DNA from: an uncultured Bdellovibrionales bacterium
Lineage (GTDB): Bacteria > Bdellovibrionota_C > UBA2361 > SZUA-149 > CAZDIO01
Assembly: GCA_964505555.1 (NCBI GenBank)
Contig: CAZDIO010000117.1
Location: 1,044-65,043 of the forward strand
Reading direction: 5' to 3'
Length of the DNA stretch: 64,000 bases
The notes under the pieces are model-generated. The model was given only the letters and a program-made list of their open reading frames with translations, was not told where the DNA came from and did no database searches. The translations under genes and the position numbers were made by a program. This document shows positions 1 to 64,000 of this stretch, piece after piece. Within the stretch, counting starts at the first letter, position 1, and every line of letters begins with the position of its first letter.

Positions 1-375
1 CTGCTGTTCCTGTTCTTTGGTGAGCTTTGACGGAATCTCTTCTCCTTCTTCATCTTTATAGATTTTTTTATTGGGAGCAATCTGCGAGTCAGATTCAGCA
101 GGAGGAGCAAAAGTATCGCCTAAAATACCCCCACCACCAATTTCAAGTGGAGTGCCAGAACCTTTTTCAAAAACACCGGGACGTTTAAAATAAGTGGCGA
201 TCGCTTCTCGTGTTGTCACGGAAGCTGAATTGACTAACCAGAGCACCATAAACAACGCCATCATCGCCGTTACGAAGTCGGCATACGCTACCTTCCACGC
301 ACCACCATGATGCCCCCCGTGACCGGAGACCTTTTTTACGATGATAATTGTTTTTCCGTCTGGTCCTTCCGGCAT
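1..375 (-). CDS. motB: Flagellar motor stator protein MotB (OmpA-like). Only the N-terminal part is in the window. The gene runs off the window start.
   Basis: The reverse-strand translation starts at ATG about 373-375: MPEGPDGKTIIIVKKVSGHGGHHGGAWKVAYADFVTAMMALFMVLWLVNS. This is the typical MotB N-terminus plus single TM helix. It sits about 30 nt downstream of motA, the classic motA-motB arrangement. The ORF-track 185-490 ORF is in a different frame and is rejected. Confidence 0.7.
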   Translation of the reverse strand, partial: MPEGPDGKTIIIVKKVSGHGGHHGGAWKVAYADFVTAMMALFMVLWLVNSASVTTREAIATYFKRPGVFEKGSGTPLEIGGGGILGDTFAPPAESDSQIAPNKKIYKDEEGEEIPSKLTKEQEQQ

Positions 376-407
376 GGTCTTCTACGTAGTGCGTTGTCCT
401 TAGCTTC

Positions 408-1268
408 TTACCCCTTTCGAGCATCTTGCACGATCTGCTCAAGCTCTTGTGTGGTGGGTCGATTCGCGCTTTCAATTGATTTTCTTGCAAACTCTAGAGC
501 CACCTGGGGAGGTGCTCCACCAGCAAACGAGACCACGCCAGCCCGAATGGAATTGAGAAGAACGTGTGTTTCATGATTAATGGACTCAATCCCTTGGGCA
601 ATGGGCTGGAGATACCCATAACTGATCAGAATTCCTAAAAATGTTCCCACAAGAGCAGCAGCAACGTGATGGCCGATCTCTGACGGTGGACCATCAATAT
701 GGTTCATGGTGATAATAATACCAAGCACCGCAGCAACGATACCGATACCAGGTGCGGCGTCAGATACTTTATTTACAAGCGCTGGAACAACTGCTTCTTC
801 GTTATGATGAGTTTCAATCTCAGTTTCCATTAATTTATCAAGATCAAATGCATTCACCACACCATCCACAAAAAGCCGTAAAGAACCAACAAGGAGATCT
901 ATCGCGTGGTGATTATGAGCAATTGCTGGATACCGATTGAAGCGCTCACTGGTGTGAGGATCGGCGAGATCTTTTTCAATCCCTAAAACGCCTTCCTTTC
1001 GAATAACGTTAAAAATGGTGAGGAGGAGTCCCATCAATTGGGTGTAAGTTGCTTTATCAATGCCGCTTCCTTTAAAAACTTTGGGAAGGGATTTCATAAT
1101 CCGAAAAAACGTAGGAAGAGGAGCATACCCAATAAGAGCACCAAGCATCGCACCGCCAATAACTACATATTCGGAGGGTTGGTAAAGGACATGAAACGGT
1201 CCATGCGCCATGGCAAAACCGCCAAAGACGGAGACCGTTACAATAATAATACTAAGGATCGAACTCAT
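408..1268 (-). CDS. motA: Flagellar motor stator protein MotA (MotA/TolQ/ExbB proton-channel family).
   Basis: The 286-aa product has 4 TM segments, and the length and sequence pattern are typical of MotA. It has an ATG start and is immediately followed by motB on the same strand. Confidence 0.8.
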   Translation of the reverse strand: MSSILSIIIVTVSVFGGFAMAHGPFHVLYQPSEYVVIGGAMLGALIGYAPLPTFFRIMKSLPKVFKGSGIDKATYTQLMGLLLTIFNVIRKEGVLGIEKDLADPHTSERFNRYPAIAHNHHAIDLLVGSLRLFVDGVVNAFDLDKLMETEIETHHNEEAVVPALVNKVSDAAPGIGIVAAVLGIIITMNHIDGPPSEIGHHVAAALVGTFLGILISYGYLQPIAQGIESINHETHVLLNSIRAGVVSFAGGAPPQVALEFARKSIESANRPTTQELEQIVQDARKG

Positions 1269-1610
1269 ACTCGCTTCGCCACCCGCACTTAGGTCAGAAA
1301 ACTTAAGTTAATTATCGGCAGATTCAGCCTTGTTCTTGATCTCGGAAGGGGCCTAAGGACGACTAATTAACTCAGAGATTTGGAGTTAACACTAAGGATG
1401 TAGCTTCTTGTCGTTATATTAATCAAAACGGCAATGACCCTAAAGAAAAATGGGGAAATAGTAATTTCTATGTAACTTTATCGGTTAAATAAGTTGATAA
1501 ATCTATCAATCCTGCTTCTTTATCAATGAACCATCCCGTGATTTAACTATATCTTAATATTGACAAAATGGTTCTCTTCTAAAGGCTTGTAGCAACTAGG
1601 TGGATTTCAA

Positions 1611-2906
1611 ATGGCAGAAGAATTTGCAGAAGTTAGTTTCCCTGACGGTAAAAAAATTAAGCTTCCGATCATTTCTGGTACTGAAAATGAGCGTGCCGTC
1701 GACATCAGCCGTCTCAGGCAAGATACCGGCTACATCACAATGGATCACGGGTATGCAAACACTGGGGCGTGCTTTAGTTCCATAACCTATCTTGATGGTG
1801 AGGCGGGCATACTTCGCTACCGAGGAATCCCCATTGAAGAACTCGCCGAGCACTCCACCTTTGTAGAGACCAGTTATCTTCTTATCTATGGAGAGCTTCC
1901 GAATAAAGCACAATTGCAAACATTCACTGAAACCCTCGTTCGTCACACACTGATTCACGAGGATATGAAGCGCTTCTATGATGGGTTTCCTCGCGATGCA
2001 CACCCGATGGCGATTCTTGCCTCAGTGGTATCGGCACTCTATACTTTCTATCAAGACTGGGAAGATCCGCGAGATCCTGCAAAACAGGATCTCGGAATCA
2101 TCCGACTCCTTGCAAAACTCCCCACGATGGCAGCTTTTGCATATAAGAAATCTGTTGGACATCCTTTTATCTACCCTGACAACAGCCTCTCCTACTGTGC
2201 AAATTTTCTAAACATGATGTTTGCAACGCCCGCTGAGGAGTACTACATCGACCCCGATGTGGTCGCAGCTCTTGACCTGTTGTTAATACTCCACGCTGAT
2301 CATGAACAGAACTGCTCAACTTCTACTGTGCGAATGGTTGGAAGCAGTCTCTCAAACCTCTATGCAAGTATCTCTGCCGGCATTAGCGCATTGTGGGGAC
2401 CTCTTCATGGAGGTGCAAATCAGGAAGTCATTGAGATGCTCCAAGCAATTGTTCGCGATGGTGGGAGCATTAAAAAATACGTTGACCTTGCAAAGCAAAA
2501 AGATGGTGGTTTTCGTCTGATGGGCTTTGGTCACCGCGTTTATAAAAATTACGATCCTCGTGCCAAGATATTAAAAACACACTGTCACAAGATCGTCTCT
2601 AAGTTAAAAAGCGGAGATCCTCTCTTTGATGTTGCCCTACAACTTGAAGAGGTTGCTCTGAAAGATGAATACTTTATTGAAAGAAAACTATACCCAAACG
2701 TTGATTTCTATAGTGGGATTATTTACAGCGCGCTCAACATTCCGATTAATAGCTTCACGGCGATGTTTGCTCTTGGTCGACTCCCGGGCTGGATCGCTCA
2801 GTGGCGCGAGATGCTCCATTCGAAAGAAACCCGCATTGGACGACCACGACAGATCTACACCGGAAAAAGGAAATCATCTTACATCGCCCTTGATGAGCGA
2901 AAGTAG
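1611..2906 (+). CDS. gltA: Citrate synthase (type II).
   Basis: The 431-aa product carries the signature GFGHRVYKNYDPRA plus the conserved catalytic His/Asp context. There is an AGGTGG RBS before the ATG. Confidence 0.95.
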   Translation: MAEEFAEVSFPDGKKIKLPIISGTENERAVDISRLRQDTGYITMDHGYANTGACFSSITYLDGEAGILRYRGIPIEELAEHSTFVETSYLLIYGELPNKAQLQTFTETLVRHTLIHEDMKRFYDGFPRDAHPMAILASVVSALYTFYQDWEDPRDPAKQDLGIIRLLAKLPTMAAFAYKKSVGHPFIYPDNSLSYCANFLNMMFATPAEEYYIDPDVVAALDLLLILHADHEQNCSTSTVRMVGSSLSNLYASISAGISALWGPLHGGANQEVIEMLQAIVRDGGSIKKYVDLAKQKDGGFRLMGFGHRVYKNYDPRAKILKTHCHKIVSKLKSGDPLFDVALQLEEVALKDEYFIERKLYPNVDFYSGIIYSALNIPINSFTAMFALGRLPGWIAQWREMLHSKETRIGRPRQIYTGKRKSSYIALDERK

Positions 2907-2915
2907 CGAGGATTT

Positions 2916-3764
2916 TTGCCCGACCTTTGTTATTTAAATGGCGAGTTTGGTCCACTAAACGAGGCAAAAATCTCCATTAATGACCGAGGTCTTCTCTTTG
3001 GTGATTCCATTTACGAGGTCGTGTGTGCTTATGGGGAGAAGCCTTTTCTTCTCTCTGAACACCTTACCCGCCTTCAAGTTGGGTTGAGCGCACTGGAGAT
3101 CTCTGCAAACAACTTTCTACGATCGCTCCCATCCATACTTGATGAAGGATTAAAGAGAGCTAAGTTTCAGAAAACTCTTATCTACATTCAGGTCACTCGA
3201 GGCGTTCAGGAGAGACAGCTTACCTACCATAAACAACTTGCGCCAACATGCATTGTTACCTTTCGAGAATTTCTTGAACACTCCATCGAAGAAAAACGCA
3301 AACAAGGAGTCGCCATCTGTCTCCGGCCTGATATTCGTTGGGCATATTGCCATCTAAAAACAACAAATCTCCTTGCTAACGTTATTCTTCGAAATGATGC
3401 CGCAAAAAATAATTTTTTTGAAGCAGCACTTATTGGTAACACTAATGCAATTACAGAAGGTACTAGCTCCTCTGTTTTTATGATCTTAAACAACATTATC
3501 TTTGCTCCCCCATTAACTCAGGAGATCCTTCCTGGAGTCTATCGAGACCATCTCCAAAAGACACTCGCTCCCCAGGCAGGAATAACGGTGTCAGAAAAAG
3601 CATTTACTGCAGAAGAACTCAAAGTGGCAGATGAGGTCTTTATCACCTCAACCACCATCCAAATCATGCCCGTGGTGCGCATAGAAGATCACATTATCGG
3701 AACGGGCACCCCTGGGCCGATAACGAGAAAGCTTATTGCGGCATTAAACAGCATCATTGAATAA
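2916..3764 (+). CDS. Class IV (fold type IV) PLP aminotransferase. Candidates are D-amino-acid aminotransferase, branched-chain aminotransferase or aminodeoxychorismate-lyase-like.
   Basis: The 282-aa product has an N-terminus of the form YLNGEF...A.IS..DRGLLFGD.IYE, typical of class IV aminotransferases. It lies 10 nt downstream of gltA and is probably co-transcribed. Confidence 0.75.
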   Translation: MPDLCYLNGEFGPLNEAKISINDRGLLFGDSIYEVVCAYGEKPFLLSEHLTRLQVGLSALEISANNFLRSLPSILDEGLKRAKFQKTLIYIQVTRGVQERQLTYHKQLAPTCIVTFREFLEHSIEEKRKQGVAICLRPDIRWAYCHLKTTNLLANVILRNDAAKNNFFEAALIGNTNAITEGTSSSVFMILNNIIFAPPLTQEILPGVYRDHLQKTLAPQAGITVSEKAFTAEELKVADEVFITSTTIQIMPVVRIEDHIIGTGTPGPITRKLIAALNSIIE

Positions 3765-3791
3765 CCTTAAAGTTACCACTTTGGAGAGATC

Positions 3792-4178
3792 TTGATGAAC
3801 ACTTCTAAAAGCGAGATTTTGAAAAACCGTTTGTTTTACGCAATATCGTTGGCTTTTGGCGCCGGCGTATGGATCCTTATTATGAAAGTGTCTGGAGAAA
3901 AGCATGAAGCATGGGACTCAAGCCTCTACTTTTCAGCAGGAATTCCAATGATGTGCGTAATTTCTCTTCTCTTTGGATATCTAAAACCAGAAAGAGCGTG
4001 GAGATGGGGAGTAATGCCGATAGTCGGACAATGTTTATGGTTACTTATCTCTCAAAGAATCGGAAACATGTTGCCACTAGGATTAATTTTCTTCGCTATT
4101 CTTACTATCCCAGGAATAATTGCTGCCCACATTGGGGCGTTCTTGGCGCGTTTTCTAAAGTTGAAAGACAAAAAATAA
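3792..4178 (+). CDS. Hypothetical small integral membrane protein (4 predicted TM helices).
   Basis: The 128-aa product is hydrophobic throughout. A GGAGAG RBS precedes the ATG. Confidence 0.45.
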   Translation: MMNTSKSEILKNRLFYAISLAFGAGVWILIMKVSGEKHEAWDSSLYFSAGIPMMCVISLLFGYLKPERAWRWGVMPIVGQCLWLLISQRIGNMLPLGLIFFAILTIPGIIAAHIGAFLARFLKLKDKK

Positions 4179-4381
4179 ATCAACCTTCCAAACTCAACAT
4201 CATTCTTAAATACGATCCTAAGCTCGCAATAATCCTCACAGCGTTGGGAATAATGCCAGTATTTTATTTATTTTCATTTTTCTCTGTGTCTCTGCGCCTC
4301 TGTGGTTCAATAAAAAAGGCTTCAGAAAGATTGTAAACGCTCAAGATGATTATTTCATTAAGAGGGAGAGTTTTACAGAAA

Positions 4382-5956
4382 CTATCGACAGCGATTCGCT
4401 GCATACATGCGTGCCGCCATGATGCGTTGTGTTCCGCAATAGTTGAAGTTTGAAAGGTCGCCTCCATTACATTGGGCAACTTTGCTGCGAAGAGTTGAGT
4501 TTGAAAGGTCAAATTCTATCGTCAGATCGGGTTCAACAGTACAAGAGTATCCACTAAGATCAACCGCAAGGGTGGGTTTGGTGTTGTAAAATGAATTAGA
4601 AAACTTCTCAGACCGAAGAAGCGAGCGAAGGGGTGAGGTGCGATCCGTTACGTAATAAGGAGCACGATAATCAACTCCAAGTTCTCTCTCTACGCGAGGC
4701 ACTCCACTCCCACTCAGTTGAGATCGATGAGCACCTTCAAGAAACCTCATTCCTGAAATCCTCTCTCCTGAAATACGAGAAAGCGTTGTAGAGCGTTCTG
4801 TGCTGCTTCCATTTGAAAAACCGCTGTACGATCGAACATGAAGAAGGTTCTGCTCATCAACTGTGACATCAGAGATAGAAAAGAAGGTGCTCGCCCCAGC
4901 AATGGTTCGTGCGTATCGAGCACGAGAGCGATCAAACATAAATCCCCCATTTGACTGAAGATGAAGCTTCCCCGTAAGAAATTGCGATTGACGCTCGAAA
5001 GGATCTGCTACCCGAAGATCCGCCACAAAGTCTCCAGTTTGCGAAACGGTAATGACCTCTGCTCTTCTTGGTATACCCTGCACACATTGCCAGAGCTTTA
5101 CATGATAGAGCTTGTCTGCAGCAGCATTTTGACTGAGCGATGCAATCTGCATATACACATCTCGATTTCCTATGCCGGTGTTTTTTAAGCTCGCTTTGAT
5201 GAGCTGCTTTGTCGCTCCAGGTTCAAGAAGTTTTCTCGTATCACTAGGAAGCGCTCCAGAAATAAGTTTTGCTCCCTCCGATGCAAGCGCTTCTTCCGTA
5301 AAGACGTTTTGAAGGATGCAAAGATCTTTTGCCTCATCAACAACGCTTTTAAATGCTAGCGCTGTGCGCTGCGTCATCAAGCATCCATTATCTCCTGCGG
5401 AAGTTCCATCGGGGCCGCTTCCGGTAAATTCTCGACACTGCGCCGTGCTTGGTTTTCCAGAAAGGATTGCGCTGACAATACCTGGGCGCCAAAATACATT
5501 CTCTACCCCACGAGAACTAAGCTCAGAAAACGTTGGGGCTTCCCCCGTGCTGGCAAGTTCCGCTTGTGCTGGAGAATGAGCACCTGAGACAATACGATCA
5601 AGCTTTGGTAGCCGGGTAAGAGAAATTCGAGGTTTTGAAAGTGCTACACATTGTGAATTATACCTTCCTACTTCACTTTTGAGATGAGCGATTTTCTCTG
5701 TTCTCGTTTTTTTCTTCATCTCGCGACGCATTGCTTTTGATGGGTTTTCAAGCATTCGGATATACTCACTATGGGTAACAAATGAACCAGAAACAATCGA
5801 ACCAAGGGTCCACTGTTTTGATACATACCCACAGAGTCGAGCTCCAACGGCACGAGTGATTACTGAGTGAGAATCTGCAAGGGAAGTAGTCGCTCCAAAT
5901 AATCCAAAAAGAAGTTGACTGGCGAGAAAAACTACAAGAAAACGAAGAACCCCCAT
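4382..5956 (-). CDS. Hypothetical secreted protein (signal peptide, no recognisable domain).
   Basis: The track ORF 4382-5989 starts at TTG. An internal ATG (MGVLRFLVVFLASQLLFGLFGATTSLA...) gives a classic signal peptide, so the start is placed at 5956. The product is Ser/Gly/Thr-rich. Confidence 0.5.
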   Translation of the reverse strand: MGVLRFLVVFLASQLLFGLFGATTSLADSHSVITRAVGARLCGYVSKQWTLGSIVSGSFVTHSEYIRMLENPSKAMRREMKKKTRTEKIAHLKSEVGRYNSQCVALSKPRISLTRLPKLDRIVSGAHSPAQAELASTGEAPTFSELSSRGVENVFWRPGIVSAILSGKPSTAQCREFTGSGPDGTSAGDNGCLMTQRTALAFKSVVDEAKDLCILQNVFTEEALASEGAKLISGALPSDTRKLLEPGATKQLIKASLKNTGIGNRDVYMQIASLSQNAAADKLYHVKLWQCVQGIPRRAEVITVSQTGDFVADLRVADPFERQSQFLTGKLHLQSNGGFMFDRSRARYARTIAGASTFFSISDVTVDEQNLLHVRSYSGFSNGSSTERSTTLSRISGERISGMRFLEGAHRSQLSGSGVPRVERELGVDYRAPYYVTDRTSPLRSLLRSEKFSNSFYNTKPTLAVDLSGYSCTVEPDLTIEFDLSNSTLRSKVAQCNGGDLSNFNYCGTQRIMAARMYAANRCR

Positions 5957-6016
5957 AGGTGCCCTATAAATAGTGTTACGAATCAGCAAAAGCTTCTAAC
6001 CACGTGAATGCCATCT

Positions 6017-6115
6017 CTGTCGTTGCGAGCGAAGCGAAGCAATCTCGAATAAAGACAAGAGTTCGAGATTGCTTCGCTTCGCCCGGCGGCCGGGCCTCCC
6101 GGCTCGCAACGACAG
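6017..6115. repeat. Composite nested palindrome. A perfect 21-bp stem (about 6029-6049 / 6062-6082, 12-nt loop) is enclosed by a 12-bp outer stem (about 6017-6028 / 6104-6115). A 21-nt GC-rich asymmetric insert (ccggcggccgggcctcccggc) lies between them.
   Basis: Read directly from the sequence: gcgaagcgaagcaatctcgaa ... ttcgagattgcttcgcttcgc and ctgtcgttgcga ... tcgcaacgacag. The element is intergenic, between two minus-strand genes. Coordinates are +/-2. Confidence 0.6.
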
Positions 6116-6233
6116 GTGTCTCTTACATTCTTTACTGTCGGCCCTAAGATTACGTATCCTAAGAATCTATCGCGCTAGGGAGTGCGATCTAATGAGAACA
6201 GATCTGATCAGATCCCGTGTTTTGTAGGGAAAT

Positions 6234-6632
6234 TTACTTATCTTTTCCGTATAAGGGAAAGGCGTTTGCTTTTCCACCAAAGCGGGTAATTTCTCGCCAT
6301 GAGGATTTTTGCTCTAAAATTCTATTTTCGCAGTACGCTGTTTTTTTGTTTCGAGGATGCATACAGTTAAGCGTGGGACTCGGTGATGGATCGGCATCAG
6401 CACCTTCGAACTTACGAAGAAATGTTATGGTGTCAGTAGCAAGCTTTCCATCTGTATACCAAATACAGATCGCAATGAATGAAATAAAGCTAAAAATACC
6501 CCCGATAACAAAGCGTTCTATCCGCTTCTGTCTTTCGCGAACCTTTCTGTACACCTCGGCGGCAGCTTGAAGCGCCTGAAGTTGTAGTTCAGTCGAATCA
6601 ACTTTCGATTTTCGCTTTCTTCGTTTTTTCAT
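6234..6632 (-). CDS. Hypothetical small basic protein with one TM helix. The start is uncertain (a Lys/Arg-rich N-terminus, MKKRRKRKSK, was chosen).
   Basis: The ORF is on the same strand as its neighbours. An overlapping + strand ORF (6217-6570) is the alternative reading. No homology was recognised. Confidence 0.3.
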   Translation of the reverse strand: MKKRRKRKSKVDSTELQLQALQAAAEVYRKVRERQKRIERFVIGGIFSFISFIAICIWYTDGKLATDTITFLRKFEGADADPSPSPTLNCMHPRNKKTAYCENRILEQKSSWREITRFGGKANAFPLYGKDK

Positions 6633-6719
6633 TGAAAAATCAAGACACCTTTTTACCAAACCCCTATGATCTATCGACAAATTTTAGGGTCTGCTTAAAG
6701 AAACGAAGAGTATTATTGG

Positions 6720-7187
6720 CTAATTCAATGCGGAGGGTATCGAACCTGCTATTTTTAGCCTGCTTTTGGGCACAATCCCCCACTTCGCTGCAAGCCCGCC
6801 ACCAATTTCAAGAACATACATCGCGGGCTTTTCACTCGAGCGCCCTTCCGTTGTCAGGGGTGGAACATGAGAAAGAACTGACACTACTTCCATATCTTTA
6901 TTAAGAAATATCATATCAAGTTCAATGTAAGTATTTTTCATCCAGAAGTGGCGGGGCTCTTCTTTGGGGAAGATAAAAAGCATTCCTCTTTTTTCAGGAA
7001 GCTCTTTTCTATACATCATTCCTAGATTTCGTAACTCTGGCGTGTTCATCATCTCACTCTGGATCGAGGGACTTTTGTCGCCATTTGGATGATGAAATTC
7101 CATCGTTACGGTATTTGGTTCCGCACGACATGAAACTACAAAAATCAATAACAAAACGACAAGCTGGCGAAGTGCCGGGGTGATCAC
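6720..7187 (-). CDS. DUF192-family secreted protein (COG1430-like).
   Basis: The 155-aa product has a signal peptide and the pattern MLFIFPKEE....FWMKNTYIELDMIFLNKD....VPP. It overlaps the etfA stop by 4 nt and is probably in the etfBA operon. Confidence 0.65.
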   Translation of the reverse strand: MITPALRQLVVLLLIFVVSCRAEPNTVTMEFHHPNGDKSPSIQSEMMNTPELRNLGMMYRKELPEKRGMLFIFPKEEPRHFWMKNTYIELDMIFLNKDMEVVSVLSHVPPLTTEGRSSEKPAMYVLEIGGGLAAKWGIVPKSRLKIAGSIPSALN

Positions 7188-8152
7188 GCTTTTGCTTTCT
7201 TTATCTCTTCAATGAGCTCGGGGATTACTTGGTAGAGGTCGCCAACCAGAGCATAATCAGCGATCTCAAAAATCGGCGCATCGGCATCCTTATTAATGGC
7301 AACAATGACCTTTGAATCTTTCATCCCCGCAAGGTGTTGAATCGCACCAGAAATGCCGATCGCGATGTAGAGCTTCGGAGCAACAATCTTTCCCGTCTGA
7401 CCCACCTGCCAATCATTTGGCGCATAACCCGAATCCACCGCCGCGCGGCTGGCACCGACCGCCGCTCCAAGAAGATCGGCAAGGGGGAAAATTAGCTTTT
7501 CAAAATTTTCAGCCGACTTTAGCGCTCGACCTCCACTAATAATAACATCAGCCTCTGTAAGCTCTGGTCGCTCGCTTTTTGTCGTTTCAAAAGAGACAAA
7601 CTGTTGTAAATCGCCTGCCTCTACGGTGATCGAGAGTTTCTTTACAGGACAAGCCGTTGCAGCTTTCTTTGCTGCATCAAAGTTTGAGCCTCGAATGGTG
7701 ACCACTTTCTTCTGAGTCGTAATCTCTACATCGGCAAAGATATTTCCAGCAAACATTGGTCGGGTAAAGATATGTTGTTCTTTGATTGAAACAACATCAC
7801 TCGCAAGACCCGCTTCTAAAAATCCAGAAATTCGTGGGAAGAGATCCTTTCCCTGAGAGCTGGCAAGCGCCACTACCAGTTCGGGAGATGTCTCAGCGAT
7901 GACCTTTTTTAGCGCTGAGGTAAAAGTAAGTGCGAGATAGTGCGATAAATTTGGAGACTCCACATAAACTACCTCATCGAGTCCGTAGAAAGATGTTTCT
8001 GTGGCCGCATCTCCTACTCCTTGACCTCCAAGTAATACACCGACTACTTTCTTGTAGCCTTGAACACGTTTTGCAATGAGTGCCGCTTCAATCGCAACGA
8101 GCGAACTTTTTCCTAACTTATTGTTCTGGTGCTCGATATAACAAAGTATCAC
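7184..8152 (-). CDS. etfA: Electron transfer flavoprotein alpha subunit.
   Basis: The 322-aa product has the C-terminal FAD-binding signature ...YIAIGISGAIQHLAGM.... It has a GTG start and lies 12 nt after etfB. Confidence 0.9.
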   Translation of the reverse strand: MILCYIEHQNNKLGKSSLVAIEAALIAKRVQGYKKVVGVLLGGQGVGDAATETSFYGLDEVVYVESPNLSHYLALTFTSALKKVIAETSPELVVALASSQGKDLFPRISGFLEAGLASDVVSIKEQHIFTRPMFAGNIFADVEITTQKKVVTIRGSNFDAAKKAATACPVKKLSITVEAGDLQQFVSFETTKSERPELTEADVIISGGRALKSAENFEKLIFPLADLLGAAVGASRAAVDSGYAPNDWQVGQTGKIVAPKLYIAIGISGAIQHLAGMKDSKVIVAINKDADAPIFEIADYALVGDLYQVIPELIEEIKKAKA

Positions 8153-8164
8153 GCCGTTGCTCCT

Positions 8165-8923
8165 TTACAGTACTTTTGCTTCGTTCTTTAACTTCCCAAC
8201 TAATTCAGAAACACTTCCCACCTTCACTCCGGCTTGACGCTTTTTGGGAGCTTCCATCCGCACCACGCGCACCTTTGGCTCTGCATTAATACCCAGTGAA
8301 GCAAGGGGAATCTCCTCAAGAGGTTTCTTCTTTGCTTTGACGATCCCAGGAAGTGAAGGGTAACGAGGTTCATTTAATCGTAGATCCGTGGTGACCACCG
8401 TAGGAAGTGAGACCTTAATTGTTTCAAGTCCCCCATCAACTTCACGAGTTACGGTAGCGCTACTCCAGGTATCATCGATAACGAGTTTTGAAGCAAAGGT
8501 CGCTTGCGACAGCGAGAGTCGTTCTGCAAGAAGTTGTCCAGTTTGATTGGCATCGGAATCAATCGCCTGTTTTCCCATGATCACCAGATTGGGAGATTCT
8601 TTTTTATAGATCTCCGCCAATATTCGATGGGCAGCATCAGAGTCAATAAATTCATCTGTAACGACAAGCACGGCGCGATCGGCCCCCATCGCCATTGCAG
8701 TTCGAAGTTGTTCCGTAGTTCCCGAAGGACCAATTGAGGCCACCACAACTTCAACTTCACCCTTACTCTCTTTAATCCGTAACGCTTCTTCAACAGCGAT
8801 TTCGTCAAACGGATTAATAATCCACTTCACCCCTTCGGTGATAATTCCTTTGGCATCGGGTGCGATTTTTACAGCGATCTGATAATCAGGAACGCGCTTA
8901 AGAGCGACTAATATTTTTTTCAT
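8165..8923 (-). CDS. etfB: Electron transfer flavoprotein beta subunit.
   Basis: The 252-aa product starts MKKILVALKRVPDY... and carries the Etf-beta fold signature. Confidence 0.9.
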   Translation of the reverse strand: MKKILVALKRVPDYQIAVKIAPDAKGIITEGVKWIINPFDEIAVEEALRIKESKGEVEVVVASIGPSGTTEQLRTAMAMGADRAVLVVTDEFIDSDAAHRILAEIYKKESPNLVIMGKQAIDSDANQTGQLLAERLSLSQATFASKLVIDDTWSSATVTREVDGGLETIKVSLPTVVTTDLRLNEPRYPSLPGIVKAKKKPLEEIPLASLGINAEPKVRVVRMEAPKKRQAGVKVGSVSELVGKLKNEAKVL

Positions 8924-8970
8924 AAAAAAGAGTACTTAGCTCCAAATGTTCTTCGGCTTCATTTCTTAGC

Positions 8971-8999
8971 ATTAGCGATAGATATATGCCAGGTGTCAA
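8971..8999 (-). promoter_or_regulatory. Candidate sigma70-type promoter for etfBA. On the minus strand it reads TTGACA, then a 17-nt spacer, then GCTAAT.
   Basis: The hexamers lie about 50-75 nt upstream of the etfB ATG. The -10 matches the consensus at 4 of 6 positions. Confidence 0.35.
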
Positions 9000-9009
9000 T
9001 TTTTCTTCT

Positions 9010-19555: not shown

Positions 19556-19737
19556 CGTGAGCTATAATTGCTCCGTTAACATTTATAACTGGCTTATCTC
19601 TATTGTTTATCGTTTAGTTTTAGGAACGATGGTCCGAGTTTTGAAAAAATTACGGTTGTACCAACTCCGAGCCTCGGACCTGAGCTATAATAAGCTTCTT
19701 TAAGCTGTTAATCTCTATTGTTATCGTTTGATTATCG
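19556..19737 (+). repeat. Two imperfect direct copies (~60 bp, spaced ~120 bp) of a unit of consensus tgagctataat-N-ttaa-N-tctctattgtt(t)atcgttt. Each copy carries a TATAAT-like hexamer.
   Basis: Copy A lies at about 19556-19620 and copy B at about 19678-19737. Both are read directly from the sequence. They lie between the transposase-like gene and the ompA-like gene. Confidence 0.55.
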
Positions 19738-19808
19738 CCGAATGGCCCACAGGGCCGAAAAAAATAGTAAGGTAGTACCAGTTTTTTTTATTTTTAAGTT
19801 TTAACTTG

Positions 19809-19860
19809 GGGATGGTTCCTATGAGCGAAACAATTATAGGAACCATCCCCTTTATTTATT
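19809..19860 (+). terminator. Perfect 14-bp stem hairpin (gggatggttcctat / ataggaaccatccc, 13-nt loop), followed by TTTATTTATT on the + strand and preceded by a T-run. It is intrinsic-terminator-like on the + strand.
   Basis: Seen in the sequence. On the minus strand the hairpin is followed by an A-run, so it is a poor terminator for the minus-strand ompA-like gene. Confidence 0.5.
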
Positions 19861-19888
19861 CTCACCAACAGATGACAGGCAGGTGTGC

Positions 19889-20743
19889 CTACTGGGTGAT
19901 GTTTTTTCGAGAGCGCGGCGAGCTGTAAATCGCAATATCTACCCGTCGATTCGCCTGTACCGCTTTGTTTTGTTCGCCGCCAGCTTCACCGACACCAAAT
20001 ACATTGATTCGCTCTGGCGGAAGTTGGTTTAAACCGCTTTTCTTCGCAATTTGTTGAAGTTCCGCGAAAACTTTCTTGGCGCGCTCTTGAGAAAGTACTA
20101 CATTACTCTCAAAAGTTCCTTGCGTATCAGTGTACCCTGTCACAACTACCTCTGTAGCTGGATTTTCTCGGACCGTATTAACAAGCTCATACAGTTTCGC
20201 TTTTTCCGCATCTGCAATGTCAGCACTGCCCGTGTCAAAAAGGATGCTCCTTTCTGCTGTCTTTTTTGCGGGTGCATTCAATGCAGCAAGAACTTTTTCA
20301 AGAGCTTCTGAATCCAACGTCATCTTCGTCTTGCCAACGGCAATACCAAGCTGCACTCCGAGCTCTTCAGACTTCAACTCAATGGCGACGCCAGCGTCAT
20401 TACTGAGCCGTTCAAATCCTTGACCAGCAACCACAGCAATCCCCGCTTTTTGCGCAGAGTAGGTTCCGTTGAAGTCTTTAAGGTTATTTAGGTTATAAAT
20501 ATATCCTCTCCCTTTTTTGTTGCCGATACCAATCTCACCAACAGAGAACGCACTGGCTTCAAAAGGGATTTTATAACCTTTGTAGGATAGCTCTCCTTTT
20601 CCAATACTGGCTCCCACCCCCGCGGAAATTCCACTAAAAGTTAAGGTAACAGTCCCACTAGGGTTATCTGTGGCAGCAAACGCTACTGTCGAAAATCCAA
20701 ATATAAGACTTAACGCCGATAGAAATTGTAATTTGCGTATCAT
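19889..20743 (-). CDS. OmpA-family outer-membrane or peptidoglycan-associated protein (signal peptide plus C-terminal OmpA-like domain).
   Basis: The 284-aa product has the signal peptide MIRKLQFLSALSLIFGFSTVAFA. The C-terminal region reads VVVTGYTDTQGTFESNVVLSQERAKKV...NRRVDIAIY, which is OmpA_C-like. Confidence 0.8.
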   Translation of the reverse strand: MIRKLQFLSALSLIFGFSTVAFAATDNPSGTVTLTFSGISAGVGASIGKGELSYKGYKIPFEASAFSVGEIGIGNKKGRGYIYNLNNLKDFNGTYSAQKAGIAVVAGQGFERLSNDAGVAIELKSEELGVQLGIAVGKTKMTLDSEALEKVLAALNAPAKKTAERSILFDTGSADIADAEKAKLYELVNTVRENPATEVVVTGYTDTQGTFESNVVLSQERAKKVFAELQQIAKKSGLNQLPPERINVFGVGEAGGEQNKAVQANRRVDIAIYSSPRSRKNITQ

Positions 20744-21077
20744 TCTTTTCTCCCAAAATTTATTGTTTCTAAAATAAGATAATAAGAAGAAGCTTTAACG
20801 AACTCTACTTGTCCTGACACTTACCATGCACAGGGTAAATCTTACCACGATGGACGCTATAGAATAATCGGAAGGAAAGATAGTGTAACGAAGTGTTCAA
20901 CTAATATATCTTAAAAAAAGCCCTAGAAAGTGGGGGTTTTTCTTCTTTCACCTGCCGTTGAAATAGAATTAAAAGTAAGGCACTGCCCGGAGGGCAAGTA
21001 CAATTTCTTCAACACTGTAACAAGGTGGTAAATACAAAGATAACTGCCCCTCAATCATAAAAACAACTCGTTGCCCA

Positions 21078-22226
21078 TTATTTATTCAAAAGTTCCCGCG
21101 CGATGACAATCCGTTGAATCTGACTTGTGCCTTCATAGATCTGCATCAACTTTGCATCACGCATCAATTTCTCGACGGGATAATCCTTCGTGTAGCCATA
21201 ACCACCATAAATCTGAACGGCATCAGTGGCGATCTTCATCGCTACGTCGGCACTAAACCGTTTTGCCATGGAGGAGTAAAGACTGTTCTTAATCTGTCGA
21301 TCCGCAAGCGTTGCAGACTGTAAGGTGAGCAATCTTGACGCTTCAATCTCTGTTGCCATGTCAGCGAGCATAAATTGAATCGCTTGAAACTCAGCGATCG
21401 CTTGACCAAACTGCTTTCGCTCCCGCGCATACTGAAGCGAACAATCAAGCGCCCGTTGAGAGATCCCTACCGACATCATCGCCGTAAAGGGTCTGGTAAG
21501 GTCGAGAGTTTTCATAGCAATGCCAAACCCCTCCCCTTCCTTTCCAATTAATGCCTCTTCAGGAACAAAAACAGATTCAAAGGACACGGTTGTCGTGTTT
21601 GATGCCCGCTGTCCAAGCTTATCCTCATGCGGTCCATGAGACACCCCAGGAGCATTTGCAGGAACAACCACACAACAGATCGCTTTGTGTTTTTGTTGTG
21701 GATCGAGCGTCGCAAAAACGGTGTACTGGCTACATACTCCGCCATTGGTAATCCACTGCTTATTCCCAGTGAGTTTGTACCCACCATCTGTTTTTTCCAG
21801 CCGGGTGCGAATGCCCGCTGCATCCGATCCCGCACCCGGTTCGCTCAAACAAAAAGAGGCGAGCGTGCCGTTTTTTGCTAACGTCTTAATAAAAAGATCT
21901 TTCTGTGTTTTATTTCCCGCAATCAGAATAGGGATCAACGCTAAGTCGTTTGCGACCAGAGAAGTTGTGATACCTGCACACCCCCACGCTAACTCCTCAA
22001 TAACAAGACACGCATCAAAACTTCCAAGCCCAATCCCTCCAAGATCTTCTGGAATGAGAAAGTTTAAAAACCCAGATTCCCACGCCTTCTGGATACACTG
22101 CCTAGGAAATTCTCCAGATTGGTCAAACGCTGCCGAGATCGGTAAAATCTCTCGCTCCACAAATTTGTGCGCGCTTTCTTTGACAATCTTTTGCTCCTCA
22201 GTAAGTGAAAATTCGTACGCATCCAT
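21078..22226 (-). CDS. Acyl-CoA dehydrogenase (short/medium-chain type).
   Basis: The 382-aa product has the ACAD N-, middle- and C-terminal pattern (...QWITNGG..., ...[10 protein letters not shown]...). Confidence 0.9.
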
Positions 22227-22820
22227 AGTGCCATCCTTAGGATTTCTTTTGCAGATAACTACTTTCGTAGCATAGCTTACCTGGACAGTGACGCAACGGT
22301 TTTCAAAAAACGTCGGAACGTAGAAATGAATCTCTTCCGGGTAAAGAGGGAAATGTTATTTAGAGTCTCTGGTCTTTAAAAGGGGGGTTGTTGATGGTTG
22401 CCCTGCCTGCTGCGAATTCAAATCAAGTTGTAGAGATTGCGCGACAACTGTCTTTACCTGGCGATAAATAAGAAAACCATACCGTTCGAAGTACGTGCTG
22501 AGGCAGATACTAAATGCAGCAGAGAGGATAAAGCCAACGACTACCTTCGTTTTGGTGAAGGTATATTGACGCTTTAATCTCTCTCGTTTGCGGTATCGGT
22601 TGTATGCCACTTTGTATAGAACTCTGTATGAGAACCTTTTTGGATATCAGACTCTCTTTGGCTTAAGAGACACAAGGCCCTATATTCTATTATGAAAATA
22701 TTAATCAAGATAGTCGCTTTTCACCCTTTTACACGTCTAAATAAGCACTTAGAGAGCGAGGAGCTCACCCAAAGGACCGTATCAGGGAATTTTGCTCCAT
22801 AACACATCTGGGATGGTTTT

Positions 22821-23159
22821 ATGGCAAAAGATTTTCGACATACCTCACCAAAGGCTCACGACCCTCTTGAAGCAATTCTTCGCTATCATACCTCGTCCCT
22901 TGGTTTAGATATCGAGGGCGAAGATAATGTTATTGTTAAACAACGGGGTAAATATAAGGTTGAAACTCAACTTATCTCTGCCCCATGGATGCTGGTCTTG
23001 TTCTTTGCGGTTCTAAACTCTATCGCCGTTTTTTGGGTAAGAATTGTCTGGATTGATACTTTTGGTCGTCCTGAGATTTTTGGCTACCATACAGAGCTTG
23101 AAAAAGAGTACAAAGCTCTTAAGAAAAAAGGTATTGAGAACGACCCGGGTCACATATAA
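22821..23159 (+). CDS. Hypothetical protein with one TM helix.
   Basis: The 112-aa ORF is intergenic and non-overlapping. No homology was recognised. Confidence 0.35.
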   Translation: MAKDFRHTSPKAHDPLEAILRYHTSSLGLDIEGEDNVIVKQRGKYKVETQLISAPWMLVLFFAVLNSIAVFWVRIVWIDTFGRPEIFGYHTELEKEYKALKKKGIENDPGHI

Positions 23160-23211
23160 ATGATCCATACGCTCAATCGTTTCTTAGAATCTAAAAGTCT
23201 CTCTCATTGGA

Positions 23212-25098
23212 ATGCCAGAAATAATACCTATACAATCAACTCTTTACGAAACTTGTCGAAATCTCCCTGAGGCGTTCATACGAATCGCCTCCTCTCAGCC
23301 ATCACTTCCCGTGTATTTTCAAGCAGTAGAAAATTCTGAAACTGGGAAGAGAGATTGGCAAAGCGCCAATTATGAAGATGTTTCAAAAAAAATCTGGAAG
23401 CTTTCACACTATCTGCTTTCCAAAAACGTTCTTAAAGGGGATGGGGTCGCTATTATTTCTGGCACCCGCCCAGAGTGGCTTCTTTCTGACCTCGCCATTC
23501 AAGCAGTCGGTGGGATCTCAGTTTCTGTGTATCAATCTCTCAATGAAGAGGAATCCGGATACATTCTCTTTGATTCTCAAGCCTCAGTAGTCTTTGCAGA
23601 AAACAAAGAACAAGTAGGAAAGATCTTATCCCTCCTTCAAAAACCATTTCCTATTCCAAGCACAGAAAACAGACCCGCACAAAACGTCTCCATTCAGATT
23701 AAGCAAATAATCACATTTGAAAAAGTCTCCCCCCACCCTCTTGTGATTTCACTTGATGAAATTTTTAAAAACTCCGCTCTCTCTCAAACACCCCCAACGC
23801 AGATATCTTCCCTTATGAAAGACGATATTGCTTCTCTCGTGTATACTTCAGGAACAACTGGCCCTCCGAAGGGAGTCATTCAATCTCATGGAAACCACCT
23901 TGCAAATATTGATCAATCAACAAAAACGGGCCTCTTTGCGCTCAATGGCGATATCTTCTTGTTTCTTCCGCTTGCACATTCCTTTGCACGATTAATTGGT
24001 TATCTCGGCTTTATGACCACCACCGCACTGAAGTTCCCTGCGATTGTCGATCGCGAGACTTCAAATCTTCATGCTGCATCCGTATTACGAGACCTCCGTG
24101 AAGCAAACGCTCAGGTTATTCCGACCGTCCCACGTATTCTTGAAAAGATGCTCGTAGGACTTCGCCAAAAAGCCTCTTCGAGAAGCCTTGGGGGTATGTT
24201 ACTTCGAACTACTCTCTCTGTCGCAAAAGATCGTTATCAACAACAAAAAGAAAAAAAACGCCCTCATCTAAAATCGTCCATACTCTTCCTCCTCACCACT
24301 CCACTTCGAAGAAAAATTCAACACAGCCTTTTTGGAAAACGTTTCTCACATATCGTCTCCGGGGGTGCAAAATTGCCGGTGGAAGTAACTGAGTCTTTTG
24401 ATGCATTAGGAATTACCATTTATGAAGGGTATGGCTTAACAGAAACGTGTGTCGCTACAAATGTTAACCGAATTAATAAAAACAAAATTGGAAGTGTTGG
24501 TCCCGCTCTTCAGGGGATTGAATTAAAAATCTCAAGCGACGGTGAAATTTTATTTCGCGGCCCAAACATCACTCGAGGCTACCTCAATAGACCACTTGCC
24601 ACAGACGCACAGTGGGATACAGCAGGGTGGTTTCATACCGGAGATCTCGGTCGATTAGACGAAGATGGATATCTCTATATTACTGGAAGAAAAAAAGAGC
24701 TAATCGTTACCGCAGGGGGTAAAAAAATAGCCCCACAGCCAATTGAGGAACAACTACAAGCATCTCCCTATATCTCTCACGCCCTTGTTTATGGAGAGGG
24801 TCGACCGTATTGTATTGCGTTACTCTCCTTGGAAAAGGAATCATTAAAAAGTCGGCTTTCTTCTTTAAGCGGAGAGATCGGTTCTCACCCTGAAGTTCTA
24901 AAGATCATCGAAAATGAGATAGAGAAGGTAAACGCTCACCTCTCGCGATTTGAATCGATTAAAACTTTTCGAGTTATTCCCTTTGAACTGACTGTAGAAA
25001 ATGGGTTCCTTACCCCTACTTTTAAAGTTAAGCGCGGGCTTGTTTTTGAGAGTTTTAAAGATCTCATTGAATCCGCCTATCATAAAACACAGAATTAG
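23212..25098 (+). CDS. Long-chain fatty-acid--CoA ligase (AMP-binding adenylate-forming family).
   Basis: The 628-aa product has the AMP-binding motif LVYTSGTTGPPKGV plus ...TGDLGRLDEDGYLYITGRKKELI.... Confidence 0.85.
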   Translation: MPEIIPIQSTLYETCRNLPEAFIRIASSQPSLPVYFQAVENSETGKRDWQSANYEDVSKKIWKLSHYLLSKNVLKGDGVAIISGTRPEWLLSDLAIQAVGGISVSVYQSLNEEESGYILFDSQASVVFAENKEQVGKILSLLQKPFPIPSTENRPAQNVSIQIKQIITFEKVSPHPLVISLDEIFKNSALSQTPPTQISSLMKDDIASLVYTSGTTGPPKGVIQSHGNHLANIDQSTKTGLFALNGDIFLFLPLAHSFARLIGYLGFMTTTALKFPAIVDRETSNLHAASVLRDLREANAQVIPTVPRILEKMLVGLRQKASSRSLGGMLLRTTLSVAKDRYQQQKEKKRPHLKSSILFLLTTPLRRKIQHSLFGKRFSHIVSGGAKLPVEVTESFDALGITIYEGYGLTETCVATNVNRINKNKIGSVGPALQGIELKISSDGEILFRGPNITRGYLNRPLATDAQWDTAGWFHTGDLGRLDEDGYLYITGRKKELIVTAGGKKIAPQPIEEQLQASPYISHALVYGEGRPYCIALLSLEKESLKSRLSSLSGEIGSHPEVLKIIENEIEKVNAHLSRFESIKTFRVIPFELTVENGFLTPTFKVKRGLVFESFKDLIESAYHKTQN

Positions 25099-25200
25099 AC
25101 TTATTTTGTTGCATTTAATGTTAAGTTTAAGTATTTTTACCCTTATTCCGAATCTTTTTGATATAATATACGTAACAATTAATTAAAAGGACCGCCCGCC

Positions 25201-26634
25201 ATGGAATTAAGACAGTTCCTTGAAATACCATACGATGAGCTCGAAAAGATTAACCTCGAAGCCAAAGAAAAAGTTAAACGACGAACTTCAGATTCAAGCC
25301 TAAAAGATTACTACGTAAAATATCTCGCCGATGAAAAGCGGCTCAAAGCAGTCACGGTTTGCTTTACTGATATTGAAGGTCGATTTCATATGCTCGATTA
25401 CGACAAGAAATTTCTTGTTAAATCATTTGATAATCTCACCTTTGATGGTTCCTCAATACGTGGTTTTTCACAGGTTAGTGAGTCCGATCTCCGACTAGAA
25501 GTAGATTGGGGGTCTTTTCGGTGGCTTCCAAGCGATGTTTTTGGACCGGGGAAGGTAATTGTTTTTGCACTTATTCGCGATCGCGATGGTAGTCTCTATC
25601 CTTCCGACATGCGAGCGATGTTAAAAAATTACACGGACGAACTCTTTGCAAAAAAAGGAATCACCTCAAATATCTCCGTTGAGTGCGAGGGCTTTCTCTT
25701 TGAAGGATTAAATGCTGAACAGCATTATAATTCAAGAGATGGCTTTTCCCTCGTCTCCAGCGGGGGATACTTTAACTCGCTTCCAAAAGATCCTTTAAAA
25801 CTCTTTATTGACGCTTTTGCAGAAGCACAAAGAGCGCTCGGTTTTGAAAATGAAAAGGATCACCCGGAAGTTGCCCCATCGCAGTTTGAATTAAACTATA
25901 CGTATTGCGATGCGCTTCTTGCTGCCGATCAACTTCAACTTTACAAATTAGTCGCTCGGCAGGTAGCTGCAAACATGGGGGTAACCGCGTCATTTCTTCC
26001 AAAACCAATCGCGGGCATCAATGGAAGTGGGATGCATTGCAATATGTCACTTTCAAAAGATGGGAAAAATCTATTCTTTGATCAGCAAGGTGATGATGGA
26101 CTCTCTTCAACGGCGTGGAACTTCATTGACCGGTTACTCCATAGCGCAAATGATATCTGCTTAATAATGAATAGTAGTGTCAATGCGTATCGTCGGCTCG
26201 ATCCGCACTTTGAAGCACCAAATCAGATTCGCTCTTCTGCCGTGGACCGCACCTCGATGATTCGTGTCCCACTGGCAAATGAAAAATCAGCACGAATTGA
26301 GGTGCGCACCGTGGCTCCTGATTCAAATCCCTATCTGACTTTTTTAACATTACTCAGAACCGGCCTTGATGGGCCAGTCAGTACGGCAGATCCTTCTGAA
26401 AACCGTAGGACGAGAACCCGCATCTTGCCAGATAACATCTACGACGCCATTCGCTTGATGAAAGGCAGTGAGTGGGTATCTGAATTACTTGGAGCAGAAT
26501 GTGTGGAGAAGTTTCTCCAAAGAAAAACCGCCTCTGCAAACCGCTGCCCAAAAGAACTAGGGAGTATTGTAAAAACAAGTGAGATCTTGTTTCACCATGA
26601 GGTGACAAACCAATATTTGTGGAATCATTTTTAG
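25201..26634 (+). CDS. Glutamine synthetase family protein (GlnA-like; possibly a gamma-glutamyl-amine synthetase).
   Basis: The 477-aa product has an N-terminal beta-grasp and the catalytic-domain signature NGSGMHCNMSL. Confidence 0.75.
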   Translation: MELRQFLEIPYDELEKINLEAKEKVKRRTSDSSLKDYYVKYLADEKRLKAVTVCFTDIEGRFHMLDYDKKFLVKSFDNLTFDGSSIRGFSQVSESDLRLEVDWGSFRWLPSDVFGPGKVIVFALIRDRDGSLYPSDMRAMLKNYTDELFAKKGITSNISVECEGFLFEGLNAEQHYNSRDGFSLVSSGGYFNSLPKDPLKLFIDAFAEAQRALGFENEKDHPEVAPSQFELNYTYCDALLAADQLQLYKLVARQVAANMGVTASFLPKPIAGINGSGMHCNMSLSKDGKNLFFDQQGDDGLSSTAWNFIDRLLHSANDICLIMNSSVNAYRRLDPHFEAPNQIRSSAVDRTSMIRVPLANEKSARIEVRTVAPDSNPYLTFLTLLRTGLDGPVSTADPSENRRTRTRILPDNIYDAIRLMKGSEWVSELLGAECVEKFLQRKTASANRCPKELGSIVKTSEILFHHEVTNQYLWNHF

Positions 26635-26840
26635 TACTCTCACCGCACCTTTAGAATCGGGGGAAGGATTTTTAACGCAGAGGGGGAATATTAATCTCTT
26701 TACCCCTGCGTTAAAAAACACTTACATTTGAACTGCTTACCCCCTCAAAAACAAGCCCACCACCCCCCACACCCCCCTCAAGAAACACTCCTAGGTAGTC
26801 GATTTCCTTATTGAAAACTAAAACGTGCAAAATCTTAACG

Positions 26841-28982
26841 ATGGACTCACCTACAAAAAACGATATTTTTTACCTTGAGCCAGGATCGCTCATTAATCAG
26901 CGATACGAAGTCGTTCGCACCCTTGGTGCGGGGGGGATGGGGACCGTGGTGCAGGTCATTGACCGCTCACTAGAAAACGAAGTTATCGCCTTAAAGATTC
27001 TTAACCCGAGTCTTGTCAGCGAACAGGTGACGTTTGCTCGATTTCGAAATGAAGTGCTCATCGCCAGACAACTGACCCACCCCAGCATCGTTCGCACCTA
27101 CGATTTTGGAAAAACCGAACAAGGGTATTTCTATATCTCCATGGAGTATGTCGAGGGAAAGAGCTTACACCGAAAAATTTATGAGCGGGGCGGAAACAAA
27201 CTAACCTTTGATGAGATCATCTCAATCCTTCTTCACGTTCTTGAAGCACTCTCCTACGCACATAAGAAAAACGTCATTCATCGTGACATCAAACCAGACA
27301 ATATCCTTCTTTCAGAAACGGGAGAGGTAAAGGTAAGCGATTTTGGTCTCGCAAGAACAAACTCTCTTGATAAGGGACTTACAGCGACTGGGGAAACCGT
27401 AGGCACACCAGCGTACATGGCTCCGGAGCAGATTCGGAGCGAACCTATTGATGGGCGGGTTGATATCTATGCCTTGGGAGTAACCGCCTATGAGATGGTG
27501 GTTAGAAGGAGGCCATTTGTTGCTGAAGCGTGGTTTGATCTCGCCACGAAACATCTTACCGAACCGTTTCCTACTTTTAATGAAGAGATCGAGGGTATTC
27601 CCTCCTGGTATGAATCTTTTATCCTTACGTGTACCCAAAAAAACAGAGAGGATAGATTTTCCTCCGCAGAGGAAGCACTCAAAGTCCTAGAAAGCCACGT
27701 TCAAAACCCATCAAAAGCAGAAGTTCAATACGAACGAAGAAAACCGCTGATTTTATCCTTCTATACTTCGCAAACAGAAAGAGGAAAAAAGCTCTATAGA
27801 AAACTCCTCCTCTCCTGCCTCTTTCTTCTTTCGGCATTATCGTTTCTTGTTTTTTCTCGGTACCATCAAGGCTTCCACAATGCTTTAGCCAGTATATTGC
27901 TAAAGGCGGAAAGCGCGGTGGGATTTTACTTCTCTCCGCTAAAGAAATTAATCGGAACTGATCTCGTTTTAAACGAAAGTGCGTGGTTTCAACACATCGA
28001 AAACAATCATCTCAATGAAACCGCAGTTCTTCTTGAGGCGGGGATGAATCCAAATATCGAAGATGCACAAGGCCGATCGGCACTCCACCTGGTAGCAGAA
28101 AATAGTTTTAGCGACCTTGCGCTTTTGCTGCTCTCATACCAAGCAAATCCAAACGTCATCGACCGAGATGAAATGACTCCGCTGATGCACTCAAGTAAGC
28201 GCGGGAATACCTCTCTCGTCTATGCGCTTCTTGCAAATGGAGCCTATGTAAACGCACGGGATAAAAGTGGAAGTACCGCGTTAATCTACGCCTCAATTTC
28301 AGGAAATGTGAGTGTGCTTCAAGCCCTTCTTGACCGCGGAGCGTATGTAAACGTTCGTGATAATAACGGAAAGAGCGCTCTCATTCACGCCGCAGAGCGT
28401 GGCGCACGAGCGGTTATTCAGGTACTTCTTGATAAGAATGCAGATGTTAACATTAAAGACAATGAGGGGAATACCTCGTTAATGATGGCTGCAAAAAGTC
28501 GTGATCTTGATCTTGTCCAACCACTTCTCCAAGCAGGAGCTGATGTTGAACTTACCAATAATGAAGGAAAAAATGTTTTTAATTTCATAAATAAGTTAAA
28601 CGATACCGCCCTCTATGAGATTCTCGCTGCTGCAAAACCAAGCGTCGTCGTTTCTGAAGAAGATCCGATCCCCAATATTACTCCACAACGAGAACTCATT
28701 CGAAAAACCAGGCTACGGGTAAAAGGAGAGCCTACCGGGGTCTGGGAATTTAGCCGCACCCGGACACTTAAAGAGATTACCGTGCAGGTGCGAAATGATG
28801 GAGAGGAAGTAGCAAAAGAAATTACCGTAACGGCAAAAATTCCAGATGGGAAAGAATTTAAACTCACCGGACCTTCAGAGCTGAAACCCCGAGAGATTCA
28901 GCCCTATACTATTCAAATAGACGAAATTGTCTTTCGTTACGGAAAAATAACCGTAGATATGAAATGCGAAAATTGCTTTTAA
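26841..28982 (+). CDS. Transmembrane Ser/Thr protein kinase with about six C-terminal ankyrin repeats and a terminal beta-sandwich-like domain.
   Basis: Kinase motifs are present: GAGGMGTV...VIALKIL, HRDIKPDNILL, DFGLAR, GTPAYMAPE. There is a TM segment LLLSCLFLLSALSFLVF. Ankyrin repeats follow the pattern G.SALH.AA..G...V..LL..GA..N. The track start 26811 is TTG, and the ATG at 26841 is preferred. Confidence 0.85.
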   Translation: MDSPTKNDIFYLEPGSLINQRYEVVRTLGAGGMGTVVQVIDRSLENEVIALKILNPSLVSEQVTFARFRNEVLIARQLTHPSIVRTYDFGKTEQGYFYISMEYVEGKSLHRKIYERGGNKLTFDEIISILLHVLEALSYAHKKNVIHRDIKPDNILLSETGEVKVSDFGLARTNSLDKGLTATGETVGTPAYMAPEQIRSEPIDGRVDIYALGVTAYEMVVRRRPFVAEAWFDLATKHLTEPFPTFNEEIEGIPSWYESFILTCTQKNREDRFSSAEEALKVLESHVQNPSKAEVQYERRKPLILSFYTSQTERGKKLYRKLLLSCLFLLSALSFLVFSRYHQGFHNALASILLKAESAVGFYFSPLKKLIGTDLVLNESAWFQHIENNHLNETAVLLEAGMNPNIEDAQGRSALHLVAENSFSDLALLLLSYQANPNVIDRDEMTPLMHSSKRGNTSLVYALLANGAYVNARDKSGSTALIYASISGNVSVLQALLDRGAYVNVRDNNGKSALIHAAERGARAVIQVLLDKNADVNIKDNEGNTSLMMAAKSRDLDLVQPLLQAGADVELTNNEGKNVFNFINKLNDTALYEILAAAKPSVVVSEEDPIPNITPQRELIRKTRLRVKGEPTGVWEFSRTRTLKEITVQVRNDGEEVAKEITVTAKIPDGKEFKLTGPSELKPREIQPYTIQIDEIVFRYGKITVDMKCENCF

Positions 28983-29473
28983 CGCAGAATTTCGAAGCCA
29001 AAAACACTCGCCATCAAGCGCGGGGTATCGCGATTTTAGAGATCGTGATCATCATTCCCCTATTAGTTTTTCTTTTTACAGCAATTTATGACCTCGGCTC
29101 AGTCCTCAATACCTACTTGAGACTCACCTCTGTTGTTCATCAAGGGGTAAGAATGGCAACCAGGGTCAACAACCTTGATACGGGAGATTTTTCAGGACTA
29201 AGTTCTGGTCAAGCGTGTCAGAACGTCTCGCCCCCTTCAAAAACTCACTCCTCTATTCAAAACAGAGTTGAGAAATTAATTCTCCTTCTTCAACAACGAC
29301 TTCCAATTACGAGTTATTGTATTGACTCTGGGCGAGTTTTTATTGTTCCAGGAAGCATTGATCCCTTACACAACACGGTGTATGTGCGAATCAATATAAC
29401 GTTTCGTGGGTTTTTTCCGGGGTTTAGAAATTTACAGATCTCAACAATCGCTCGAGCGCCCTATCTCTCTTGA
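28964..29473 (+). CDS. TadE-like (Flp-pilus pseudopilin-type) protein.
   Basis: The 169-aa product has the N-terminal motif ARGIAILEIVIIIPLLVFLFTAIYDLG, typical of TadE/TadG. It overlaps the kinase stop by 19 nt. No other tad genes are nearby. Confidence 0.45.
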   Translation: MRKLLLTQNFEAKNTRHQARGIAILEIVIIIPLLVFLFTAIYDLGSVLNTYLRLTSVVHQGVRMATRVNNLDTGDFSGLSSGQACQNVSPPSKTHSSIQNRVEKLILLLQQRLPITSYCIDSGRVFIVPGSIDPLHNTVYVRINITFRGFFPGFRNLQISTIARAPYLS

Positions 29474-29497
29474 AAACAAACTAATCGCTGGTGTGGG

Positions 29498-29941
29498 TTA
29501 TGTTCCTGAAAACATATCAGCAAGTGCTCGACACGCATCGGTGACGGTAAATATTCCTATAAGTTTATCGTTCTCTGCAACCAAAGCACTTCCTATCTGA
29601 TTATCTGCCATGTGACGCGCAACTTCTGCAACCGGAGTATTTCGAGATACAATATATGGATCACTTGTATAGGCGTCTTTGACAGTAAGATTCTCTGGGG
29701 ATTCTTTTAACTGAGCAAGAATAAAATTTATGTCTCGGTCGCTAATAACCCCGATAAGTTCTCCACCACTTTTTACTGGCAGATGACGAACGACGAGCTT
29801 CTCCATGAACTCTTTTGCGACAGCAAGAGATTGGTCTAAGCCTACGGTTTGTGGCGCAGGAGTCATGAGTTTTTCAATAACGATTATTTCTGCCATTTTC
29901 CGAAATTTTTTTCCTAGAGATTCTTCTGACTTGATTTTCAT
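29498..29941 (-). CDS. CBS-domain pair protein.
   Basis: The 147-aa product has two CBS motifs (...LPVKSGGELIGVISDRDI..., ...ALVAENDKLIGIFTVTD...). Confidence 0.7.
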   Translation of the reverse strand: MKIKSEESLGKKFRKMAEIIVIEKLMTPAPQTVGLDQSLAVAKEFMEKLVVRHLPVKSGGELIGVISDRDINFILAQLKESPENLTVKDAYTSDPYIVSRNTPVAEVARHMADNQIGSALVAENDKLIGIFTVTDACRALADMFSGT

Positions 29942-29943
29942 TG

Positions 29944-30309
29944 TTATTCTGGAGAATGAAGGGCGATCCGGTTTCCTTCGCTGTCGAGGATCACGGCTCG
30001 AAAGCCGTACTGTCCGATCTGGTGTTTTCGCTTAAGAACTTTTCCACCATTTTTTTCTACCGCGCTCAATGCGTCATCCATCCGCTCTTCTACATTTAGA
30101 TACACTAGTGGACCTTCTCGGCCTGGGGCTTCGTTGTCACTTGTAAAAAGACACGCGCCAACCTCCTCACTCCCATGTGGCAACATACCGATAGCCATTT
30201 CAGGAAACGATTCCTTCTTTACTTCCGCACCCAGCACTGCTGAATAAAATCGAATCGCGCGATCAAGGTCGACTACAGGAATGTCGCACCAAACAATTCG
30301 ATTTGCCAT
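29944..30309 (-). CDS. VOC-family (glyoxalase/bleomycin-resistance-fold) protein.
   Basis: The 121-aa product has the pattern MANRIVWCDIPVVDLDRAIRFY..VLG. Confidence 0.65.
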   Translation of the reverse strand: MANRIVWCDIPVVDLDRAIRFYSAVLGAEVKKESFPEMAIGMLPHGSEEVGACLFTSDNEAPGREGPLVYLNVEERMDDALSAVEKNGGKVLKRKHQIGQYGFRAVILDSEGNRIALHSPE

Positions 30310-30443
30310 CTTCTCTCACTCCAAAAATACCTACGAAAGAATCTTAATGTTCCTTACTATACATGGCTTTAAGCAAACACAGCAACCCACTACTAAAGGA
30401 TTGATTGTTGATGAAGAGGGCCCAAATTCTATATGTTTTAACT

Positions 30444-30618
30444 TAGACTTAGACTTAGACTTCACGTCTTTAAGCCTTCTCCTTAAACTAAACTTAGCCT
30501 TGCTCTTGCACTAAGTGGAATTTAGAGCAAGTGCAAGGCTAAGTTTAGGTTAAGGAGAGGTCTAAGTGAAAGTCTAAGATAGTGTATAAAAACTTTTAGG
30601 ATCTTAGACTTCACCGTG
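30444..30618. repeat. MITE-like composite repeat. It has tandem cttaga units (cttagacttagacttagacttcacg), an imperfect ~30-bp inverted repeat centred near 30515, mirrored units gtctaagtgaaagtctaag, and a further cttagacttcac copy.
   Basis: Read directly from the sequence. Arm 1 is ccttctccttaaactaaacttagccttgctcttgcac and arm 2 is gagcaagtgcaaggctaagtttaggttaaggagagg. It lies downstream of dapB. Confidence 0.55.
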
Positions 30619-31420
30619 AAAAGATATCTGCCATTTGGTACAAACCAGGAGGTTTTTTAACTAGCCAGGAAGCACCTTTCAGGGCCCCCTGTGCAAAGAC
30701 CCTTCGATTCGTTACCCGATGAGTAAGCTCCAGTCGTTCTCCATCCCCAATAAAATAGATCGTATGCTCGCCGGTCACGTCCCCACCCCGTACGGCTTGA
30801 ATACCGATCGCACGATCTTTTCGAAGGGCTTGATTTCCCTGACGAGACAACTCACTGACTTTTTCAAAGCTCTGACCTCTTGCGTTGGCGATCGCCGCTC
30901 CTAGAGAGATTGCAGTTCCACTTGGAGCATCTTTCTTTGCACGATGATGGATCTCTACTATTTCCACATCATACTTCTCATCCAGCATACTCGATGCTTG
31001 AACGGCAAGTGCGGTCATCACCGCAATCCCGATGCTGGTGTTTGCAGTTTTAATTACCGGGACTCGTTTTGAAAGCTCACGAAGGAGTGGTTCAAACTCT
31101 GGTCCTAGCCCTGTGGTTCCCACAAAAAGAGGGATCTGCGCTTTGGAGGCAACTTCAATGGCGTGCTTCGTCCCTAATGGAGAGGAGAAATCAATCATTA
31201 AATCTGCTTCCGAACATTGTGCTTCCCATGCTGTCGTAATCGGACGCTCCACTCCGGGAATTAACGTCCCCAAGCAGGGATTCCCCTCATCAACAATTCC
31301 TGAAAGGATCCGCACTTTCGATATCCCCTTCTCCTGAAAGGATCTGCTCTCTGTAATAATTGCCTGTCCCATCTTACCGGTGGCACCAACGAGACAAATG
31401 TTGAGAGAGCTCTGCATCAT
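30611..31420 (-). CDS. dapB: 4-hydroxy-tetrahydrodipicolinate reductase.
   Basis: The 269-aa product has the N-terminal Rossmann motif ICLVGATGKMGQ and a DapB C-terminal domain. Confidence 0.9.
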   Translation of the reverse strand: MMQSSLNICLVGATGKMGQAIITESRSFQEKGISKVRILSGIVDEGNPCLGTLIPGVERPITTAWEAQCSEADLMIDFSSPLGTKHAIEVASKAQIPLFVGTTGLGPEFEPLLRELSKRVPVIKTANTSIGIAVMTALAVQASSMLDEKYDVEIVEIHHRAKKDAPSGTAISLGAAIANARGQSFEKVSELSRQGNQALRKDRAIGIQAVRGGDVTGEHTIYFIGDGERLELTHRVTNRRVFAQGALKGASWLVKKPPGLYQMADIFSR

Positions 31421-31422
31421 CG

Positions 31423-32295
31423 TTACTGGAGTAATCCTTGAAGAGTTTTTCTTGTTTCTTCACCCACTGAAACAAGAGGAAGACGAAGTGAATCATTTGG
31501 AATACGACCAAGAATTTTTAACGCTGCCTTGGCTGGAGCTGGATTTGTTTCCTTAAAAAGAGCGCGCGTAATCGGCAAACACGCAAGTTGCGCTTTTAAA
31601 GCCTCCTGATGTGCACCTTTTTTCCAGCACTCGGTAATTGCCACCATTTCTTCAGGGATCACATTAGAGACAGCAGAGATTACTCCCTTTCCTCCAGCAG
31701 CGAGAATAAGATACGTAAGCGCATCCTCTCCTGAAAAGATCTCAAACTTATCACCTACTTTTTCTGCAAGCGCCATTAACTTATCTGCAGAGGCGCTCGA
31801 CTCTTTAATCGCAAAGATCTCTCGCACTCGTGAGAGTTTCTCAAAGGTTTCAATAGAGATGTCTACTGAGGTTCGTCCTGGGATATTATAAACAACGATC
31901 GGCATCCCCCCCTCTTTGGCAACGGCGGAGAAGTGTTGGAAAAGTCCCTCTTGAGTTGGCTTATTATAGTAAGGAGAAACTACCAGCACCGCATCAGCGC
32001 CGAGCTCTTTTGCTGATCGAGTATATTCAATAGTTGTTTTAGTGCAATTAGTTCCGGTACCAACAACAATGGGCACTCTCTTGTTAACAAAGGAAACCAC
32101 CTGCTTTACAAGCGCGATTCGCTCAGTAGCATTAAGCGTTGCTGACTCTCCCGTTGTTCCTGCAACAACAAATCCTCTGATACCTTTCTCAATCTGCCAA
32201 TGAATGAGCCCCTCTAAAGCTTCATAATCAATCTCTGCCTGGGTGCCCTTAAATGGCGTAATCAATGCTGTAATTACCCCCTCTAAGATACTCAT
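31423..32295 (-). CDS. dapA: 4-hydroxy-tetrahydrodipicolinate synthase.
   Basis: The 290-aa product has ...ITPF....ID...L......Q...G..G.VV.GTTGE..TL.... Confidence 0.9.
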   Translation of the reverse strand: MSILEGVITALITPFKGTQAEIDYEALEGLIHWQIEKGIRGFVVAGTTGESATLNATERIALVKQVVSFVNKRVPIVVGTGTNCTKTTIEYTRSAKELGADAVLVVSPYYNKPTQEGLFQHFSAVAKEGGMPIVVYNIPGRTSVDISIETFEKLSRVREIFAIKESSASADKLMALAEKVGDKFEIFSGEDALTYLILAAGGKGVISAVSNVIPEEMVAITECWKKGAHQEALKAQLACLPITRALFKETNPAPAKAALKILGRIPNDSLRLPLVSVGEETRKTLQGLLQ

Positions 32296-32338
32296 GTTCT
32301 CCTTACAATCTTTAATAAATTGCTATGCTAACAAATTT

Positions 32339-33214
32339 CTAATGGCGAAATAAATTACTAAGCCTCACCTCACCGGTATACACTGTTTCAGCCGGTCCGA
32401 TGAGTGATACCTTATCAGACTTTTCATCCCAGAGCACCTTCAGCTCCCCACCTCTCGTCGTAAGCACTACCTCTCGCTTTGAGCGTCCTGCACAAACCGA
32501 GGCAACGACAACCGCACATGCTCCCGTACCACAAGAAAGGGTCTCCCCTACCCCACGTTCCCACACTCGCATTTTCAAATGATCCGAATCGATAACTTGC
32601 ACAAACTCAACATTTGTCCGCTCTGGAAAAAAAGCGTGCGTTTCAAGTTCTCCTCCCAAAGCTTGAACATTGACCTGCTCAAGATCAGCAACAAAGAGCA
32701 CGCAATGAGGGTTTCCCATCCCGAGCGCATAGATGGTTTGCGTCTCTCCCAAGACCGAAAGGGGAACGCCCAGATGTTTCCCTGGTTTTGCTGTGGGGAT
32801 CTGCTTTCCTTCAAAAAGAGGGGTTCCAACCTCAACTTTTACTAGATCTCCTGAGCCATAGACATGGACCCGAACAACTCCAGCACTGGTCTCAATTTCA
32901 AACTCTCTCTGCTCAGGGCCAACAAGACCACCCTGATAAATAAACCGAGCAAGACATCGAAGACCGTTGCCACACGTCGTTTCTGAACCATCACGGTTAA
33001 AATAGGTCATCAAGAATTCTGCGCGCATCGAGGGTCGTAAGAAGATCACCCCATCAGCACCGATACCAAAATGTCTGTCTGTCGCATGAAGAGCAAACGA
33101 ACGGAGATCAAAGGAGAATCGATGACGAGCATCGATCACAACAAAATCATTTCCTGTCGCTTGCATCTTAACAAACGAGACACTTTTCTCAGTTATGTTT
33201 TCAGCATGCGTCAT
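32339..33214 (-). CDS. dapF: Diaminopimelate epimerase.
   Basis: The 291-aa product has FVKMQATGNDFVVID and both catalytic Cys contexts. Confidence 0.9.
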   Translation of the reverse strand: MTHAENITEKSVSFVKMQATGNDFVVIDARHRFSFDLRSFALHATDRHFGIGADGVIFLRPSMRAEFLMTYFNRDGSETTCGNGLRCLARFIYQGGLVGPEQREFEIETSAGVVRVHVYGSGDLVKVEVGTPLFEGKQIPTAKPGKHLGVPLSVLGETQTIYALGMGNPHCVLFVADLEQVNVQALGGELETHAFFPERTNVEFVQVIDSDHLKMRVWERGVGETLSCGTGACAVVVASVCAGRSKREVVLTTRGGELKVLWDEKSDKVSLIGPAETVYTGEVRLSNLFRH

Positions 33215-33255
33215 AGCACCTTCACTTCTGTTATGGGCATTCCCTTAAGCGCTTT

Positions 33256-34560
33256 TTAGAAGTTGTTTTTCCGTAGTAGCTCCACCTCATCGTGAAAAAG
33301 AACGGAGAGATCTTCTCGTGATCGAATAAGCCAACTCTCTGCCCCACGAACAAGTACTTCCGCAGGATTTCCACGAGAGTTGTAGTGAGACGCCATGGAA
33401 AACCCGTACGCTCCGGTATCACAAATCGCAAGAAACTCTCCTGCTTTGATCTCAGGAAGTTTCCTTCTTTCTGCAAAAGTATCGCTGCTTTCACAAATGG
33501 GCCCTACAATATCCACTTCGTAATCTTTTCCTCCTACGCCCTCGCCACTGACCTTTTTTATATCATGATCGGCATGATAGAAAGCGGTTCTTATAAAATC
33601 ATTAAATCCCGCATCAACGATAACAAAGGTTTTTTGAGAGTGCTTCTTTGTATAAAGGACCTTTGTAAGAAGTACTCCAGCATGGGCAAAAATATATCGC
33701 CCAGGCTCGAAGATGAGCATTACTCCGCGCGGTCCAGTAAGAAGCTCTTGAAACATCTCTTTAACAAGTGCACCATACTCCTCCACTTCGGGAACAACCT
33801 CTCCTGAGTAAGAGACGGCTAAACCACCGCCAAGATCAAGAACGGAAAGGCTAGGAAGAAAGCTCTGGAGTTGAGAAACCACCTCCTTGATCTCTGCAAA
33901 TGCCTCTTTTAATACTGATAAGTCTGTCAACATTGATCCGATATGACAACCAACCCCTTCAAACGAGAGATGAGAAAATTCTTGGTGCCGACGATACAAT
34001 GAGAGTGCCTGCTCTACAGGAAGTCCAAACTTATGAGTATGAAGTCCCGTACTAATATGGGGATGAGTTTTTCCATCGACGTTGGGATTCATGCGAAGGC
34101 TTACCCGCACGGAAGCTCTCCCAGAGCTTTTCGCCAACTCATTAATACGAAAAAGTTCAGCTTCCGATTCCACTTGAAACATGAATATTCCTAAAGAGAT
34201 TGCAGAAAGAATCTCCTCATCAGTTTTTCCAACACCTGAAAAGACAACTTTGCTCATCTCGCCTCCGGCTTGAACCACCCGACCCAACTCCCCACCAGAG
34301 ACAACATCAAAACCACTCCCCTCTTTCGCAAGAAGCGAAAGGAGTGAGAGATTACTATTGGCCTTGACAGAGACGCAGATTAGTGAGCGGCAATCTACAA
34401 ATGTTTGTTGAAATCTCCGCAGCGCCCCGAGAAGTGAAGCTTCACTATAGACATAGAGTGGGGTTTTCCATTGTGCAGCAAGAGCAGAAAGCGCTACTTG
34501 CTCACAATGTAACTCTTTTTGTGGCCCGAAACGAGAAAAGTGTGGATTTTGTCCATTCAC
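33256..34560 (-). CDS. lysA: Diaminopimelate decarboxylase.
   Basis: The 434-aa product has the Orn/DAP/Arg decarboxylase family-2 pattern (...SVKANSN..., ...HIGS..., ...DLGGG...). Confidence 0.9.
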   Translation of the reverse strand: MNGQNPHFSRFGPQKELHCEQVALSALAAQWKTPLYVYSEASLLGALRRFQQTFVDCRSLICVSVKANSNLSLLSLLAKEGSGFDVVSGGELGRVVQAGGEMSKVVFSGVGKTDEEILSAISLGIFMFQVESEAELFRINELAKSSGRASVRVSLRMNPNVDGKTHPHISTGLHTHKFGLPVEQALSLYRRHQEFSHLSFEGVGCHIGSMLTDLSVLKEAFAEIKEVVSQLQSFLPSLSVLDLGGGLAVSYSGEVVPEVEEYGALVKEMFQELLTGPRGVMLIFEPGRYIFAHAGVLLTKVLYTKKHSQKTFVIVDAGFNDFIRTAFYHADHDIKKVSGEGVGGKDYEVDIVGPICESSDTFAERRKLPEIKAGEFLAICDTGAYGFSMASHYNSRGNPAEVLVRGAESWLIRSREDLSVLFHDEVELLRKNNF

Positions 34561-35039
34561 GTTGGAAGCTGAAGCGTTTCAATGACGCTTGTCTCTCCGA
34601 TAAATGTTACCCGTATCAAGGTTGAGGAAACTCCCTCCACCCGACTTTCATTGATGGGCACAACAATATATTCATATCGTTTCCCCGGCTGAACTTCCTC
34701 GTCACGATATGCAAATTTGGTCATCTTTGGCTCGGCTGCTTTGGGATCGTCTTTTTTGAACTGGGGGAGCATCACGCGCTTTAATAATTCAAAACTTACC
34801 TCTTCATCTTTTTCTAACTCTCGTCGTTTTACCGCAAAACCAGCAAGATCAATAAGGGGATCTCCTTTTGCGTTTGTGGTTGGCGCTTCCCAACGAAGAA
34901 CAATCGCATCAACTTCGCTAACCACGGTGAGAAATTGAACTGAACTTGGTGCTGTTTCTTCTGGCGGACGTGGGTTCTCTTTTCGACCGCATGAAAATAA
35001 AAAGACACTTGCTAAAGCGAAGAGAAGAATCTGACGCAT
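34557..35039 (-). CDS. Hypothetical lipoprotein. Signal peptide plus lipobox (LFSC|G).
   Basis: The track ORF 34557-35300 overlaps hslU by about 160 nt. The internal ATG at 35039 (MRQILLFALASVFLFSCG) gives a lipoprotein signal. It overlaps the lysA start by 4 nt, so it is probably the first gene of the lys operon transcript. Confidence 0.5.
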   Translation of the reverse strand: MRQILLFALASVFLFSCGRKENPRPPEETAPSSVQFLTVVSEVDAIVLRWEAPTTNAKGDPLIDLAGFAVKRRELEKDEEVSFELLKRVMLPQFKKDDPKAAEPKMTKFAYRDEEVQPGKRYEYIVVPINESRVEGVSSTLIRVTFIGETSVIETLQLPT

Positions 35040-35136
35040 TGATGGAGCCCTCAAGCTAATCTTTCTGTTGCTGCAATCCGAAGGGCCCGGCAACAACAGA
35101 GAAGGCGTTAATAAATTTACAGCTATGGAGTAGAAA

Positions 35137-36522
35137 CTACAGTATAAACCTAGACAGATCAACATCTTCAACGATGTTTTGCAGTCGGTTCCTGACATAA
35201 GCACGATCAATAGTAATTGTCTGACCAGCGTAGTTTGGCGCAAGAAAGGAGACCTCCTCAAGAAGCTTCTCAAGAAGGGTATGGAGCCTTCGTGCCCCAA
35301 TGTTTTCAGTTTTTGCGTTTACTTCAGCGGTAAGTCGGGCGATCTCCTCGATTCCATCCTGTTTAAAATCTAAGGTAACCTCTTCAGTTTTTAGTAACGC
35401 TTGATACTGTTTCGTCAGTGCATTTTGTGGTTCGCTTAAAATTCTTACAAAATGCTCCGCTGTCAGGCTTTTTAGCTCAACTCGGATCGGAAAACGTCCC
35501 TGAAACTCTGGCATCAAATCTGAGGGCTTACTGATGTGAAACGCTCCAGAGGCAATAAATAAAATGTGATCTGTTTTTACAGTCCCATATTTCGTAGACA
35601 CCGTACTTCCTTCCACAAGCGGAAGAAGATCTCTCTGCACCCCCTCACGGGAGACATCAGGACCACGCGAGGAATCTTTGCCACAGATCTTATCTATTTC
35701 GTCAATAAAGACTATTCCTAATTGCTCAGCTCTTCGAATCGCAAGTCGAGTCACTGATTCATGGTCAAGTAAGTTTTCTTGCGCTTCCTGGATGAGAATT
35801 GGGCGAGCATCTTTTACTGAAAGTTTTCGCCGTTCGCGTTGTTTCGGAAGCATGTTTGAAAACATCTCTTTGAGCTGACCCTCCACTTCACCCATCCCCG
35901 GAGGGCCTAAGATCTCTAAGTGCGTGCTCATTTGCTTTGTCGTTTCGATTTCAACACTTCGCTCTTCTAGCTTCCCTTCTTGGAGCATCTTTCGTAGTTT
36001 CTCTCGAGTGCCTGTCTGAGTCTCTCGATCGTCACTAAGCGCACTCTCAGAAGGGGAGTCGGGAAGGAGAAAATCAAGAAGTTGTTCCTCTGCTAGATTT
36101 TTTGCTCGTTCATAGACTTTTTCACGCTCTTCTCGTTTTACAAGATTCACAGAAACCTCAATCAGATCTCGAATAATAGATTCCACGTCTCGACCTACGT
36201 ACCCGATCTCTGTAAACTTTGAAGCCTCTACCTTAATAAAAGGGGCTCCGGAGAGCTTTGCAAGTCGTCTCGATATCTCCGTCTTTCCAACCCCTGTTGG
36301 CCCAATCATAATGATATTTTTCGGTGTGATCTCTTCACGGATCTCATTTGGAACTTGAAGCCTTCGCCAACGATTGCGAAGTGCGATCGCGACAGCTCGT
36401 TTTGCCTCGTCTTGAGAGATTACATAACGATCAAGCTCCTGCACAACTTCTGTGGGAGTAAGTGCCTGAAGAAAAAGTATCTCATGATCGGGAGTTTCTT
36501 GTTTGTTGAGATTAGATTCCAC
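35137..36522 (-). CDS. hslU: ATP-dependent protease ATPase subunit HslU.
   Basis: The 461-aa product has the Walker A motif [10 protein letters not shown] and the HslU I-domain. Confidence 0.95.
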
Positions 36523-37106
36523 TACTTTTCACCTTTAATCTCTTCGATATGAAAGCGGTTATTCGTAAAGGGGCATATTTCGGAGGCAATCGTCATGGAG
36601 ATCTCCGCAATCTCTCGAGCAGATATTGAAGCTCTCCCACCACGAAGGAGAGCACGCGCTGCCGAGAGCGCGAAACTTCCACCAGAACCTATTGCCAGCA
36701 CCCCATCATCTGGCTGAATCACATCTCCCACTCCGGAGAGTAGGTAGAGCGAGGAGGAATCTCCAACGACCATCATCGCTTCGAGTTTTCTTAAATACCG
36801 ATCCGTTCGCCAGTCCTTGGCAAGCTCCACCGCAGCTCGAGCTAACTGCCCCCCATGAGCTCCTAGCTTTGCTTCAAAACGCTCAAAAAGTGTAAAAGAA
36901 TCTGCAGCGGATCCCGCAAAACCAGCAAGGATCTTCCCCTCAAGAAGGCGTCGAACCTTGACTGCACCGTGTTTCATAATCGTATTATTCACCGTGACCT
37001 GGCCATCTCCCATAAACACCACATCACCTTGGTGGCGAATTGCAAGTATCGTTGTTGAGTGCATCGTTGTTGGGTGCATAGCGCGCATCTTAATGTTAAA
37101 AAGCAA
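36522..37106 (-). CDS. hslV: ATP-dependent protease subunit HslV. The exact start is uncertain. The catalytic Thr lies in ...[11 protein letters not shown]....
   Basis: The product is near-colinear with HslV (GDGQVT..., ...GSGG..., ...[17 protein letters not shown]...). Confidence 0.88.
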
Positions 37107-37234
37107 TTTTTTCGGTTAAAAACTGTATGCAACAGACCAAAAAACGACGAGTGAAGAAATTCCCTATATTTCTCGTCTTAATTTTGGTTGTTTACTATAA
37201 ACTTCTTTAGTTCGACGAGCAAAGATACTACGCC

Positions 37235-38593
37235 ATGCTTCAAAGAAAAGAAAACGCAACTGCAGTGAAAAAAGAAAATCTCGAAAGCCTTTTTGAAAGT
37301 AGACGAAAAAGTCTTATAAAAAAACTAAAGAGTGAAGCTCTACTCATCGCCGCAGCCCCCGTCGTTCGGCGTCCTCCCGATTTGGAACATTCCTACTTTC
37401 AAGATGCAAACTTTTTTTACCTCACCGGATTTGAAGAACCAGAGAGCTTACTGCTCCTTTTAGGAAGCTCTTCTGGCCCACGAAGCGTTTTATTTGTCCG
37501 CGATCGCGAACCAACGTCGGAGCGATGGCTTGGTGAACGGCTTGGTGTAAAACGAGCAAAAAAGAAGTTTCGCGTGGATGAAGTTCGAGACATTAAGGAA
37601 TACGAAACAGCTCTTCCAAAACTCCTCAGTCAGAGTCGTATTCTCCACTATGCTCCCGGAACTCACTCTGATGTTGATCAGTTTATCTGGAAACTCTTTT
37701 CAAGCTCAGGACCACGCACGAGTTTTCCACATACGCTCAAAGATGCCCGACTTTTATTAAGCGAACTCCGTTTTATCAAGGATCGTTATGAAATTCGAGC
37801 GTTGAAACATGTTGTAGACATTACGGCAAATGCGTTTCTTGAAGTTGCTCCCCGGCTCAAGCATATCTCCAGTGAAGCTCATGCTGCACGGGTGATAGAG
37901 GAATGTTTTTCGCAATTTGGTGCAAGTGGCCCATCTTTTCCGACGATCGTTGCTTCAGGAAAAAACGCAACCTGCCTGCATCACACTCCACGGCTCCAAC
38001 CACTATGGAAGCGAGAATTGGTGCTCATTGATGCTGGTGCACTCTTTCGGGGATACGCCGCTGACATGACGCGAGTATTTCCAGTTTCAGGAAAATTTTC
38101 AAAGGCTCAGGGAGATATCTATCAGATTGTCTATGGCGCACTCCAAGCAGCAATTTCAAAAGCAAAACCAGAGAGCACCCTGGAAGTTCTCCATCAAGCG
38201 GCAGTAAAAGAGCTCACCCAGGGTTTGCTCTCATTAAAAGCCCTCAAGGGCGGCGATCTTGCTCACCATATAAGCTCAGGTCACTACAAAAAGTTTTACA
38301 TGCATCGTACCGGACATTTTCTTGGGCTGGATGTACACGACATCCCACCCAATTATCACGAAGAGACAGATTCTGTTTTGTCTCATTATGAACGACCCCT
38401 TGTCCCTGGGGCTGTAATTACCATTGAGCCCGGACTCTACTTTGATGTAAAAGATGAAAAGATCCCCAAACATCTTCGTGGAATCGGTATTCGTCTTGAA
38501 GAAGATATCTTGATAACCAATAATGGTTGCGAAGTGCTTTCGCGAAAAATGCCGATTACAAAAGATGATATTGAACACTTAATGGCCAGCTAA
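37235..38593 (+). CDS. pepP: Xaa-Pro aminopeptidase (M24B family).
   Basis: The 452-aa product has HRTGHFLGLDVHD and the metal-ligand pattern of the M24 pita-bread fold. Confidence 0.85.
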   Translation: MLQRKENATAVKKENLESLFESRRKSLIKKLKSEALLIAAAPVVRRPPDLEHSYFQDANFFYLTGFEEPESLLLLLGSSSGPRSVLFVRDREPTSERWLGERLGVKRAKKKFRVDEVRDIKEYETALPKLLSQSRILHYAPGTHSDVDQFIWKLFSSSGPRTSFPHTLKDARLLLSELRFIKDRYEIRALKHVVDITANAFLEVAPRLKHISSEAHAARVIEECFSQFGASGPSFPTIVASGKNATCLHHTPRLQPLWKRELVLIDAGALFRGYAADMTRVFPVSGKFSKAQGDIYQIVYGALQAAISKAKPESTLEVLHQAAVKELTQGLLSLKALKGGDLAHHISSGHYKKFYMHRTGHFLGLDVHDIPPNYHEETDSVLSHYERPLVPGAVITIEPGLYFDVKDEKIPKHLRGIGIRLEEDILITNNGCEVLSRKMPITKDDIEHLMAS

Positions 38594-38624
38594 ACGTTGA
38601 CAGGCAAGGAAAAGGAATAAGAAT

Positions 38625-39314
38625 ATGAACCGAATCATCTTCGTTGGTATCTTATTGATCCTCTCTCCACAGGCGCTGGCAGAAATTCCCTCCCCCCTCA
38701 GCACTCCTTCTCAAGAAATCGAAGTCTCTGCTGATGCCTGGGCGTGGACCCCTCCCGATCATGTTCGTGTTACAGTTTTAGTTGAGGCAAGTGGCAAAAC
38801 CTCGGTCGAGGCATTAAAAGTCCTCCAAGGAAAAGCTGGAACGATTACTGCCGCCATAAAACAGGTCATTGGCGAAGAGGGAAATATCAACTCTCGTGGA
38901 GATGAGATTACACCCACCGGTCAATCAAAGCTTGATACGACAGCAGAAGTGCAGATGAAACGCTACATCGGGATAGAAACCAAAGCCCTTGAAAAATCCA
39001 GCGCGATTATTGATGCGGCGCTAAAAGCAGGTGCCCGATCAATTACGGATGTTGACTACGCCGTCAGGGATGATCATCAAAACCGACTCCATGCCATTGA
39101 AGAAGCAACTCAACGAGCAAAAAACAAAGCCGAAGCGCTTGCGAAATCTCTCGGCATTACCCTCGGCAGCGTGCTCTCCGCAACCGTTACTGAAGAGAGT
39201 GATGGGAGAACTCTCCGCGACAAACGTATCCGCGGCGAAGACGTTGCCGCAAATTACCGCGATACCGATTCTCATATTTTTGTATCGCTTCGATTTGGGA
39301 TTTTAAAGAATTAA
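38625..39314 (+). CDS. SIMPL/DUF541-family secreted protein.
   Basis: The 229-aa product has a signal peptide and the pattern ...RYIGIETKALEK...AIEEATQRAKNKAEALAKSLGITLGSV.... Confidence 0.65.
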   Translation: MNRIIFVGILLILSPQALAEIPSPLSTPSQEIEVSADAWAWTPPDHVRVTVLVEASGKTSVEALKVLQGKAGTITAAIKQVIGEEGNINSRGDEITPTGQSKLDTTAEVQMKRYIGIETKALEKSSAIIDAALKAGARSITDVDYAVRDDHQNRLHAIEEATQRAKNKAEALAKSLGITLGSVLSATVTEESDGRTLRDKRIRGEDVAANYRDTDSHIFVSLRFGILKN

Positions 39315-39473
39315 AGAGAGCTTTCTTTCTTCTCTCCCAGCCGATAGTCGAATCTGTTTACCGCTGCTACTTCTTCCCTGACGATAATGATCAGAATTTG
39401 AGAAGTTATTGAAACAAGACGCGGGGCCTTCCGAGAATAATCGGCAAGCCCTGTTTTATTGAAATATTCACTA

Positions 39474-39671
39474 TTAACAAATTATATCTATTGCAACGCA
39501 AACTGTTCCATGAGTTTTGAAGTTGCAGCATCGCCACGCAGCACTATCAATAACAACGGTGCTACAATTACTTGCTTCAGCATTTACAGGAAATACAAGC
39601 ACGGGAAGCACAAGAACGAAAACAAGCATCAATGAAAGAAGAGAAAAATATATTTCTTTTAACAAAATCAT
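39474..39671 (-). CDS. Small secreted cysteine-rich peptide. Cleavage after VNA would give a ~34-aa mature peptide with 5 Cys.
   Basis: An ATG start is preceded by TAAGGAG with a spacing of about 9 nt, on the minus strand. The signal peptide is MILLKEIYFSLLSLMLVFVLVLPVLVFPVNA. The mature peptide is EASNCSTVVIDSAAWRCCNFKTHGTVCVAIDIIC. Confidence 0.45.
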   Translation of the reverse strand: MILLKEIYFSLLSLMLVFVLVLPVLVFPVNAEASNCSTVVIDSAAWRCCNFKTHGTVCVAIDIIC

Positions 39672-39968
39672 TTCAAAAACTCCTTATCGAAAAACCTCTA
39701 CAACCTAACCGAGTCAACCACCCAATTGATATCGTTTATGGTCTATTATGAAGGACTTGAGAAAAAGTGTTTCCTTTCGCCCTAAGCCGCTTCACTCGTT
39801 AAACGGATAATTAAACCGCTCAGAACGATTTTTTGCGCTGATTATTCCATAAGATTTCCAAGACAATCTTTTTTCCCGTTACCTAAGCGCTCCAAAGCTG
39901 TTTTCTCTTGTGGTACGAAAATTGCAGCCCCTTCATTCGGGATCTCTCTTCACAGGTGCGATATAATT

Positions 39969-42900
39969 GTGCGGCTTCTATTGAAATTCATTACGCTTCT
40001 TCTAGCGCTGTGTAGTATTCTTGCGGCACCCATAGCCTCTGCAGACAACCAGCGTCCTATCACTCATGTAGGAAGCGTCCTTCGGCATGGTCATGTCGGA
40101 GAACCAATGATCTTTGATGCCTCGGAGTCATTTGATCCTGATGGAAACATTGTAAGCTACACGTGGGAATTCGGAGATGGGACGACGGAGCGTTTAACTC
40201 AACCGGTTACTACCCACCGCTATAATCAACAAGGAAACTTTAATGTCGTTCTTACCGTTGAGGACAATAACGGAAAAACCAGTTCCAGTGTATTAGATGG
40301 AAACTCCCCAGGGGTAAGTATCGCCGGAGAGAATTTCTGTATCGGAGATGGGTTTTGTTGGGAGAATCCGTGGCCAATTGGTGAAACACTAAACACGGTC
40401 TGGGCATTTTCAGGGACAAATGTTTTTGCTGCCGGAAATAGTGGCGTCCTACTCCAGTTTAATGGATCAAACTGGATCAGACGTGAGACAAACACAAGAG
40501 TAGATCTCTCCAGAATGTGGGCCAACGATCCCAACAACATCTGGTTTAGCGGGGGATATCGATGGAACGGATCCACTATTGTCCCACCTCAGTTAAGCGC
40601 TGGTGTTGCTGGAACGGGAGACATCGCAGGAATAAATGTAAACGATGTGTGGATGCCGGTTTTGGTAAACGGGACTCGACAAGGCTTGGTTCGCTTTAAT
40701 GGGACTAGCTGGTCAGCACCACAATTAACAGAAGCTGCTTTTTACTTTATTGGAAATGTTCAAGGTAAACTCTACGCTTTAAGTGATCGTGGGCTCTATC
40801 GCTATACTTCTGGTTCATCGTGGACCTTTCTTTCAAATAGCGGGGCTCCCGATGGCGTTGAGAACTATCGTCGGATGTGGGGAAGTTCTGATACTGACAT
40901 CTGGCTTGTTGGAGCAAATCGGGTAAAACGATGGAATGGCACAAGTTGGGGAAATATTCCTGGTGCTCCTACGATATACACCTTTATCGGAGTATGGGGC
41001 ACTAGTCCTTCAGACGTATTTCTGCTGGGGGATAGTTTTTGTAACTCCTACCGTTGGAATGGAAGTACGTTTACCTCCATTCCATATTCTTTGACACTTG
41101 GTTTTGACAATAATATGGGCGCTATTCACGGCACCGGTCCAAACGATGTCTGGGGAGTGGGGAATCTGGGTGCCATAACCCATTGGAACGGATCTCAATG
41201 GTCCGGGGGTCAGGGAATAAGGGATTTTTCTTCTCCGAGTAAGCAGAGGATTTTTGGTTCCGGGACCTCTGCGGTATGGACACCAGCCCAGCATTGGGAC
41301 GGTGGCTCATGGTCATTTCGATCATCCTACGTCGATCGTCCTCACAACAGTATGTTTAGTTTCTCAGTGAACGATATTTGGGTGGGAGGATATACCGGTG
41401 TATCTCATTTTGATGGAAACAATTGGACAACATACAGCTTGGAGTTTGGCACTTTTACAAACCTCGATTCGATAATTGACATTTGGGGAGTAAACTCAAA
41501 TGATCTCTGGGCTCTTAAGGGCGTAGCAGGGAAGTTGTATCATTGGAATGGAAACACCTGGTCCATCGTCTCAAATGCTCCGGTCTCATCAATGATTTGG
41601 GGTGCTTCACCAAATCAGATCTGGACCGCCGGAACAAACTCCGCAAACACTGAAGCGACAAACATTATATATTTCTATAATGGATCAAGCTGGGTCCCCC
41701 AGTATAATGGCGCTGCAAACGTTCGCATCAACCGTCTCTGGGGAAGCAGCGCCTCAGATGTCTGGGCCGTAGGAACAAAAGCTGGAACGGGGTTGATTTT
41801 ACGTTATAACGGCACCACCTGGTCCCAAGTCTCTCCTGCTCCGACGATACCGATTCTTAACGACATCTGGGGAAGAGCAGCAAATGATGTTTGGCTTGTG
41901 GGTGAAGAAGGAATCGTTCTTCATTGGGATGGAACGCAGTTTGAGATCTTTGATGGTGGCACAACAAGAAGATTTACCTCAGTGTGGGCCAGTCCTTTAG
42001 AGGTCTGGATTGCTTCTGGAAACGCTATTCTTCGAAGGAAACTCAGCACCACAACTCCGCACACTCTAACTACAAATATTGGCTCTGGGCAGGGACGAGT
42101 CGATATCGTTCCCCACCAAACAAGTTTTGCATCCGGCAGTGAAGCTACCCTTGTCGCCGTTCCTGCTCTTTCTCAAGTTTTTACTGGGTGGTCTGGTTGT
42201 AGCACGGGAAATCAAAACCCGCTGACGATTACGATGAACACAAACAAAAGCTGCACCGCTAACTTTGCCCCCGGGTATGTGCTCACCGTTGAGCTCCTCG
42301 GTCTTAGTCAAACGATCGGCACAGTGACCATTAGTCCTGACCTTCCTACCTATCCCCATGGAACATCTGTTACTTTGACCGCTGCTACTAACCCGGAAAG
42401 TGGGTGCTCTAGTTTTCTTGATTGGAACGGAAATCCCGCTGGCTCACAAAACCCACTAACGATAACAATGAATAGTGACAAACACCTCGCCGCTCGATTC
42501 ATTACTTCAGGAGCGGCATTACTCACACGATCCGTTAGCAATTCAAGTGCTGGTATGCTTGATGGAATCGGTAGCACCTCAGGCTCAACAAGCTCCATCA
42601 ACTGCGACTCAGACACAAGTCTTCCTGTTAGCGTTAACAACGGTTTTTCTCTAATCGATATCGTTAATAACGGGCAATCAAAAGGTCCACAAAATCCCTA
42701 TGCTCTTTTAGACATTCTTTCTAACCACAATGTGCGTGCGTATTTCCGGCAGAATGGCGATCTCACCCCTCCGGTTATGAGCTCCTTTACAGTTACAAAC
42801 TCTGCTGGTCAAACCTTACCTACCGGGTCTACCCTCTCAGGTCTCGTGGCTTTCCAGACCCAAGTTACTGACAGTGGAGGAGTATATAAGGTTGAGTACT

Positions 42901-43703
42901 ATGCAGGGACCCGCCTCCTTGCCACTGTTTACTATAATGGAAACTCTCCGACGTCTGGTGCGCTTTTTGAATTCGATACTTCAACACTGGCAAACGGAAA
43001 CTATACCCTGAGTGCAAAGGCGTATGATACGGCGCTTAACTCCACCATCTCTGCTGGGTTTCTTATCACCTCAAGTAATCAAGTTTTAACCCCTGTTATT
43101 ATCACAAGCTCTCCGATCGATGGCTTTATTGATCCCTTAGAGGACCGAGATGCGTCAAATGCCAACACCCTTTTTGGTGTTAATGAAGTTTTTATTACCT
43201 TCTCAACTCCGGTAAAGAGCGCAACAAGTGACGGAATTGGTGGTTTGAATTTTCGGGTGCAGTGCTTAAAAAATGGAAACACTGCGTCTGATCTTCAAAC
43301 AAATGGCGTTCCGACGGTTAACGCAATGTGGGGAAGTGGTGCGGGACCTTACCGGCTCTTACTTTCAAAACGACTCTGTCTTGGAGCGTGGACTGAGATC
43401 TCAGCAAAAAACATTATGGCACCCGGTGGAAACCTTATTTCACCAACTGGAAATCGAGTACTCTTAGGATCACTCCCGATGGATCTCACCCAAGACGGAA
43501 GAGTTTTAGGAGATGATGTTTCTCGCTGGCTACAAATTTACAACGATACCTATAACCCGGGAGCCCTTCTTAAACCTCTTGTTCTCGATCAAAAACGAAA
43601 CGGCATTATCACCGGAGAAGATATCTCCCGAGCAATCCAGCTCCTTAACGGCATAGGAACATTCCGCAACTGGAACGGTTATGAGATGGGACCAAAACCG
43701 TAA
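39969..43703 (+). CDS. Large secreted multidomain surface protein. Domain order is signal peptide, PKD domain, about twelve propeller-like ~45-aa repeats, two divergent InlB-B-repeat-like domains, Ig-like region(s), then a C-terminal dockerin-like domain.
   Basis: The 1244-aa product has a GTG start. The PKD region is ...FDASESFDPDGNIVSYTWEFGDGTTE...VLTVEDNNG. The repeats follow the motif [ND]DVW.VG..G.I.HWNG..W. The InlB-B-like region is ...VPALSQVFTGWSGCSTGNQNPLTITMNTNKSCTANFA. The dockerin-like motifs are DLTQDGRVLGDDVSRWLQIY and DQKRNGIITGEDISRAIQLL. Confidence 0.8.
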   Translation: MRLLLKFITLLLALCSILAAPIASADNQRPITHVGSVLRHGHVGEPMIFDASESFDPDGNIVSYTWEFGDGTTERLTQPVTTHRYNQQGNFNVVLTVEDNNGKTSSSVLDGNSPGVSIAGENFCIGDGFCWENPWPIGETLNTVWAFSGTNVFAAGNSGVLLQFNGSNWIRRETNTRVDLSRMWANDPNNIWFSGGYRWNGSTIVPPQLSAGVAGTGDIAGINVNDVWMPVLVNGTRQGLVRFNGTSWSAPQLTEAAFYFIGNVQGKLYALSDRGLYRYTSGSSWTFLSNSGAPDGVENYRRMWGSSDTDIWLVGANRVKRWNGTSWGNIPGAPTIYTFIGVWGTSPSDVFLLGDSFCNSYRWNGSTFTSIPYSLTLGFDNNMGAIHGTGPNDVWGVGNLGAITHWNGSQWSGGQGIRDFSSPSKQRIFGSGTSAVWTPAQHWDGGSWSFRSSYVDRPHNSMFSFSVNDIWVGGYTGVSHFDGNNWTTYSLEFGTFTNLDSIIDIWGVNSNDLWALKGVAGKLYHWNGNTWSIVSNAPVSSMIWGASPNQIWTAGTNSANTEATNIIYFYNGSSWVPQYNGAANVRINRLWGSSASDVWAVGTKAGTGLILRYNGTTWSQVSPAPTIPILNDIWGRAANDVWLVGEEGIVLHWDGTQFEIFDGGTTRRFTSVWASPLEVWIASGNAILRRKLSTTTPHTLTTNIGSGQGRVDIVPHQTSFASGSEATLVAVPALSQVFTGWSGCSTGNQNPLTITMNTNKSCTANFAPGYVLTVELLGLSQTIGTVTISPDLPTYPHGTSVTLTAATNPESGCSSFLDWNGNPAGSQNPLTITMNSDKHLAARFITSGAALLTRSVSNSSAGMLDGIGSTSGSTSSINCDSDTSLPVSVNNGFSLIDIVNNGQSKGPQNPYALLDILSNHNVRAYFRQNGDLTPPVMSSFTVTNSAGQTLPTGSTLSGLVAFQTQVTDSGGVYKVEYYAGTRLLATVYYNGNSPTSGALFEFDTSTLANGNYTLSAKAYDTALNSTISAGFLITSSNQVLTPVIITSSPIDGFIDPLEDRDASNANTLFGVNEVFITFSTPVKSATSDGIGGLNFRVQCLKNGNTASDLQTNGVPTVNAMWGSGAGPYRLLLSKRLCLGAWTEISAKNIMAPGGNLISPTGNRVLLGSLPMDLTQDGRVLGDDVSRWLQIYNDTYNPGALLKPLVLDQKRNGIITGEDISRAIQLLNGIGTFRNWNGYEMGPKP

Positions 43704-43727
43704 TTGGCTGTAAAGTAGACCCATGAG

Positions 43728-44375
43728 TCAGAGAACATCGTATATCGCCCAGGGAACTTGAGACCTAAGTGCCCAATAGCGATCACCATACGACCAATGC
43801 CACCATTCAAATTCATAGTTTATAAATCCCTGACTGCTCATGGCTTGAATTAAAATCTGTCGGTTTGCTTGCGCTACGGATGAGATGTTCTCTGCATGAG
43901 TAAATCCGGCATTGTGATTTTGAATTGGAGTCTCGTCACTTGTAGAACCCATATCGAGCTCCTTTCCAAAACGATCAATGAGAGAAAGATCTATCGCCGA
44001 ACCCGTTGCATGCGGGGGAAACTCATCTGGGTGGGCGACATACAAAGCCGCATCATCTCTCAATGCTTGGTCATCTTTTTCTGGGAACTTCTCTTTGAGC
44101 GCTTGAAAATAGTGCTGATAAATCGTGCGTTGAATTGAGAGTGACCGATATCCCTCTTCAATGAGGAACTTCATTCCATCAGGCAACAAAACACTGGCCT
44201 GACAGAGTCGACTGGCCACGCTCTGGCGAATCAGACTAAATTGGGGGTTTGGCTCTTGCCTTTTTTTTGAAAAAGAAAACTTTTCGAACGTGCGTAAATC
44301 CACCAGGGGCTCATAACACTCTCGTATTGGCATTGAGAGCACGTGAGAATTTGACAGCAATACTCTGGTGGTCAT
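43728..44375 (-). CDS. ddpX: D-alanyl-D-alanine dipeptidase (VanX/DdpX, M15D family).
   Basis: The 215-aa product has the zinc-site motif HATGSAIDL (SxHxxGxAxD) and the C-terminal EWWHWSYGD (E-W-W-H-[FW] motif). Confidence 0.8.
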   Translation of the reverse strand: MTTRVLLSNSHVLSMPIRECYEPLVDLRTFEKFSFSKKRQEPNPQFSLIRQSVASRLCQASVLLPDGMKFLIEEGYRSLSIQRTIYQHYFQALKEKFPEKDDQALRDDAALYVAHPDEFPPHATGSAIDLSLIDRFGKELDMGSTSDETPIQNHNAGFTHAENISSVAQANRQILIQAMSSQGFINYEFEWWHWSYGDRYWALRSQVPWAIYDVL

Positions 44376-45121
44376 TACCCCTTCTTCTCTACTAGGTAAC
44401 AGGAGAAATGTTCGCGCTCTCCCTCAACGTTTACTAACCGAAGCTCACCAAAGCCCACCTCGATCATCTGTTGTTGAAGCTCAGAAAATGTGATCAACCG
44501 GGACGCACGCTCTACAAAATAAGAACTTTCACCAATTTGTAATTTAATTCTCCATATTCGCGTAGCATCTTCAAAACGAGCAATGATCGTTTCTTCAATT
44601 CTCACCTCGAGTCCTCCCACTTGAGCGCTAAAGTCACTGTTCATTATTGGATGAGTTTGGCTTTTCTCATTTGGAAGATCCAGGTAGAAACTCCCGTGAG
44701 GTTTGATACAGGCTGCAAAGCTTTGAAGAATGCTTTTTAACTTTTCATTTGTTACAACCGCCTGTTGACCATCTTCCCAGGTATCTGCATACATCAGGGA
44801 GTTTCCACGACAGATCAATAAATCAAACCGTTCGGGGAAGATGCTCCCGAGACTGCTCCAATGATGAACTCTGGGAACTACTGGCAATCCTTGTCGAGAG
44901 GCATTCTCCTCTAAACGCGTTAACATCTCCTTACTTGAATCACTGAGCTCGATTGCGTACCCTGCCTTGATTAAATCAAGACTTAAAAACCCAGTGCCCG
45001 CAGCACAGTCAAGAATATTACTCTTTCGAAAGGGAGAAAAAAGCCGATCAAAGCTCCGAAAGAGTTTGGGGCGATTATAAATCGCTTGTAAATACAGGTC
45101 ATAAAGTTCTGGAAAGCTCAC
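44375..45121 (-). CDS. Class I SAM-dependent methyltransferase.
   Basis: The 248-aa product has motif I ILDCAAGTGFLSLDL. Its stop overlaps the ddpX start. Confidence 0.7.
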   Translation of the reverse strand: MSFPELYDLYLQAIYNRPKLFRSFDRLFSPFRKSNILDCAAGTGFLSLDLIKAGYAIELSDSSKEMLTRLEENASRQGLPVVPRVHHWSSLGSIFPERFDLLICRGNSLMYADTWEDGQQAVVTNEKLKSILQSFAACIKPHGSFYLDLPNEKSQTHPIMNSDFSAQVGGLEVRIEETIIARFEDATRIWRIKLQIGESSYFVERASRLITFSELQQQMIEVGFGELRLVNVEGEREHFSCYLVEKKG

Positions 45122-45178
45122 CGTAATACCCTTGTCATTCTCTGCCTTCTTATCTTTATGAAAAACGGATTTAATATC

Positions 45179-46207
45179 TTATTTGATCTTCCTCGGAGGA
45201 TTAAGAATATTTCTAAATCCCGGGGTCCATTCATCATAATGAATCACAAGACTGTCAATTTTTCGAATCAATTTTGGAAACTCCTTGCGAAGCATCTCAA
45301 GAAGTTTTTCATAGGCAGAAAAACTTTCAATCACAATCTCTAGCTCAAGAGACCAGAGGTTTCGTAGAAAGTAGATAACTTGTGGAATATTCGATACGTA
45401 TTTGATGAATCGTTGATACTCTCGTTCTTCAAAGCTATGTACCTCGATCAAAGTTTTAAAATATGTAAGTCCTAGTTTTTTAAAGTCGAGATCAACTCGA
45501 TAGTGTAGCAAAATCCCTGCTTGCTCTAACTTCTGCATCCGCGCTCGCACAATCGCTGGAGTTGTGCGCAAACGGCTTGCAATTTCGGTTACAGGAATTC
45601 TTGCATCATCAACAAGCTCAGCAATGATATTATAGTCTACTGCTTTTAGATTTGCCGGGGTGACATCTTTGACATATTCAAGTGGGGGAGAACAATGTCC
45701 AGTAAGATAATTACTTGGATACTGGAGAACAACCACAGGCACGTAACCCTGAAGATCTACCACTACCGATCGAAAATCTGTGGTTAATTTTTCAATAACT
45801 TGAAACAGCTCACTATAATGTTGATAAAAAAGTCCGATGAGTAGATCCCAAGATCCAGAGGTGAGTCCATACCAATATACATTTCCAAGCTTTTTCAAAT
45901 AGCTAATTAGCTTCTCTCGCTCATCAGAGATATTAATCAGTTTGACGTGAATTTTATAAAGATGATAACCCATCTTTCCTGGACTAAAAGAGGTCCGAAA
46001 GCCCCGGATAACTCCGGCATCTAAAAGTCGGTGCAGATGATACTCCACCGTTTGTCGTGGCCGTCCAAGGCGCTCCGATATCGCCGGAAGCGAAGTTCGA
46101 CAGTCAAGCTCCAACACATGTAGCAGCTCTCGATCAAACGGCGTCAAAACTGCGTGCTGGAGTTCCTTAACTTTCATAGGGGAGACTATATCAAAATTGC
46201 CAACCAA
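45179..46207 (-). CDS. Tandem-duplicated Lrp/AsnC-family transcriptional regulator (two HTH_AsnC plus RAM-like halves in one polypeptide).
   Basis: The 342-aa product has two HTH regions: ...LDCRTSLPAISERLGRPRQTVEYHLHRLLDAGVIRGF and ...DDARIPVTEIASRLRTTPAIVRARMQKLEQAGIL. It is divergent from the ddl-fusion gene. Confidence 0.7.
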   Translation of the reverse strand: MVGNFDIVSPMKVKELQHAVLTPFDRELLHVLELDCRTSLPAISERLGRPRQTVEYHLHRLLDAGVIRGFRTSFSPGKMGYHLYKIHVKLINISDEREKLISYLKKLGNVYWYGLTSGSWDLLIGLFYQHYSELFQVIEKLTTDFRSVVVDLQGYVPVVVLQYPSNYLTGHCSPPLEYVKDVTPANLKAVDYNIIAELVDDARIPVTEIASRLRTTPAIVRARMQKLEQAGILLHYRVDLDFKKLGLTYFKTLIEVHSFEEREYQRFIKYVSNIPQVIYFLRNLWSLELEIVIESFSAYEKLLEMLRKEFPKLIRKIDSLVIHYDEWTPGFRNILNPPRKIK

Positions 46208-46382
46208 TGATATTCGGTCCGTTTTTAAGTAAAACTAAATAAATTCAATTAGTTAAACTACAAACGACCAATCCGATATTTAGCAATATTTAACAAATCT
46301 TGCCTTTTTAAATAACTTCTGCCAATATTCTTCTGGGCTGCTTTGGTGCTCCCATAGTCAAAAATAAGCGTCTTTTGAGAAA
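46208..46382. promoter_or_regulatory. AT-rich divergent intergenic region between the Lrp/AsnC regulator and the tandem Ddl-like ligase. Presumed promoters and operator.
   Basis: It is 175 bp and AT-rich. It has the classic divergent regulator/target architecture. No precise hexamers were assigned. Confidence 0.3.
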
Positions 46383-48803
46383 ATGATAAAGATTGCCATA
46401 CTCTGTGGAGGATCATCTGCCGAACGAGGGATCTCCCTCAACTCCGCTCGATCCGTCTACGACCATCTTCCTCGAACACAATTTGAAATCTCATTAGTCT
46501 ATTTTGATCTCCTACTCGAACCATATCAGATCACCCCAGCACAACTGTACTCAAATACACCTTCAGATTTTGATTTTAAACTACATCACGTAGCACACCC
46601 TCTCAGCAAGCAAGCCCTCGCGCAGTTACTGACCAATGTAGATCTAGTTTTTCCGCTCATTCATGGGCGGTTTGGCGAAGATGGTGAACTTCAAGCGATG
46701 CTTGAGAACTTAGGTTGTAACGTTCTGGGTCTTGATAGTCAGGCTTGTTTGCAAAGCTACGACAAAGCACTGGCACGAACACATCTGAGACAACTAGGAC
46801 TTTTCACCCTTCCCTACCTTCTCCTCAATAATACCAATGGCGCACTCAAAGAAGTAGAGAACTTCATGAGCCAATACAGCCTGGAAAAGATTGTCGTAAA
46901 GCCCTGTCGGGGAGGTTCAAGTATTGGGGTTGGCGTAGCACTTAATTCACAAGAAGCGGTAGCGCTCATTGAGGAAATACTGAGCAAAAACATTGACTCA
47001 CAAGCACTTGTTGAGCCCTACTGTGTCGGCCAAGAGTTTACTGTGATCGTTTTCCAAAACGATGTCGGCGAACCGGTACCTCTCGTTCCAACAGAGATTG
47101 AGTTATTAAATCGTGATCAACGGTCCATTTTTAGCTATCGCAGAAAGTATCTCCCTTCTCACCAGACGGTATATCATAGCCCACCACGCTTTTCGCCGAA
47201 GATCCTCTCAGAGATCAGCGCGCATGCAAAATCAGTCTTTCGCTTCTTTCAAATGCGGGATTTCGTAAGAATTGACGGTTGGGTTTTTCCGGATGGTCGC
47301 ATTCTTTTTTCTGACATAAACCCAATAAGCGGCATGGAACAAAATAGCTTTTTTTTCCAACAAACAGCACAACTGGGGCTCTCACATACTGAGGCACTTC
47401 AATTTCTCATCCGCAATGCCTGCAAACGTCGTGCTCTAAGAATTCCCCTCACTACCGAACTTCCTACTCAAAAACAGAAAATCCCCGTGCGCGTTATTTT
47501 TGGGGGCAATACTGCCGAGCGTCAAGTGTCATTGATGAGTGGTACAAATGTTTGGTTAAAACTTCGCGGATCAAACCAATATGAACCTACCCCCTACCTG
47601 CTTGGGACCGATGGCACTATTTGGCAATTACCGTACGCTTATTGTCTCTATCACACCGTTGAAGAAATCTCTGCTCTCTGCGAAAAGAGCATTGAACGGG
47701 AACAGAGGCTAGCACCTCTTCGCGCGCAGATTCTAGAAGATCTGTGTCTTCCTTCGCAAAAACCTCATGCAGAATTTCTTCCTCATCATTTAACACTCAC
47801 GGAGTTCCTCGCCTGTAAAGATCTCGTTTTTATTGCACTCCACGGAGGGGTCGGGGAAAATGGTATCTTTCAAGCTCAGCTTGCATCAGCAAATATTCCC
47901 TTCACCGGCTCAGCGGCACCGGCCTCTCAGCGATGCATGGATAAACTTGCAACTTCAGACACTTTGCAAGGTCTCAACTCTCTTGGAATACTTACCCCAA
48001 AAAAATTTAAACTCAATGTTCTTGAAATTGAACAAATAATTAAAAATGAAGCTCGCCTAGAAGCCCTTTGGAAACAACTACTCACTGAATTATCAAATAG
48101 TAAGGGAGAACAAACGATCATCATTAAACCGAACGATGATGGTTGCTCCGTAGGGGTGGCGCGCTTAGCCTCTGTGAAAGATTTGCAGCATTATTTACAA
48201 GCAATCATTGACAATCAAGAGGCCATATCTCCTGGGACCCTTCTTCTCCATGAAGAAATTATTGAAATGCCTTCATTCAAACCAGAACTGCTGCTCTGTG
48301 AAGAATATATCATTTGCGATCACGTTTGCATCGAGGGCACTCATATACAGTGGACCTCCCGCACTGACTGGATTGAAATCACAATGGGGGTTGTTGAGCG
48401 AAATGGCAAGATGCACTCTTTCCATCCAAGCCTCACCGTTGCTTCTGGGAATGTGTTGAGCGTAGAAGAAAAATTTCAAGGGGGCACGGGAGTAAATATC
48501 ACTCCACCTCCAGAGCAGTTTATTTCATTTGAAACGATCGAACTTGCAAAAAAGAGAATGGAGCTGGTTGCAGGGAGACTGGGCCTTCGTGGTTTTGCGC
48601 GAATTGATGCTTTTCTCCATCGTCACACCGGAGAATTAATAATTATCGAAGCAAACACGATTCCAGGGCTTACACCATCGACGGTAATTTACCATCAAGC
48701 TCTTGCTGAACCCCAGCCGGTAACTCCGAGAGATTTCCTTGAAGGAATTATTAGTGCCGCACAGATGAAGAGCGCTCCTGCGTTCGGATCAGAAGCGCGT
48801 TAG
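46383..48803 (+). CDS. Fusion of two complete D-alanine--D-alanine-ligase-like ATP-grasp modules (Ddl-Ddl tandem, 806 aa).
   Basis: Half 1 has the Ddl N-terminus MIKIAILCGGSSAERGISLNSA, then HGRFGEDGELQAMLE, KPCRGGSSIGV and RIDGWVFPDGRILFSDINPISGM. Half 2 (from about aa 390) has VRVIFGGNTAERQVSLMSG, HGGVGENGIFQAQLA, IKPNDDGCSVGVA and ARIDAFLHRHTGELIIIEANTIPGLT. Confidence 0.8.
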   Translation: MIKIAILCGGSSAERGISLNSARSVYDHLPRTQFEISLVYFDLLLEPYQITPAQLYSNTPSDFDFKLHHVAHPLSKQALAQLLTNVDLVFPLIHGRFGEDGELQAMLENLGCNVLGLDSQACLQSYDKALARTHLRQLGLFTLPYLLLNNTNGALKEVENFMSQYSLEKIVVKPCRGGSSIGVGVALNSQEAVALIEEILSKNIDSQALVEPYCVGQEFTVIVFQNDVGEPVPLVPTEIELLNRDQRSIFSYRRKYLPSHQTVYHSPPRFSPKILSEISAHAKSVFRFFQMRDFVRIDGWVFPDGRILFSDINPISGMEQNSFFFQQTAQLGLSHTEALQFLIRNACKRRALRIPLTTELPTQKQKIPVRVIFGGNTAERQVSLMSGTNVWLKLRGSNQYEPTPYLLGTDGTIWQLPYAYCLYHTVEEISALCEKSIEREQRLAPLRAQILEDLCLPSQKPHAEFLPHHLTLTEFLACKDLVFIALHGGVGENGIFQAQLASANIPFTGSAAPASQRCMDKLATSDTLQGLNSLGILTPKKFKLNVLEIEQIIKNEARLEALWKQLLTELSNSKGEQTIIIKPNDDGCSVGVARLASVKDLQHYLQAIIDNQEAISPGTLLLHEEIIEMPSFKPELLLCEEYIICDHVCIEGTHIQWTSRTDWIEITMGVVERNGKMHSFHPSLTVASGNVLSVEEKFQGGTGVNITPPPEQFISFETIELAKKRMELVAGRLGLRGFARIDAFLHRHTGELIIIEANTIPGLTPSTVIYHQALAEPQPVTPRDFLEGIISAAQMKSAPAFGSEAR

Positions 48804-49103
48804 GACAATTTCGCACCTCTACAGGGGCCTATCAGTAGACTGCATTCATACTTGAGAGAGAAGCGGCTGTCTTTGAGCCTTCGTCTTTGAAAAAAGGAAT
48901 CGCGATAACCACGATCAGCGCGGCGAGTAATCCAATGACTATGAGGCTTATTGCCCCCCGGTTACCAAAGGGTTTTTGCCGAAATTCTTTATGATCTGAT
49001 GTTGTAAAAGTCATGTTAGTCTATCGGGCAGGGAAGATCAGAACACAAGCTCAAAACGAAGTTATCCCTCAGATAGCATCGGCACACCTCTTCTCTACAC
49101 CTT

Positions 49104-51308
49104 TCAAGAGTGAATTGAGATTTTAGGAAGCCAGTTCAATCCCCGAGGAAGATACCAATTCCACTTACCAAGAAGCTTTAGGCTCGCTGGAAGCAGCAAC
49201 GATCGAACCACCGTCGCATCAAGAAAGACGGCCACCGCCAACCCAATTCCCAGCTGCTTCATCACCGGAAGCTCTAGCGTGGCAATAATCGAAAAAACAG
49301 AAACCATAATCAATGCTGCGCTGGTGATCGTTCGTGATGTCGTTAGGAGTGCCCTTTTAATCGCAACATCGGTCTCCTTCCCAGACAACACCTCTTCGCG
49401 CACCCGTGAGAGGAGAAAAACATGATAATCCATCGAGAGACCAAACAAAATTGCAAACAACAGTGCCGGAACAAAACTTTCAATCACCCCGTATTGTAAA
49501 TCATCAAACACATTCCTTTTAAACACCTCTTGAAACACGAGCACCATGACTCCAAATGCAGCGCCAGTGGAAAGTAGGTTCAAAAGTATGGCCTTCAATG
49601 GCACCACAATGGAACGAAAAGCAATCAATAAAAACATCATGCTCAGTCCGAGAACTGCGGCATACACTCGCCAAGTTTTTTTGCCGTACCGCTCATCGTC
49701 GTCAACTGCATACGGAAGTGTGCCACTAAGAGTGGCCTCGACCCCCGCTGCGTCATACAATTCCGGAATCATTATATGACGAATATCTTCAACAGCTTTG
49801 TGAGCGGCAGCATCATTGATATTCCCTGGCACTACAAAACTGTAGCGCACTACAGAATTATCCTTAGACCGGTCAACGCGCAGCGGGCCACGAAGTTCAG
49901 ATATTTCAGATATACGTTTTAGAAACCGTGGCACAGTTCCATCTTGTTCCCGAGCCGACAGATCTGCACCCCTAAGAATTACAGATAAATCTGCGCCAAC
50001 CAAATCAGGAAACGCCACTTGTATCTTGCGAAATGCCTGAGTGAGCTGCAATGAATATGGGAGGGTTTGTGGTTGTACGGTGCTGCCCAAATGGATCCTC
50101 GTTGAAAAATAACAAAACAAAAGGAGAAGCCCGCCCATAACAACCATAATAGATTTGGGGTGGCTGATACTTAATTGCAACAAACCACCAATGGTCGATT
50201 CGTCACGACTTTCAATCCGCCGACGAATTCGACCACATTCAATTACTGGCCCAAGAATCAAAAGCAATAAAGGAAGTATGGTAACACAACTAAAAACGGT
50301 AATGATTGTTGCCGCGATCGAAACGGCAGCCATCGATGTCAGTATCGTATCCTGCATTAGCAAAAGCCCAGAGAGAGAAAGCGCCACGGTCAATCCACTT
50401 AAAACTACCGCTCGACCTGCGGTTCTCCGAGCAATGGTAATTGCCTCTGGGTACGAGCGCCCGCTTTGGACCTCCTCTCGCATCCGACTAATGATGAAGA
50501 GAGAATAATCCACCCCAATCGCCAAAACCAATAAGACCACAAGCTGCGAAGCTGTCGCGCTGACTGGTCCAACAAGTGTGCTAAAAATTGCGGTGACTCC
50601 AAGAGCTGCTCCAAGACTAACAAGTGCAAATAACAACGGAATCAAAGCCGCGACAACAGAACTAAAGGTCCAGATAAGCACTAACAGAGAAAGAGGAAGA
50701 GTAAAGATTAACGATCTATCGAGATCCCGGTTAATTAAAGCAAAAATCTCATTATCCCCCAACCCTTTACTGATATAGCTGATTTTAAAATCAGGGAAGT
50801 TTTCTAACCACTCTGTAATCTCCTTTGGAAATAACGCCAACGCTTGCGCGGACCGATCCACCGAAACATCTGTTTCGGCGATAAACAAGAGGCTCCTTTG
50901 ATCAGCAGAGGTAAAGATCGCGTCATTGAGTGAATTATGCCCGGCGGTCTGAACATTGAGAAAGAGCGCTGACTTTTCCTGCTCAGCAGTATTTTTAGTA
51001 GCGCTCTTAGATCCCTGCAAAAAACTCAGTAACGAATCACGCGCCTGGATGAATTTAATATCGCTGACATCTTCGCTCGGATGATCGAGCATTACTAGCA
51101 CCTGATCGCGTGGTGGAATTCCCGCTGCAATCGCTAGTTGTTCGCCGTGATTCTCAGATAACGCCAGGTGAGAGGAAGGCCCAGGAAGCACCGTTTTAAA
51201 ACCAAGCCAGAGCCCGCCTGCAAACAGCAAACATGAACCTAGAAGCCAAAAACTGATCCATCTAACGACACTACGTCCAGATCTGGTACTACGATCTGCC
51301 TCAATCAC
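49104..51308 (-). CDS. MMPL/RND-superfamily lipid exporter (HpnN/MmpL-like).
   Basis: The 734-aa product has the 2 x (TM + large periplasmic loop + 5 TM) topology. The conserved motifs are LAIGVDYSLFIISRMREE and LSMDYHVFLLSRVREE. It has a GTG start. Confidence 0.8.
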   Translation of the reverse strand: MIEADRSTRSGRSVVRWISFWLLGSCLLFAGGLWLGFKTVLPGPSSHLALSENHGEQLAIAAGIPPRDQVLVMLDHPSEDVSDIKFIQARDSLLSFLQGSKSATKNTAEQEKSALFLNVQTAGHNSLNDAIFTSADQRSLLFIAETDVSVDRSAQALALFPKEITEWLENFPDFKISYISKGLGDNEIFALINRDLDRSLIFTLPLSLLVLIWTFSSVVAALIPLLFALVSLGAALGVTAIFSTLVGPVSATASQLVVLLVLAIGVDYSLFIISRMREEVQSGRSYPEAITIARRTAGRAVVLSGLTVALSLSGLLLMQDTILTSMAAVSIAATIITVFSCVTILPLLLLILGPVIECGRIRRRIESRDESTIGGLLQLSISHPKSIMVVMGGLLLLFCYFSTRIHLGSTVQPQTLPYSLQLTQAFRKIQVAFPDLVGADLSVILRGADLSAREQDGTVPRFLKRISEISELRGPLRVDRSKDNSVVRYSFVVPGNINDAAAHKAVEDIRHIMIPELYDAAGVEATLSGTLPYAVDDDERYGKKTWRVYAAVLGLSMMFLLIAFRSIVVPLKAILLNLLSTGAAFGVMVLVFQEVFKRNVFDDLQYGVIESFVPALLFAILFGLSMDYHVFLLSRVREEVLSGKETDVAIKRALLTTSRTITSAALIMVSVFSIIATLELPVMKQLGIGLAVAVFLDATVVRSLLLPASLKLLGKWNWYLPRGLNWLPKISIHS

Positions 51309-51883
51309 TTTGTTGCCCCTACTTCAGCAATACAATTGCGATCGAGCGGTCTGAGCAGATCTTCAAGAAAGAATGCCGACAGTTGCGCACGATTCTCGAG
51401 TTTTGATTTCTGATATAAAGAGGTCGCTTGCTGACGCACCGTTCGTTCACTACGTCCCCGAATCTCTGCAATTTCATTATGAGAAAACCCCTTAAGAATT
51501 AGCAATCCGATATCCCGCTCTGCTTCGGTCAAGTTCCATTCCTCAAACTGTCGATCGATCGCCTGACCAAGTCCCGCCAATAACTGAGCAGCGTCGCTCT
51601 TCCATTTAATGGCATCGGCTCGCGATGTAATAATTTCACCCTTCAAAAGTCGGGTAACCCGGTCATGCTGTTTCAATATATTTCTCCAGAGAAATACCGA
51701 TCCGGTCAACGAGGCGAAGATGATTGCAGCTTCAATTAAAAGGTGCGGCAGCTCAATACCGGAGAGTGAATCTTCAACCATATCGAATATTGCAAATAGA
51801 GCGACTGCCAATAGCGCGCCCGCAGCTACTTTGGAGTTCTTCTGACCTCCAGATTCAGCACTTTCATATCCGTCAAACGTCAT
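51305..51883 (-). CDS. LuxR-family HTH regulator with N-terminal transmembrane segments.
   Basis: The 192-aa product has the C-terminal LuxR HTH LTEAERDIGLLILKGFSHNEIAEIRGRSERTVRQQATSLYQKSKL and two N-terminal hydrophobic helices. Its stop overlaps the MMPL start. Confidence 0.7.
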   Translation of the reverse strand: MTFDGYESAESGGQKNSKVAAGALLAVALFAIFDMVEDSLSGIELPHLLIEAAIIFASLTGSVFLWRNILKQHDRVTRLLKGEIITSRADAIKWKSDAAQLLAGLGQAIDRQFEEWNLTEAERDIGLLILKGFSHNEIAEIRGRSERTVRQQATSLYQKSKLENRAQLSAFFLEDLLRPLDRNCIAEVGATK

Positions 51884-52059
51884 ATCAAAGGTCCCTAAGT
51901 CTTATTAAATACTGATTGAATTCTATATCCGACCAAACGCCGGTTGTCTTTATTACACCGCCAATGCACTCTCTCGTCTAATAGCAATCTGTTTTACAAC
52001 CTGCTTTAATAGCTTAGCAGCTAAGTCAGATTTGCACATTATCGACAGTTTTTCTAACT

Positions 52060-53289
52060 ATGAAATTCAAGTTTGACGTAATTGTTATTGGCGCATCGTT
52101 ATCGGGATCCTCTGCGGCGCTTCATCTGGCTGATGCCGGAAGGACTATCTGTTTGATCGATAAAGCTAACTTCCCTCGGCCAAAGTCTTGCGGTGAAGGC
52201 CTCTCTCCACAGGGAGCGGCGATCATTCGAACTCTGGGACTCTCCAAGGAGCTCACCCAGGCACCACACCAACCTCTCTGTGGCTATACGATACACTGGG
52301 GCCAAACGATTGTCTCAATTCCGTATGCACAAAAAAATTATTCTCTTTCAGATTGCACACCAGAAGAGACAGTAGACAATACCGTGGAGTTCGGCCTGGG
52401 CATCAAACGCCAAATTCTTGATGAGATGCTAGTAACCAAATGCCGTGATTCAAAACAGATCACTTTTTTTGATAAAAGTCCGGTAAGATCTATCACCTCA
52501 TTATCGGATGGTTTTGATGTCGAGATCTCGACAAACAAATTTCACGCCCGACGACTTGTCATTGCTGATGGTGCAAATTCTCCTTCATCTCGTCTGCTAG
52601 CTATTCCATCAACCGGAAGAACCTCTCCAAAAAAATCTGCTTTTACTTGCGGCTACCGCGGATCGTGGTCTAAGCCAATTGGGCATGTTCATATCCTAAA
52701 CTACACTGGTATCCGGCTCTTTATCACTCCCGTTGGCAACAATGAAGTCTCGGTTGCGCTCCTTGCTGCCCCCCACGCTGCTCGCATCCTCAGCTCAGCA
52801 ACCAAACGCGATCTTTTAATCTCCAATGCTTTTCAGGTAATTGGATTTACCCCCGGAGAGCTCCTTCAAAGCGGGGGATCGAGTAATATTGGTCATCACC
52901 GCAGACCCGCGCAGATCGGTGGCGCGTATCTTGTTGGAGATGCTGTTGAGCAACTTGATCCGGTTGGTGGCATGGGCATGACTCATGCTTTATTCTCAGG
53001 GAAATTTGCCGCAGAGGCACTCGCCTCAGACCTCGCGGGAGCGTTCAGCCCAAAAGAAGCCGGGGCCAGGTATCAAGCCCAGCGTGAAGCTGCTGTTATT
53101 CCGCTTCGTGGCTTTACCCGAATGGTGGATCATGTATTTTTTCTTTCAGAATATCTCCCACTTATACGACCCTTACTGGGATCAGCAATGAGCGTCTCAG
53201 CCAGCCGTGAAGTTCATCAATTAAAACGCATTTTGCCTTTTTCTGGCCTCACCGCAAAATGTCTTCTCTATGGAGCTGGATACCTATGA
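52060..53289 (+). CDS. FAD-dependent oxidoreductase (geranylgeranyl-reductase/FixC-like flavoprotein; candidate hydroxylase or reductase).
   Basis: The 409-aa product has the FAD motif DVIVIGASLSGSSAALHLA and ...KSCGEGLSP.... Confidence 0.7.
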   Translation: MKFKFDVIVIGASLSGSSAALHLADAGRTICLIDKANFPRPKSCGEGLSPQGAAIIRTLGLSKELTQAPHQPLCGYTIHWGQTIVSIPYAQKNYSLSDCTPEETVDNTVEFGLGIKRQILDEMLVTKCRDSKQITFFDKSPVRSITSLSDGFDVEISTNKFHARRLVIADGANSPSSRLLAIPSTGRTSPKKSAFTCGYRGSWSKPIGHVHILNYTGIRLFITPVGNNEVSVALLAAPHAARILSSATKRDLLISNAFQVIGFTPGELLQSGGSSNIGHHRRPAQIGGAYLVGDAVEQLDPVGGMGMTHALFSGKFAAEALASDLAGAFSPKEAGARYQAQREAAVIPLRGFTRMVDHVFFLSEYLPLIRPLLGSAMSVSASREVHQLKRILPFSGLTAKCLLYGAGYL

Positions 53290-53945
53290 AAACATTTTTA
53301 CGATTAGTGTTTTTTCTTACCTTGCTTTTGATTCTCAACTTCCCGCTTCCTTTTGGCAAGGCTGAGAATCTTCCGTCGCCAACAGACTCTCCCTGGTTTC
53401 TCCCCATTGAGTTAAACGACAACAACACCAAAATCTCGTTTGAGGTCGATTCGACCTGGCACCGGATTCATGGCAAGACTTCTGGCATTCATGGACGCTT
53501 ATGGCTCGAAGAGTCAAACGATCCCGGATCAATTCGTGGCACTATTTCAATTCCCGTCGGCCAGTTTGATACGAACAATTCAAGTCGTGATTCGCGACTC
53601 CGTGAAGTGATGAAAGCAGAAAAGTTCTCTGAAGTTACCTTCTCCCTTAATTCGGTTGAAAATATCTGCTCCCCTCAATCACTAATTGGAGATGATTCCT
53701 GCCTTGGAAACGCTACCGGATCATTATCGATTGAAGACCACAAAGAATTGGTCCCTGTGAATTTTTCAGTTTCGCGTTCTCCTACCGGTTTTGTAATCAT
53801 TGGAACAGCAATCTTTAGCTGGCGCTCTTATCCAATCGTCGATCCCTCAATTCTCATTGCCAAGCTTGATGACCAGGTAACGATCTCTTTTACTGTTAAC
53901 ACGATCTCTCGTCTTTCGACTTCTAACCCAATAAATAAAAATTAG
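53286..53945 (+). CDS. YceI-like (polyisoprenoid/lipid-binding) periplasmic protein.
   Basis: It has a signal peptide (MKTFLRLVFFLTLLLIL) and the pattern ...FEVDSTWHRIHGKTSGIHGRLWL...NNSSRDSRLREVMKAEKF..VTF. Its start overlaps the upstream stop (ATGA). Confidence 0.65.
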   Translation: MKTFLRLVFFLTLLLILNFPLPFGKAENLPSPTDSPWFLPIELNDNNTKISFEVDSTWHRIHGKTSGIHGRLWLEESNDPGSIRGTISIPVGQFDTNNSSRDSRLREVMKAEKFSEVTFSLNSVENICSPQSLIGDDSCLGNATGSLSIEDHKELVPVNFSVSRSPTGFVIIGTAIFSWRSYPIVDPSILIAKLDDQVTISFTVNTISRLSTSNPINKN

Positions 53946-53956
53946 GATGGTTTGAA

Positions 53957-55000
53957 ATGAGTTTTCTCTCTTCTTGCTCAATAAGTATTCCAAAATATCA
54001 ATACGGACTTGAGGAGCTGCGCGCCTCTGGAAAGGTGTGGCTTCGTGGGGACACCGATCGTGAACTGCTATTTGATCGACTCCTCTCCTCTTCAAATGTA
54101 TTACAACGCGGCTTTTCCATTCCAATGGAGAAGATCCTAGAACTCGGGGGTCTCCGTGAACGGAGTCAACTTTTTGAACAATTGGCGCCAGAGCTCGCAC
54201 TTCCTGCAATAGAAAACGCGCTGATCGCAGCAGAAAAAGATCCTTCGGAGATCGACTGTTTGATCTTCACCTCCTGTTCCGTGCCCGCAATTCCTAGTGT
54301 CGATGCCGCACTTGTTAGGCGCGTGGGATTTTCACCACATATTCGTCGCCTTCCAATTTTTCAGCACGGTTGTGCCGGTGGAATAGTCGGACTGGAGCTG
54401 GCGCACGAACTTGCCACAAACGGACGAAACGTTCTTCTCGTATCCGTTGAATTATGTTCGTTGCTGTTTCATTATGGAGATGTGCGCACCGGGCAATTAG
54501 TCGGGGGCGCGTTGTTTTCCGATGGCGCAGCGGCAGTTGTTATAACCCCTGACGTTGGAGCGATTGAGATTCTTGCCAGCAGCTCCTGCTTGCTTCCAGA
54601 TTCACGCCACCTGATGGGGTATGAACTTCAAGATGATGGTCTGCATTTACTCCTTGATCGCGAGTTACCTCGTGCGCTGGCCGACCATATTCCGAAGCTT
54701 ACAAGAGCATTCCTAGAAAGAGAAAAGCTGACTCTCGATGACATTCCATGGTGGTTGTTTCATCCTGGAGGGCCAAAGGTTTTATCAAGCTTACAGCGCG
54801 GCCTAAATCTGTCTGATGCTAGCTGCCGTTTTGCAAGCGAAGTTCTCTCGACCCACGGGAACATGTCTTCAGCAACAATACTTTTTGTGCTCAATCGATT
54901 TCTCACTGAAGGAGTTGCCAAACCTGGAGAGCTCGTCGTGCTCTGCGGTGTTGGCCCGGGGCTTACTGTTGAGCTCGTTCTCTGTCGAGTGAACAAATAA
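53957..55000 (+). CDS. Type III polyketide synthase (chalcone/stilbene-synthase superfamily).
   Basis: The 347-aa product has the catalytic Cys in HGCAGG, His in WLFHPGGPKVL and Asn in GNMSSATILFVL. Confidence 0.9.
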   Translation: MSFLSSCSISIPKYQYGLEELRASGKVWLRGDTDRELLFDRLLSSSNVLQRGFSIPMEKILELGGLRERSQLFEQLAPELALPAIENALIAAEKDPSEIDCLIFTSCSVPAIPSVDAALVRRVGFSPHIRRLPIFQHGCAGGIVGLELAHELATNGRNVLLVSVELCSLLFHYGDVRTGQLVGGALFSDGAAAVVITPDVGAIEILASSSCLLPDSRHLMGYELQDDGLHLLLDRELPRALADHIPKLTRAFLEREKLTLDDIPWWLFHPGGPKVLSSLQRGLNLSDASCRFASEVLSTHGNMSSATILFVLNRFLTEGVAKPGELVVLCGVGPGLTVELVLCRVNK

Positions 55001-55012
55001 CAAGACGATCAG

Positions 55013-55714
55013 ATGCCCATAAACGATCTTTCCATTTATCAAGATCACGCCGCGGAGTGGTGGAATCCAACAGATCCCCATTTTCGTTCACTGATTTCGG
55101 TTAATCGGTTTCGACTAGAGCTTATGAATCGCTGGGTTGGGTCACAAGAAGGAGCAACCGTCGTAGATATTGGTTGCGGGGGTGGATTGATTTCAGTCCC
55201 CCTCGATCATGCTGGGGCTCGAATTATCGGTATTGATATTAGCGATCGAAGTTTGGCTGTGGCCAAAACGCGCTCCTCTTTGCAAGCAACATACCTTGCA
55301 GGAGACGCTCGAAGCATTCCCCTTGCTGACGAATCTGCCGATTTGGTTGTTCTCGCTGATGTGCTTGATCATGTTCAGGATTATCACTTAGTAATTACTG
55401 AAGGGGCGCGAATACTTCGTTCCGGAGGACGTCTTTTTCTGACAACACTCAATCGTTCCTGGTTTTCTTCACTGCTTACTGTTTTTATTGCTGAAAATCT
55501 ACGCTTAATCCCTCCTGGAACCCATGATCCCCGAATGTTTATTAAGCCAAAAGAGCTAAAAACGATAGCGAGACGTGAATCTCTTTTTCTTCAGCAACTG
55601 ACGGGAGGATTTCCAAAAATAGCACCGACATTGCGGAACTGGGCAATTGAATTACGTGAAAGCCGCTCAACAGCAGTTTTTTATGCAATGCTTTTACAAA
55701 AACAGCAGGCCTGA
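55013..55714 (+). CDS. UbiG-like class I SAM-dependent O-methyltransferase.
   Basis: The 233-aa product has an N-terminal AAEWWNPTD...F..L...N..R region and motif I VVDIGCGGGLIS. Confidence 0.75.
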   Translation: MPINDLSIYQDHAAEWWNPTDPHFRSLISVNRFRLELMNRWVGSQEGATVVDIGCGGGLISVPLDHAGARIIGIDISDRSLAVAKTRSSLQATYLAGDARSIPLADESADLVVLADVLDHVQDYHLVITEGARILRSGGRLFLTTLNRSWFSSLLTVFIAENLRLIPPGTHDPRMFIKPKELKTIARRESLFLQQLTGGFPKIAPTLRNWAIELRESRSTAVFYAMLLQKQQA

Positions 55715-55715
55715 C

Positions 55716-56459
55716 ATGAATCGAAAACGACTTGTCGTTCTTGCTTACGGACTTTGCACCCATCTTACCTTTTTGCTTGCCGTTGGATTGATGTGCTTCT
55801 CACTCCATAATGGCTTGAGTGGGCCTGGTGCCATGTTTTCCATCCCTCGATATATTTGGGATCTCGCTCTCTTGCTTCAATTTCCGATCATTCATTCCTT
55901 ATTGTTAACAAAGCAGGGACGCTCGATCCTTTCTGTGCGCCATCGCTCACAAACAACAAGTAATCTTACAACGACCACATTTGCACTCGTTGCATCATTA
56001 CAATTGATCCTCGTTTTTAGTTTATGGCTGCCAACTGGGGTCATGCTCTGGGAGCCAAGTCCTGGGGTGCGCCATCTGTTTGATCTGGGTTTCATTCTAT
56101 CTTGGCTTTTACTTGGCAAATCGATGTGGGATAGCGATATCACCATTCAAACGGGGATCAAAGGGTGGCTATCTGTATTTAAAGGAAAGAAGCCGGTCTA
56201 TCGGGGATTTCCCTCCGGCGGACTGTATCGCTTCTGTCGCCAACCGATTTATCTTTCCTATCTCTTGATCCTCTGGACGGGTCCTCATTGGACGCTGGAT
56301 CGAATCTCTGTGGCTCTGGTTTGGGGAGCATACTGTATCATTGGAGCAATGATGAAGGAGCGTAGATTTTTAGAAATTTTTGGTGGTGACTTTCTGCGTT
56401 ATTGTGAGCGGGTTCCTTTCATGTTCCCTATTCCACTTCGGGTGCACACTCGAAAATAA
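55716..56459 (+). CDS. Membrane methyltransferase of the ICMT/PEMT family.
   Basis: The product has multiple TM helices and the C-terminal motif ...FCRQPIYLSYLLILWTG...E...L...FG..F..YC..VPFMFP. The start was moved to ATG 55716, because the track ORF overlaps the upstream gene. Confidence 0.65.
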   Translation: MNRKRLVVLAYGLCTHLTFLLAVGLMCFSLHNGLSGPGAMFSIPRYIWDLALLLQFPIIHSLLLTKQGRSILSVRHRSQTTSNLTTTTFALVASLQLILVFSLWLPTGVMLWEPSPGVRHLFDLGFILSWLLLGKSMWDSDITIQTGIKGWLSVFKGKKPVYRGFPSGGLYRFCRQPIYLSYLLILWTGPHWTLDRISVALVWGAYCIIGAMMKERRFLEIFGGDFLRYCERVPFMFPIPLRVHTRK

Positions 56460-56492
56460 ATGGGCTGTGCTTTGACTTTGTCTAAGTAAAAT

Positions 56493-59126
56493 TCATCTAC
56501 TCATTACTTGGGCATTTTCTATAAGGCGGATAAACTCCTGCCTCAAACCGTCAGCGTCCTCGCCTTTACCGCTTCTTAGCACCGGTAAAACATCTTTGAG
56601 AGTATATGAACTTGCATGCTTACTTCCTCTGAGAATCTGCGCGGCGTAAACCACCCCAGCAGCAAATCGAAAATCAACTGTGCTGTTTTGTAAGTCTCTT
56701 TTTATCTGATCTGCTTGAATGGGAAACTCAAGTTGCTCAGAGTGCTCTTTATTTGGCTCCTTAAATCGAATTTTTACAAACGCAACTTCATTTATATCTT
56801 CAGCAATCGGTTCTCGAAGCTCATTTTCGGCGGGCTGCTCTTCCTGTACCTTCTTTTGGTAGCGAAGTCCTTCATCGAAACTTTCGTTTGGTAACTTTTC
56901 TCCAACAAGAACAATCTCATAGAGCGCCGTCACAGTGTGGCCTGAGCCAACCTCTCCAGCATCAATTGCATCATTTTTAAAATCTCTTGCCTGAAGCTTT
57001 CGATTGTCATACCCCAGCAACCGATAGGCCTTAACCACTTTTGGATTAAACTCAATTTGGAGTTTGACGTCTTTTGCTACCGTTTCCATGGTTTGGGTAA
57101 GTTGTTCAACAAATACTTTTCGAGCCTCATCAAAGGAGTCGAAGTAAAAATAATTTCCGTTTCCCCGATTGGCAAGTTGCTCCAGGTTTTTCTCGTTATA
57201 GTTCCCCTCTCCGACACCGATCGTGGTTAGGGTAATTCCTGATCGTCTCTTTGTTTCGATCATCTGCATTAAGTGATCAAACTGATACGTCCCAACGTTA
57301 AAATCCCCATCGGTAACGATAATGACACGGTTTACTCCCTCATTGGTTCGATTTTGTGAGGCGATATCATAGGCAAGATCTAGTCCGGCCCCCCCGTTTG
57401 TTCCCCCATTAGCAGAGAGCCCTCGAATTACTGAAAGAATCCGCTCCTTCTCACTACCCCGAGTAGAAGAAAGGATCACCTGGGCATTGTTGGCAAACGT
57501 TACGATTGAGACTCTATCGGTAGCTCTCATCTCTTTAACAAGGATCTCCAGACTTCGCTTTAATAGTCCAAGTTTGTTGTCTGCCATCATCGAACCAGAG
57601 GTATCGATGAGAAACACTAAATTCCATCCACTATCTTCATTTCGAACCACCTCTTTTGCTTTCACTCCGAGCTTTAAGAGGTATTTTCCTGGCGAAAAAG
57701 GAGAAGGTGCGATCTCAGAATTTACTGCAAACGGTTTTTCATGTTGTGAAGGATAGTTATACGTAAAGGCATTAACAAACTCCTCCACCCGCACTGAATC
57801 TGCTGGAGGAAGTTTCCCCATCGAGAGAAAGCGGCGTGCATTTGCAAAGCTTCCTGTATCGACATCGATACTAAACGTCGAGAGGGGTTGGCTAGTTACA
57901 AGTTCTTGTGGATTTTCATCGTAGTGACCGTAAACCTCTTGCTCACTCGGCACAGAAGGAACCGGAGGAATTGGAAAGCTCCGCCGGTAGTAATCATGTG
58001 GAGACGGCTCAACTATCGCTCCTCCTTCCCCACCATATCCTGCTGTCAATTCATTAGCAGGAGGACTGTTTTTTTCATCCGTTGACTCTGCAATCCATTT
58101 CTTTCCTTCTAATCTGTATGATTTACTCCCGGCTCCATCACGATCTTTTAACACCAATACTCCGTCGGAAGGTTGCCGTTGTTCGGCACTTGGCGCAAAA
58201 CCTGTAAGCATGTCCATCCCTCCAATCGATGGGTTGTCTGCCGAAAGCCCAGCCGTAGCCTGAGCAGCCTGGCGCTGACCTTCCTCGTCTCCCACTAAAG
58301 AAAGACTCAGCTTACCGCTTGCTTCTGCCAATTGCAGACGTTGAGCATCCCGTTCGTTTACAAGGAGTGTCACCTTGCTAGAGTCCTCCTTTTTTTGTTC
58401 AGTGTTCTTACCTTCTGAACCAGCCGAGAGAACCTTTGCTGAACGGACAATGGTGGTAATTTTCTGATTCTTATCGCGATCGGTATAGGAGTACATAACA
58501 TCTGCCCGCGTGCCGGGCTTTGAAAATCCTTCCGCTCCCGCCGTAGCACCAAGATCGACGGTAATCGCACGGTGCCCCGGGGGAATTACTGGTGCAACCG
58601 GAAGAGTTGCTTCTTTTTCAGTTACAGCGTCCGGACTCTGATGAACATCTGATTCTGTCTTATTTTTGAGAAGATCTTTACTTTTCTCCCTCTCATCTCT
58701 CTCTTTCTTCTCTACCGGAACTTGAACCCCAGAGGAAACAACAGATTTTCGAATAATCTCTGGACTTGTTACTAACTCCCTTTGAGCAAGAAAAAGAGCG
58801 ATACATGCCGTAGCTGCAACAGCGAGAGGGATTGGAAAGCCCTTTTTTGCTTTCTCTAGTATTCTCGAGAAAAGCTCTCTCCGACGCAAACTCTCACTCT
58901 CTAGCGCCTCCATCACCTGCACCCGAAATTCAGGCCCTACGGTGCGCACCTCTTCTGAAACAAACCGCTCCAATTGTAAGAGTTTTTTATACTGCGCCAG
59001 GGAGTCTCGACACTTTTCACACTCACCAAGATGCGCTTCGACCTTCTTTCGAAACTCCTCAGGAAGAGTCTCTTCAATAAGTCCTAAGAAACTTTCTTCA
59101 ACTACTTTGTGTCTCATCGCATACAC
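56493..59126 (-). CDS. Anti-sigma factor fused to a von Willebrand factor A (VWA) domain protein. Order is zinc-finger anti-sigma N-terminus, TM, long linker, VWA.
   Basis: The 877-aa product has the N-terminal HLGECEKCRD zinc-binding anti-sigma motif, a TM helix (IPLAVAATACIALFL), and the VWA MIDAS motif VFLIDTSGSM. It has a GTG start overlapping the sigma gene. Confidence 0.7.
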   Translation of the reverse strand: MYAMRHKVVEESFLGLIEETLPEEFRKKVEAHLGECEKCRDSLAQYKKLLQLERFVSEEVRTVGPEFRVQVMEALESESLRRRELFSRILEKAKKGFPIPLAVAATACIALFLAQRELVTSPEIIRKSVVSSGVQVPVEKKERDEREKSKDLLKNKTESDVHQSPDAVTEKEATLPVAPVIPPGHRAITVDLGATAGAEGFSKPGTRADVMYSYTDRDKNQKITTIVRSAKVLSAGSEGKNTEQKKEDSSKVTLLVNERDAQRLQLAEASGKLSLSLVGDEEGQRQAAQATAGLSADNPSIGGMDMLTGFAPSAEQRQPSDGVLVLKDRDGAGSKSYRLEGKKWIAESTDEKNSPPANELTAGYGGEGGAIVEPSPHDYYRRSFPIPPVPSVPSEQEVYGHYDENPQELVTSQPLSTFSIDVDTGSFANARRFLSMGKLPPADSVRVEEFVNAFTYNYPSQHEKPFAVNSEIAPSPFSPGKYLLKLGVKAKEVVRNEDSGWNLVFLIDTSGSMMADNKLGLLKRSLEILVKEMRATDRVSIVTFANNAQVILSSTRGSEKERILSVIRGLSANGGTNGGAGLDLAYDIASQNRTNEGVNRVIIVTDGDFNVGTYQFDHLMQMIETKRRSGITLTTIGVGEGNYNEKNLEQLANRGNGNYFYFDSFDEARKVFVEQLTQTMETVAKDVKLQIEFNPKVVKAYRLLGYDNRKLQARDFKNDAIDAGEVGSGHTVTALYEIVLVGEKLPNESFDEGLRYQKKVQEEQPAENELREPIAEDINEVAFVKIRFKEPNKEHSEQLEFPIQADQIKRDLQNSTVDFRFAAGVVYAAQILRGSKHASSYTLKDVLPVLRSGKGEDADGLRQEFIRLIENAQVMSR

Positions 59127-59686
59127 CCCACAAGTTGGTCTTTTAGGAGAAGTCGTGCTGTGTTTAACCTCGAGCGCACCGTTCCTACCGGAATTCCTAA
59201 AATAGTTGCCGCCTCCTCGTATTTTTTGTTTTCAAACGCACAGAGCACCAAGGCTTCCCGATACTTCGGTTTTAAATTCGCCACAGCAGTTCGTAACTCG
59301 TCAATTAACTCCTGGTCATAAGGACGATCCTCTGCTTCAGCTATCCTCTCACCATGTTTATCTTCAAACGTTGTCATCTTCATCTGAGTCTTGTACCGCT
59401 TTGATGAAAAATAAGAGTTCGTTACATTGAGCGTAATTCGTATCAACCATGTTGAAAAACTTGCTTCGAAACGAAATGAAGAAAGATTAAGATAGGCTTT
59501 AAGAAACACCTCTTGGGCAAGCTCCTTTGCGGTCTGCTCATCTCCAAGCTGTCTGACGATCATCGCAAAGACCTTTCCTTGATGAAGCTCCACCAAATGG
59601 CGAAACTCCTCCTTCTCTCCAGAGATAACTCTCCGGATGATCTCAGGTTCGGCTGCGCTTTCATCCCCGATTGAGGCTATCTCCAT
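59114..59686 (-). CDS. ECF (sigma-70 family, group 4) RNA polymerase sigma factor.
   Basis: The 190-aa product has region-2 and region-4 patterns (...LAQEVFLKAY..., ...ILGIPVGTVRSRL...). It is translationally coupled to the anti-sigma gene. Confidence 0.85.
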   Translation of the reverse strand: MEIASIGDESAAEPEIIRRVISGEKEEFRHLVELHQGKVFAMIVRQLGDEQTAKELAQEVFLKAYLNLSSFRFEASFSTWLIRITLNVTNSYFSSKRYKTQMKMTTFEDKHGERIAEAEDRPYDQELIDELRTAVANLKPKYREALVLCAFENKKYEEAATILGIPVGTVRSRLNTARLLLKDQLVGCMR

Positions 59687-59870
59687 AAACCTTTCTTACA
59701 TTGCCTTTCGCTGCTTAGACCAATAAAAATAATAAGAGTTCGGTATACAAGTAACCGGTTATGCGTATTCTCGAAATAATGAACGTTTTGGGGAGATTAC
59801 TGGTTCTTTCTCCCTTATCTTCCTCATGGTAAATCATTGAGTTACTCCGTATGCTGCCCTCAATAAAATT

Positions 59871-61157
59871 ATGAAACAGATCTTTCAAAGCTGGTGGCCA
59901 ATGGCGATGAGTTGGCTTTTTATGGCCCTTGAGTGGCCTATGGTCAGCGCAATCATTGCACGGCTTGAAAATCCTGAATTTAACTTAGCAGCCCTCGGGG
60001 GCGTGGCTTTTCCGATTGCGATGGTGATTGAAGCGCCGATCATTCATCTTCTTGTCGCTTCAACTACTCTTTGTAAAGACAAGAAACTCTACCGCCAGCT
60101 CTACCGCTACATGATGGTCGTTGGTGCCTCACTGACCCTCCTTCATCTTTTACTCTCCGTAACTCCACTCTTTGATAGCGTGTTATTGCGCATAATTAAC
60201 CCCCCTCCGGAACTTCATGATGAGATCCGACAAAGCCTGATCCTCCTTCTTCCTTGGACCTGGTCAATTGCGTACCGAAGATTTCACCAAGGAGTGCTCA
60301 TTCGAAGTGGTCGCACCCAGATGGTTGGACTTGGCACCTTGGTCAGACTCCTCGGAGGCGCCTTAGCGTTAGCACTCTGTCTGACACTGAACATCGGCTC
60401 AGGGGCAACCGTTGGCGCCATAGCACTAAGCTTTGCTGTGTTTTCTGAGGCGGTTTTTATCGGTGTAATGAAATCAATCGTAATGAGAACCGGACTTTTT
60501 CCCGAAGATACAAACCAAAAACCTCTTACCCCAAAATCGTTCTTTTCATTTTATCTCCCTCTGGCGATGGCAAGTATCCTCTACCTCTGCGTGCATCCTC
60601 TGGGAAGTGCCGCGATGAGCCGTATGCCTAACCCGATCATCTCCCTTGCGCTATGGCCGATCGTTTCTAACTTTATTATTATCTTTCGAAGTCCTGGTCT
60701 TGCACTCCTTGAAGTAGTAATCACCTATCTCGATAAGCCAGGTTCTCTTCCCCTATTAAAGAAATTTTGTGGGCGTGTTCTTATTGTCATGACCTTAGCA
60801 ATGATTCTTGTTTCGCTTACGCCGATCGCAACATTCTGGTTTTCCTCCGTGGTTGGATTAAATCCGCAGCTGTCAACCCTTGCGAAGATGTCACTCTGGA
60901 TGGCGATTCCGATGGTGATGCTAACTCCGGTCTATGGATTTCACCAAGCGTTAATTACTCATGCAGGAAAAACAATTCATGTTACCATTGCGGTGTTCTG
61001 TTTTATCTCAATTTCAGCTCTCGTTTTTGCGATGGGACTTTCTTTAAAAATTCTTCCGGGACTTTTTGTAACGATTCTCGCCTTCTCAAGCGCGATGACG
61101 GCTTCAACAAGTTGGCTTTGGTTCCAAGCAAGACGGTTAAGACTTACTGGGAATTGA
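59871..61157 (+). CDS. Polytopic membrane protein (12-14 TM). Possibly a MOP/MATE-superfamily flippase.
   Basis: The 428-aa product is hydrophobic throughout. The family assignment is by topology only. Confidence 0.4.
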   Translation: MKQIFQSWWPMAMSWLFMALEWPMVSAIIARLENPEFNLAALGGVAFPIAMVIEAPIIHLLVASTTLCKDKKLYRQLYRYMMVVGASLTLLHLLLSVTPLFDSVLLRIINPPPELHDEIRQSLILLLPWTWSIAYRRFHQGVLIRSGRTQMVGLGTLVRLLGGALALALCLTLNIGSGATVGAIALSFAVFSEAVFIGVMKSIVMRTGLFPEDTNQKPLTPKSFFSFYLPLAMASILYLCVHPLGSAAMSRMPNPIISLALWPIVSNFIIIFRSPGLALLEVVITYLDKPGSLPLLKKFCGRVLIVMTLAMILVSLTPIATFWFSSVVGLNPQLSTLAKMSLWMAIPMVMLTPVYGFHQALITHAGKTIHVTIAVFCFISISALVFAMGLSLKILPGLFVTILAFSSAMTASTSWLWFQARRLRLTGN

Positions 61158-61165
61158 GCTTCGTT

Positions 61166-62719
61166 TTATTTACGATACACCTTGATCTCAAGGTGCGAGG
61201 AGCCGGGGATCGGCTTTGTCTCGATAAGCTTAAGAGACTGATCAAGTCGGCTGATAAGAAAACTACTTACTTCTTGATCGTATCCAGAAAATACCCACAC
61301 TTTTACCTCTGTTGGTGCTTCAGCGATCACCTTAAGAATATCGTTTGCGTCTCTTTCTAACACCTCGGGCTTTGAAAGAAATGCTTGTACATCGCGATGA
61401 ACTGGATGAAGAACCATCTCTGCAGGATAGGTCGAGGTGATAAACTTTTTTCCATTATCGAGTAAATGCGAATAGTAGAGATAGGGTCCATAACTCATAC
61501 TGGTAAAAAGAAGGATGTCGTTATCATTTGCTTCCTGAAGAACAACTGCCGTAGCCTCACGATCTGAGTAAGGCACTCCTTTGAACTCCGCTCGGACAAG
61601 AGCAAAAAGTGACCCTGCCATCATCAATAGCGCACCAAAGAATATTAATCGGGAACTTGCAAAGCGCACAATCACTAAGGAGAGACACACCGCAAGTGGT
61701 GGAAGTGCGGGGATAGTGTAACGGCTGCCATAAATAACTTCATATTGGGAAACCAAAAACGGAACGAGTAAGGTAAGTATAAACAAAAAGAAGAAACAAA
61801 AGACCTCTCGTTCGTAAATATACCCGATCACCCGTCGAAGAGGAGATCTCTCATCTTCACTGTTTTTTCTCTCAATTTGGGCTCCAAAAAATATACTGCT
61901 AAGAAAATACGCACCGATAAAGAGCGCCTCGTTTCCCCCATAAAAATCAAGGATACTCTCAAGAAGTACCGCGAGTCCTGGTTTTTCAATCCATCCTGTC
62001 GGGCTTCCTGAAGCTTGTTGAACAACAATTGGCGCCCATCCCACAAGAAATGGAAGCATACTGGCACCGTACACAAAGAATAAAAACCGAAAACTTTTTT
62101 TTGAAAAAAACAGAAGTGCTGCCACTCCTTGAGCAAATAACGAGAAAATAAACCAATAGTGAGTAAATGTTCCAAGAACATTTACCAGGAGATAACAACT
62201 GGTGTTAAAAAGGGTGCGATCTTTTCGGATAAACAACTTTACAAAAAACAGTAAAGAGAGAACGGTTAGAAAACCAAGAAGGGAGTACATCCGAACAAAC
62301 ATCCCCACAGCGATCGCCAAAGGACTTACGGCAAAAAAAAGTGCGCTTAATACACCAACCGTATGATTTTTTGCGCTTCTCCCTAAAAGATACATTGCAG
62401 GAATGCTCAGGAGAAAGAAGATCCAGGAAAACGTTCTTACCGATTCTTCAGCAAAACCAAATACTTTTGTCCATCCGATGAGCGCAGTAAAATAAAAAGG
62501 TGGTTGAGAGTCATGGAGAAGTTGCTCAATGAGCTTTTTTACCCCCCCAAACGTTACAAAAACACTGTGACACTCATCTAACCACAGCGGCTTTGTGGCA
62601 GAAACAATGGCAAAAAGTATGGTTGTTATTAGCGCCAAAAAACAGACGAGAAGTAAGAGCGGAAAAGAACTCCTCTCCTCAGGAGAGTCACCTTTTAGAT
62701 CTGTTCGGTATCGAGACAT
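61166..62719 (-). CDS. GT-C fold glycosyltransferase (ArnT/PMT, family 39/83-like).
   Basis: The 517-aa product has a DE motif in the first periplasmic loop (KPLWLDECHSVF) and a many-TM topology. Confidence 0.65.
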   Translation of the reverse strand: MSRYRTDLKGDSPEERSSFPLLLLVCFLALITTILFAIVSATKPLWLDECHSVFVTFGGVKKLIEQLLHDSQPPFYFTALIGWTKVFGFAEESVRTFSWIFFLLSIPAMYLLGRSAKNHTVGVLSALFFAVSPLAIAVGMFVRMYSLLGFLTVLSLLFFVKLFIRKDRTLFNTSCYLLVNVLGTFTHYWFIFSLFAQGVAALLFFSKKSFRFLFFVYGASMLPFLVGWAPIVVQQASGSPTGWIEKPGLAVLLESILDFYGGNEALFIGAYFLSSIFFGAQIERKNSEDERSPLRRVIGYIYEREVFCFFFLFILTLLVPFLVSQYEVIYGSRYTIPALPPLAVCLSLVIVRFASSRLIFFGALLMMAGSLFALVRAEFKGVPYSDREATAVVLQEANDNDILLFTSMSYGPYLYYSHLLDNGKKFITSTYPAEMVLHPVHRDVQAFLSKPEVLERDANDILKVIAEAPTEVKVWVFSGYDQEVSSFLISRLDQSLKLIETKPIPGSSHLEIKVYRK

Positions 62720-63648
62720 GAGTTTAAGTAATACTTTGCCAGTGCCACCACTTCAAGACTTTTATCAAAGAGCGCTCGTGCATTGGTGGCGATCTTTTCT
62801 CGTTCTGTATCGTGTTGTAGGTAGTAGCGAACAAGATCTTCAAGGTCAGACATATCGGGTTTTGTAAAAACGATATGCTCTCTATCGATCAACGAGAGCG
62901 GTAAGCGCGTTCCAAGTGGGTGACTAATGATAAAACTGCCGATCGCTAAGTAATCAATAAGTCGAAAACAGAGATCCCCATTTCCGGGAAGGTTTACGCA
63001 GATACGAGATCGTGCCACTTCGCGTAAAAAGCTCGTATACCGTACCTTCTGAAATCCTCCCCGAAATTGAAAATCCCTTGCCGCACTCAACCGCTGCAAG
63101 CACCGCTCCCGTCTTTCTCCAGCAAAATCTTTTCCAAATCTCCCATGGACATCAAATTGAAATTCGCGTTGATCCCGAACAGCACGAAGATGTTTTAGAT
63201 ACTTATAGAGCGAGAGATTAAAGACCGGATAGCCTCCCGGACGAACATTTACCTCTTTATACCCTTCTGTCTGAAAATGCATCTTGAAATAACGATACGA
63301 GGCTCGTGCGATGCCATCATTAACATTTACGTAATCAGACCAATCAATGATTATTCGTCGTTCCGATACTCCATGACAGAGAATAAACTGAGTAACTCCT
63401 TGACCATCGGGTTGAGGAACATCTCTTACTTCAACGGGAACAAGCCTGCGCAGACCTTCATAGAGCGGATTAACCCACCGCCCCGCAGCGCTCCAAGAAT
63501 AAGCGGAGGGCCAGATGATTTTTAACCCTTGATATTCTGGATGGGAAAGTTTCTCTCCTGTTAAACTTTCCCATGGACCGCGAGCAGAAATTCTCCAGAT
63601 CTGTTCTCTTCCAAAATCAATTATTTTTGTAAGCTGTCTGACAGGCAT
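62695..63648 (-). CDS. Hypothetical protein, possibly a CgeB-like or GT1-C-terminal-like glycosyltransferase.
   Basis: The 317-aa product has a C-terminus ...IVFTKPDMSDLEDLVRYYLQHDTEREKIATNARALF, which is GT1-like. The assignment is weak. Confidence 0.35.
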   Translation of the reverse strand: MPVRQLTKIIDFGREQIWRISARGPWESLTGEKLSHPEYQGLKIIWPSAYSWSAAGRWVNPLYEGLRRLVPVEVRDVPQPDGQGVTQFILCHGVSERRIIIDWSDYVNVNDGIARASYRYFKMHFQTEGYKEVNVRPGGYPVFNLSLYKYLKHLRAVRDQREFQFDVHGRFGKDFAGERRERCLQRLSAARDFQFRGGFQKVRYTSFLREVARSRICVNLPGNGDLCFRLIDYLAIGSFIISHPLGTRLPLSLIDREHIVFTKPDMSDLEDLVRYYLQHDTEREKIATNARALFDKSLEVVALAKYYLNSCLDTEQI

Positions 63649-63755
63649 AAAGTACCACTTAAAACTGATCGTCGCCGGTGCAGCGAAAAAACGTCTGCTC
63701 GTCCTTTCTCTTTATTCTTCCTGTCAGGAAAGGAAGTATTCGTGTGCCGTTGTGA

Positions 63756-64000
63756 CTACTTTTCTGATCGGCTTAAGTATTTCCCTTCCTCAGTATTGAC
63801 TACCACCTTATCTCCAACTTTCACAAAAGGAGGCACTGCGAGGGTTAGGCCGGTTTCAGTGGTAGCGGGTTTTGGAGAGTTACTTGCGGTGGCACCACGC
63901 ATTTCAGGGGCGGTATCAACGATAGTAAGAATTACCGTGGTCGGAAGGTTCACTCCAATGGGATCTCCATTAAAGGTAGTAACATCAACTTTCATCTGAT
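63756..64000 (-). CDS. efp: Translation elongation factor P. Only the C-terminal part is present, and the gene continues beyond the window end.
   Basis: The product ends ...KPATTETGLTLAVPPFVKVGDKVVVNTEEGKYLSRSEK, matching the EF-P C-terminal OB domain. Confidence 0.7.
   Translation of the reverse strand, partial: QMKVDVTTFNGDPIGVNLPTTVILTIVDTAPEMRGATASNSPKPATTETGLTLAVPPFVKVGDKVVVNTEEGKYLSRSEK

What the first reader, a model, noticed from the sequence alone, without database searches (positions are those of the whole stretch)
43728..48803. van-like D-Ala-D-Ala module built around an 806-aa tandem fusion of two Ddl-like ligases
A single ORF encodes two full D-Ala-D-Ala-ligase-like ATP-grasp enzymes. 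Each half keeps the Ddl N-terminal, central (GE[DN]G) and C-terminal (R.D.......E.N..PG) signatures. Canonical Ddl is a single module of about 300-360 aa. The gene is divergently paired with a duplicated Lrp/AsnC regulator. It is flanked by a VanX/DdpX D-Ala-D-Ala dipeptidase and a SAM methyltransferase. A ligase plus a VanX-type dipeptidase is the logic of vancomycin-resistance clusters, in which the dipeptidase destroys D-Ala-D-Ala while the ligase makes an alternative dipeptide or depsipeptide. Here there is no VanH, and the ligase is doubled. The locus could specify an alternative peptidoglycan stem terminus, a D-amino-acid dipeptide signal or metabolite, or a methylated D-dipeptide natural product.
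Basis: partly seen in the sequence, partly recalled or inferred. Interest (0 to 1): 0.75.

Follow-up and report, generated by a model that had tools for sequence, protein, structure and literature searches.

The report
Tandem D-Ala-D-Ala ligase with dipeptidase-methyltransferase partners
One gene really does encode two complete, apparently active D-alanine-D-alanine ligases fused head to tail; this doubled enzyme belongs to a large, uncharacterised family that most likely makes cell-wall precursors, and in this lineage it sits in a recurring gene set with a VanX-like dipeptidase, an amine N-methyltransferase and a doubled Lrp regulator.

Summary
ORF 46383-48803 encodes 806 aa with two full Ddl modules. 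Beside it lie a doubled Lrp/AsnC regulator, a SAM methyltransferase and a VanX-like M15 dipeptidase.

The fusion is not peculiar to this locus. At least 569 species-level genomes, mostly Patescibacteria/CPR, encode full-length relatives at 45-55% identity. Their commonest neighbour is alanine racemase (22 of 83 loci), followed by FtsA-like and PBP-like genes. None of those loci carries the M15 or methyltransferase gene. The family is therefore most likely a cell-wall D-Ala-D-Ala ligase.

Both halves keep the catalytic set. The N half always has the Ser/Tyr pair of dipeptide-forming Ddl. The C half always has Cys/Phe, and Phe marks depsipeptide-forming Ddl in lactic acid bacteria.

The local module is nevertheless real. 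All four genes recur, rearranged, in a second organism. Methyltransferase, M15 and a tandem Ddl only 32% identical recur in a third, next to murF. The methyltransferase resembles glycine/sarcosine and peptide N-terminal N-methyltransferases, and its closest relatives usually sit beside M15 or Ddl-type genes.

No VanH was found and no Van-type ligase signature. Plant DDL shares the doubled architecture.

The parts
46383..48803 (+). Tandem D-Ala-D-Ala ligase, 806 aa. N module is about aa 1-350 (46383-47432), a poorly conserved linker is about aa 351-366, and the C module is about aa 367-806 (47481-48803), with helical and beta insertions relative to DdlB.
   Evidence: establish the two modules. 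maps the residues against DdlB. One search gives an AF2 model with pLDDT 88.6 and pTM 0.88. One search gives mean pairwise identity in the family of 0.62 for the N half, 0.19 for the linker and 0.56 for the C half.
46208..46382 (.). A 175-bp AT-rich divergent intergenic region between the regulator gene and the ligase gene. It presumably holds the promoters and an Lrp-type operator.
   Evidence: One search gives the sequence. The equivalent 219-bp spacer in L086 holds a perfect 16-bp palindrome, TTTGCATTAATGCAAA. No operator shared by the two spacers could be shown, and the promoter scan was not above the shuffled expectation.
45179..46207 (-). Tandem-duplicated Lrp/AsnC-family regulator, 342 aa, with two HTH plus effector-domain units.
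   Evidence: One search finds HTH_24 and HTH_AsnC-type in two stretches each. One search matches the AsnC/LrpA models in two stretches. Its ortholog (58% identity) is likewise divergent from the tandem ligase in L086.
44375..45121 (-). SAM-dependent methyltransferase, 248 aa, of the glycine/sarcosine-type and peptide N-terminal amine N-methyltransferase type.
   Evidence: Searches give the family matches. One search shows a small family: 19 representatives at E<=1e-30. The family profile matches GSMT 5gwx at E 1.9e-24 and GNMT at about 3e-19. The AF2 model has pLDDT 94.5. Foldseek neighbours include GSMT, CypM, GNMT, CcbJ and NmbA, alongside two uncharacterised SAM methyltransferases at the top and some C-methyltransferases.
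43728..44375 (-). VanX-like M15 zinc D-Ala-D-Ala dipeptidase, 215 aa, translationally coupled to the methyltransferase gene (TAATG overlap).
   Evidence: One search gives PF01427 at 77.6 bits. One search shows invariant R76, H121..D128 and E189xxH192. In one search the only solved relative is VanX 1r44 (E 4.7e-14), with catalytic residues aligned. One search shows the overlap.

Best explanation
The 806-aa protein belongs to an old, widespread family of tandem D-Ala-D-Ala ligases. I infer, without coordinates to check it, that the two ATP-grasp modules pack as a covalently linked pseudo-heterodimer in place of the usual Ddl homodimer.

Both modules keep the ATP-, Mg- and substrate-binding residues, so both probably ligate. 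The N module has the Glu-Ser-Tyr triad of dipeptide-forming Ddl. The C module invariably has Cys and Phe at the Ser150 and Tyr216 positions, which suggests a relaxed or different second-substrate preference.

The family feeds peptidoglycan precursor synthesis: alanine racemase makes D-Ala, the tandem ligase makes D-Ala-D-Ala (possibly also D-Ala-D-X), and MurF adds it to the stem.

In the window's lineage this otherwise ordinary family member has acquired a local control and turnover set:
- A divergently transcribed doubled Lrp/AsnC regulator, presumably sensing an amino acid such as alanine.
- A translationally coupled pair: a VanX-like dipeptidase that hydrolyses D-Ala-D-Ala, and a GSMT/CypM-like N-methyltransferase that methylates the alpha-amino group of D-Ala or of the dipeptide.

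Together these would tune or edit the dipeptide pool that reaches MurF.

Shown here: the architecture, residue conservation, family size, neighbourhood statistics and recurrence of the module. Inferred: all substrates, the pseudo-dimer packing, the regulator's effector and the direction of flux.
For: Architecture and family:
- establish the two Ddl modules.
- More than 120 full-length homologs at 46-55% identity.
- At least 569 species-level genomes. About three quarters of the 80 loci listed are Patescibacteria/CPR. The rest include Bdellovibrionales, Opitutales, Anaerolineae, Parachlamydiaceae and proteobacterial MAGs.

Cell-wall role:
- Alanine racemase is adjacent in 22 of 83 loci, often 2-18 nt downstream on the same strand.
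- FtsA-like genes occur in 9 loci, PBP-like genes in 8, and PGM/PMM-type mutases in 5.
- MurF lies next to the distant tandem Ddl in L172.

Both halves active:
- All of E15, K97, K144, E180, E187, K215, R255, D257, N272 and G276 are kept in 30 of 30 sequences, with half-specific S/Y/D against C/F/E.
- The same signature is kept at 32% identity in L172.
- Both halves are under comparable constraint.
- The window and L086 enzymes differ from the family at only 5 near-invariant positions, none catalytic.

Module:
- L086 carries all four genes, rearranged.
- L172 carries M15, MT and a tandem Ddl.
- Among the 8 closest MT-family contexts, 5 have M15 and 4 have a Ddl-type ligase.
- The MT resembles alpha-amine N-methyltransferases.
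- The M15 keeps the VanX catalytic residues.
- MT and M15 are translationally coupled.

[quoted passage not shown] Plant DDL is a fusion of two DDL enzymes (PMC9954125), and its loss in moss gives the macrochloroplast phenotype of peptidoglycan-gene knockouts (PMC9434261, PMC9954125).
Against: - No alr, mur or fts gene lies in this 64-kb window, so the cell-wall role here rests on family-level association.
- A second, canonical ddl elsewhere in the genome cannot be excluded.
- In L086 the ligase, MT and M15 appear co-transcribed (gaps of 31 and 5 nt). That would be futile if the dipeptidase simply destroyed the ligase's product, so the arrangement favours an editing or product-modifying role that my model only sketches.
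- No activity was measured. The MT substrate is a guess from fold and neighbourhood.
- No operator shared between the two Lrp2-ddl spacers was found.
Confidence: 0.5

Rival explanations
1. Dual-terminus or intrinsic-resistance system, following the logic of lactic acid bacteria. The Tyr-type N module makes D-Ala-D-Ala and the Phe-type C module makes D-Ala-D-lactate or another D-Ala-D-X. When the regulator switches on the M15 dipeptidase, D-Ala-D-Ala is removed and only the alternative terminus reaches MurF, changing susceptibility to glycopeptide-like antibiotics.
For: - Phe at the Tyr216 position and Cys at Ser150 are invariant in the C half.
- Ligase and dipeptidase are co-oriented and tightly spaced in L086.
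- In L172 the set lies beside murF and a MobQ/TraA-type relaxase, so it may be mobile.
Against: - The Tyr-type half is equally invariant.
- Most family members have no dipeptidase (0 of 84 loci) and pair instead with alanine racemase.
- No D-lactate dehydrogenase was seen near any instance.
- Van-ligase models score far below their cut-offs.
- This reading gives the methyltransferase no role.
- The C half is too diverged for a single residue to predict specificity.
Confidence: 0.2
2. Specialised-metabolite pathway. Here the tandem ligase is an accessory copy that builds a D-amino-acid dipeptide. The methyltransferase N-methylates it, and the product serves as a signal, antimetabolite or osmolyte. 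The M15 enzyme provides proofreading or self-protection. A normal ddl elsewhere serves the cell wall.
For: - Relatives of the MT sit in small biosynthetic-looking operons: AMP-binding enzyme, MT, single Ddl-like ligase, AGT-like aminotransferase and a LysE exporter; alpha/beta hydrolase, MT, carrier protein, aaRS-like ligase and M15; M15, MT, an FAD/NAD-binding protein and an MFS transporter.
- The MT resembles N-methyltransferases that tailor natural products, such as CypM and CcbJ.
- The module is rare among carriers of the tandem Ddl.
Against: - The ligase here is a typical family member with no active-site change relative to the alr-linked CPR enzymes.
- No exporter, adenylating enzyme or carrier protein lies in the module in the window. 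The MMPL gene next door is not conserved in L086.
- In L172 the neighbour is murF, which points to the cell wall.
Confidence: 0.2
3. One half is a dead structural domain, or the ORF is an artefact that joins two adjacent ddl genes.
For: The C half is more diverged from canonical Ddl (E 2e-15 against 8.5e-31) and carries three insertions.
Against: - Every catalytic residue is kept in both halves in 30 of 30 sequences, and again in a relative of 32% identity.
- The same continuous ORF of about 800 aa occurs in hundreds of independent assemblies.
- The AF2 model is confident across both modules (pTM 0.88).
Confidence: 0.03

Closest known systems
Canonical bacterial D-Ala-D-Ala ligases (E. coli DdlB, Salmonella DdlA; ATP-grasp; TIGR01205)
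   Same: Each half has the three-domain Ddl fold and the catalytic residues. The family is linked to alanine racemase, FtsA-like genes and MurF.
   Different: There are two modules in one chain of about 800 aa instead of a homodimer of 300-370-aa subunits. The halves are only about 25% identical to each other. They carry fixed half-specific substitutions: Asp at position 270 in the N half; Cys150, Phe216 and Thr281 in the C half. The C half also has large insertions. No solved structure has this architecture.
Plant DDL (Arabidopsis At-DDL, Physcomitrella PpDDL BAE45860, rice OsDDL BAF22630)
   Same: It is described as a fusion gene of two putative DDL enzymes (PMC9954125, text and Fig. S3 legend). 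Knockout of the moss gene gives macrochloroplasts like other peptidoglycan-gene knockouts (PMC9434261, PMC9954125).
   Different: It is eukaryotic, nuclear-encoded and plastid-related. I could not obtain a plant sequence, so orthology with the bacterial family and the half-specific signatures were not tested.
Phe-type depsipeptide Ddl plus D-Ala-D-Ala dipeptidase of vancomycin-resistant lactic acid bacteria
   Same: Phe replaces the active-site Tyr, here in the C half only. A VanX-like dipeptidase is present in the same organism. No VanH lies in a cluster (PMC5996685).
   Different: In lactic acid bacteria a single-module enzyme carries the Phe. Here a Tyr-type and a Phe-type module are fused, the dipeptidase is present in only a few lineages, and no activity is known.
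vanHAX-type glycopeptide resistance clusters
   Same: A Ddl-type ligase and an M15 VanX-type dipeptidase lie together under a local regulator. In L172 a murF and a relaxase lie nearby.
   Different: There is no VanH and no VanRS. Ligase scores against Van models are far below their cut-offs. The dipeptidase scores below the VanX and DdpX equivalog cut-offs. The regulator is of the Lrp/AsnC type. A methyltransferase is an extra component.
Glycine/sarcosine N-methyltransferase (GSMT), GNMT and CypM-type alpha-amine N-methyltransferases
   Same: The MT family profile matches GSMT over almost its full length (E 1.9e-24) and GNMT. The predicted fold matches GSMT, CypM, GNMT, CcbJ and NmbA. The family has a conserved RGNS stretch; from memory this resembles the GNS segment of GNMT, which I did not check here.
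   Different: Identity is only about 20%. NCBIfam GSMT scores 50 bits against a cut-off of 350. The genomic partners are D-Ala-handling enzymes, not betaine-pathway genes.

Membership tests
[quoted passage not shown] | N-terminal and C-terminal Ddl domains score above the curated cut-offs | tested here: met
   PF01820 scores 142.9 bits (cut-off 34.6) and PF07478 scores 141.1 bits (cut-off 24), each in two stretches. TIGR01205 scores 301 bits against 245.65.
[quoted passage not shown] | Catalytic, ATP-, Mg- and D-Ala-binding residues (DdlB E15, K97, K144, E180, E187, K215, R255, D257, E270, N272, G276, S281) | tested here: met
   All are present in both halves, allowing conservative E270D in the N half and S281T in the C half. 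The pattern is invariant in 30 family members.
[quoted passage not shown] | Glu15-Ser150-Tyr216 specificity triad of dipeptide-forming enzymes | tested here: inconclusive
   The N half has E/S/Y, so the feature is met. The C half has E/C/F, so it is not met.
[quoted passage not shown] | Genomic association with cell-wall and D-Ala genes (alr, mur, fts) | tested here: inconclusive
   Met for the family: alr in 22 of 83 loci, FtsA-like in 9, PBP-like in 8, and MurF in L172. Not met in the window itself.
[quoted passage not shown] | ATP-dependent synthesis of D-Ala-D-Ala | not testable with these tools
   This needs an enzyme assay.
Van-type D-Ala-D-Lac or D-Ala-D-Ser ligases (VanA/B/D/G/C ...) | Score above the NCBIfam model cut-offs for Van ligases | tested here: not met
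   VanA scores 123 against 775, VanG 202 against 495, the D_ala_D_lac model 158 against 550, and the D_ala_D_ser model 172 against 520.
vanHAX-type resistance cluster | A VanH-type D-lactate dehydrogenase and a VanRS two-component regulator in the cluster | tested here: not met
   No such domains were found in the ORFs from 39969 to 51883, nor in the L086 and L172 gene lists.
M15D D-Ala-D-Ala dipeptidases (VanX/DdpX; PF01427) | Pfam family membership, plus the zinc ligands and catalytic Glu and Arg (VanX R71, H116, D123, E181, H184) | tested here: met
   PF01427 scores 77.6 bits against 27. R76, H121, D128, E189 and H192 are invariant in 20 relatives and align with VanX 1r44.
M15D D-Ala-D-Ala dipeptidases (VanX/DdpX; PF01427) | Equivalog-level identity with VanX or DdpX | tested here: not met
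   The VanX model scores 43 bits against 320 and the DdpX model 61 bits against 176. This is a separate subfamily, also found in Streptomyces and Patescibacteria.
Plant-type tandem DDL | Two complete DDL modules in one polypeptide | tested here: met
   Searches show this for the window protein. PMC9954125 describes it for the plant proteins.
Plant-type tandem DDL | Sequence orthology: the same duplication event and the same half-specific residues | not tested
   No plant DDL sequence could be retrieved. The AFDB libraries were unavailable and the supplementary sequence figure is an image.
Glycine/sarcosine-type amine N-methyltransferases | Full-length profile and fold similarity to GSMT/GNMT | tested here: met
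   The profile matches 5gwx at E 1.9e-24 over positions 9-237. The Foldseek hits to GSMT chains have E about 2e-16 and TM about 0.7.
Glycine/sarcosine-type amine N-methyltransferases | Equivalog score for bacterial GSMT (NF051855) | tested here: not met
   49.9 bits against a cut-off of 350. Relatives score 52-66 bits.
Lrp/AsnC transcription regulators | AsnC-type HTH followed by an effector (RAM) domain | tested here: met
   HTH_AsnC-type and HTH_24 each occur in two stretches. The AsnC model matches residues 187-303 over profile positions 7-124. The unit is present twice in one chain.

The most novel reading that the evidence does not exclude
The tandem family is a two-in-one ligase whose halves have different jobs. 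A Tyr-type module makes D-Ala-D-Ala. A Cys/Phe-type module makes a depsipeptide or another D-Ala-D-X.

If so, many Patescibacteria and other carriers would build mixed or switchable peptidoglycan termini. Plant plastid DDL might do the same if it proves orthologous.

In the window's lineage an Lrp-controlled VanX-like dipeptidase and an alpha-amine N-methyltransferase would edit or N-methylate the dipeptide pool. That would be a previously undescribed way of remodelling the stem-peptide terminus, or of making an N-methyl-D-Ala compound.
Probability: 0.2. Interest if true: 0.8.

Novelty: new variant of a known kind. Interest (0 to 1): 0.6.

Why it matters
Ddl is an essential enzyme and an antibiotic target (D-cycloserine), and it decides whether glycopeptides can bind the cell wall.

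A fused form with one Tyr-type and one Phe-type active site is conserved across hundreds of mostly uncultured lineages. My literature searches found no study of the bacterial form. This raises a concrete, testable question about what termini these organisms build.

It may also bear on the plant DDL fusion, whose function in angiosperms is still debated (PMC9954125, PMC12681378).

The recurrent trio of tandem Ddl, VanX-like dipeptidase and GSMT/CypM-like N-methyltransferase points to an undescribed branch of D-alanine metabolism. It gives a first functional lead for a small orphan methyltransferase family.

Tried and rejected
- **AFDB fold libraries.** I wanted them to find plant and other named tandem Ddl proteins, but they were unavailable.
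- **Plant DDL papers.** The Plant Cell 2016 and PNAS 2006 papers are not held. The supplement of PMC9954125 gives the At-DDL sequence only as an image. Orthology with plant DDL therefore stays untested.
- **Literature searches.** Searches for bacterial tandem Ddl, for family motifs and for Ddl-dipeptidase-methyltransferase clusters found nothing relevant.
- **Organism identity.** Exact look-ups returned no names and there is no rRNA or Rfam hit in the window. The gene content (HslUV, LysA, GlnA, MMPL, type III PKS) looks to me unlike the reduced genomes of CPR bacteria, but I did not test this.
- **Word-based homolog search with the methyltransferase.** It found only the protein itself. The exhaustive HMMER search was needed.
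- **Plasmid collection.** It holds only single-module Ddl matches.
- **Shared operator.** No operator shared between the Lrp2-ddl spacers of the window and L086 was found. Promoter and terminator scans were not above the shuffled expectation.
- **Lineage-specific active-site change.** I looked for one that might mark a new specificity in the ligases that carry the module. Only five deviations from near-invariant positions were found, none catalytic.
- **Dead-half and artefact readings.** Both were rejected.
- **L003 neighbour.** The 248-aa methyltransferase next to the tandem Ddl in L003 is unrelated to the window's MT (no BLAST or HMM hit).

Full report
**1. Observation**

The ORF list reproduces the finding exactly:
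- M15 peptidase, 43728-44375 (-), 215 aa
- methyltransferase, 44375-45121 (-), 248 aa
- regulator, 45179-46207 (-), 342 aa
- ligase, 46383-48803 (+), 806 aa

Upstream lies a PKD/Ig-repeat surface protein. Downstream lie an MMPL transporter and a LuxR-type gene.

Pfam finds the Ddl N- and C-terminal domains twice each (E about 1e-41). It finds two AsnC-type HTH units in the regulator, PF01427 in the peptidase, and a class I methyltransferase. TIGR01205 is passed at 301 bits against 245.65. Each half alone matches solved Ddl structures: N half E 8.5e-31 to DdlA, C half E 2e-15 to DdlB.

Two details need correcting. The N half has Asp, not Glu, in the R.D...E.N motif. The MT and M15 genes lie beyond the regulator on one side, as an Lrp2-MT-M15 run. 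The MT stop overlaps the M15 start (TAATG). This run is divergent from the ligase across 175 AT-rich bases.

**2. The fusion defines a large family**

A protein search returned more than 120 full-length relatives of about 780-840 aa, at 46-55% identity and 97-100% coverage.

Of the 80 loci returned, about three quarters carry Patescibacteria/CPR labels: Peregrinibacteria/Peribacteria, Gracilibacteria, Paceibacterota, Saccharibacteria-labelled, Berkelbacteria and others. The rest are Bdellovibrionales, Opitutales/Verrucomicrobia, a 6.1-Mb Anaerolineae chromosome, Parachlamydiaceae, Dadabacteria and proteobacterial MAGs.

Neither the PDB nor the plasmid collection holds a tandem form. Four literature searches found no description of the bacterial enzyme.

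[quoted passage not shown] S3 legend). Knockout of the moss gene gives the macrochloroplast phenotype of peptidoglycan-gene knockouts (PMC9434261, PMC9954125). I could not obtain a plant sequence, so orthology is untested.

**3. Both halves look active and are specialised**

I aligned 30 N halves and 30 C halves with E. coli DdlB.

- Both halves keep E15, R16, S19, H63, E68, K97, K144, S151, E180, E187, K215, R255, D257, N272 and G276 in essentially all sequences.
- The N half always has S150, Y216 and S281, with Asp at position 270.
- The C half always has C150, F216 and T281, with Glu at position 270.

A tandem Ddl only 32% identical (L172) shows the same half-specific pattern. The duplication is therefore old and the difference is maintained.

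Mean pairwise identity within the family is 0.62 for the N half and 0.56 for the C half, against 0.19 for the linker. The two halves of one protein are about 25% identical.

AlphaFold gives pLDDT 88.6 and pTM 0.88 for the whole chain. That fits a fixed arrangement of the two modules. Whether it copies the Ddl homodimer interface I could not check, because no coordinates were accessible.

[quoted passage not shown] From memory, Park, Lin and Walsh (1996) reported that Y216F and S150A mutants of DdlB gain D-Ala-D-lactate activity. The C half therefore carries exactly the substitutions associated with relaxed second-substrate choice. It is too diverged for this to be more than a lead.

**4. What the family does**

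I examined 83 loci around family members. Clustering all flanking ORFs, the commonest real neighbour is alanine racemase, in 22 loci. It is usually immediately downstream, either 2-18 nt away on the same strand or convergent with a 3-nt overlap.

A Pfam census of immediate neighbours agrees. Ala_racemase occurs in 16 of 79 downstream and 2 of 68 upstream neighbours. FtsA occurs in 6, PGM/PMM-type mutase in 5, and a PBP transpeptidase in 1.

No locus has an M15 peptidase, the methyltransferase or the doubled Lrp regulator, by BLAST or by profile search.

An alr-ddl pairing in reduced CPR genomes argues that this is their cell-wall D-Ala-D-Ala ligase. What I could not test is whether these genomes, or the window's genome, also hold a single-module ddl. 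The 64-kb window has none, and no alr.

**5. The local module is nevertheless real**

The closest relative of the ligase is P0002, at 55% identity, on an 11.3-kb contig (L086). There the doubled Lrp gene is again divergent from the ligase. The methyltransferase and M15 genes now follow the ligase on the same strand, with gaps of 31 and 5 nt. Identities to the window proteins are 58% (Lrp2), 55% (ligase), 35% (MT) and 51% (M15). Nothing else is syntenic. Four genes kept together through a rearrangement at this divergence indicates functional linkage.

The methyltransferase is rare. The word-based search found only itself. The exhaustive search found 19 cluster representatives at E<=1e-30. I looked up the contexts of the seven closest. 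With the window, these give eight contexts:

| Context | Gene arrangement |
|---|---|
| Window | Lrp2-MT-M15, divergent from tandem Ddl |
| L086 | Lrp2, divergent from tandem Ddl-MT-M15 |
| L168/L169 | LysE; AMP-binding enzyme-MT-single Ddl-AGT-like aminotransferase |
| L170/L171 | AMP-binding enzyme-MT |
| L172 | M15, divergent from MT-tandem Ddl-unknown; MurF and a MobQ/TraA relaxase alongside |
| L173/L174 | M15-MT (4-nt overlap)-FAD/NAD protein-MFS |
| L175/L176 | alpha/beta hydrolase-MT-carrier protein-aaRS-like ligase-M15 |
| L177/L178 | AMP-binding enzyme-MT-aminotransferase |

Five of the eight contexts contain an M15 dipeptidase and four contain a Ddl-type ligase.

The family profile matches glycine sarcosine N-methyltransferase over nearly its full length (E 1.9e-24) and GNMT (about 3e-19). 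The model (pLDDT 94.5) has among its nearest named folds GSMT, CypM (dimethylates a peptide's N-terminal alanine), GNMT, CcbJ and NmbA. All of these methylate an alpha-amino group of an amino acid or small peptide. Two uncharacterised SAM methyltransferases rank first, and some C-methyltransferases also appear. An N-methyltransferase acting on D-Ala or on the N terminus of the dipeptide is therefore the best guess. It remains a guess.

**6. The dipeptidase**

The window protein and 19 relatives keep the VanX Arg, the H..D zinc ligands and the ExxH motif. The only solved relative of the profile is VanX 1r44 (E 4.7e-14), with those residues aligned. It is below the equivalog cut-offs for VanX and DdpX. 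It belongs to a subfamily common in Streptomyces and also present in Patescibacteria.

In 80 metagenomic loci of this subfamily, 10 have an ordinary single-module ddl beside it. These score above the subfamily Ddl cut-offs. Some run gpsA-ddl-M15 and some carry alr as well. None has the methyltransferase. Pairing of this dipeptidase with a D-Ala-D-Ala ligase is thus a recurrent theme outside any van-type cluster. That weakens the inference 'ligase + VanX = alternative terminus'.

**7. Synthesis**

I put about 0.5 on the following. The ORF is a typical member of an ancient tandem Ddl family that supplies the D-Ala-D-Ala (possibly also D-Ala-D-X) unit for MurF. The window and L086 enzymes deviate from near-invariant family positions at only five non-catalytic sites. 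In this lineage the enzyme is placed under a divergent doubled Lrp/AsnC regulator and accompanied by a dipeptidase/N-methyltransferase pair that hydrolyses and/or N-methylates the dipeptide or its D-Ala.

The apparent co-transcription of ligase, MT and M15 in L086 is awkward for simple turnover. It keeps two rivals alive at about 0.2 each:
- A dual-terminus system on the model of lactic acid bacteria, in which the Phe-type half makes the product that survives the dipeptidase.
- A specialised N-methyl-D-dipeptide metabolite pathway, with a separate housekeeping ddl elsewhere.

A dead half or an assembly artefact is excluded for practical purposes.

**8. Novelty and score**

The enzyme family (Ddl), the dipeptidase family and the tandem architecture (in plants) are all known. 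What appears new:
- recognition of a very large bacterial tandem family with fixed Tyr-type and Phe-type halves;
- its link to alanine racemase in CPR genomes;
- the recurrent tandem Ddl / M15 / GSMT-like N-methyltransferase (/ doubled Lrp) gene set.

I rate it a new variant of a known kind, with interest 0.6.

Noticed in passing
window 52060-56459 (+): A run of same-strand genes: an FAD-dependent geranylgeranyl-reductase-like protein, a YceI-like protein, a type III polyketide synthase (DpgA/FabH-like), a class I methyltransferase and an unknown 270-aa ORF. It looks like a small alkylresorcinol- or pyrone-type lipid cluster.
   Followed up: no
window 26811-28982 (+): A 723-aa Ser/Thr protein kinase whose C-terminal part matches ankyrin-repeat Dot/Icm effector models (AnkY, AnkH, AnkG). 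This might hint at a host-associated lifestyle. The organism could not be named.
   Followed up: partly
L172 2-1747 (-) and 9980-11239 (-): The distant tandem Ddl with its M15 and MT partners lies between a MobQ/TraA-type relaxase and a MurF (TIGR01143, 322 bits). A cell-wall-precursor gene set may therefore be carried on a mobile element.
   Followed up: partly
L076 13339-14367 (+): In a 'Candidatus Moanabacter' genome, a separate 342-aa ORF lies about 1 kb downstream of the tandem Ddl. It matches only the C-terminal part of the C half (query residues 509-790, 48% identity). It may be a partial duplicate or a remnant.
   Followed up: no
L086 6824-6839: A perfect 16-bp palindrome, TTTGCATTAATGCAAA, with further TTTGCA-like boxes, lies in the spacer between the doubled Lrp gene and the tandem Ddl. 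It is a candidate operator. No equivalent was found in the window's spacer.
   Followed up: partly
L086 2690-3253 and L173 1317-1967 / L174 2330-2980: A phosphoribosyltransferase-domain gene lies a few kb from the MT/M15 genes in two unrelated contexts. This may be coincidence, and there is no counterpart in the window.
   Followed up: no
window 11757-17966 (-) and 39969-43703 (+): Two very large ORFs. One is 2069 aa and was not analysed. The other is a 1244-aa secreted protein with PKD, InlB B-repeat-like and Ig domains, immediately upstream of the module.
   Followed up: no
window 43728-44375 (-): The public gene call for the dipeptidase (P0122, 201 aa) starts later than the first ATG. Alignment with 19 relatives supports the longer 215-aa form, whose start overlaps the methyltransferase stop.
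   Followed up: yes

Follow-up and report, generated by a model that had tools for sequence, protein, structure and literature searches.

A type III polyketide synthase cluster that includes genes for a YceI-family lipocalin, an MMPL-family pump and a membrane-anchored LuxR-type regulator in an uncultured Bdellovibrionota-like bacterium

What does a type III polyketide synthase (PKS) make when its gene is accompanied by those for a secreted lipocalin, a membrane transporter and a membrane-anchored regulator, and do these genes work together at all? The question is raised by a locus in a 64,000-nucleotide stretch of DNA (the window) from an uncultured bacterium. We addressed it by domain searches, structure prediction and comparison with related loci.

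Layout and conservation of the cluster

As listed in Table 1, seven genes form two tight divergent operons, one encoding the LuxR-type regulator and the MMPL pump, and the other encoding, in this order, the FAD-dependent oxidoreductase (FADox), YceI, the PKS, the UbiG-like methyltransferase and the membrane methyltransferase. Intergenic distances inside each operon range from -4 to +12 nt, with a 3-nt overlap (51306-51308) between the MMPL start and the LuxR stop, and the gene starts were verified by exact-sequence look-up. GC content is even throughout the region. Domain searches and comparison with 37 homologues bore out the gene content given in the first-pass annotation, including all seven genes, the catalytic triad of the PKS and the membrane anchoring of LuxR.

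Table 1. Features of the cluster at positions 49104-56459 of the window
Feature	Position	Strand	Basis
MMPL-family RND transporter, 734 aa	49104-51308	-	PF03176, 248 bits
GerE/LuxR-type regulator, membrane-anchored, 192 aa	51305-51883	-	GerE HTH at residues 117-168 (27.3 bits, cut-off 23.5); two N-terminal hydrophobic helices
Divergent promoter region, 176 nt	51884-52059		Between the two operons
FAD-dependent oxidoreductase, geranylgeranyl-reductase/UbiH-like, 409 aa	52060-53289	+	PF01494, 55 bits, full length
YceI-family lipocalin, secreted, 219 aa	53286-53945	+	PF04264, 55.8 bits
Type III PKS, 347 aa	53957-55000	+	Chal_sti_synt_N and Chal_sti_synt_C, 72 and 76 bits
UbiG-like class I SAM O-methyltransferase, 233 aa	55013-55714	+	TIGR01983, 140.5 bits (cut-off 103)
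Polytopic membrane methyltransferase, MddA-like, 247 aa	55716-56459	+	NF045656 (MddA), 87 bits (under cut-off of 270)

The comparison set comprised 59 related loci from uncultured Bdellovibrionota, 55 of them evaluable for the gene upstream of the PKS, and 16 outgroup loci. Co-conservation of the flanking genes with the PKS had been set beforehand as a test that could refute the interpretation, and it was found: the gene immediately 5' of the PKS encodes YceI in 53/55 loci of the Bdellovibrionota clade, compared to 0/16 outgroup loci, and LuxR and MMPL mark the sub-lineage of the window, including the 82% and 65% relatives. In the reverse, YceI-anchored scan, all 16 loci extending past YceI have a PKS beside it; in 15 the PKS is the next gene downstream, and in the remaining one it lies two genes upstream. 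The YceI-PKS pairing is near-obligate. Furthermore, YceI is naturally fused to two tailoring enzymes, as FADox-TM-YceI in three full-length cluster representatives (P0284, P0347 and P0371) and a partial one, and as memMT-TM-YceI in P0275. FADox and the membrane methyltransferase were found in 40 and 32 of the 59 loci, respectively. The UbiG-like methyltransferase sits directly 3' of the PKS in six of the eight PKS-anchored related loci that have it, and does so too in two loci from the YceI-anchored scan, L086 and L103. LuxR and MMPL are missing from most clade loci (present in 13 and 12 of 59, respectively), so export is not universal in the clade.

Flanking genes are unshared between loci and unrelated even at 82% PKS identity. 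Because the cluster recurs between differing flanks even where PKS identity has dropped to 40%, its grouping, as judged from sequence, goes far beyond chance. Nothing positive speaks for adjacency by chance or recent insertion, with no joint function, in this region of uniform GC content, and it is at odds with co-conservation over deep divergence despite flank turnover, with the fusions and with the overlapping start and stop codons. Given these comparative data, we regard this explanation as effectively refuted and give it almost no credence.

The synthase and its tailoring enzymes

The catalytic triad of the PKS (Cys139, His269 and Asn302) is invariant in the 37 homologues, and homologues are labelled "alkylresorcinol/alkylpyrone synthase" in the JGI annotation. 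Its nearest solved relatives, Pks11 (34% identity) and THNS (31%), are at roughly equal distance, and the predicted structure (pLDDT 91) matches each of them with a TM-score of 0.93. The HPGGPK motif is of the SrsA/Pks11/ArsB type, whereas RppA has HAGGPR; likewise, the HGNMSS motif is identical to that of BpsA, whereas RppA has GNIAS. On the other hand, Cys107, Tyr222 and His230 are shared with THNS/RppA (C106, Y224 and the His of the FHF motif in THNS), but both Phe residues of FHF are substituted. The position equivalent to Tyr222 is Trp in the ICMT-linked outgroup PKSs and in Pks11, and Trp is also reported for ArsB/PkqA, where the equivalence is inferred from spacing to the catalytic His. 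The active site thus reads, residue by residue, as a mixture of alkyl-type and RppA-type positions.

The RppA-type residues, together with the comparable closeness of THNS and Pks11 and a sub-cut-off match of the pump to the ActII exporter model, would suit an RppA/PhlD-like enzyme making a malonyl-only aromatic (THN/phloroglucinol type) that is hydroxylated, methylated and exported as a soluble pigment or antibiotic; MMPL relatives export non-lipid aromatic polyketides too. However, HPGGPK, GNMSS and the loss of both FHF Phe residues set the enzyme apart from RppA. RppA is partnered by a P450 or a cupin, unlike this PKS, which is accompanied by membrane-embedded methyltransferases and a long-tunnel lipocalin. 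Moreover, homologous methyltransferases accompany the proven alkylresorcinol synthase of "Saltatorellus ferox". We consider a soluble aromatic product very doubtful.

The "S. ferox" Poly30 operon is pentacistronic, encoding a lipoprotein, a lipid/isoprenoid-binding protein, Mtr1, Mtr2 and the type III PKS Poly30_13920; the PKS made C15, C17 and C17:1 alkylresorcinols, no modification by Mtr1 and Mtr2 was identified in Corynebacterium glutamicum, and the binder was mentioned in passing and never studied there (PMC10896814). When compared with the published sequences, which came from an error-prone machine-read PDF, the UbiG-like methyltransferase of the window matched Mtr1 (~51% over 82 aa) and the membrane methyltransferase matched Mtr2 (30 to 46% identity). 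By its description, this operon resembles the window in including a gene for a lipid-binding protein, but its PKS belongs to another clade (~30% identity, with Trp replacing Tyr222), and MMPL, LuxR and an FAD enzyme are unreported there. The earlier claim that YceI, MMPL and LuxR fall outside the described loci was therefore slightly overstated for the binder.

The first-pass annotation had also proposed an srs-like logic, which held: both methyltransferases have homologues in the alkylresorcinol operon of "S. ferox", and sister loci of the window carry PKS, ICMT (PF04140, 86 bits) and FADox in the order of srsABC (Streptomyces griseus) and pkqABC (Mycobacterium smegmatis/Streptomyces; alkylresorcinol to alkylquinone, or "polyketide quinone"), likewise operons of PKS, methyltransferase and FADox. 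The window differs from these two systems in having UbiG-like and MddA-like methyltransferases in place of the ICMT-family enzyme, in adding the secreted YceI, the MMPL pump and the membrane LuxR, and in its Gram-negative host. bpsAB (Bacillus subtilis) and arsABCD (Azotobacter vinelandii) use a type III PKS to make alkylpyrones or alkylresorcinols, which serve as envelope or cyst lipids. Their PKS-ICMT pair is kept in the sister loci and in 15/16 outgroup loci, whereas the canonical ICMT partner is absent from the window, as are counterparts of the dedicated type I fatty acid synthases ArsA and ArsD. To our knowledge, the bps and ars systems include no YceI, MMPL or LuxR. hidABC (hierridin B, Cyanobium) and the planctomycetal mtr-fdo-t3pks operons have in common with the window a methyltransferase, an FADox and an alkylresorcinol-forming PKS, but they differ in gene order and PKS clade (~27% identity) and are without binder, pump or regulator.

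The membrane methyltransferase had been assigned to the ICMT family, an assignment that we revise. It gave no match to the Pfam ICMT model, and its Pfam matches (NnrU, DUF1295 and PEMT) were weak; a profile-profile comparison with the sister-locus ICMT family aligned the region around GxYRxxRxPxY with a probability of 70% and an E-value of 4e-5. The enzyme is best described from these profiles as MddA-like, a distant superfamily relative of ICMT/PEMT. FADox matched TIGR02032 at 99 bits, under the cut-off of 159, and, as read by eye, has the motif FPRPKSCGEGL without the WxWxIP halogenase motif. An FPRxKxCG-type motif is common to FADox and Gimesia maris Fdo, although the two proteins align weakly (23% over 125 aa). 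Because its best score is to a reductase family and below cut-off, a role as ring hydroxylase is assumed. In the 82% relative, FADox is a decayed pseudogene.

This gene set bears on a further possibility, that the product is a polyketide quinone acting as an alternative inner-membrane respiratory carrier, as for mycobacterial and Streptomyces PkqABC, with YceI and MMPL serving homeostasis alone. The combination of PKS, methyltransferase and FADox is that of pkqABC (PMC9927152, PMC8730385), and quinone biosynthesis typically involves a UbiG-type methyltransferase. Nonetheless, an inner-membrane carrier would need neither a secreted binder near-obligately tied to the PKS nor a pump, and the closest relative manages without the flavoprotein; we find this account quite unlikely, if slightly less so than a soluble aromatic. 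Taken together, the encoded enzymes suggest that the cluster product is probably a methylated phenolic or quinone lipid.

Binder, pump and regulator

YceI has a signal-like N-terminal helix and two invariant cysteines, and represents a distinct subfamily (FEVDSTWH, the Cys pair and DPSILIAKL; 152 representatives at E<=1e-30). Its AlphaFold model (pLDDT 85) matched YceI/BcnA lipocalins in Foldseek with a probability of 1.0 and TM-scores of 0.72 to 0.79, and resembles lipocalins carrying octaprenylphenol or ubiquinone-8, which combine a phenol or quinone head with a long tail. BcnA/LcoA and other YceI proteins (Escherichia coli YceI, TT1927b and GNA1030) have this same fold and are also secreted, but identity to them is 12 to 19%, and the partner of the window subfamily is a PKS, in place of cytochrome b561. 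Known ligands of YceI lipocalins are long-chain phenols and quinones (PMC9113575). Based on the model, we propose YceI as a candidate periplasmic binder of the cluster product.

With the same biosynthesis, YceI might be no export chaperone at all, and might instead keep a polyketide quinol bound in the periplasm, where it would act as a redox cofactor or as an antioxidant against lipid peroxyl radicals, on the model of BcnA, a lipocalin that works with ubiquinone-8 and cytochrome b561 (LcoA). Purified YceI lipocalins contain ubiquinone-8 or octaprenylphenol, and BcnA/LcoA protects against lipid peroxidation (PMC9113575); the 1:1 fusions of YceI to tailoring enzymes suit the stoichiometry of a bound cofactor, and most clade loci have YceI without MMPL. 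However, neither cytochrome b561 nor another reductase partner appears in any of the loci whose genes were clustered, and retention of the pump in the lineage of the window suggests bulk lipid movement. This alternative is the least improbable of those weighed here, yet still unlikely.

The pump has at least 10 hydrophobic helices and two Asp-Tyr pairs (D267-Y268 and D627-Y628), and its domain-level matches to the MmpL3, ActII and HAE3 models are all sub-cut-off; its position in the cluster varies among loci. We propose it, from these features, as a candidate inner-membrane lipid exporter. In the lipid export systems HpnN (hopanoids), MmpL3/MmpL7 and BstABC (sterols), an RND/MMPL pump is likewise encoded with lipid biosynthesis genes, and BstABC also has a periplasmic binder, as proposed for the window; the window pump differs from them in model scores far below cut-off, in substrate and in its partner, YceI.

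With the LIC13292 family model, LuxR reached 73 bits, under the cut-off of 200. Its hydrophobic helices (residues 19-37 and 48-66), with a D..ED...G....H...E motif, are found in 11/13 family members, and 11 of the 13 loci with its gene have it transcribed away from the biosynthetic operon. The 176-nt spacer gave no strong sigma-70 match; a perfect 6-1-6 palindrome, CTTAGCaGCTAAG, lies within it at 52013-52025. Since this palindrome is not kept in the 82% relative, its role as a candidate operator is speculative.

In the pathway that we propose, the PKS would add malonyl units to a fatty-acyl starter and cyclize the chain to an alkylresorcinol- or alkylpyrone-type head. No starter-supplying enzyme was found inside the cluster, and the acyl-CoA ligase (23212-25098) and dehydrogenase (21078-22226) put forward earlier as suppliers are unlinked, lying 27 to 31 kb off behind unrelated housekeeping genes; a ligase is near the cluster in 1/59 related loci and a dehydrogenase in 0/59. 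By analogy to srsABC, pkqABC and hidABC, FADox would then hydroxylate the ring, and the UbiG-like and MddA-like enzymes would methylate it, to give a methoxylated alkyl-(hydro)quinone or a hierridin-like phenol. The MMPL pump would remove the lipid from the inner membrane, and secreted YceI would bind it in the periplasm, either to pass it on to the outer envelope or to retain it as a redox-active lipid, while the two-helix LuxR, cotranscribed with the pump, probably acts as a sensor of the lipid or of membrane state. Altogether, we read the locus, with moderate confidence, as a self-contained pathway by which an uncultured, Bdellovibrionota-like Gram-negative host would make a membrane phenolic or quinone lipid, and in which a synthase is paired with its own periplasmic lipid binder, membrane pump and membrane-bound regulator, an unusual combination.

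Gene content and layout of the cluster

We re-called the genes of the 49104-56459 region and scored their products against domain models; the seven-gene list of the first-pass annotation held at these coordinates, with the genes arranged as two compact operons pointing away from each other. Consecutive genes on the plus strand are spaced by -4, 11, 12, and 1 nt and form a five-gene operon, and on the minus strand the start of the MMPL gene overlaps the stop of the LuxR gene. The starts of the YceI and membrane methyltransferase genes were confirmed by exact-sequence look-up. Judged by gene spacing, the polyketide synthase (PKS), methyltransferase, and FAD oxidoreductase genes lie in one operon, as in operons of the srsABC/pkqABC/hidABC type. 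The window is uniform in GC content along its length, and an Rfam scan of the whole window returned no matches. The divergent spacer holds a perfect palindrome, 35 nt 5' of the flavoprotein start, which is a candidate operator for the cluster; the idea of a conserved operator was dropped, as the palindrome is not conserved in relatives, including the closest one.

Coordinates of the cluster genes and of other features in the window
Feature	Position	Strand	Properties
MMPL transporter	49104-51308	-	734 aa; PF03176, 248 bits
GerE/LuxR regulator	51305-51883	-	192 aa; GerE HTH, 27.3 bits (cut-off 23.5)
Palindrome CTTAGCaGCTAAG	52013-52025		6-1-6
FAD oxidoreductase (flavoprotein)	52060-53289	+	PF01494 full length; TIGR02032, 99 bits (under its cut-off)
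YceI protein	53286-53945	+	219 aa; Pfam YceI, 55.8 bits (cut-off 23.7)
Type III PKS	53957-55000	+	Chal_sti_synt_N and _C, 71.9 and 75.9 bits (gathering cut-off 27)
UbiG-like methyltransferase	55013-55714	+	TIGR01983, 140.5 bits (cut-off 102.95)
Membrane methyltransferase	55716-56459	+	247 aa; best match MddA model, 87 bits (cut-off 270)
Tc/Rhs-type toxin-like protein	11757-17966	-	2069 aa; SpvB, TcdB-middle, FG-GAP, and RHS-repeat domains
Transposase-like protein	18556-19539	-	327 aa; weak match to REP-associated tyrosine transposases (50 bits, under cut-off)
Ser/Thr protein kinase	26811-28982	+	fusion protein, with several ankyrin repeats joined to the kinase
Possible van-like or peptidoglycan-remodelling set	43728-48803		806-aa protein of two tandem D-Ala-D-Ala ligase units, adjoining a VanX-like D-Ala-D-Ala dipeptidase, a methyltransferase, and a double-HTH AsnC-type regulator
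ECF sigma factor, then anti-sigma-like protein	56493-59686	-	directly beside the cluster; anti-sigma-like protein of 877 aa with zf-HC2, RcpC/CpaB, VWA, and YfbK_C domains

Conservation of the locus and pairing of YceI with the PKS

For comparison, family HMMs were run on 59 non-redundant loci whose PKS falls in the same clade (identity of 40% or more) and on an outgroup of 16 loci (30-36% identity) belonging to Alphaproteobacteria, Desulfobacterales, and a single Ignavibacteriales MAG. All named relatives of the window's HslU and PKS are metagenome-assembled Bdellovibrionota (labeled 'Bdellovibrionales' or 'Deltaproteobacteria'). Among species representatives, the HslU relatives share 63-73% identity with the window protein and no PKS exceeds 49%; closer PKS relatives (82% and 65%) were found only on metagenome contigs. 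A YceI gene lies directly upstream of the PKS gene, on the same strand, in 53 of the 55 evaluable clade loci, versus 0 of 16 in the outgroup. The flavoprotein gene is present in 40/59 clade loci, the MddA-like methyltransferase in 32/59, LuxR in 13/59, and the UbiG-like methyltransferase in 8/59. ICMT (PF04140, 86 bits) occurs in 29 of the 59 clade loci and in 15 of the 16 outgroup loci. MMPL genes, found in 12/59, belong to two subfamilies, the second of which was missed by tblastn and phmmer with the window MMPL and caught by the family HMMs. The cluster is real and strongly conserved.

Among the 52 loci clustered, every gene family outside the cluster set was confined to 5 loci or fewer, and none of the window's flanking genes was found in any related locus. 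The ECF sigma/anti-sigma pair and the Ddl genes beside the cluster were rejected as members, being absent from all related loci. Nor did the comparison bear out the earlier proposal that an acyl-CoA ligase and an acyl-CoA dehydrogenase elsewhere in the window supply starter units: a ligase lies near the cluster in 1 of 59 loci and a dehydrogenase in none of 59. In two Desulfobacterales outgroup loci (L074 and L080), an AMP-dependent ligase comes after PKS-ICMT, a different, starter-supplying architecture; L080 continues with an amine-oxidase-like flavoprotein and a type I PKS ketosynthase.

In a reverse scan of metagenome contigs anchored on YceI, the PKS gene adjoined YceI in 16 of 16 loci extending past YceI, directly downstream in 15 and two genes upstream in L108. 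This divergent locus (1324-5351) has the order LuxR / FADox-PKS-ICMT-YceI, where FADox is the flavoprotein and YceI follows ICMT; here LuxR and ICMT co-occur, unlike in the other 59 loci. Two architectures were recognized. The window and its tree neighbors share LuxR / FADox-YceI-PKS-[UbiG-MT]-[memMT], UbiG-MT and memMT being the UbiG-like and MddA-like membrane methyltransferases, with MMPL in varying positions; the second, memMT / YceI-PKS-ICMT-FADox, is the srsABC order with YceI in front. The window has the fullest tailoring set. The 82% relative (L002/L003) lacks the UbiG-like gene and retains just a degraded, internally deleted piece of the flavoprotein gene (8891-9360), with the remaining cluster intact; the tailoring steps are therefore modular.

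Lipocalins of the YceI family occur widely, and what they bind and do in nature is debated. The window protein has a predicted model (pLDDT 85) with the eight-stranded barrel of the family and a Foldseek probability of 1.0 to the YceI/BcnA lipocalins 3q34, 1wub, 5ixh, and 1y0g. Its predicted secretion is supported by an N-terminus resembling a signal sequence and by a pair of invariant cysteines, and its subfamily carries the signature FEVDSTWH...RD...DPSILIAKL. A profile search with this subfamily retrieved 152 cluster representatives at E<=1e-30, and a second cluster domain was present in five of the best matches. P0284, P0347, P0371, and the partial P0286 are predicted fusions of the order flavoprotein - hydrophobic segment - YceI, while in P0275 an MddA-like methyltransferase takes the place of the flavoprotein. 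These proteins are predictions from assemblies; several of the representatives are <50% identical to each other, which argues for real fusions. Taken as predicted, they would tether an enzyme of the cytoplasm or membrane to a lipocalin in the periplasm, and they indicate that YceI is directly linked in function to the tailoring enzymes. YceI/BcnA lipocalins have been found with octaprenylphenol or ubiquinone-8 inside the barrel (PMC9113575). An alternative keeps the same biosynthesis and makes YceI a cofactor holder or antioxidant, as in BcnA/LcoA.

Active site, tailoring enzymes, and likely product of the PKS

The catalytic triad of the window PKS (Cys139, His269, and Asn302) aligns with the triads of the solved type III PKSs Pks11 and THNS and is invariant in 37 homologues. 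The predicted model (pLDDT 91) has a thiolase-type fold with a TM-score of 0.93 to both enzymes, and a fold search with it did not tell the two apart. The PKS was compared, by identities and a neighbor-joining tree, with Pks11 and THNS, whose sequences were rebuilt from PDB alignments, and with two published sequences that were machine-read from a paper's supplement and are error-prone; against these references, neither measure assigned it to one characterized group. Identity was 34% to Pks11 and 31% to THNS and, with the machine-read sequences, ~30% to the 'Saltatorellus ferox' PKS and ~27% to the second.

We compared active-site motifs with those of alkyl-type and RppA-type synthases in the supplement of PMC8086630. 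The window PKS carries the alkyl-type motifs HPGGPK, as in SrsA, Pks11, and ArsB, and HGNMSS, as in BpsA (alkyl reference: HPGGPK and GN(I/M)SS). Where the RppA/THNS signature reads LGCAA / GLFGD / FHF(Q/L)L / HAGGPR / (Y/R)GNIAS, the window PKS has HGCAG / ALFSD / LHLLL / HPGGPK / HGNMSS. On the other hand, Tyr222 and Cys107 align with Tyr224 and Cys106 (THNS numbering), a match that keeps alive a rival in which an RppA/THNS-type enzyme makes a malonyl-only aromatic pigment. Moreover, the whole YceI-linked clade carries Cys107, Tyr222, and His230, the same residues as THNS at these positions. An alignment of 74 PKSs gave the clade signature TSC(S/T)V, MGY(D/E), and xHL(R/L)L, with T, W, and G/K in the ICMT-linked outgroup where the clade has Cys, Tyr, and His. 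Position 222 is Tyr in 57 of 57 clade members and Trp in that outgroup and in Pks11. Trp281 of ArsB has been reported to favor resorcinol formation; by spacing to the catalytic His, this residue would correspond to Tyr222, so that the window PKS appears to have Tyr in place of Trp. The clade signature suggests a chemistry that may differ from that of SrsA and Pks11.

Among the tailoring enzymes, the flavoprotein fits the geranylgeranyl-reductase/UbiH-like group and carries the motif FPRPKSCGEGL. Halogenases were among its PDB matches; a halogenase assignment was rejected, given the absence of WxWxIP and the reductase-type FPRxKxCG motif. The UbiG-like methyltransferase is embedded in the PKS cluster of related loci and is homologous to Mtr1 of the 'S. 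ferox' operon, which indicates that it is probably a dedicated paralogue. In a rival reading with the same biosynthesis, the product would be a respiratory polyketide quinone. The membrane methyltransferase, at first labeled ICMT family, lacks a PF04140 match, and no match to ICMT, the family of the SrsB/BpsB-type enzymes, was detected anywhere in the 64-kb window. In Pfam, it weakly matches NnrU, DUF1295, and PEMT (PEMT E 0.049), and its C-terminal GxYRxxRxPxY region aligns, profile to profile, with the ICMT family of sister loci (hhalign probability 70%, E 4e-5, 84 columns).

The product of the PKS is the weakest point of the whole interpretation. In favor of a phenolic lipid are the srsABC-like synteny of sister loci and the PKS-ICMT pair of the outgroup, the membrane-embedded methyltransferases, the long-tunnel lipocalin, and the JGI name of PKS homologues, 'alkylresorcinol/alkylpyrone synthase'. 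The presence of HPGGPK and HGNMSS instead of RppA's HAGGPR and GNIAS and the homology of both methyltransferases to those of the 'S. ferox' alkylresorcinol operon point the same way. Against it stand the about equal distance from Pks11 and THNS, the low identity to the 'S. ferox' PKS, and the THNS-like residues across the clade. On balance, we consider a long-chain phenolic product likely.

Putative export, regulation, and envelope-lipid route

The MMPL protein has 10 hydrophobic helices in a crude hydropathy scan, and its Pfam MMPL score is above cut-off. It scores under the cut-offs of the exporter equivalogs MmpL3 (203 versus 1400), HpnN (48 versus 752), and BstA (38 versus 1400). Asp-Tyr pairs D267-Y268 and D627-Y628 lie in helices corresponding to TM4 and TM10; pairs of this kind form the proton relay in MmpL3. 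The regulator scores under the LIC13292-family (NCBIfam NF047608) cut-off (73 versus 200) and contains the motif D..ED...G....H...E. Two N-terminal hydrophobic helices, present in 11 of 13 family members, make 'membrane-anchored LuxR', its first-pass description, a fair label.

Bacterial operons for alkylresorcinols and polyketide quinones are known; to our knowledge, how their products exit the inner membrane of diderms is not. Among type III PKS operons for phenolic lipids, the cluster represents a variant of the srs/pkq/hid/bps family, from which it departs by having UbiG-like and MddA-like methyltransferases instead of ICMT and by its coupling to a membrane LuxR, a secreted YceI protein, and an MMPL pump. 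The PKS of the 'S. ferox' operon gave C15, C17, and C17:1 alkylresorcinols in Corynebacterium (PMC10896814), and Mtr1 and Mtr2 of that operon are homologous to the UbiG-like and membrane methyltransferases, respectively. A passing remark that the operon also encodes a lipid/isoprenoid-binding protein (PMC10896814) is the sole precedent for a binder in such an operon. In full-text literature searches, no paper turned up that connects type III PKSs or alkylresorcinols to YceI proteins or lipocalins, and searches for Bdellovibrio alkylresorcinols found nothing relevant. Apart from that one precedent, the initial view that binder, pump, and regulator fall outside described loci was essentially right.

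The analysis shows the gene identities, operon structure, conservation, and fusions; the following route is inferred. At the inner membrane, the PKS would assemble an alkyl-phenolic head group, the flavoprotein would hydroxylate it, and the two methyltransferases would yield a methoxylated alkyl-(hydro)quinone or a hierridin-like phenol. MMPL may then extract the lipid from the inner membrane and YceI bind it in the periplasm, with the membrane LuxR controlling the divergent promoters. We tentatively propose, as a possibility somewhat short of even, that a distinct YceI subfamily is the dedicated periplasmic partner of the PKS pathway, sometimes fused to its flavoprotein or membrane methyltransferase, and that together with the MMPL pump and membrane-embedded LuxR sensor it forms, for Gram-negative envelopes, the first described build-export-sense route for a phenolic or quinone lipid of polyketide origin.

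Of all these findings, the lead of most value is that YceI is a nearly obligate partner of the PKS pathway and in some proteins is fused to its enzymes, which yields a hypothesis testable with synthetic genes, namely that YceI carries the PKS product. The pairing also marks uncultured Bdellovibrionota of a group abundant in freshwater as probable makers of an uncharacterized phenolic lipid. If the proposal is true, the YceI subfamily would gain its first genetically defined ligand source, and the Bdellovibrionota, most of them uncultured, would have a polyketide lipid as an envelope component or as a redox lipid in the periplasm.
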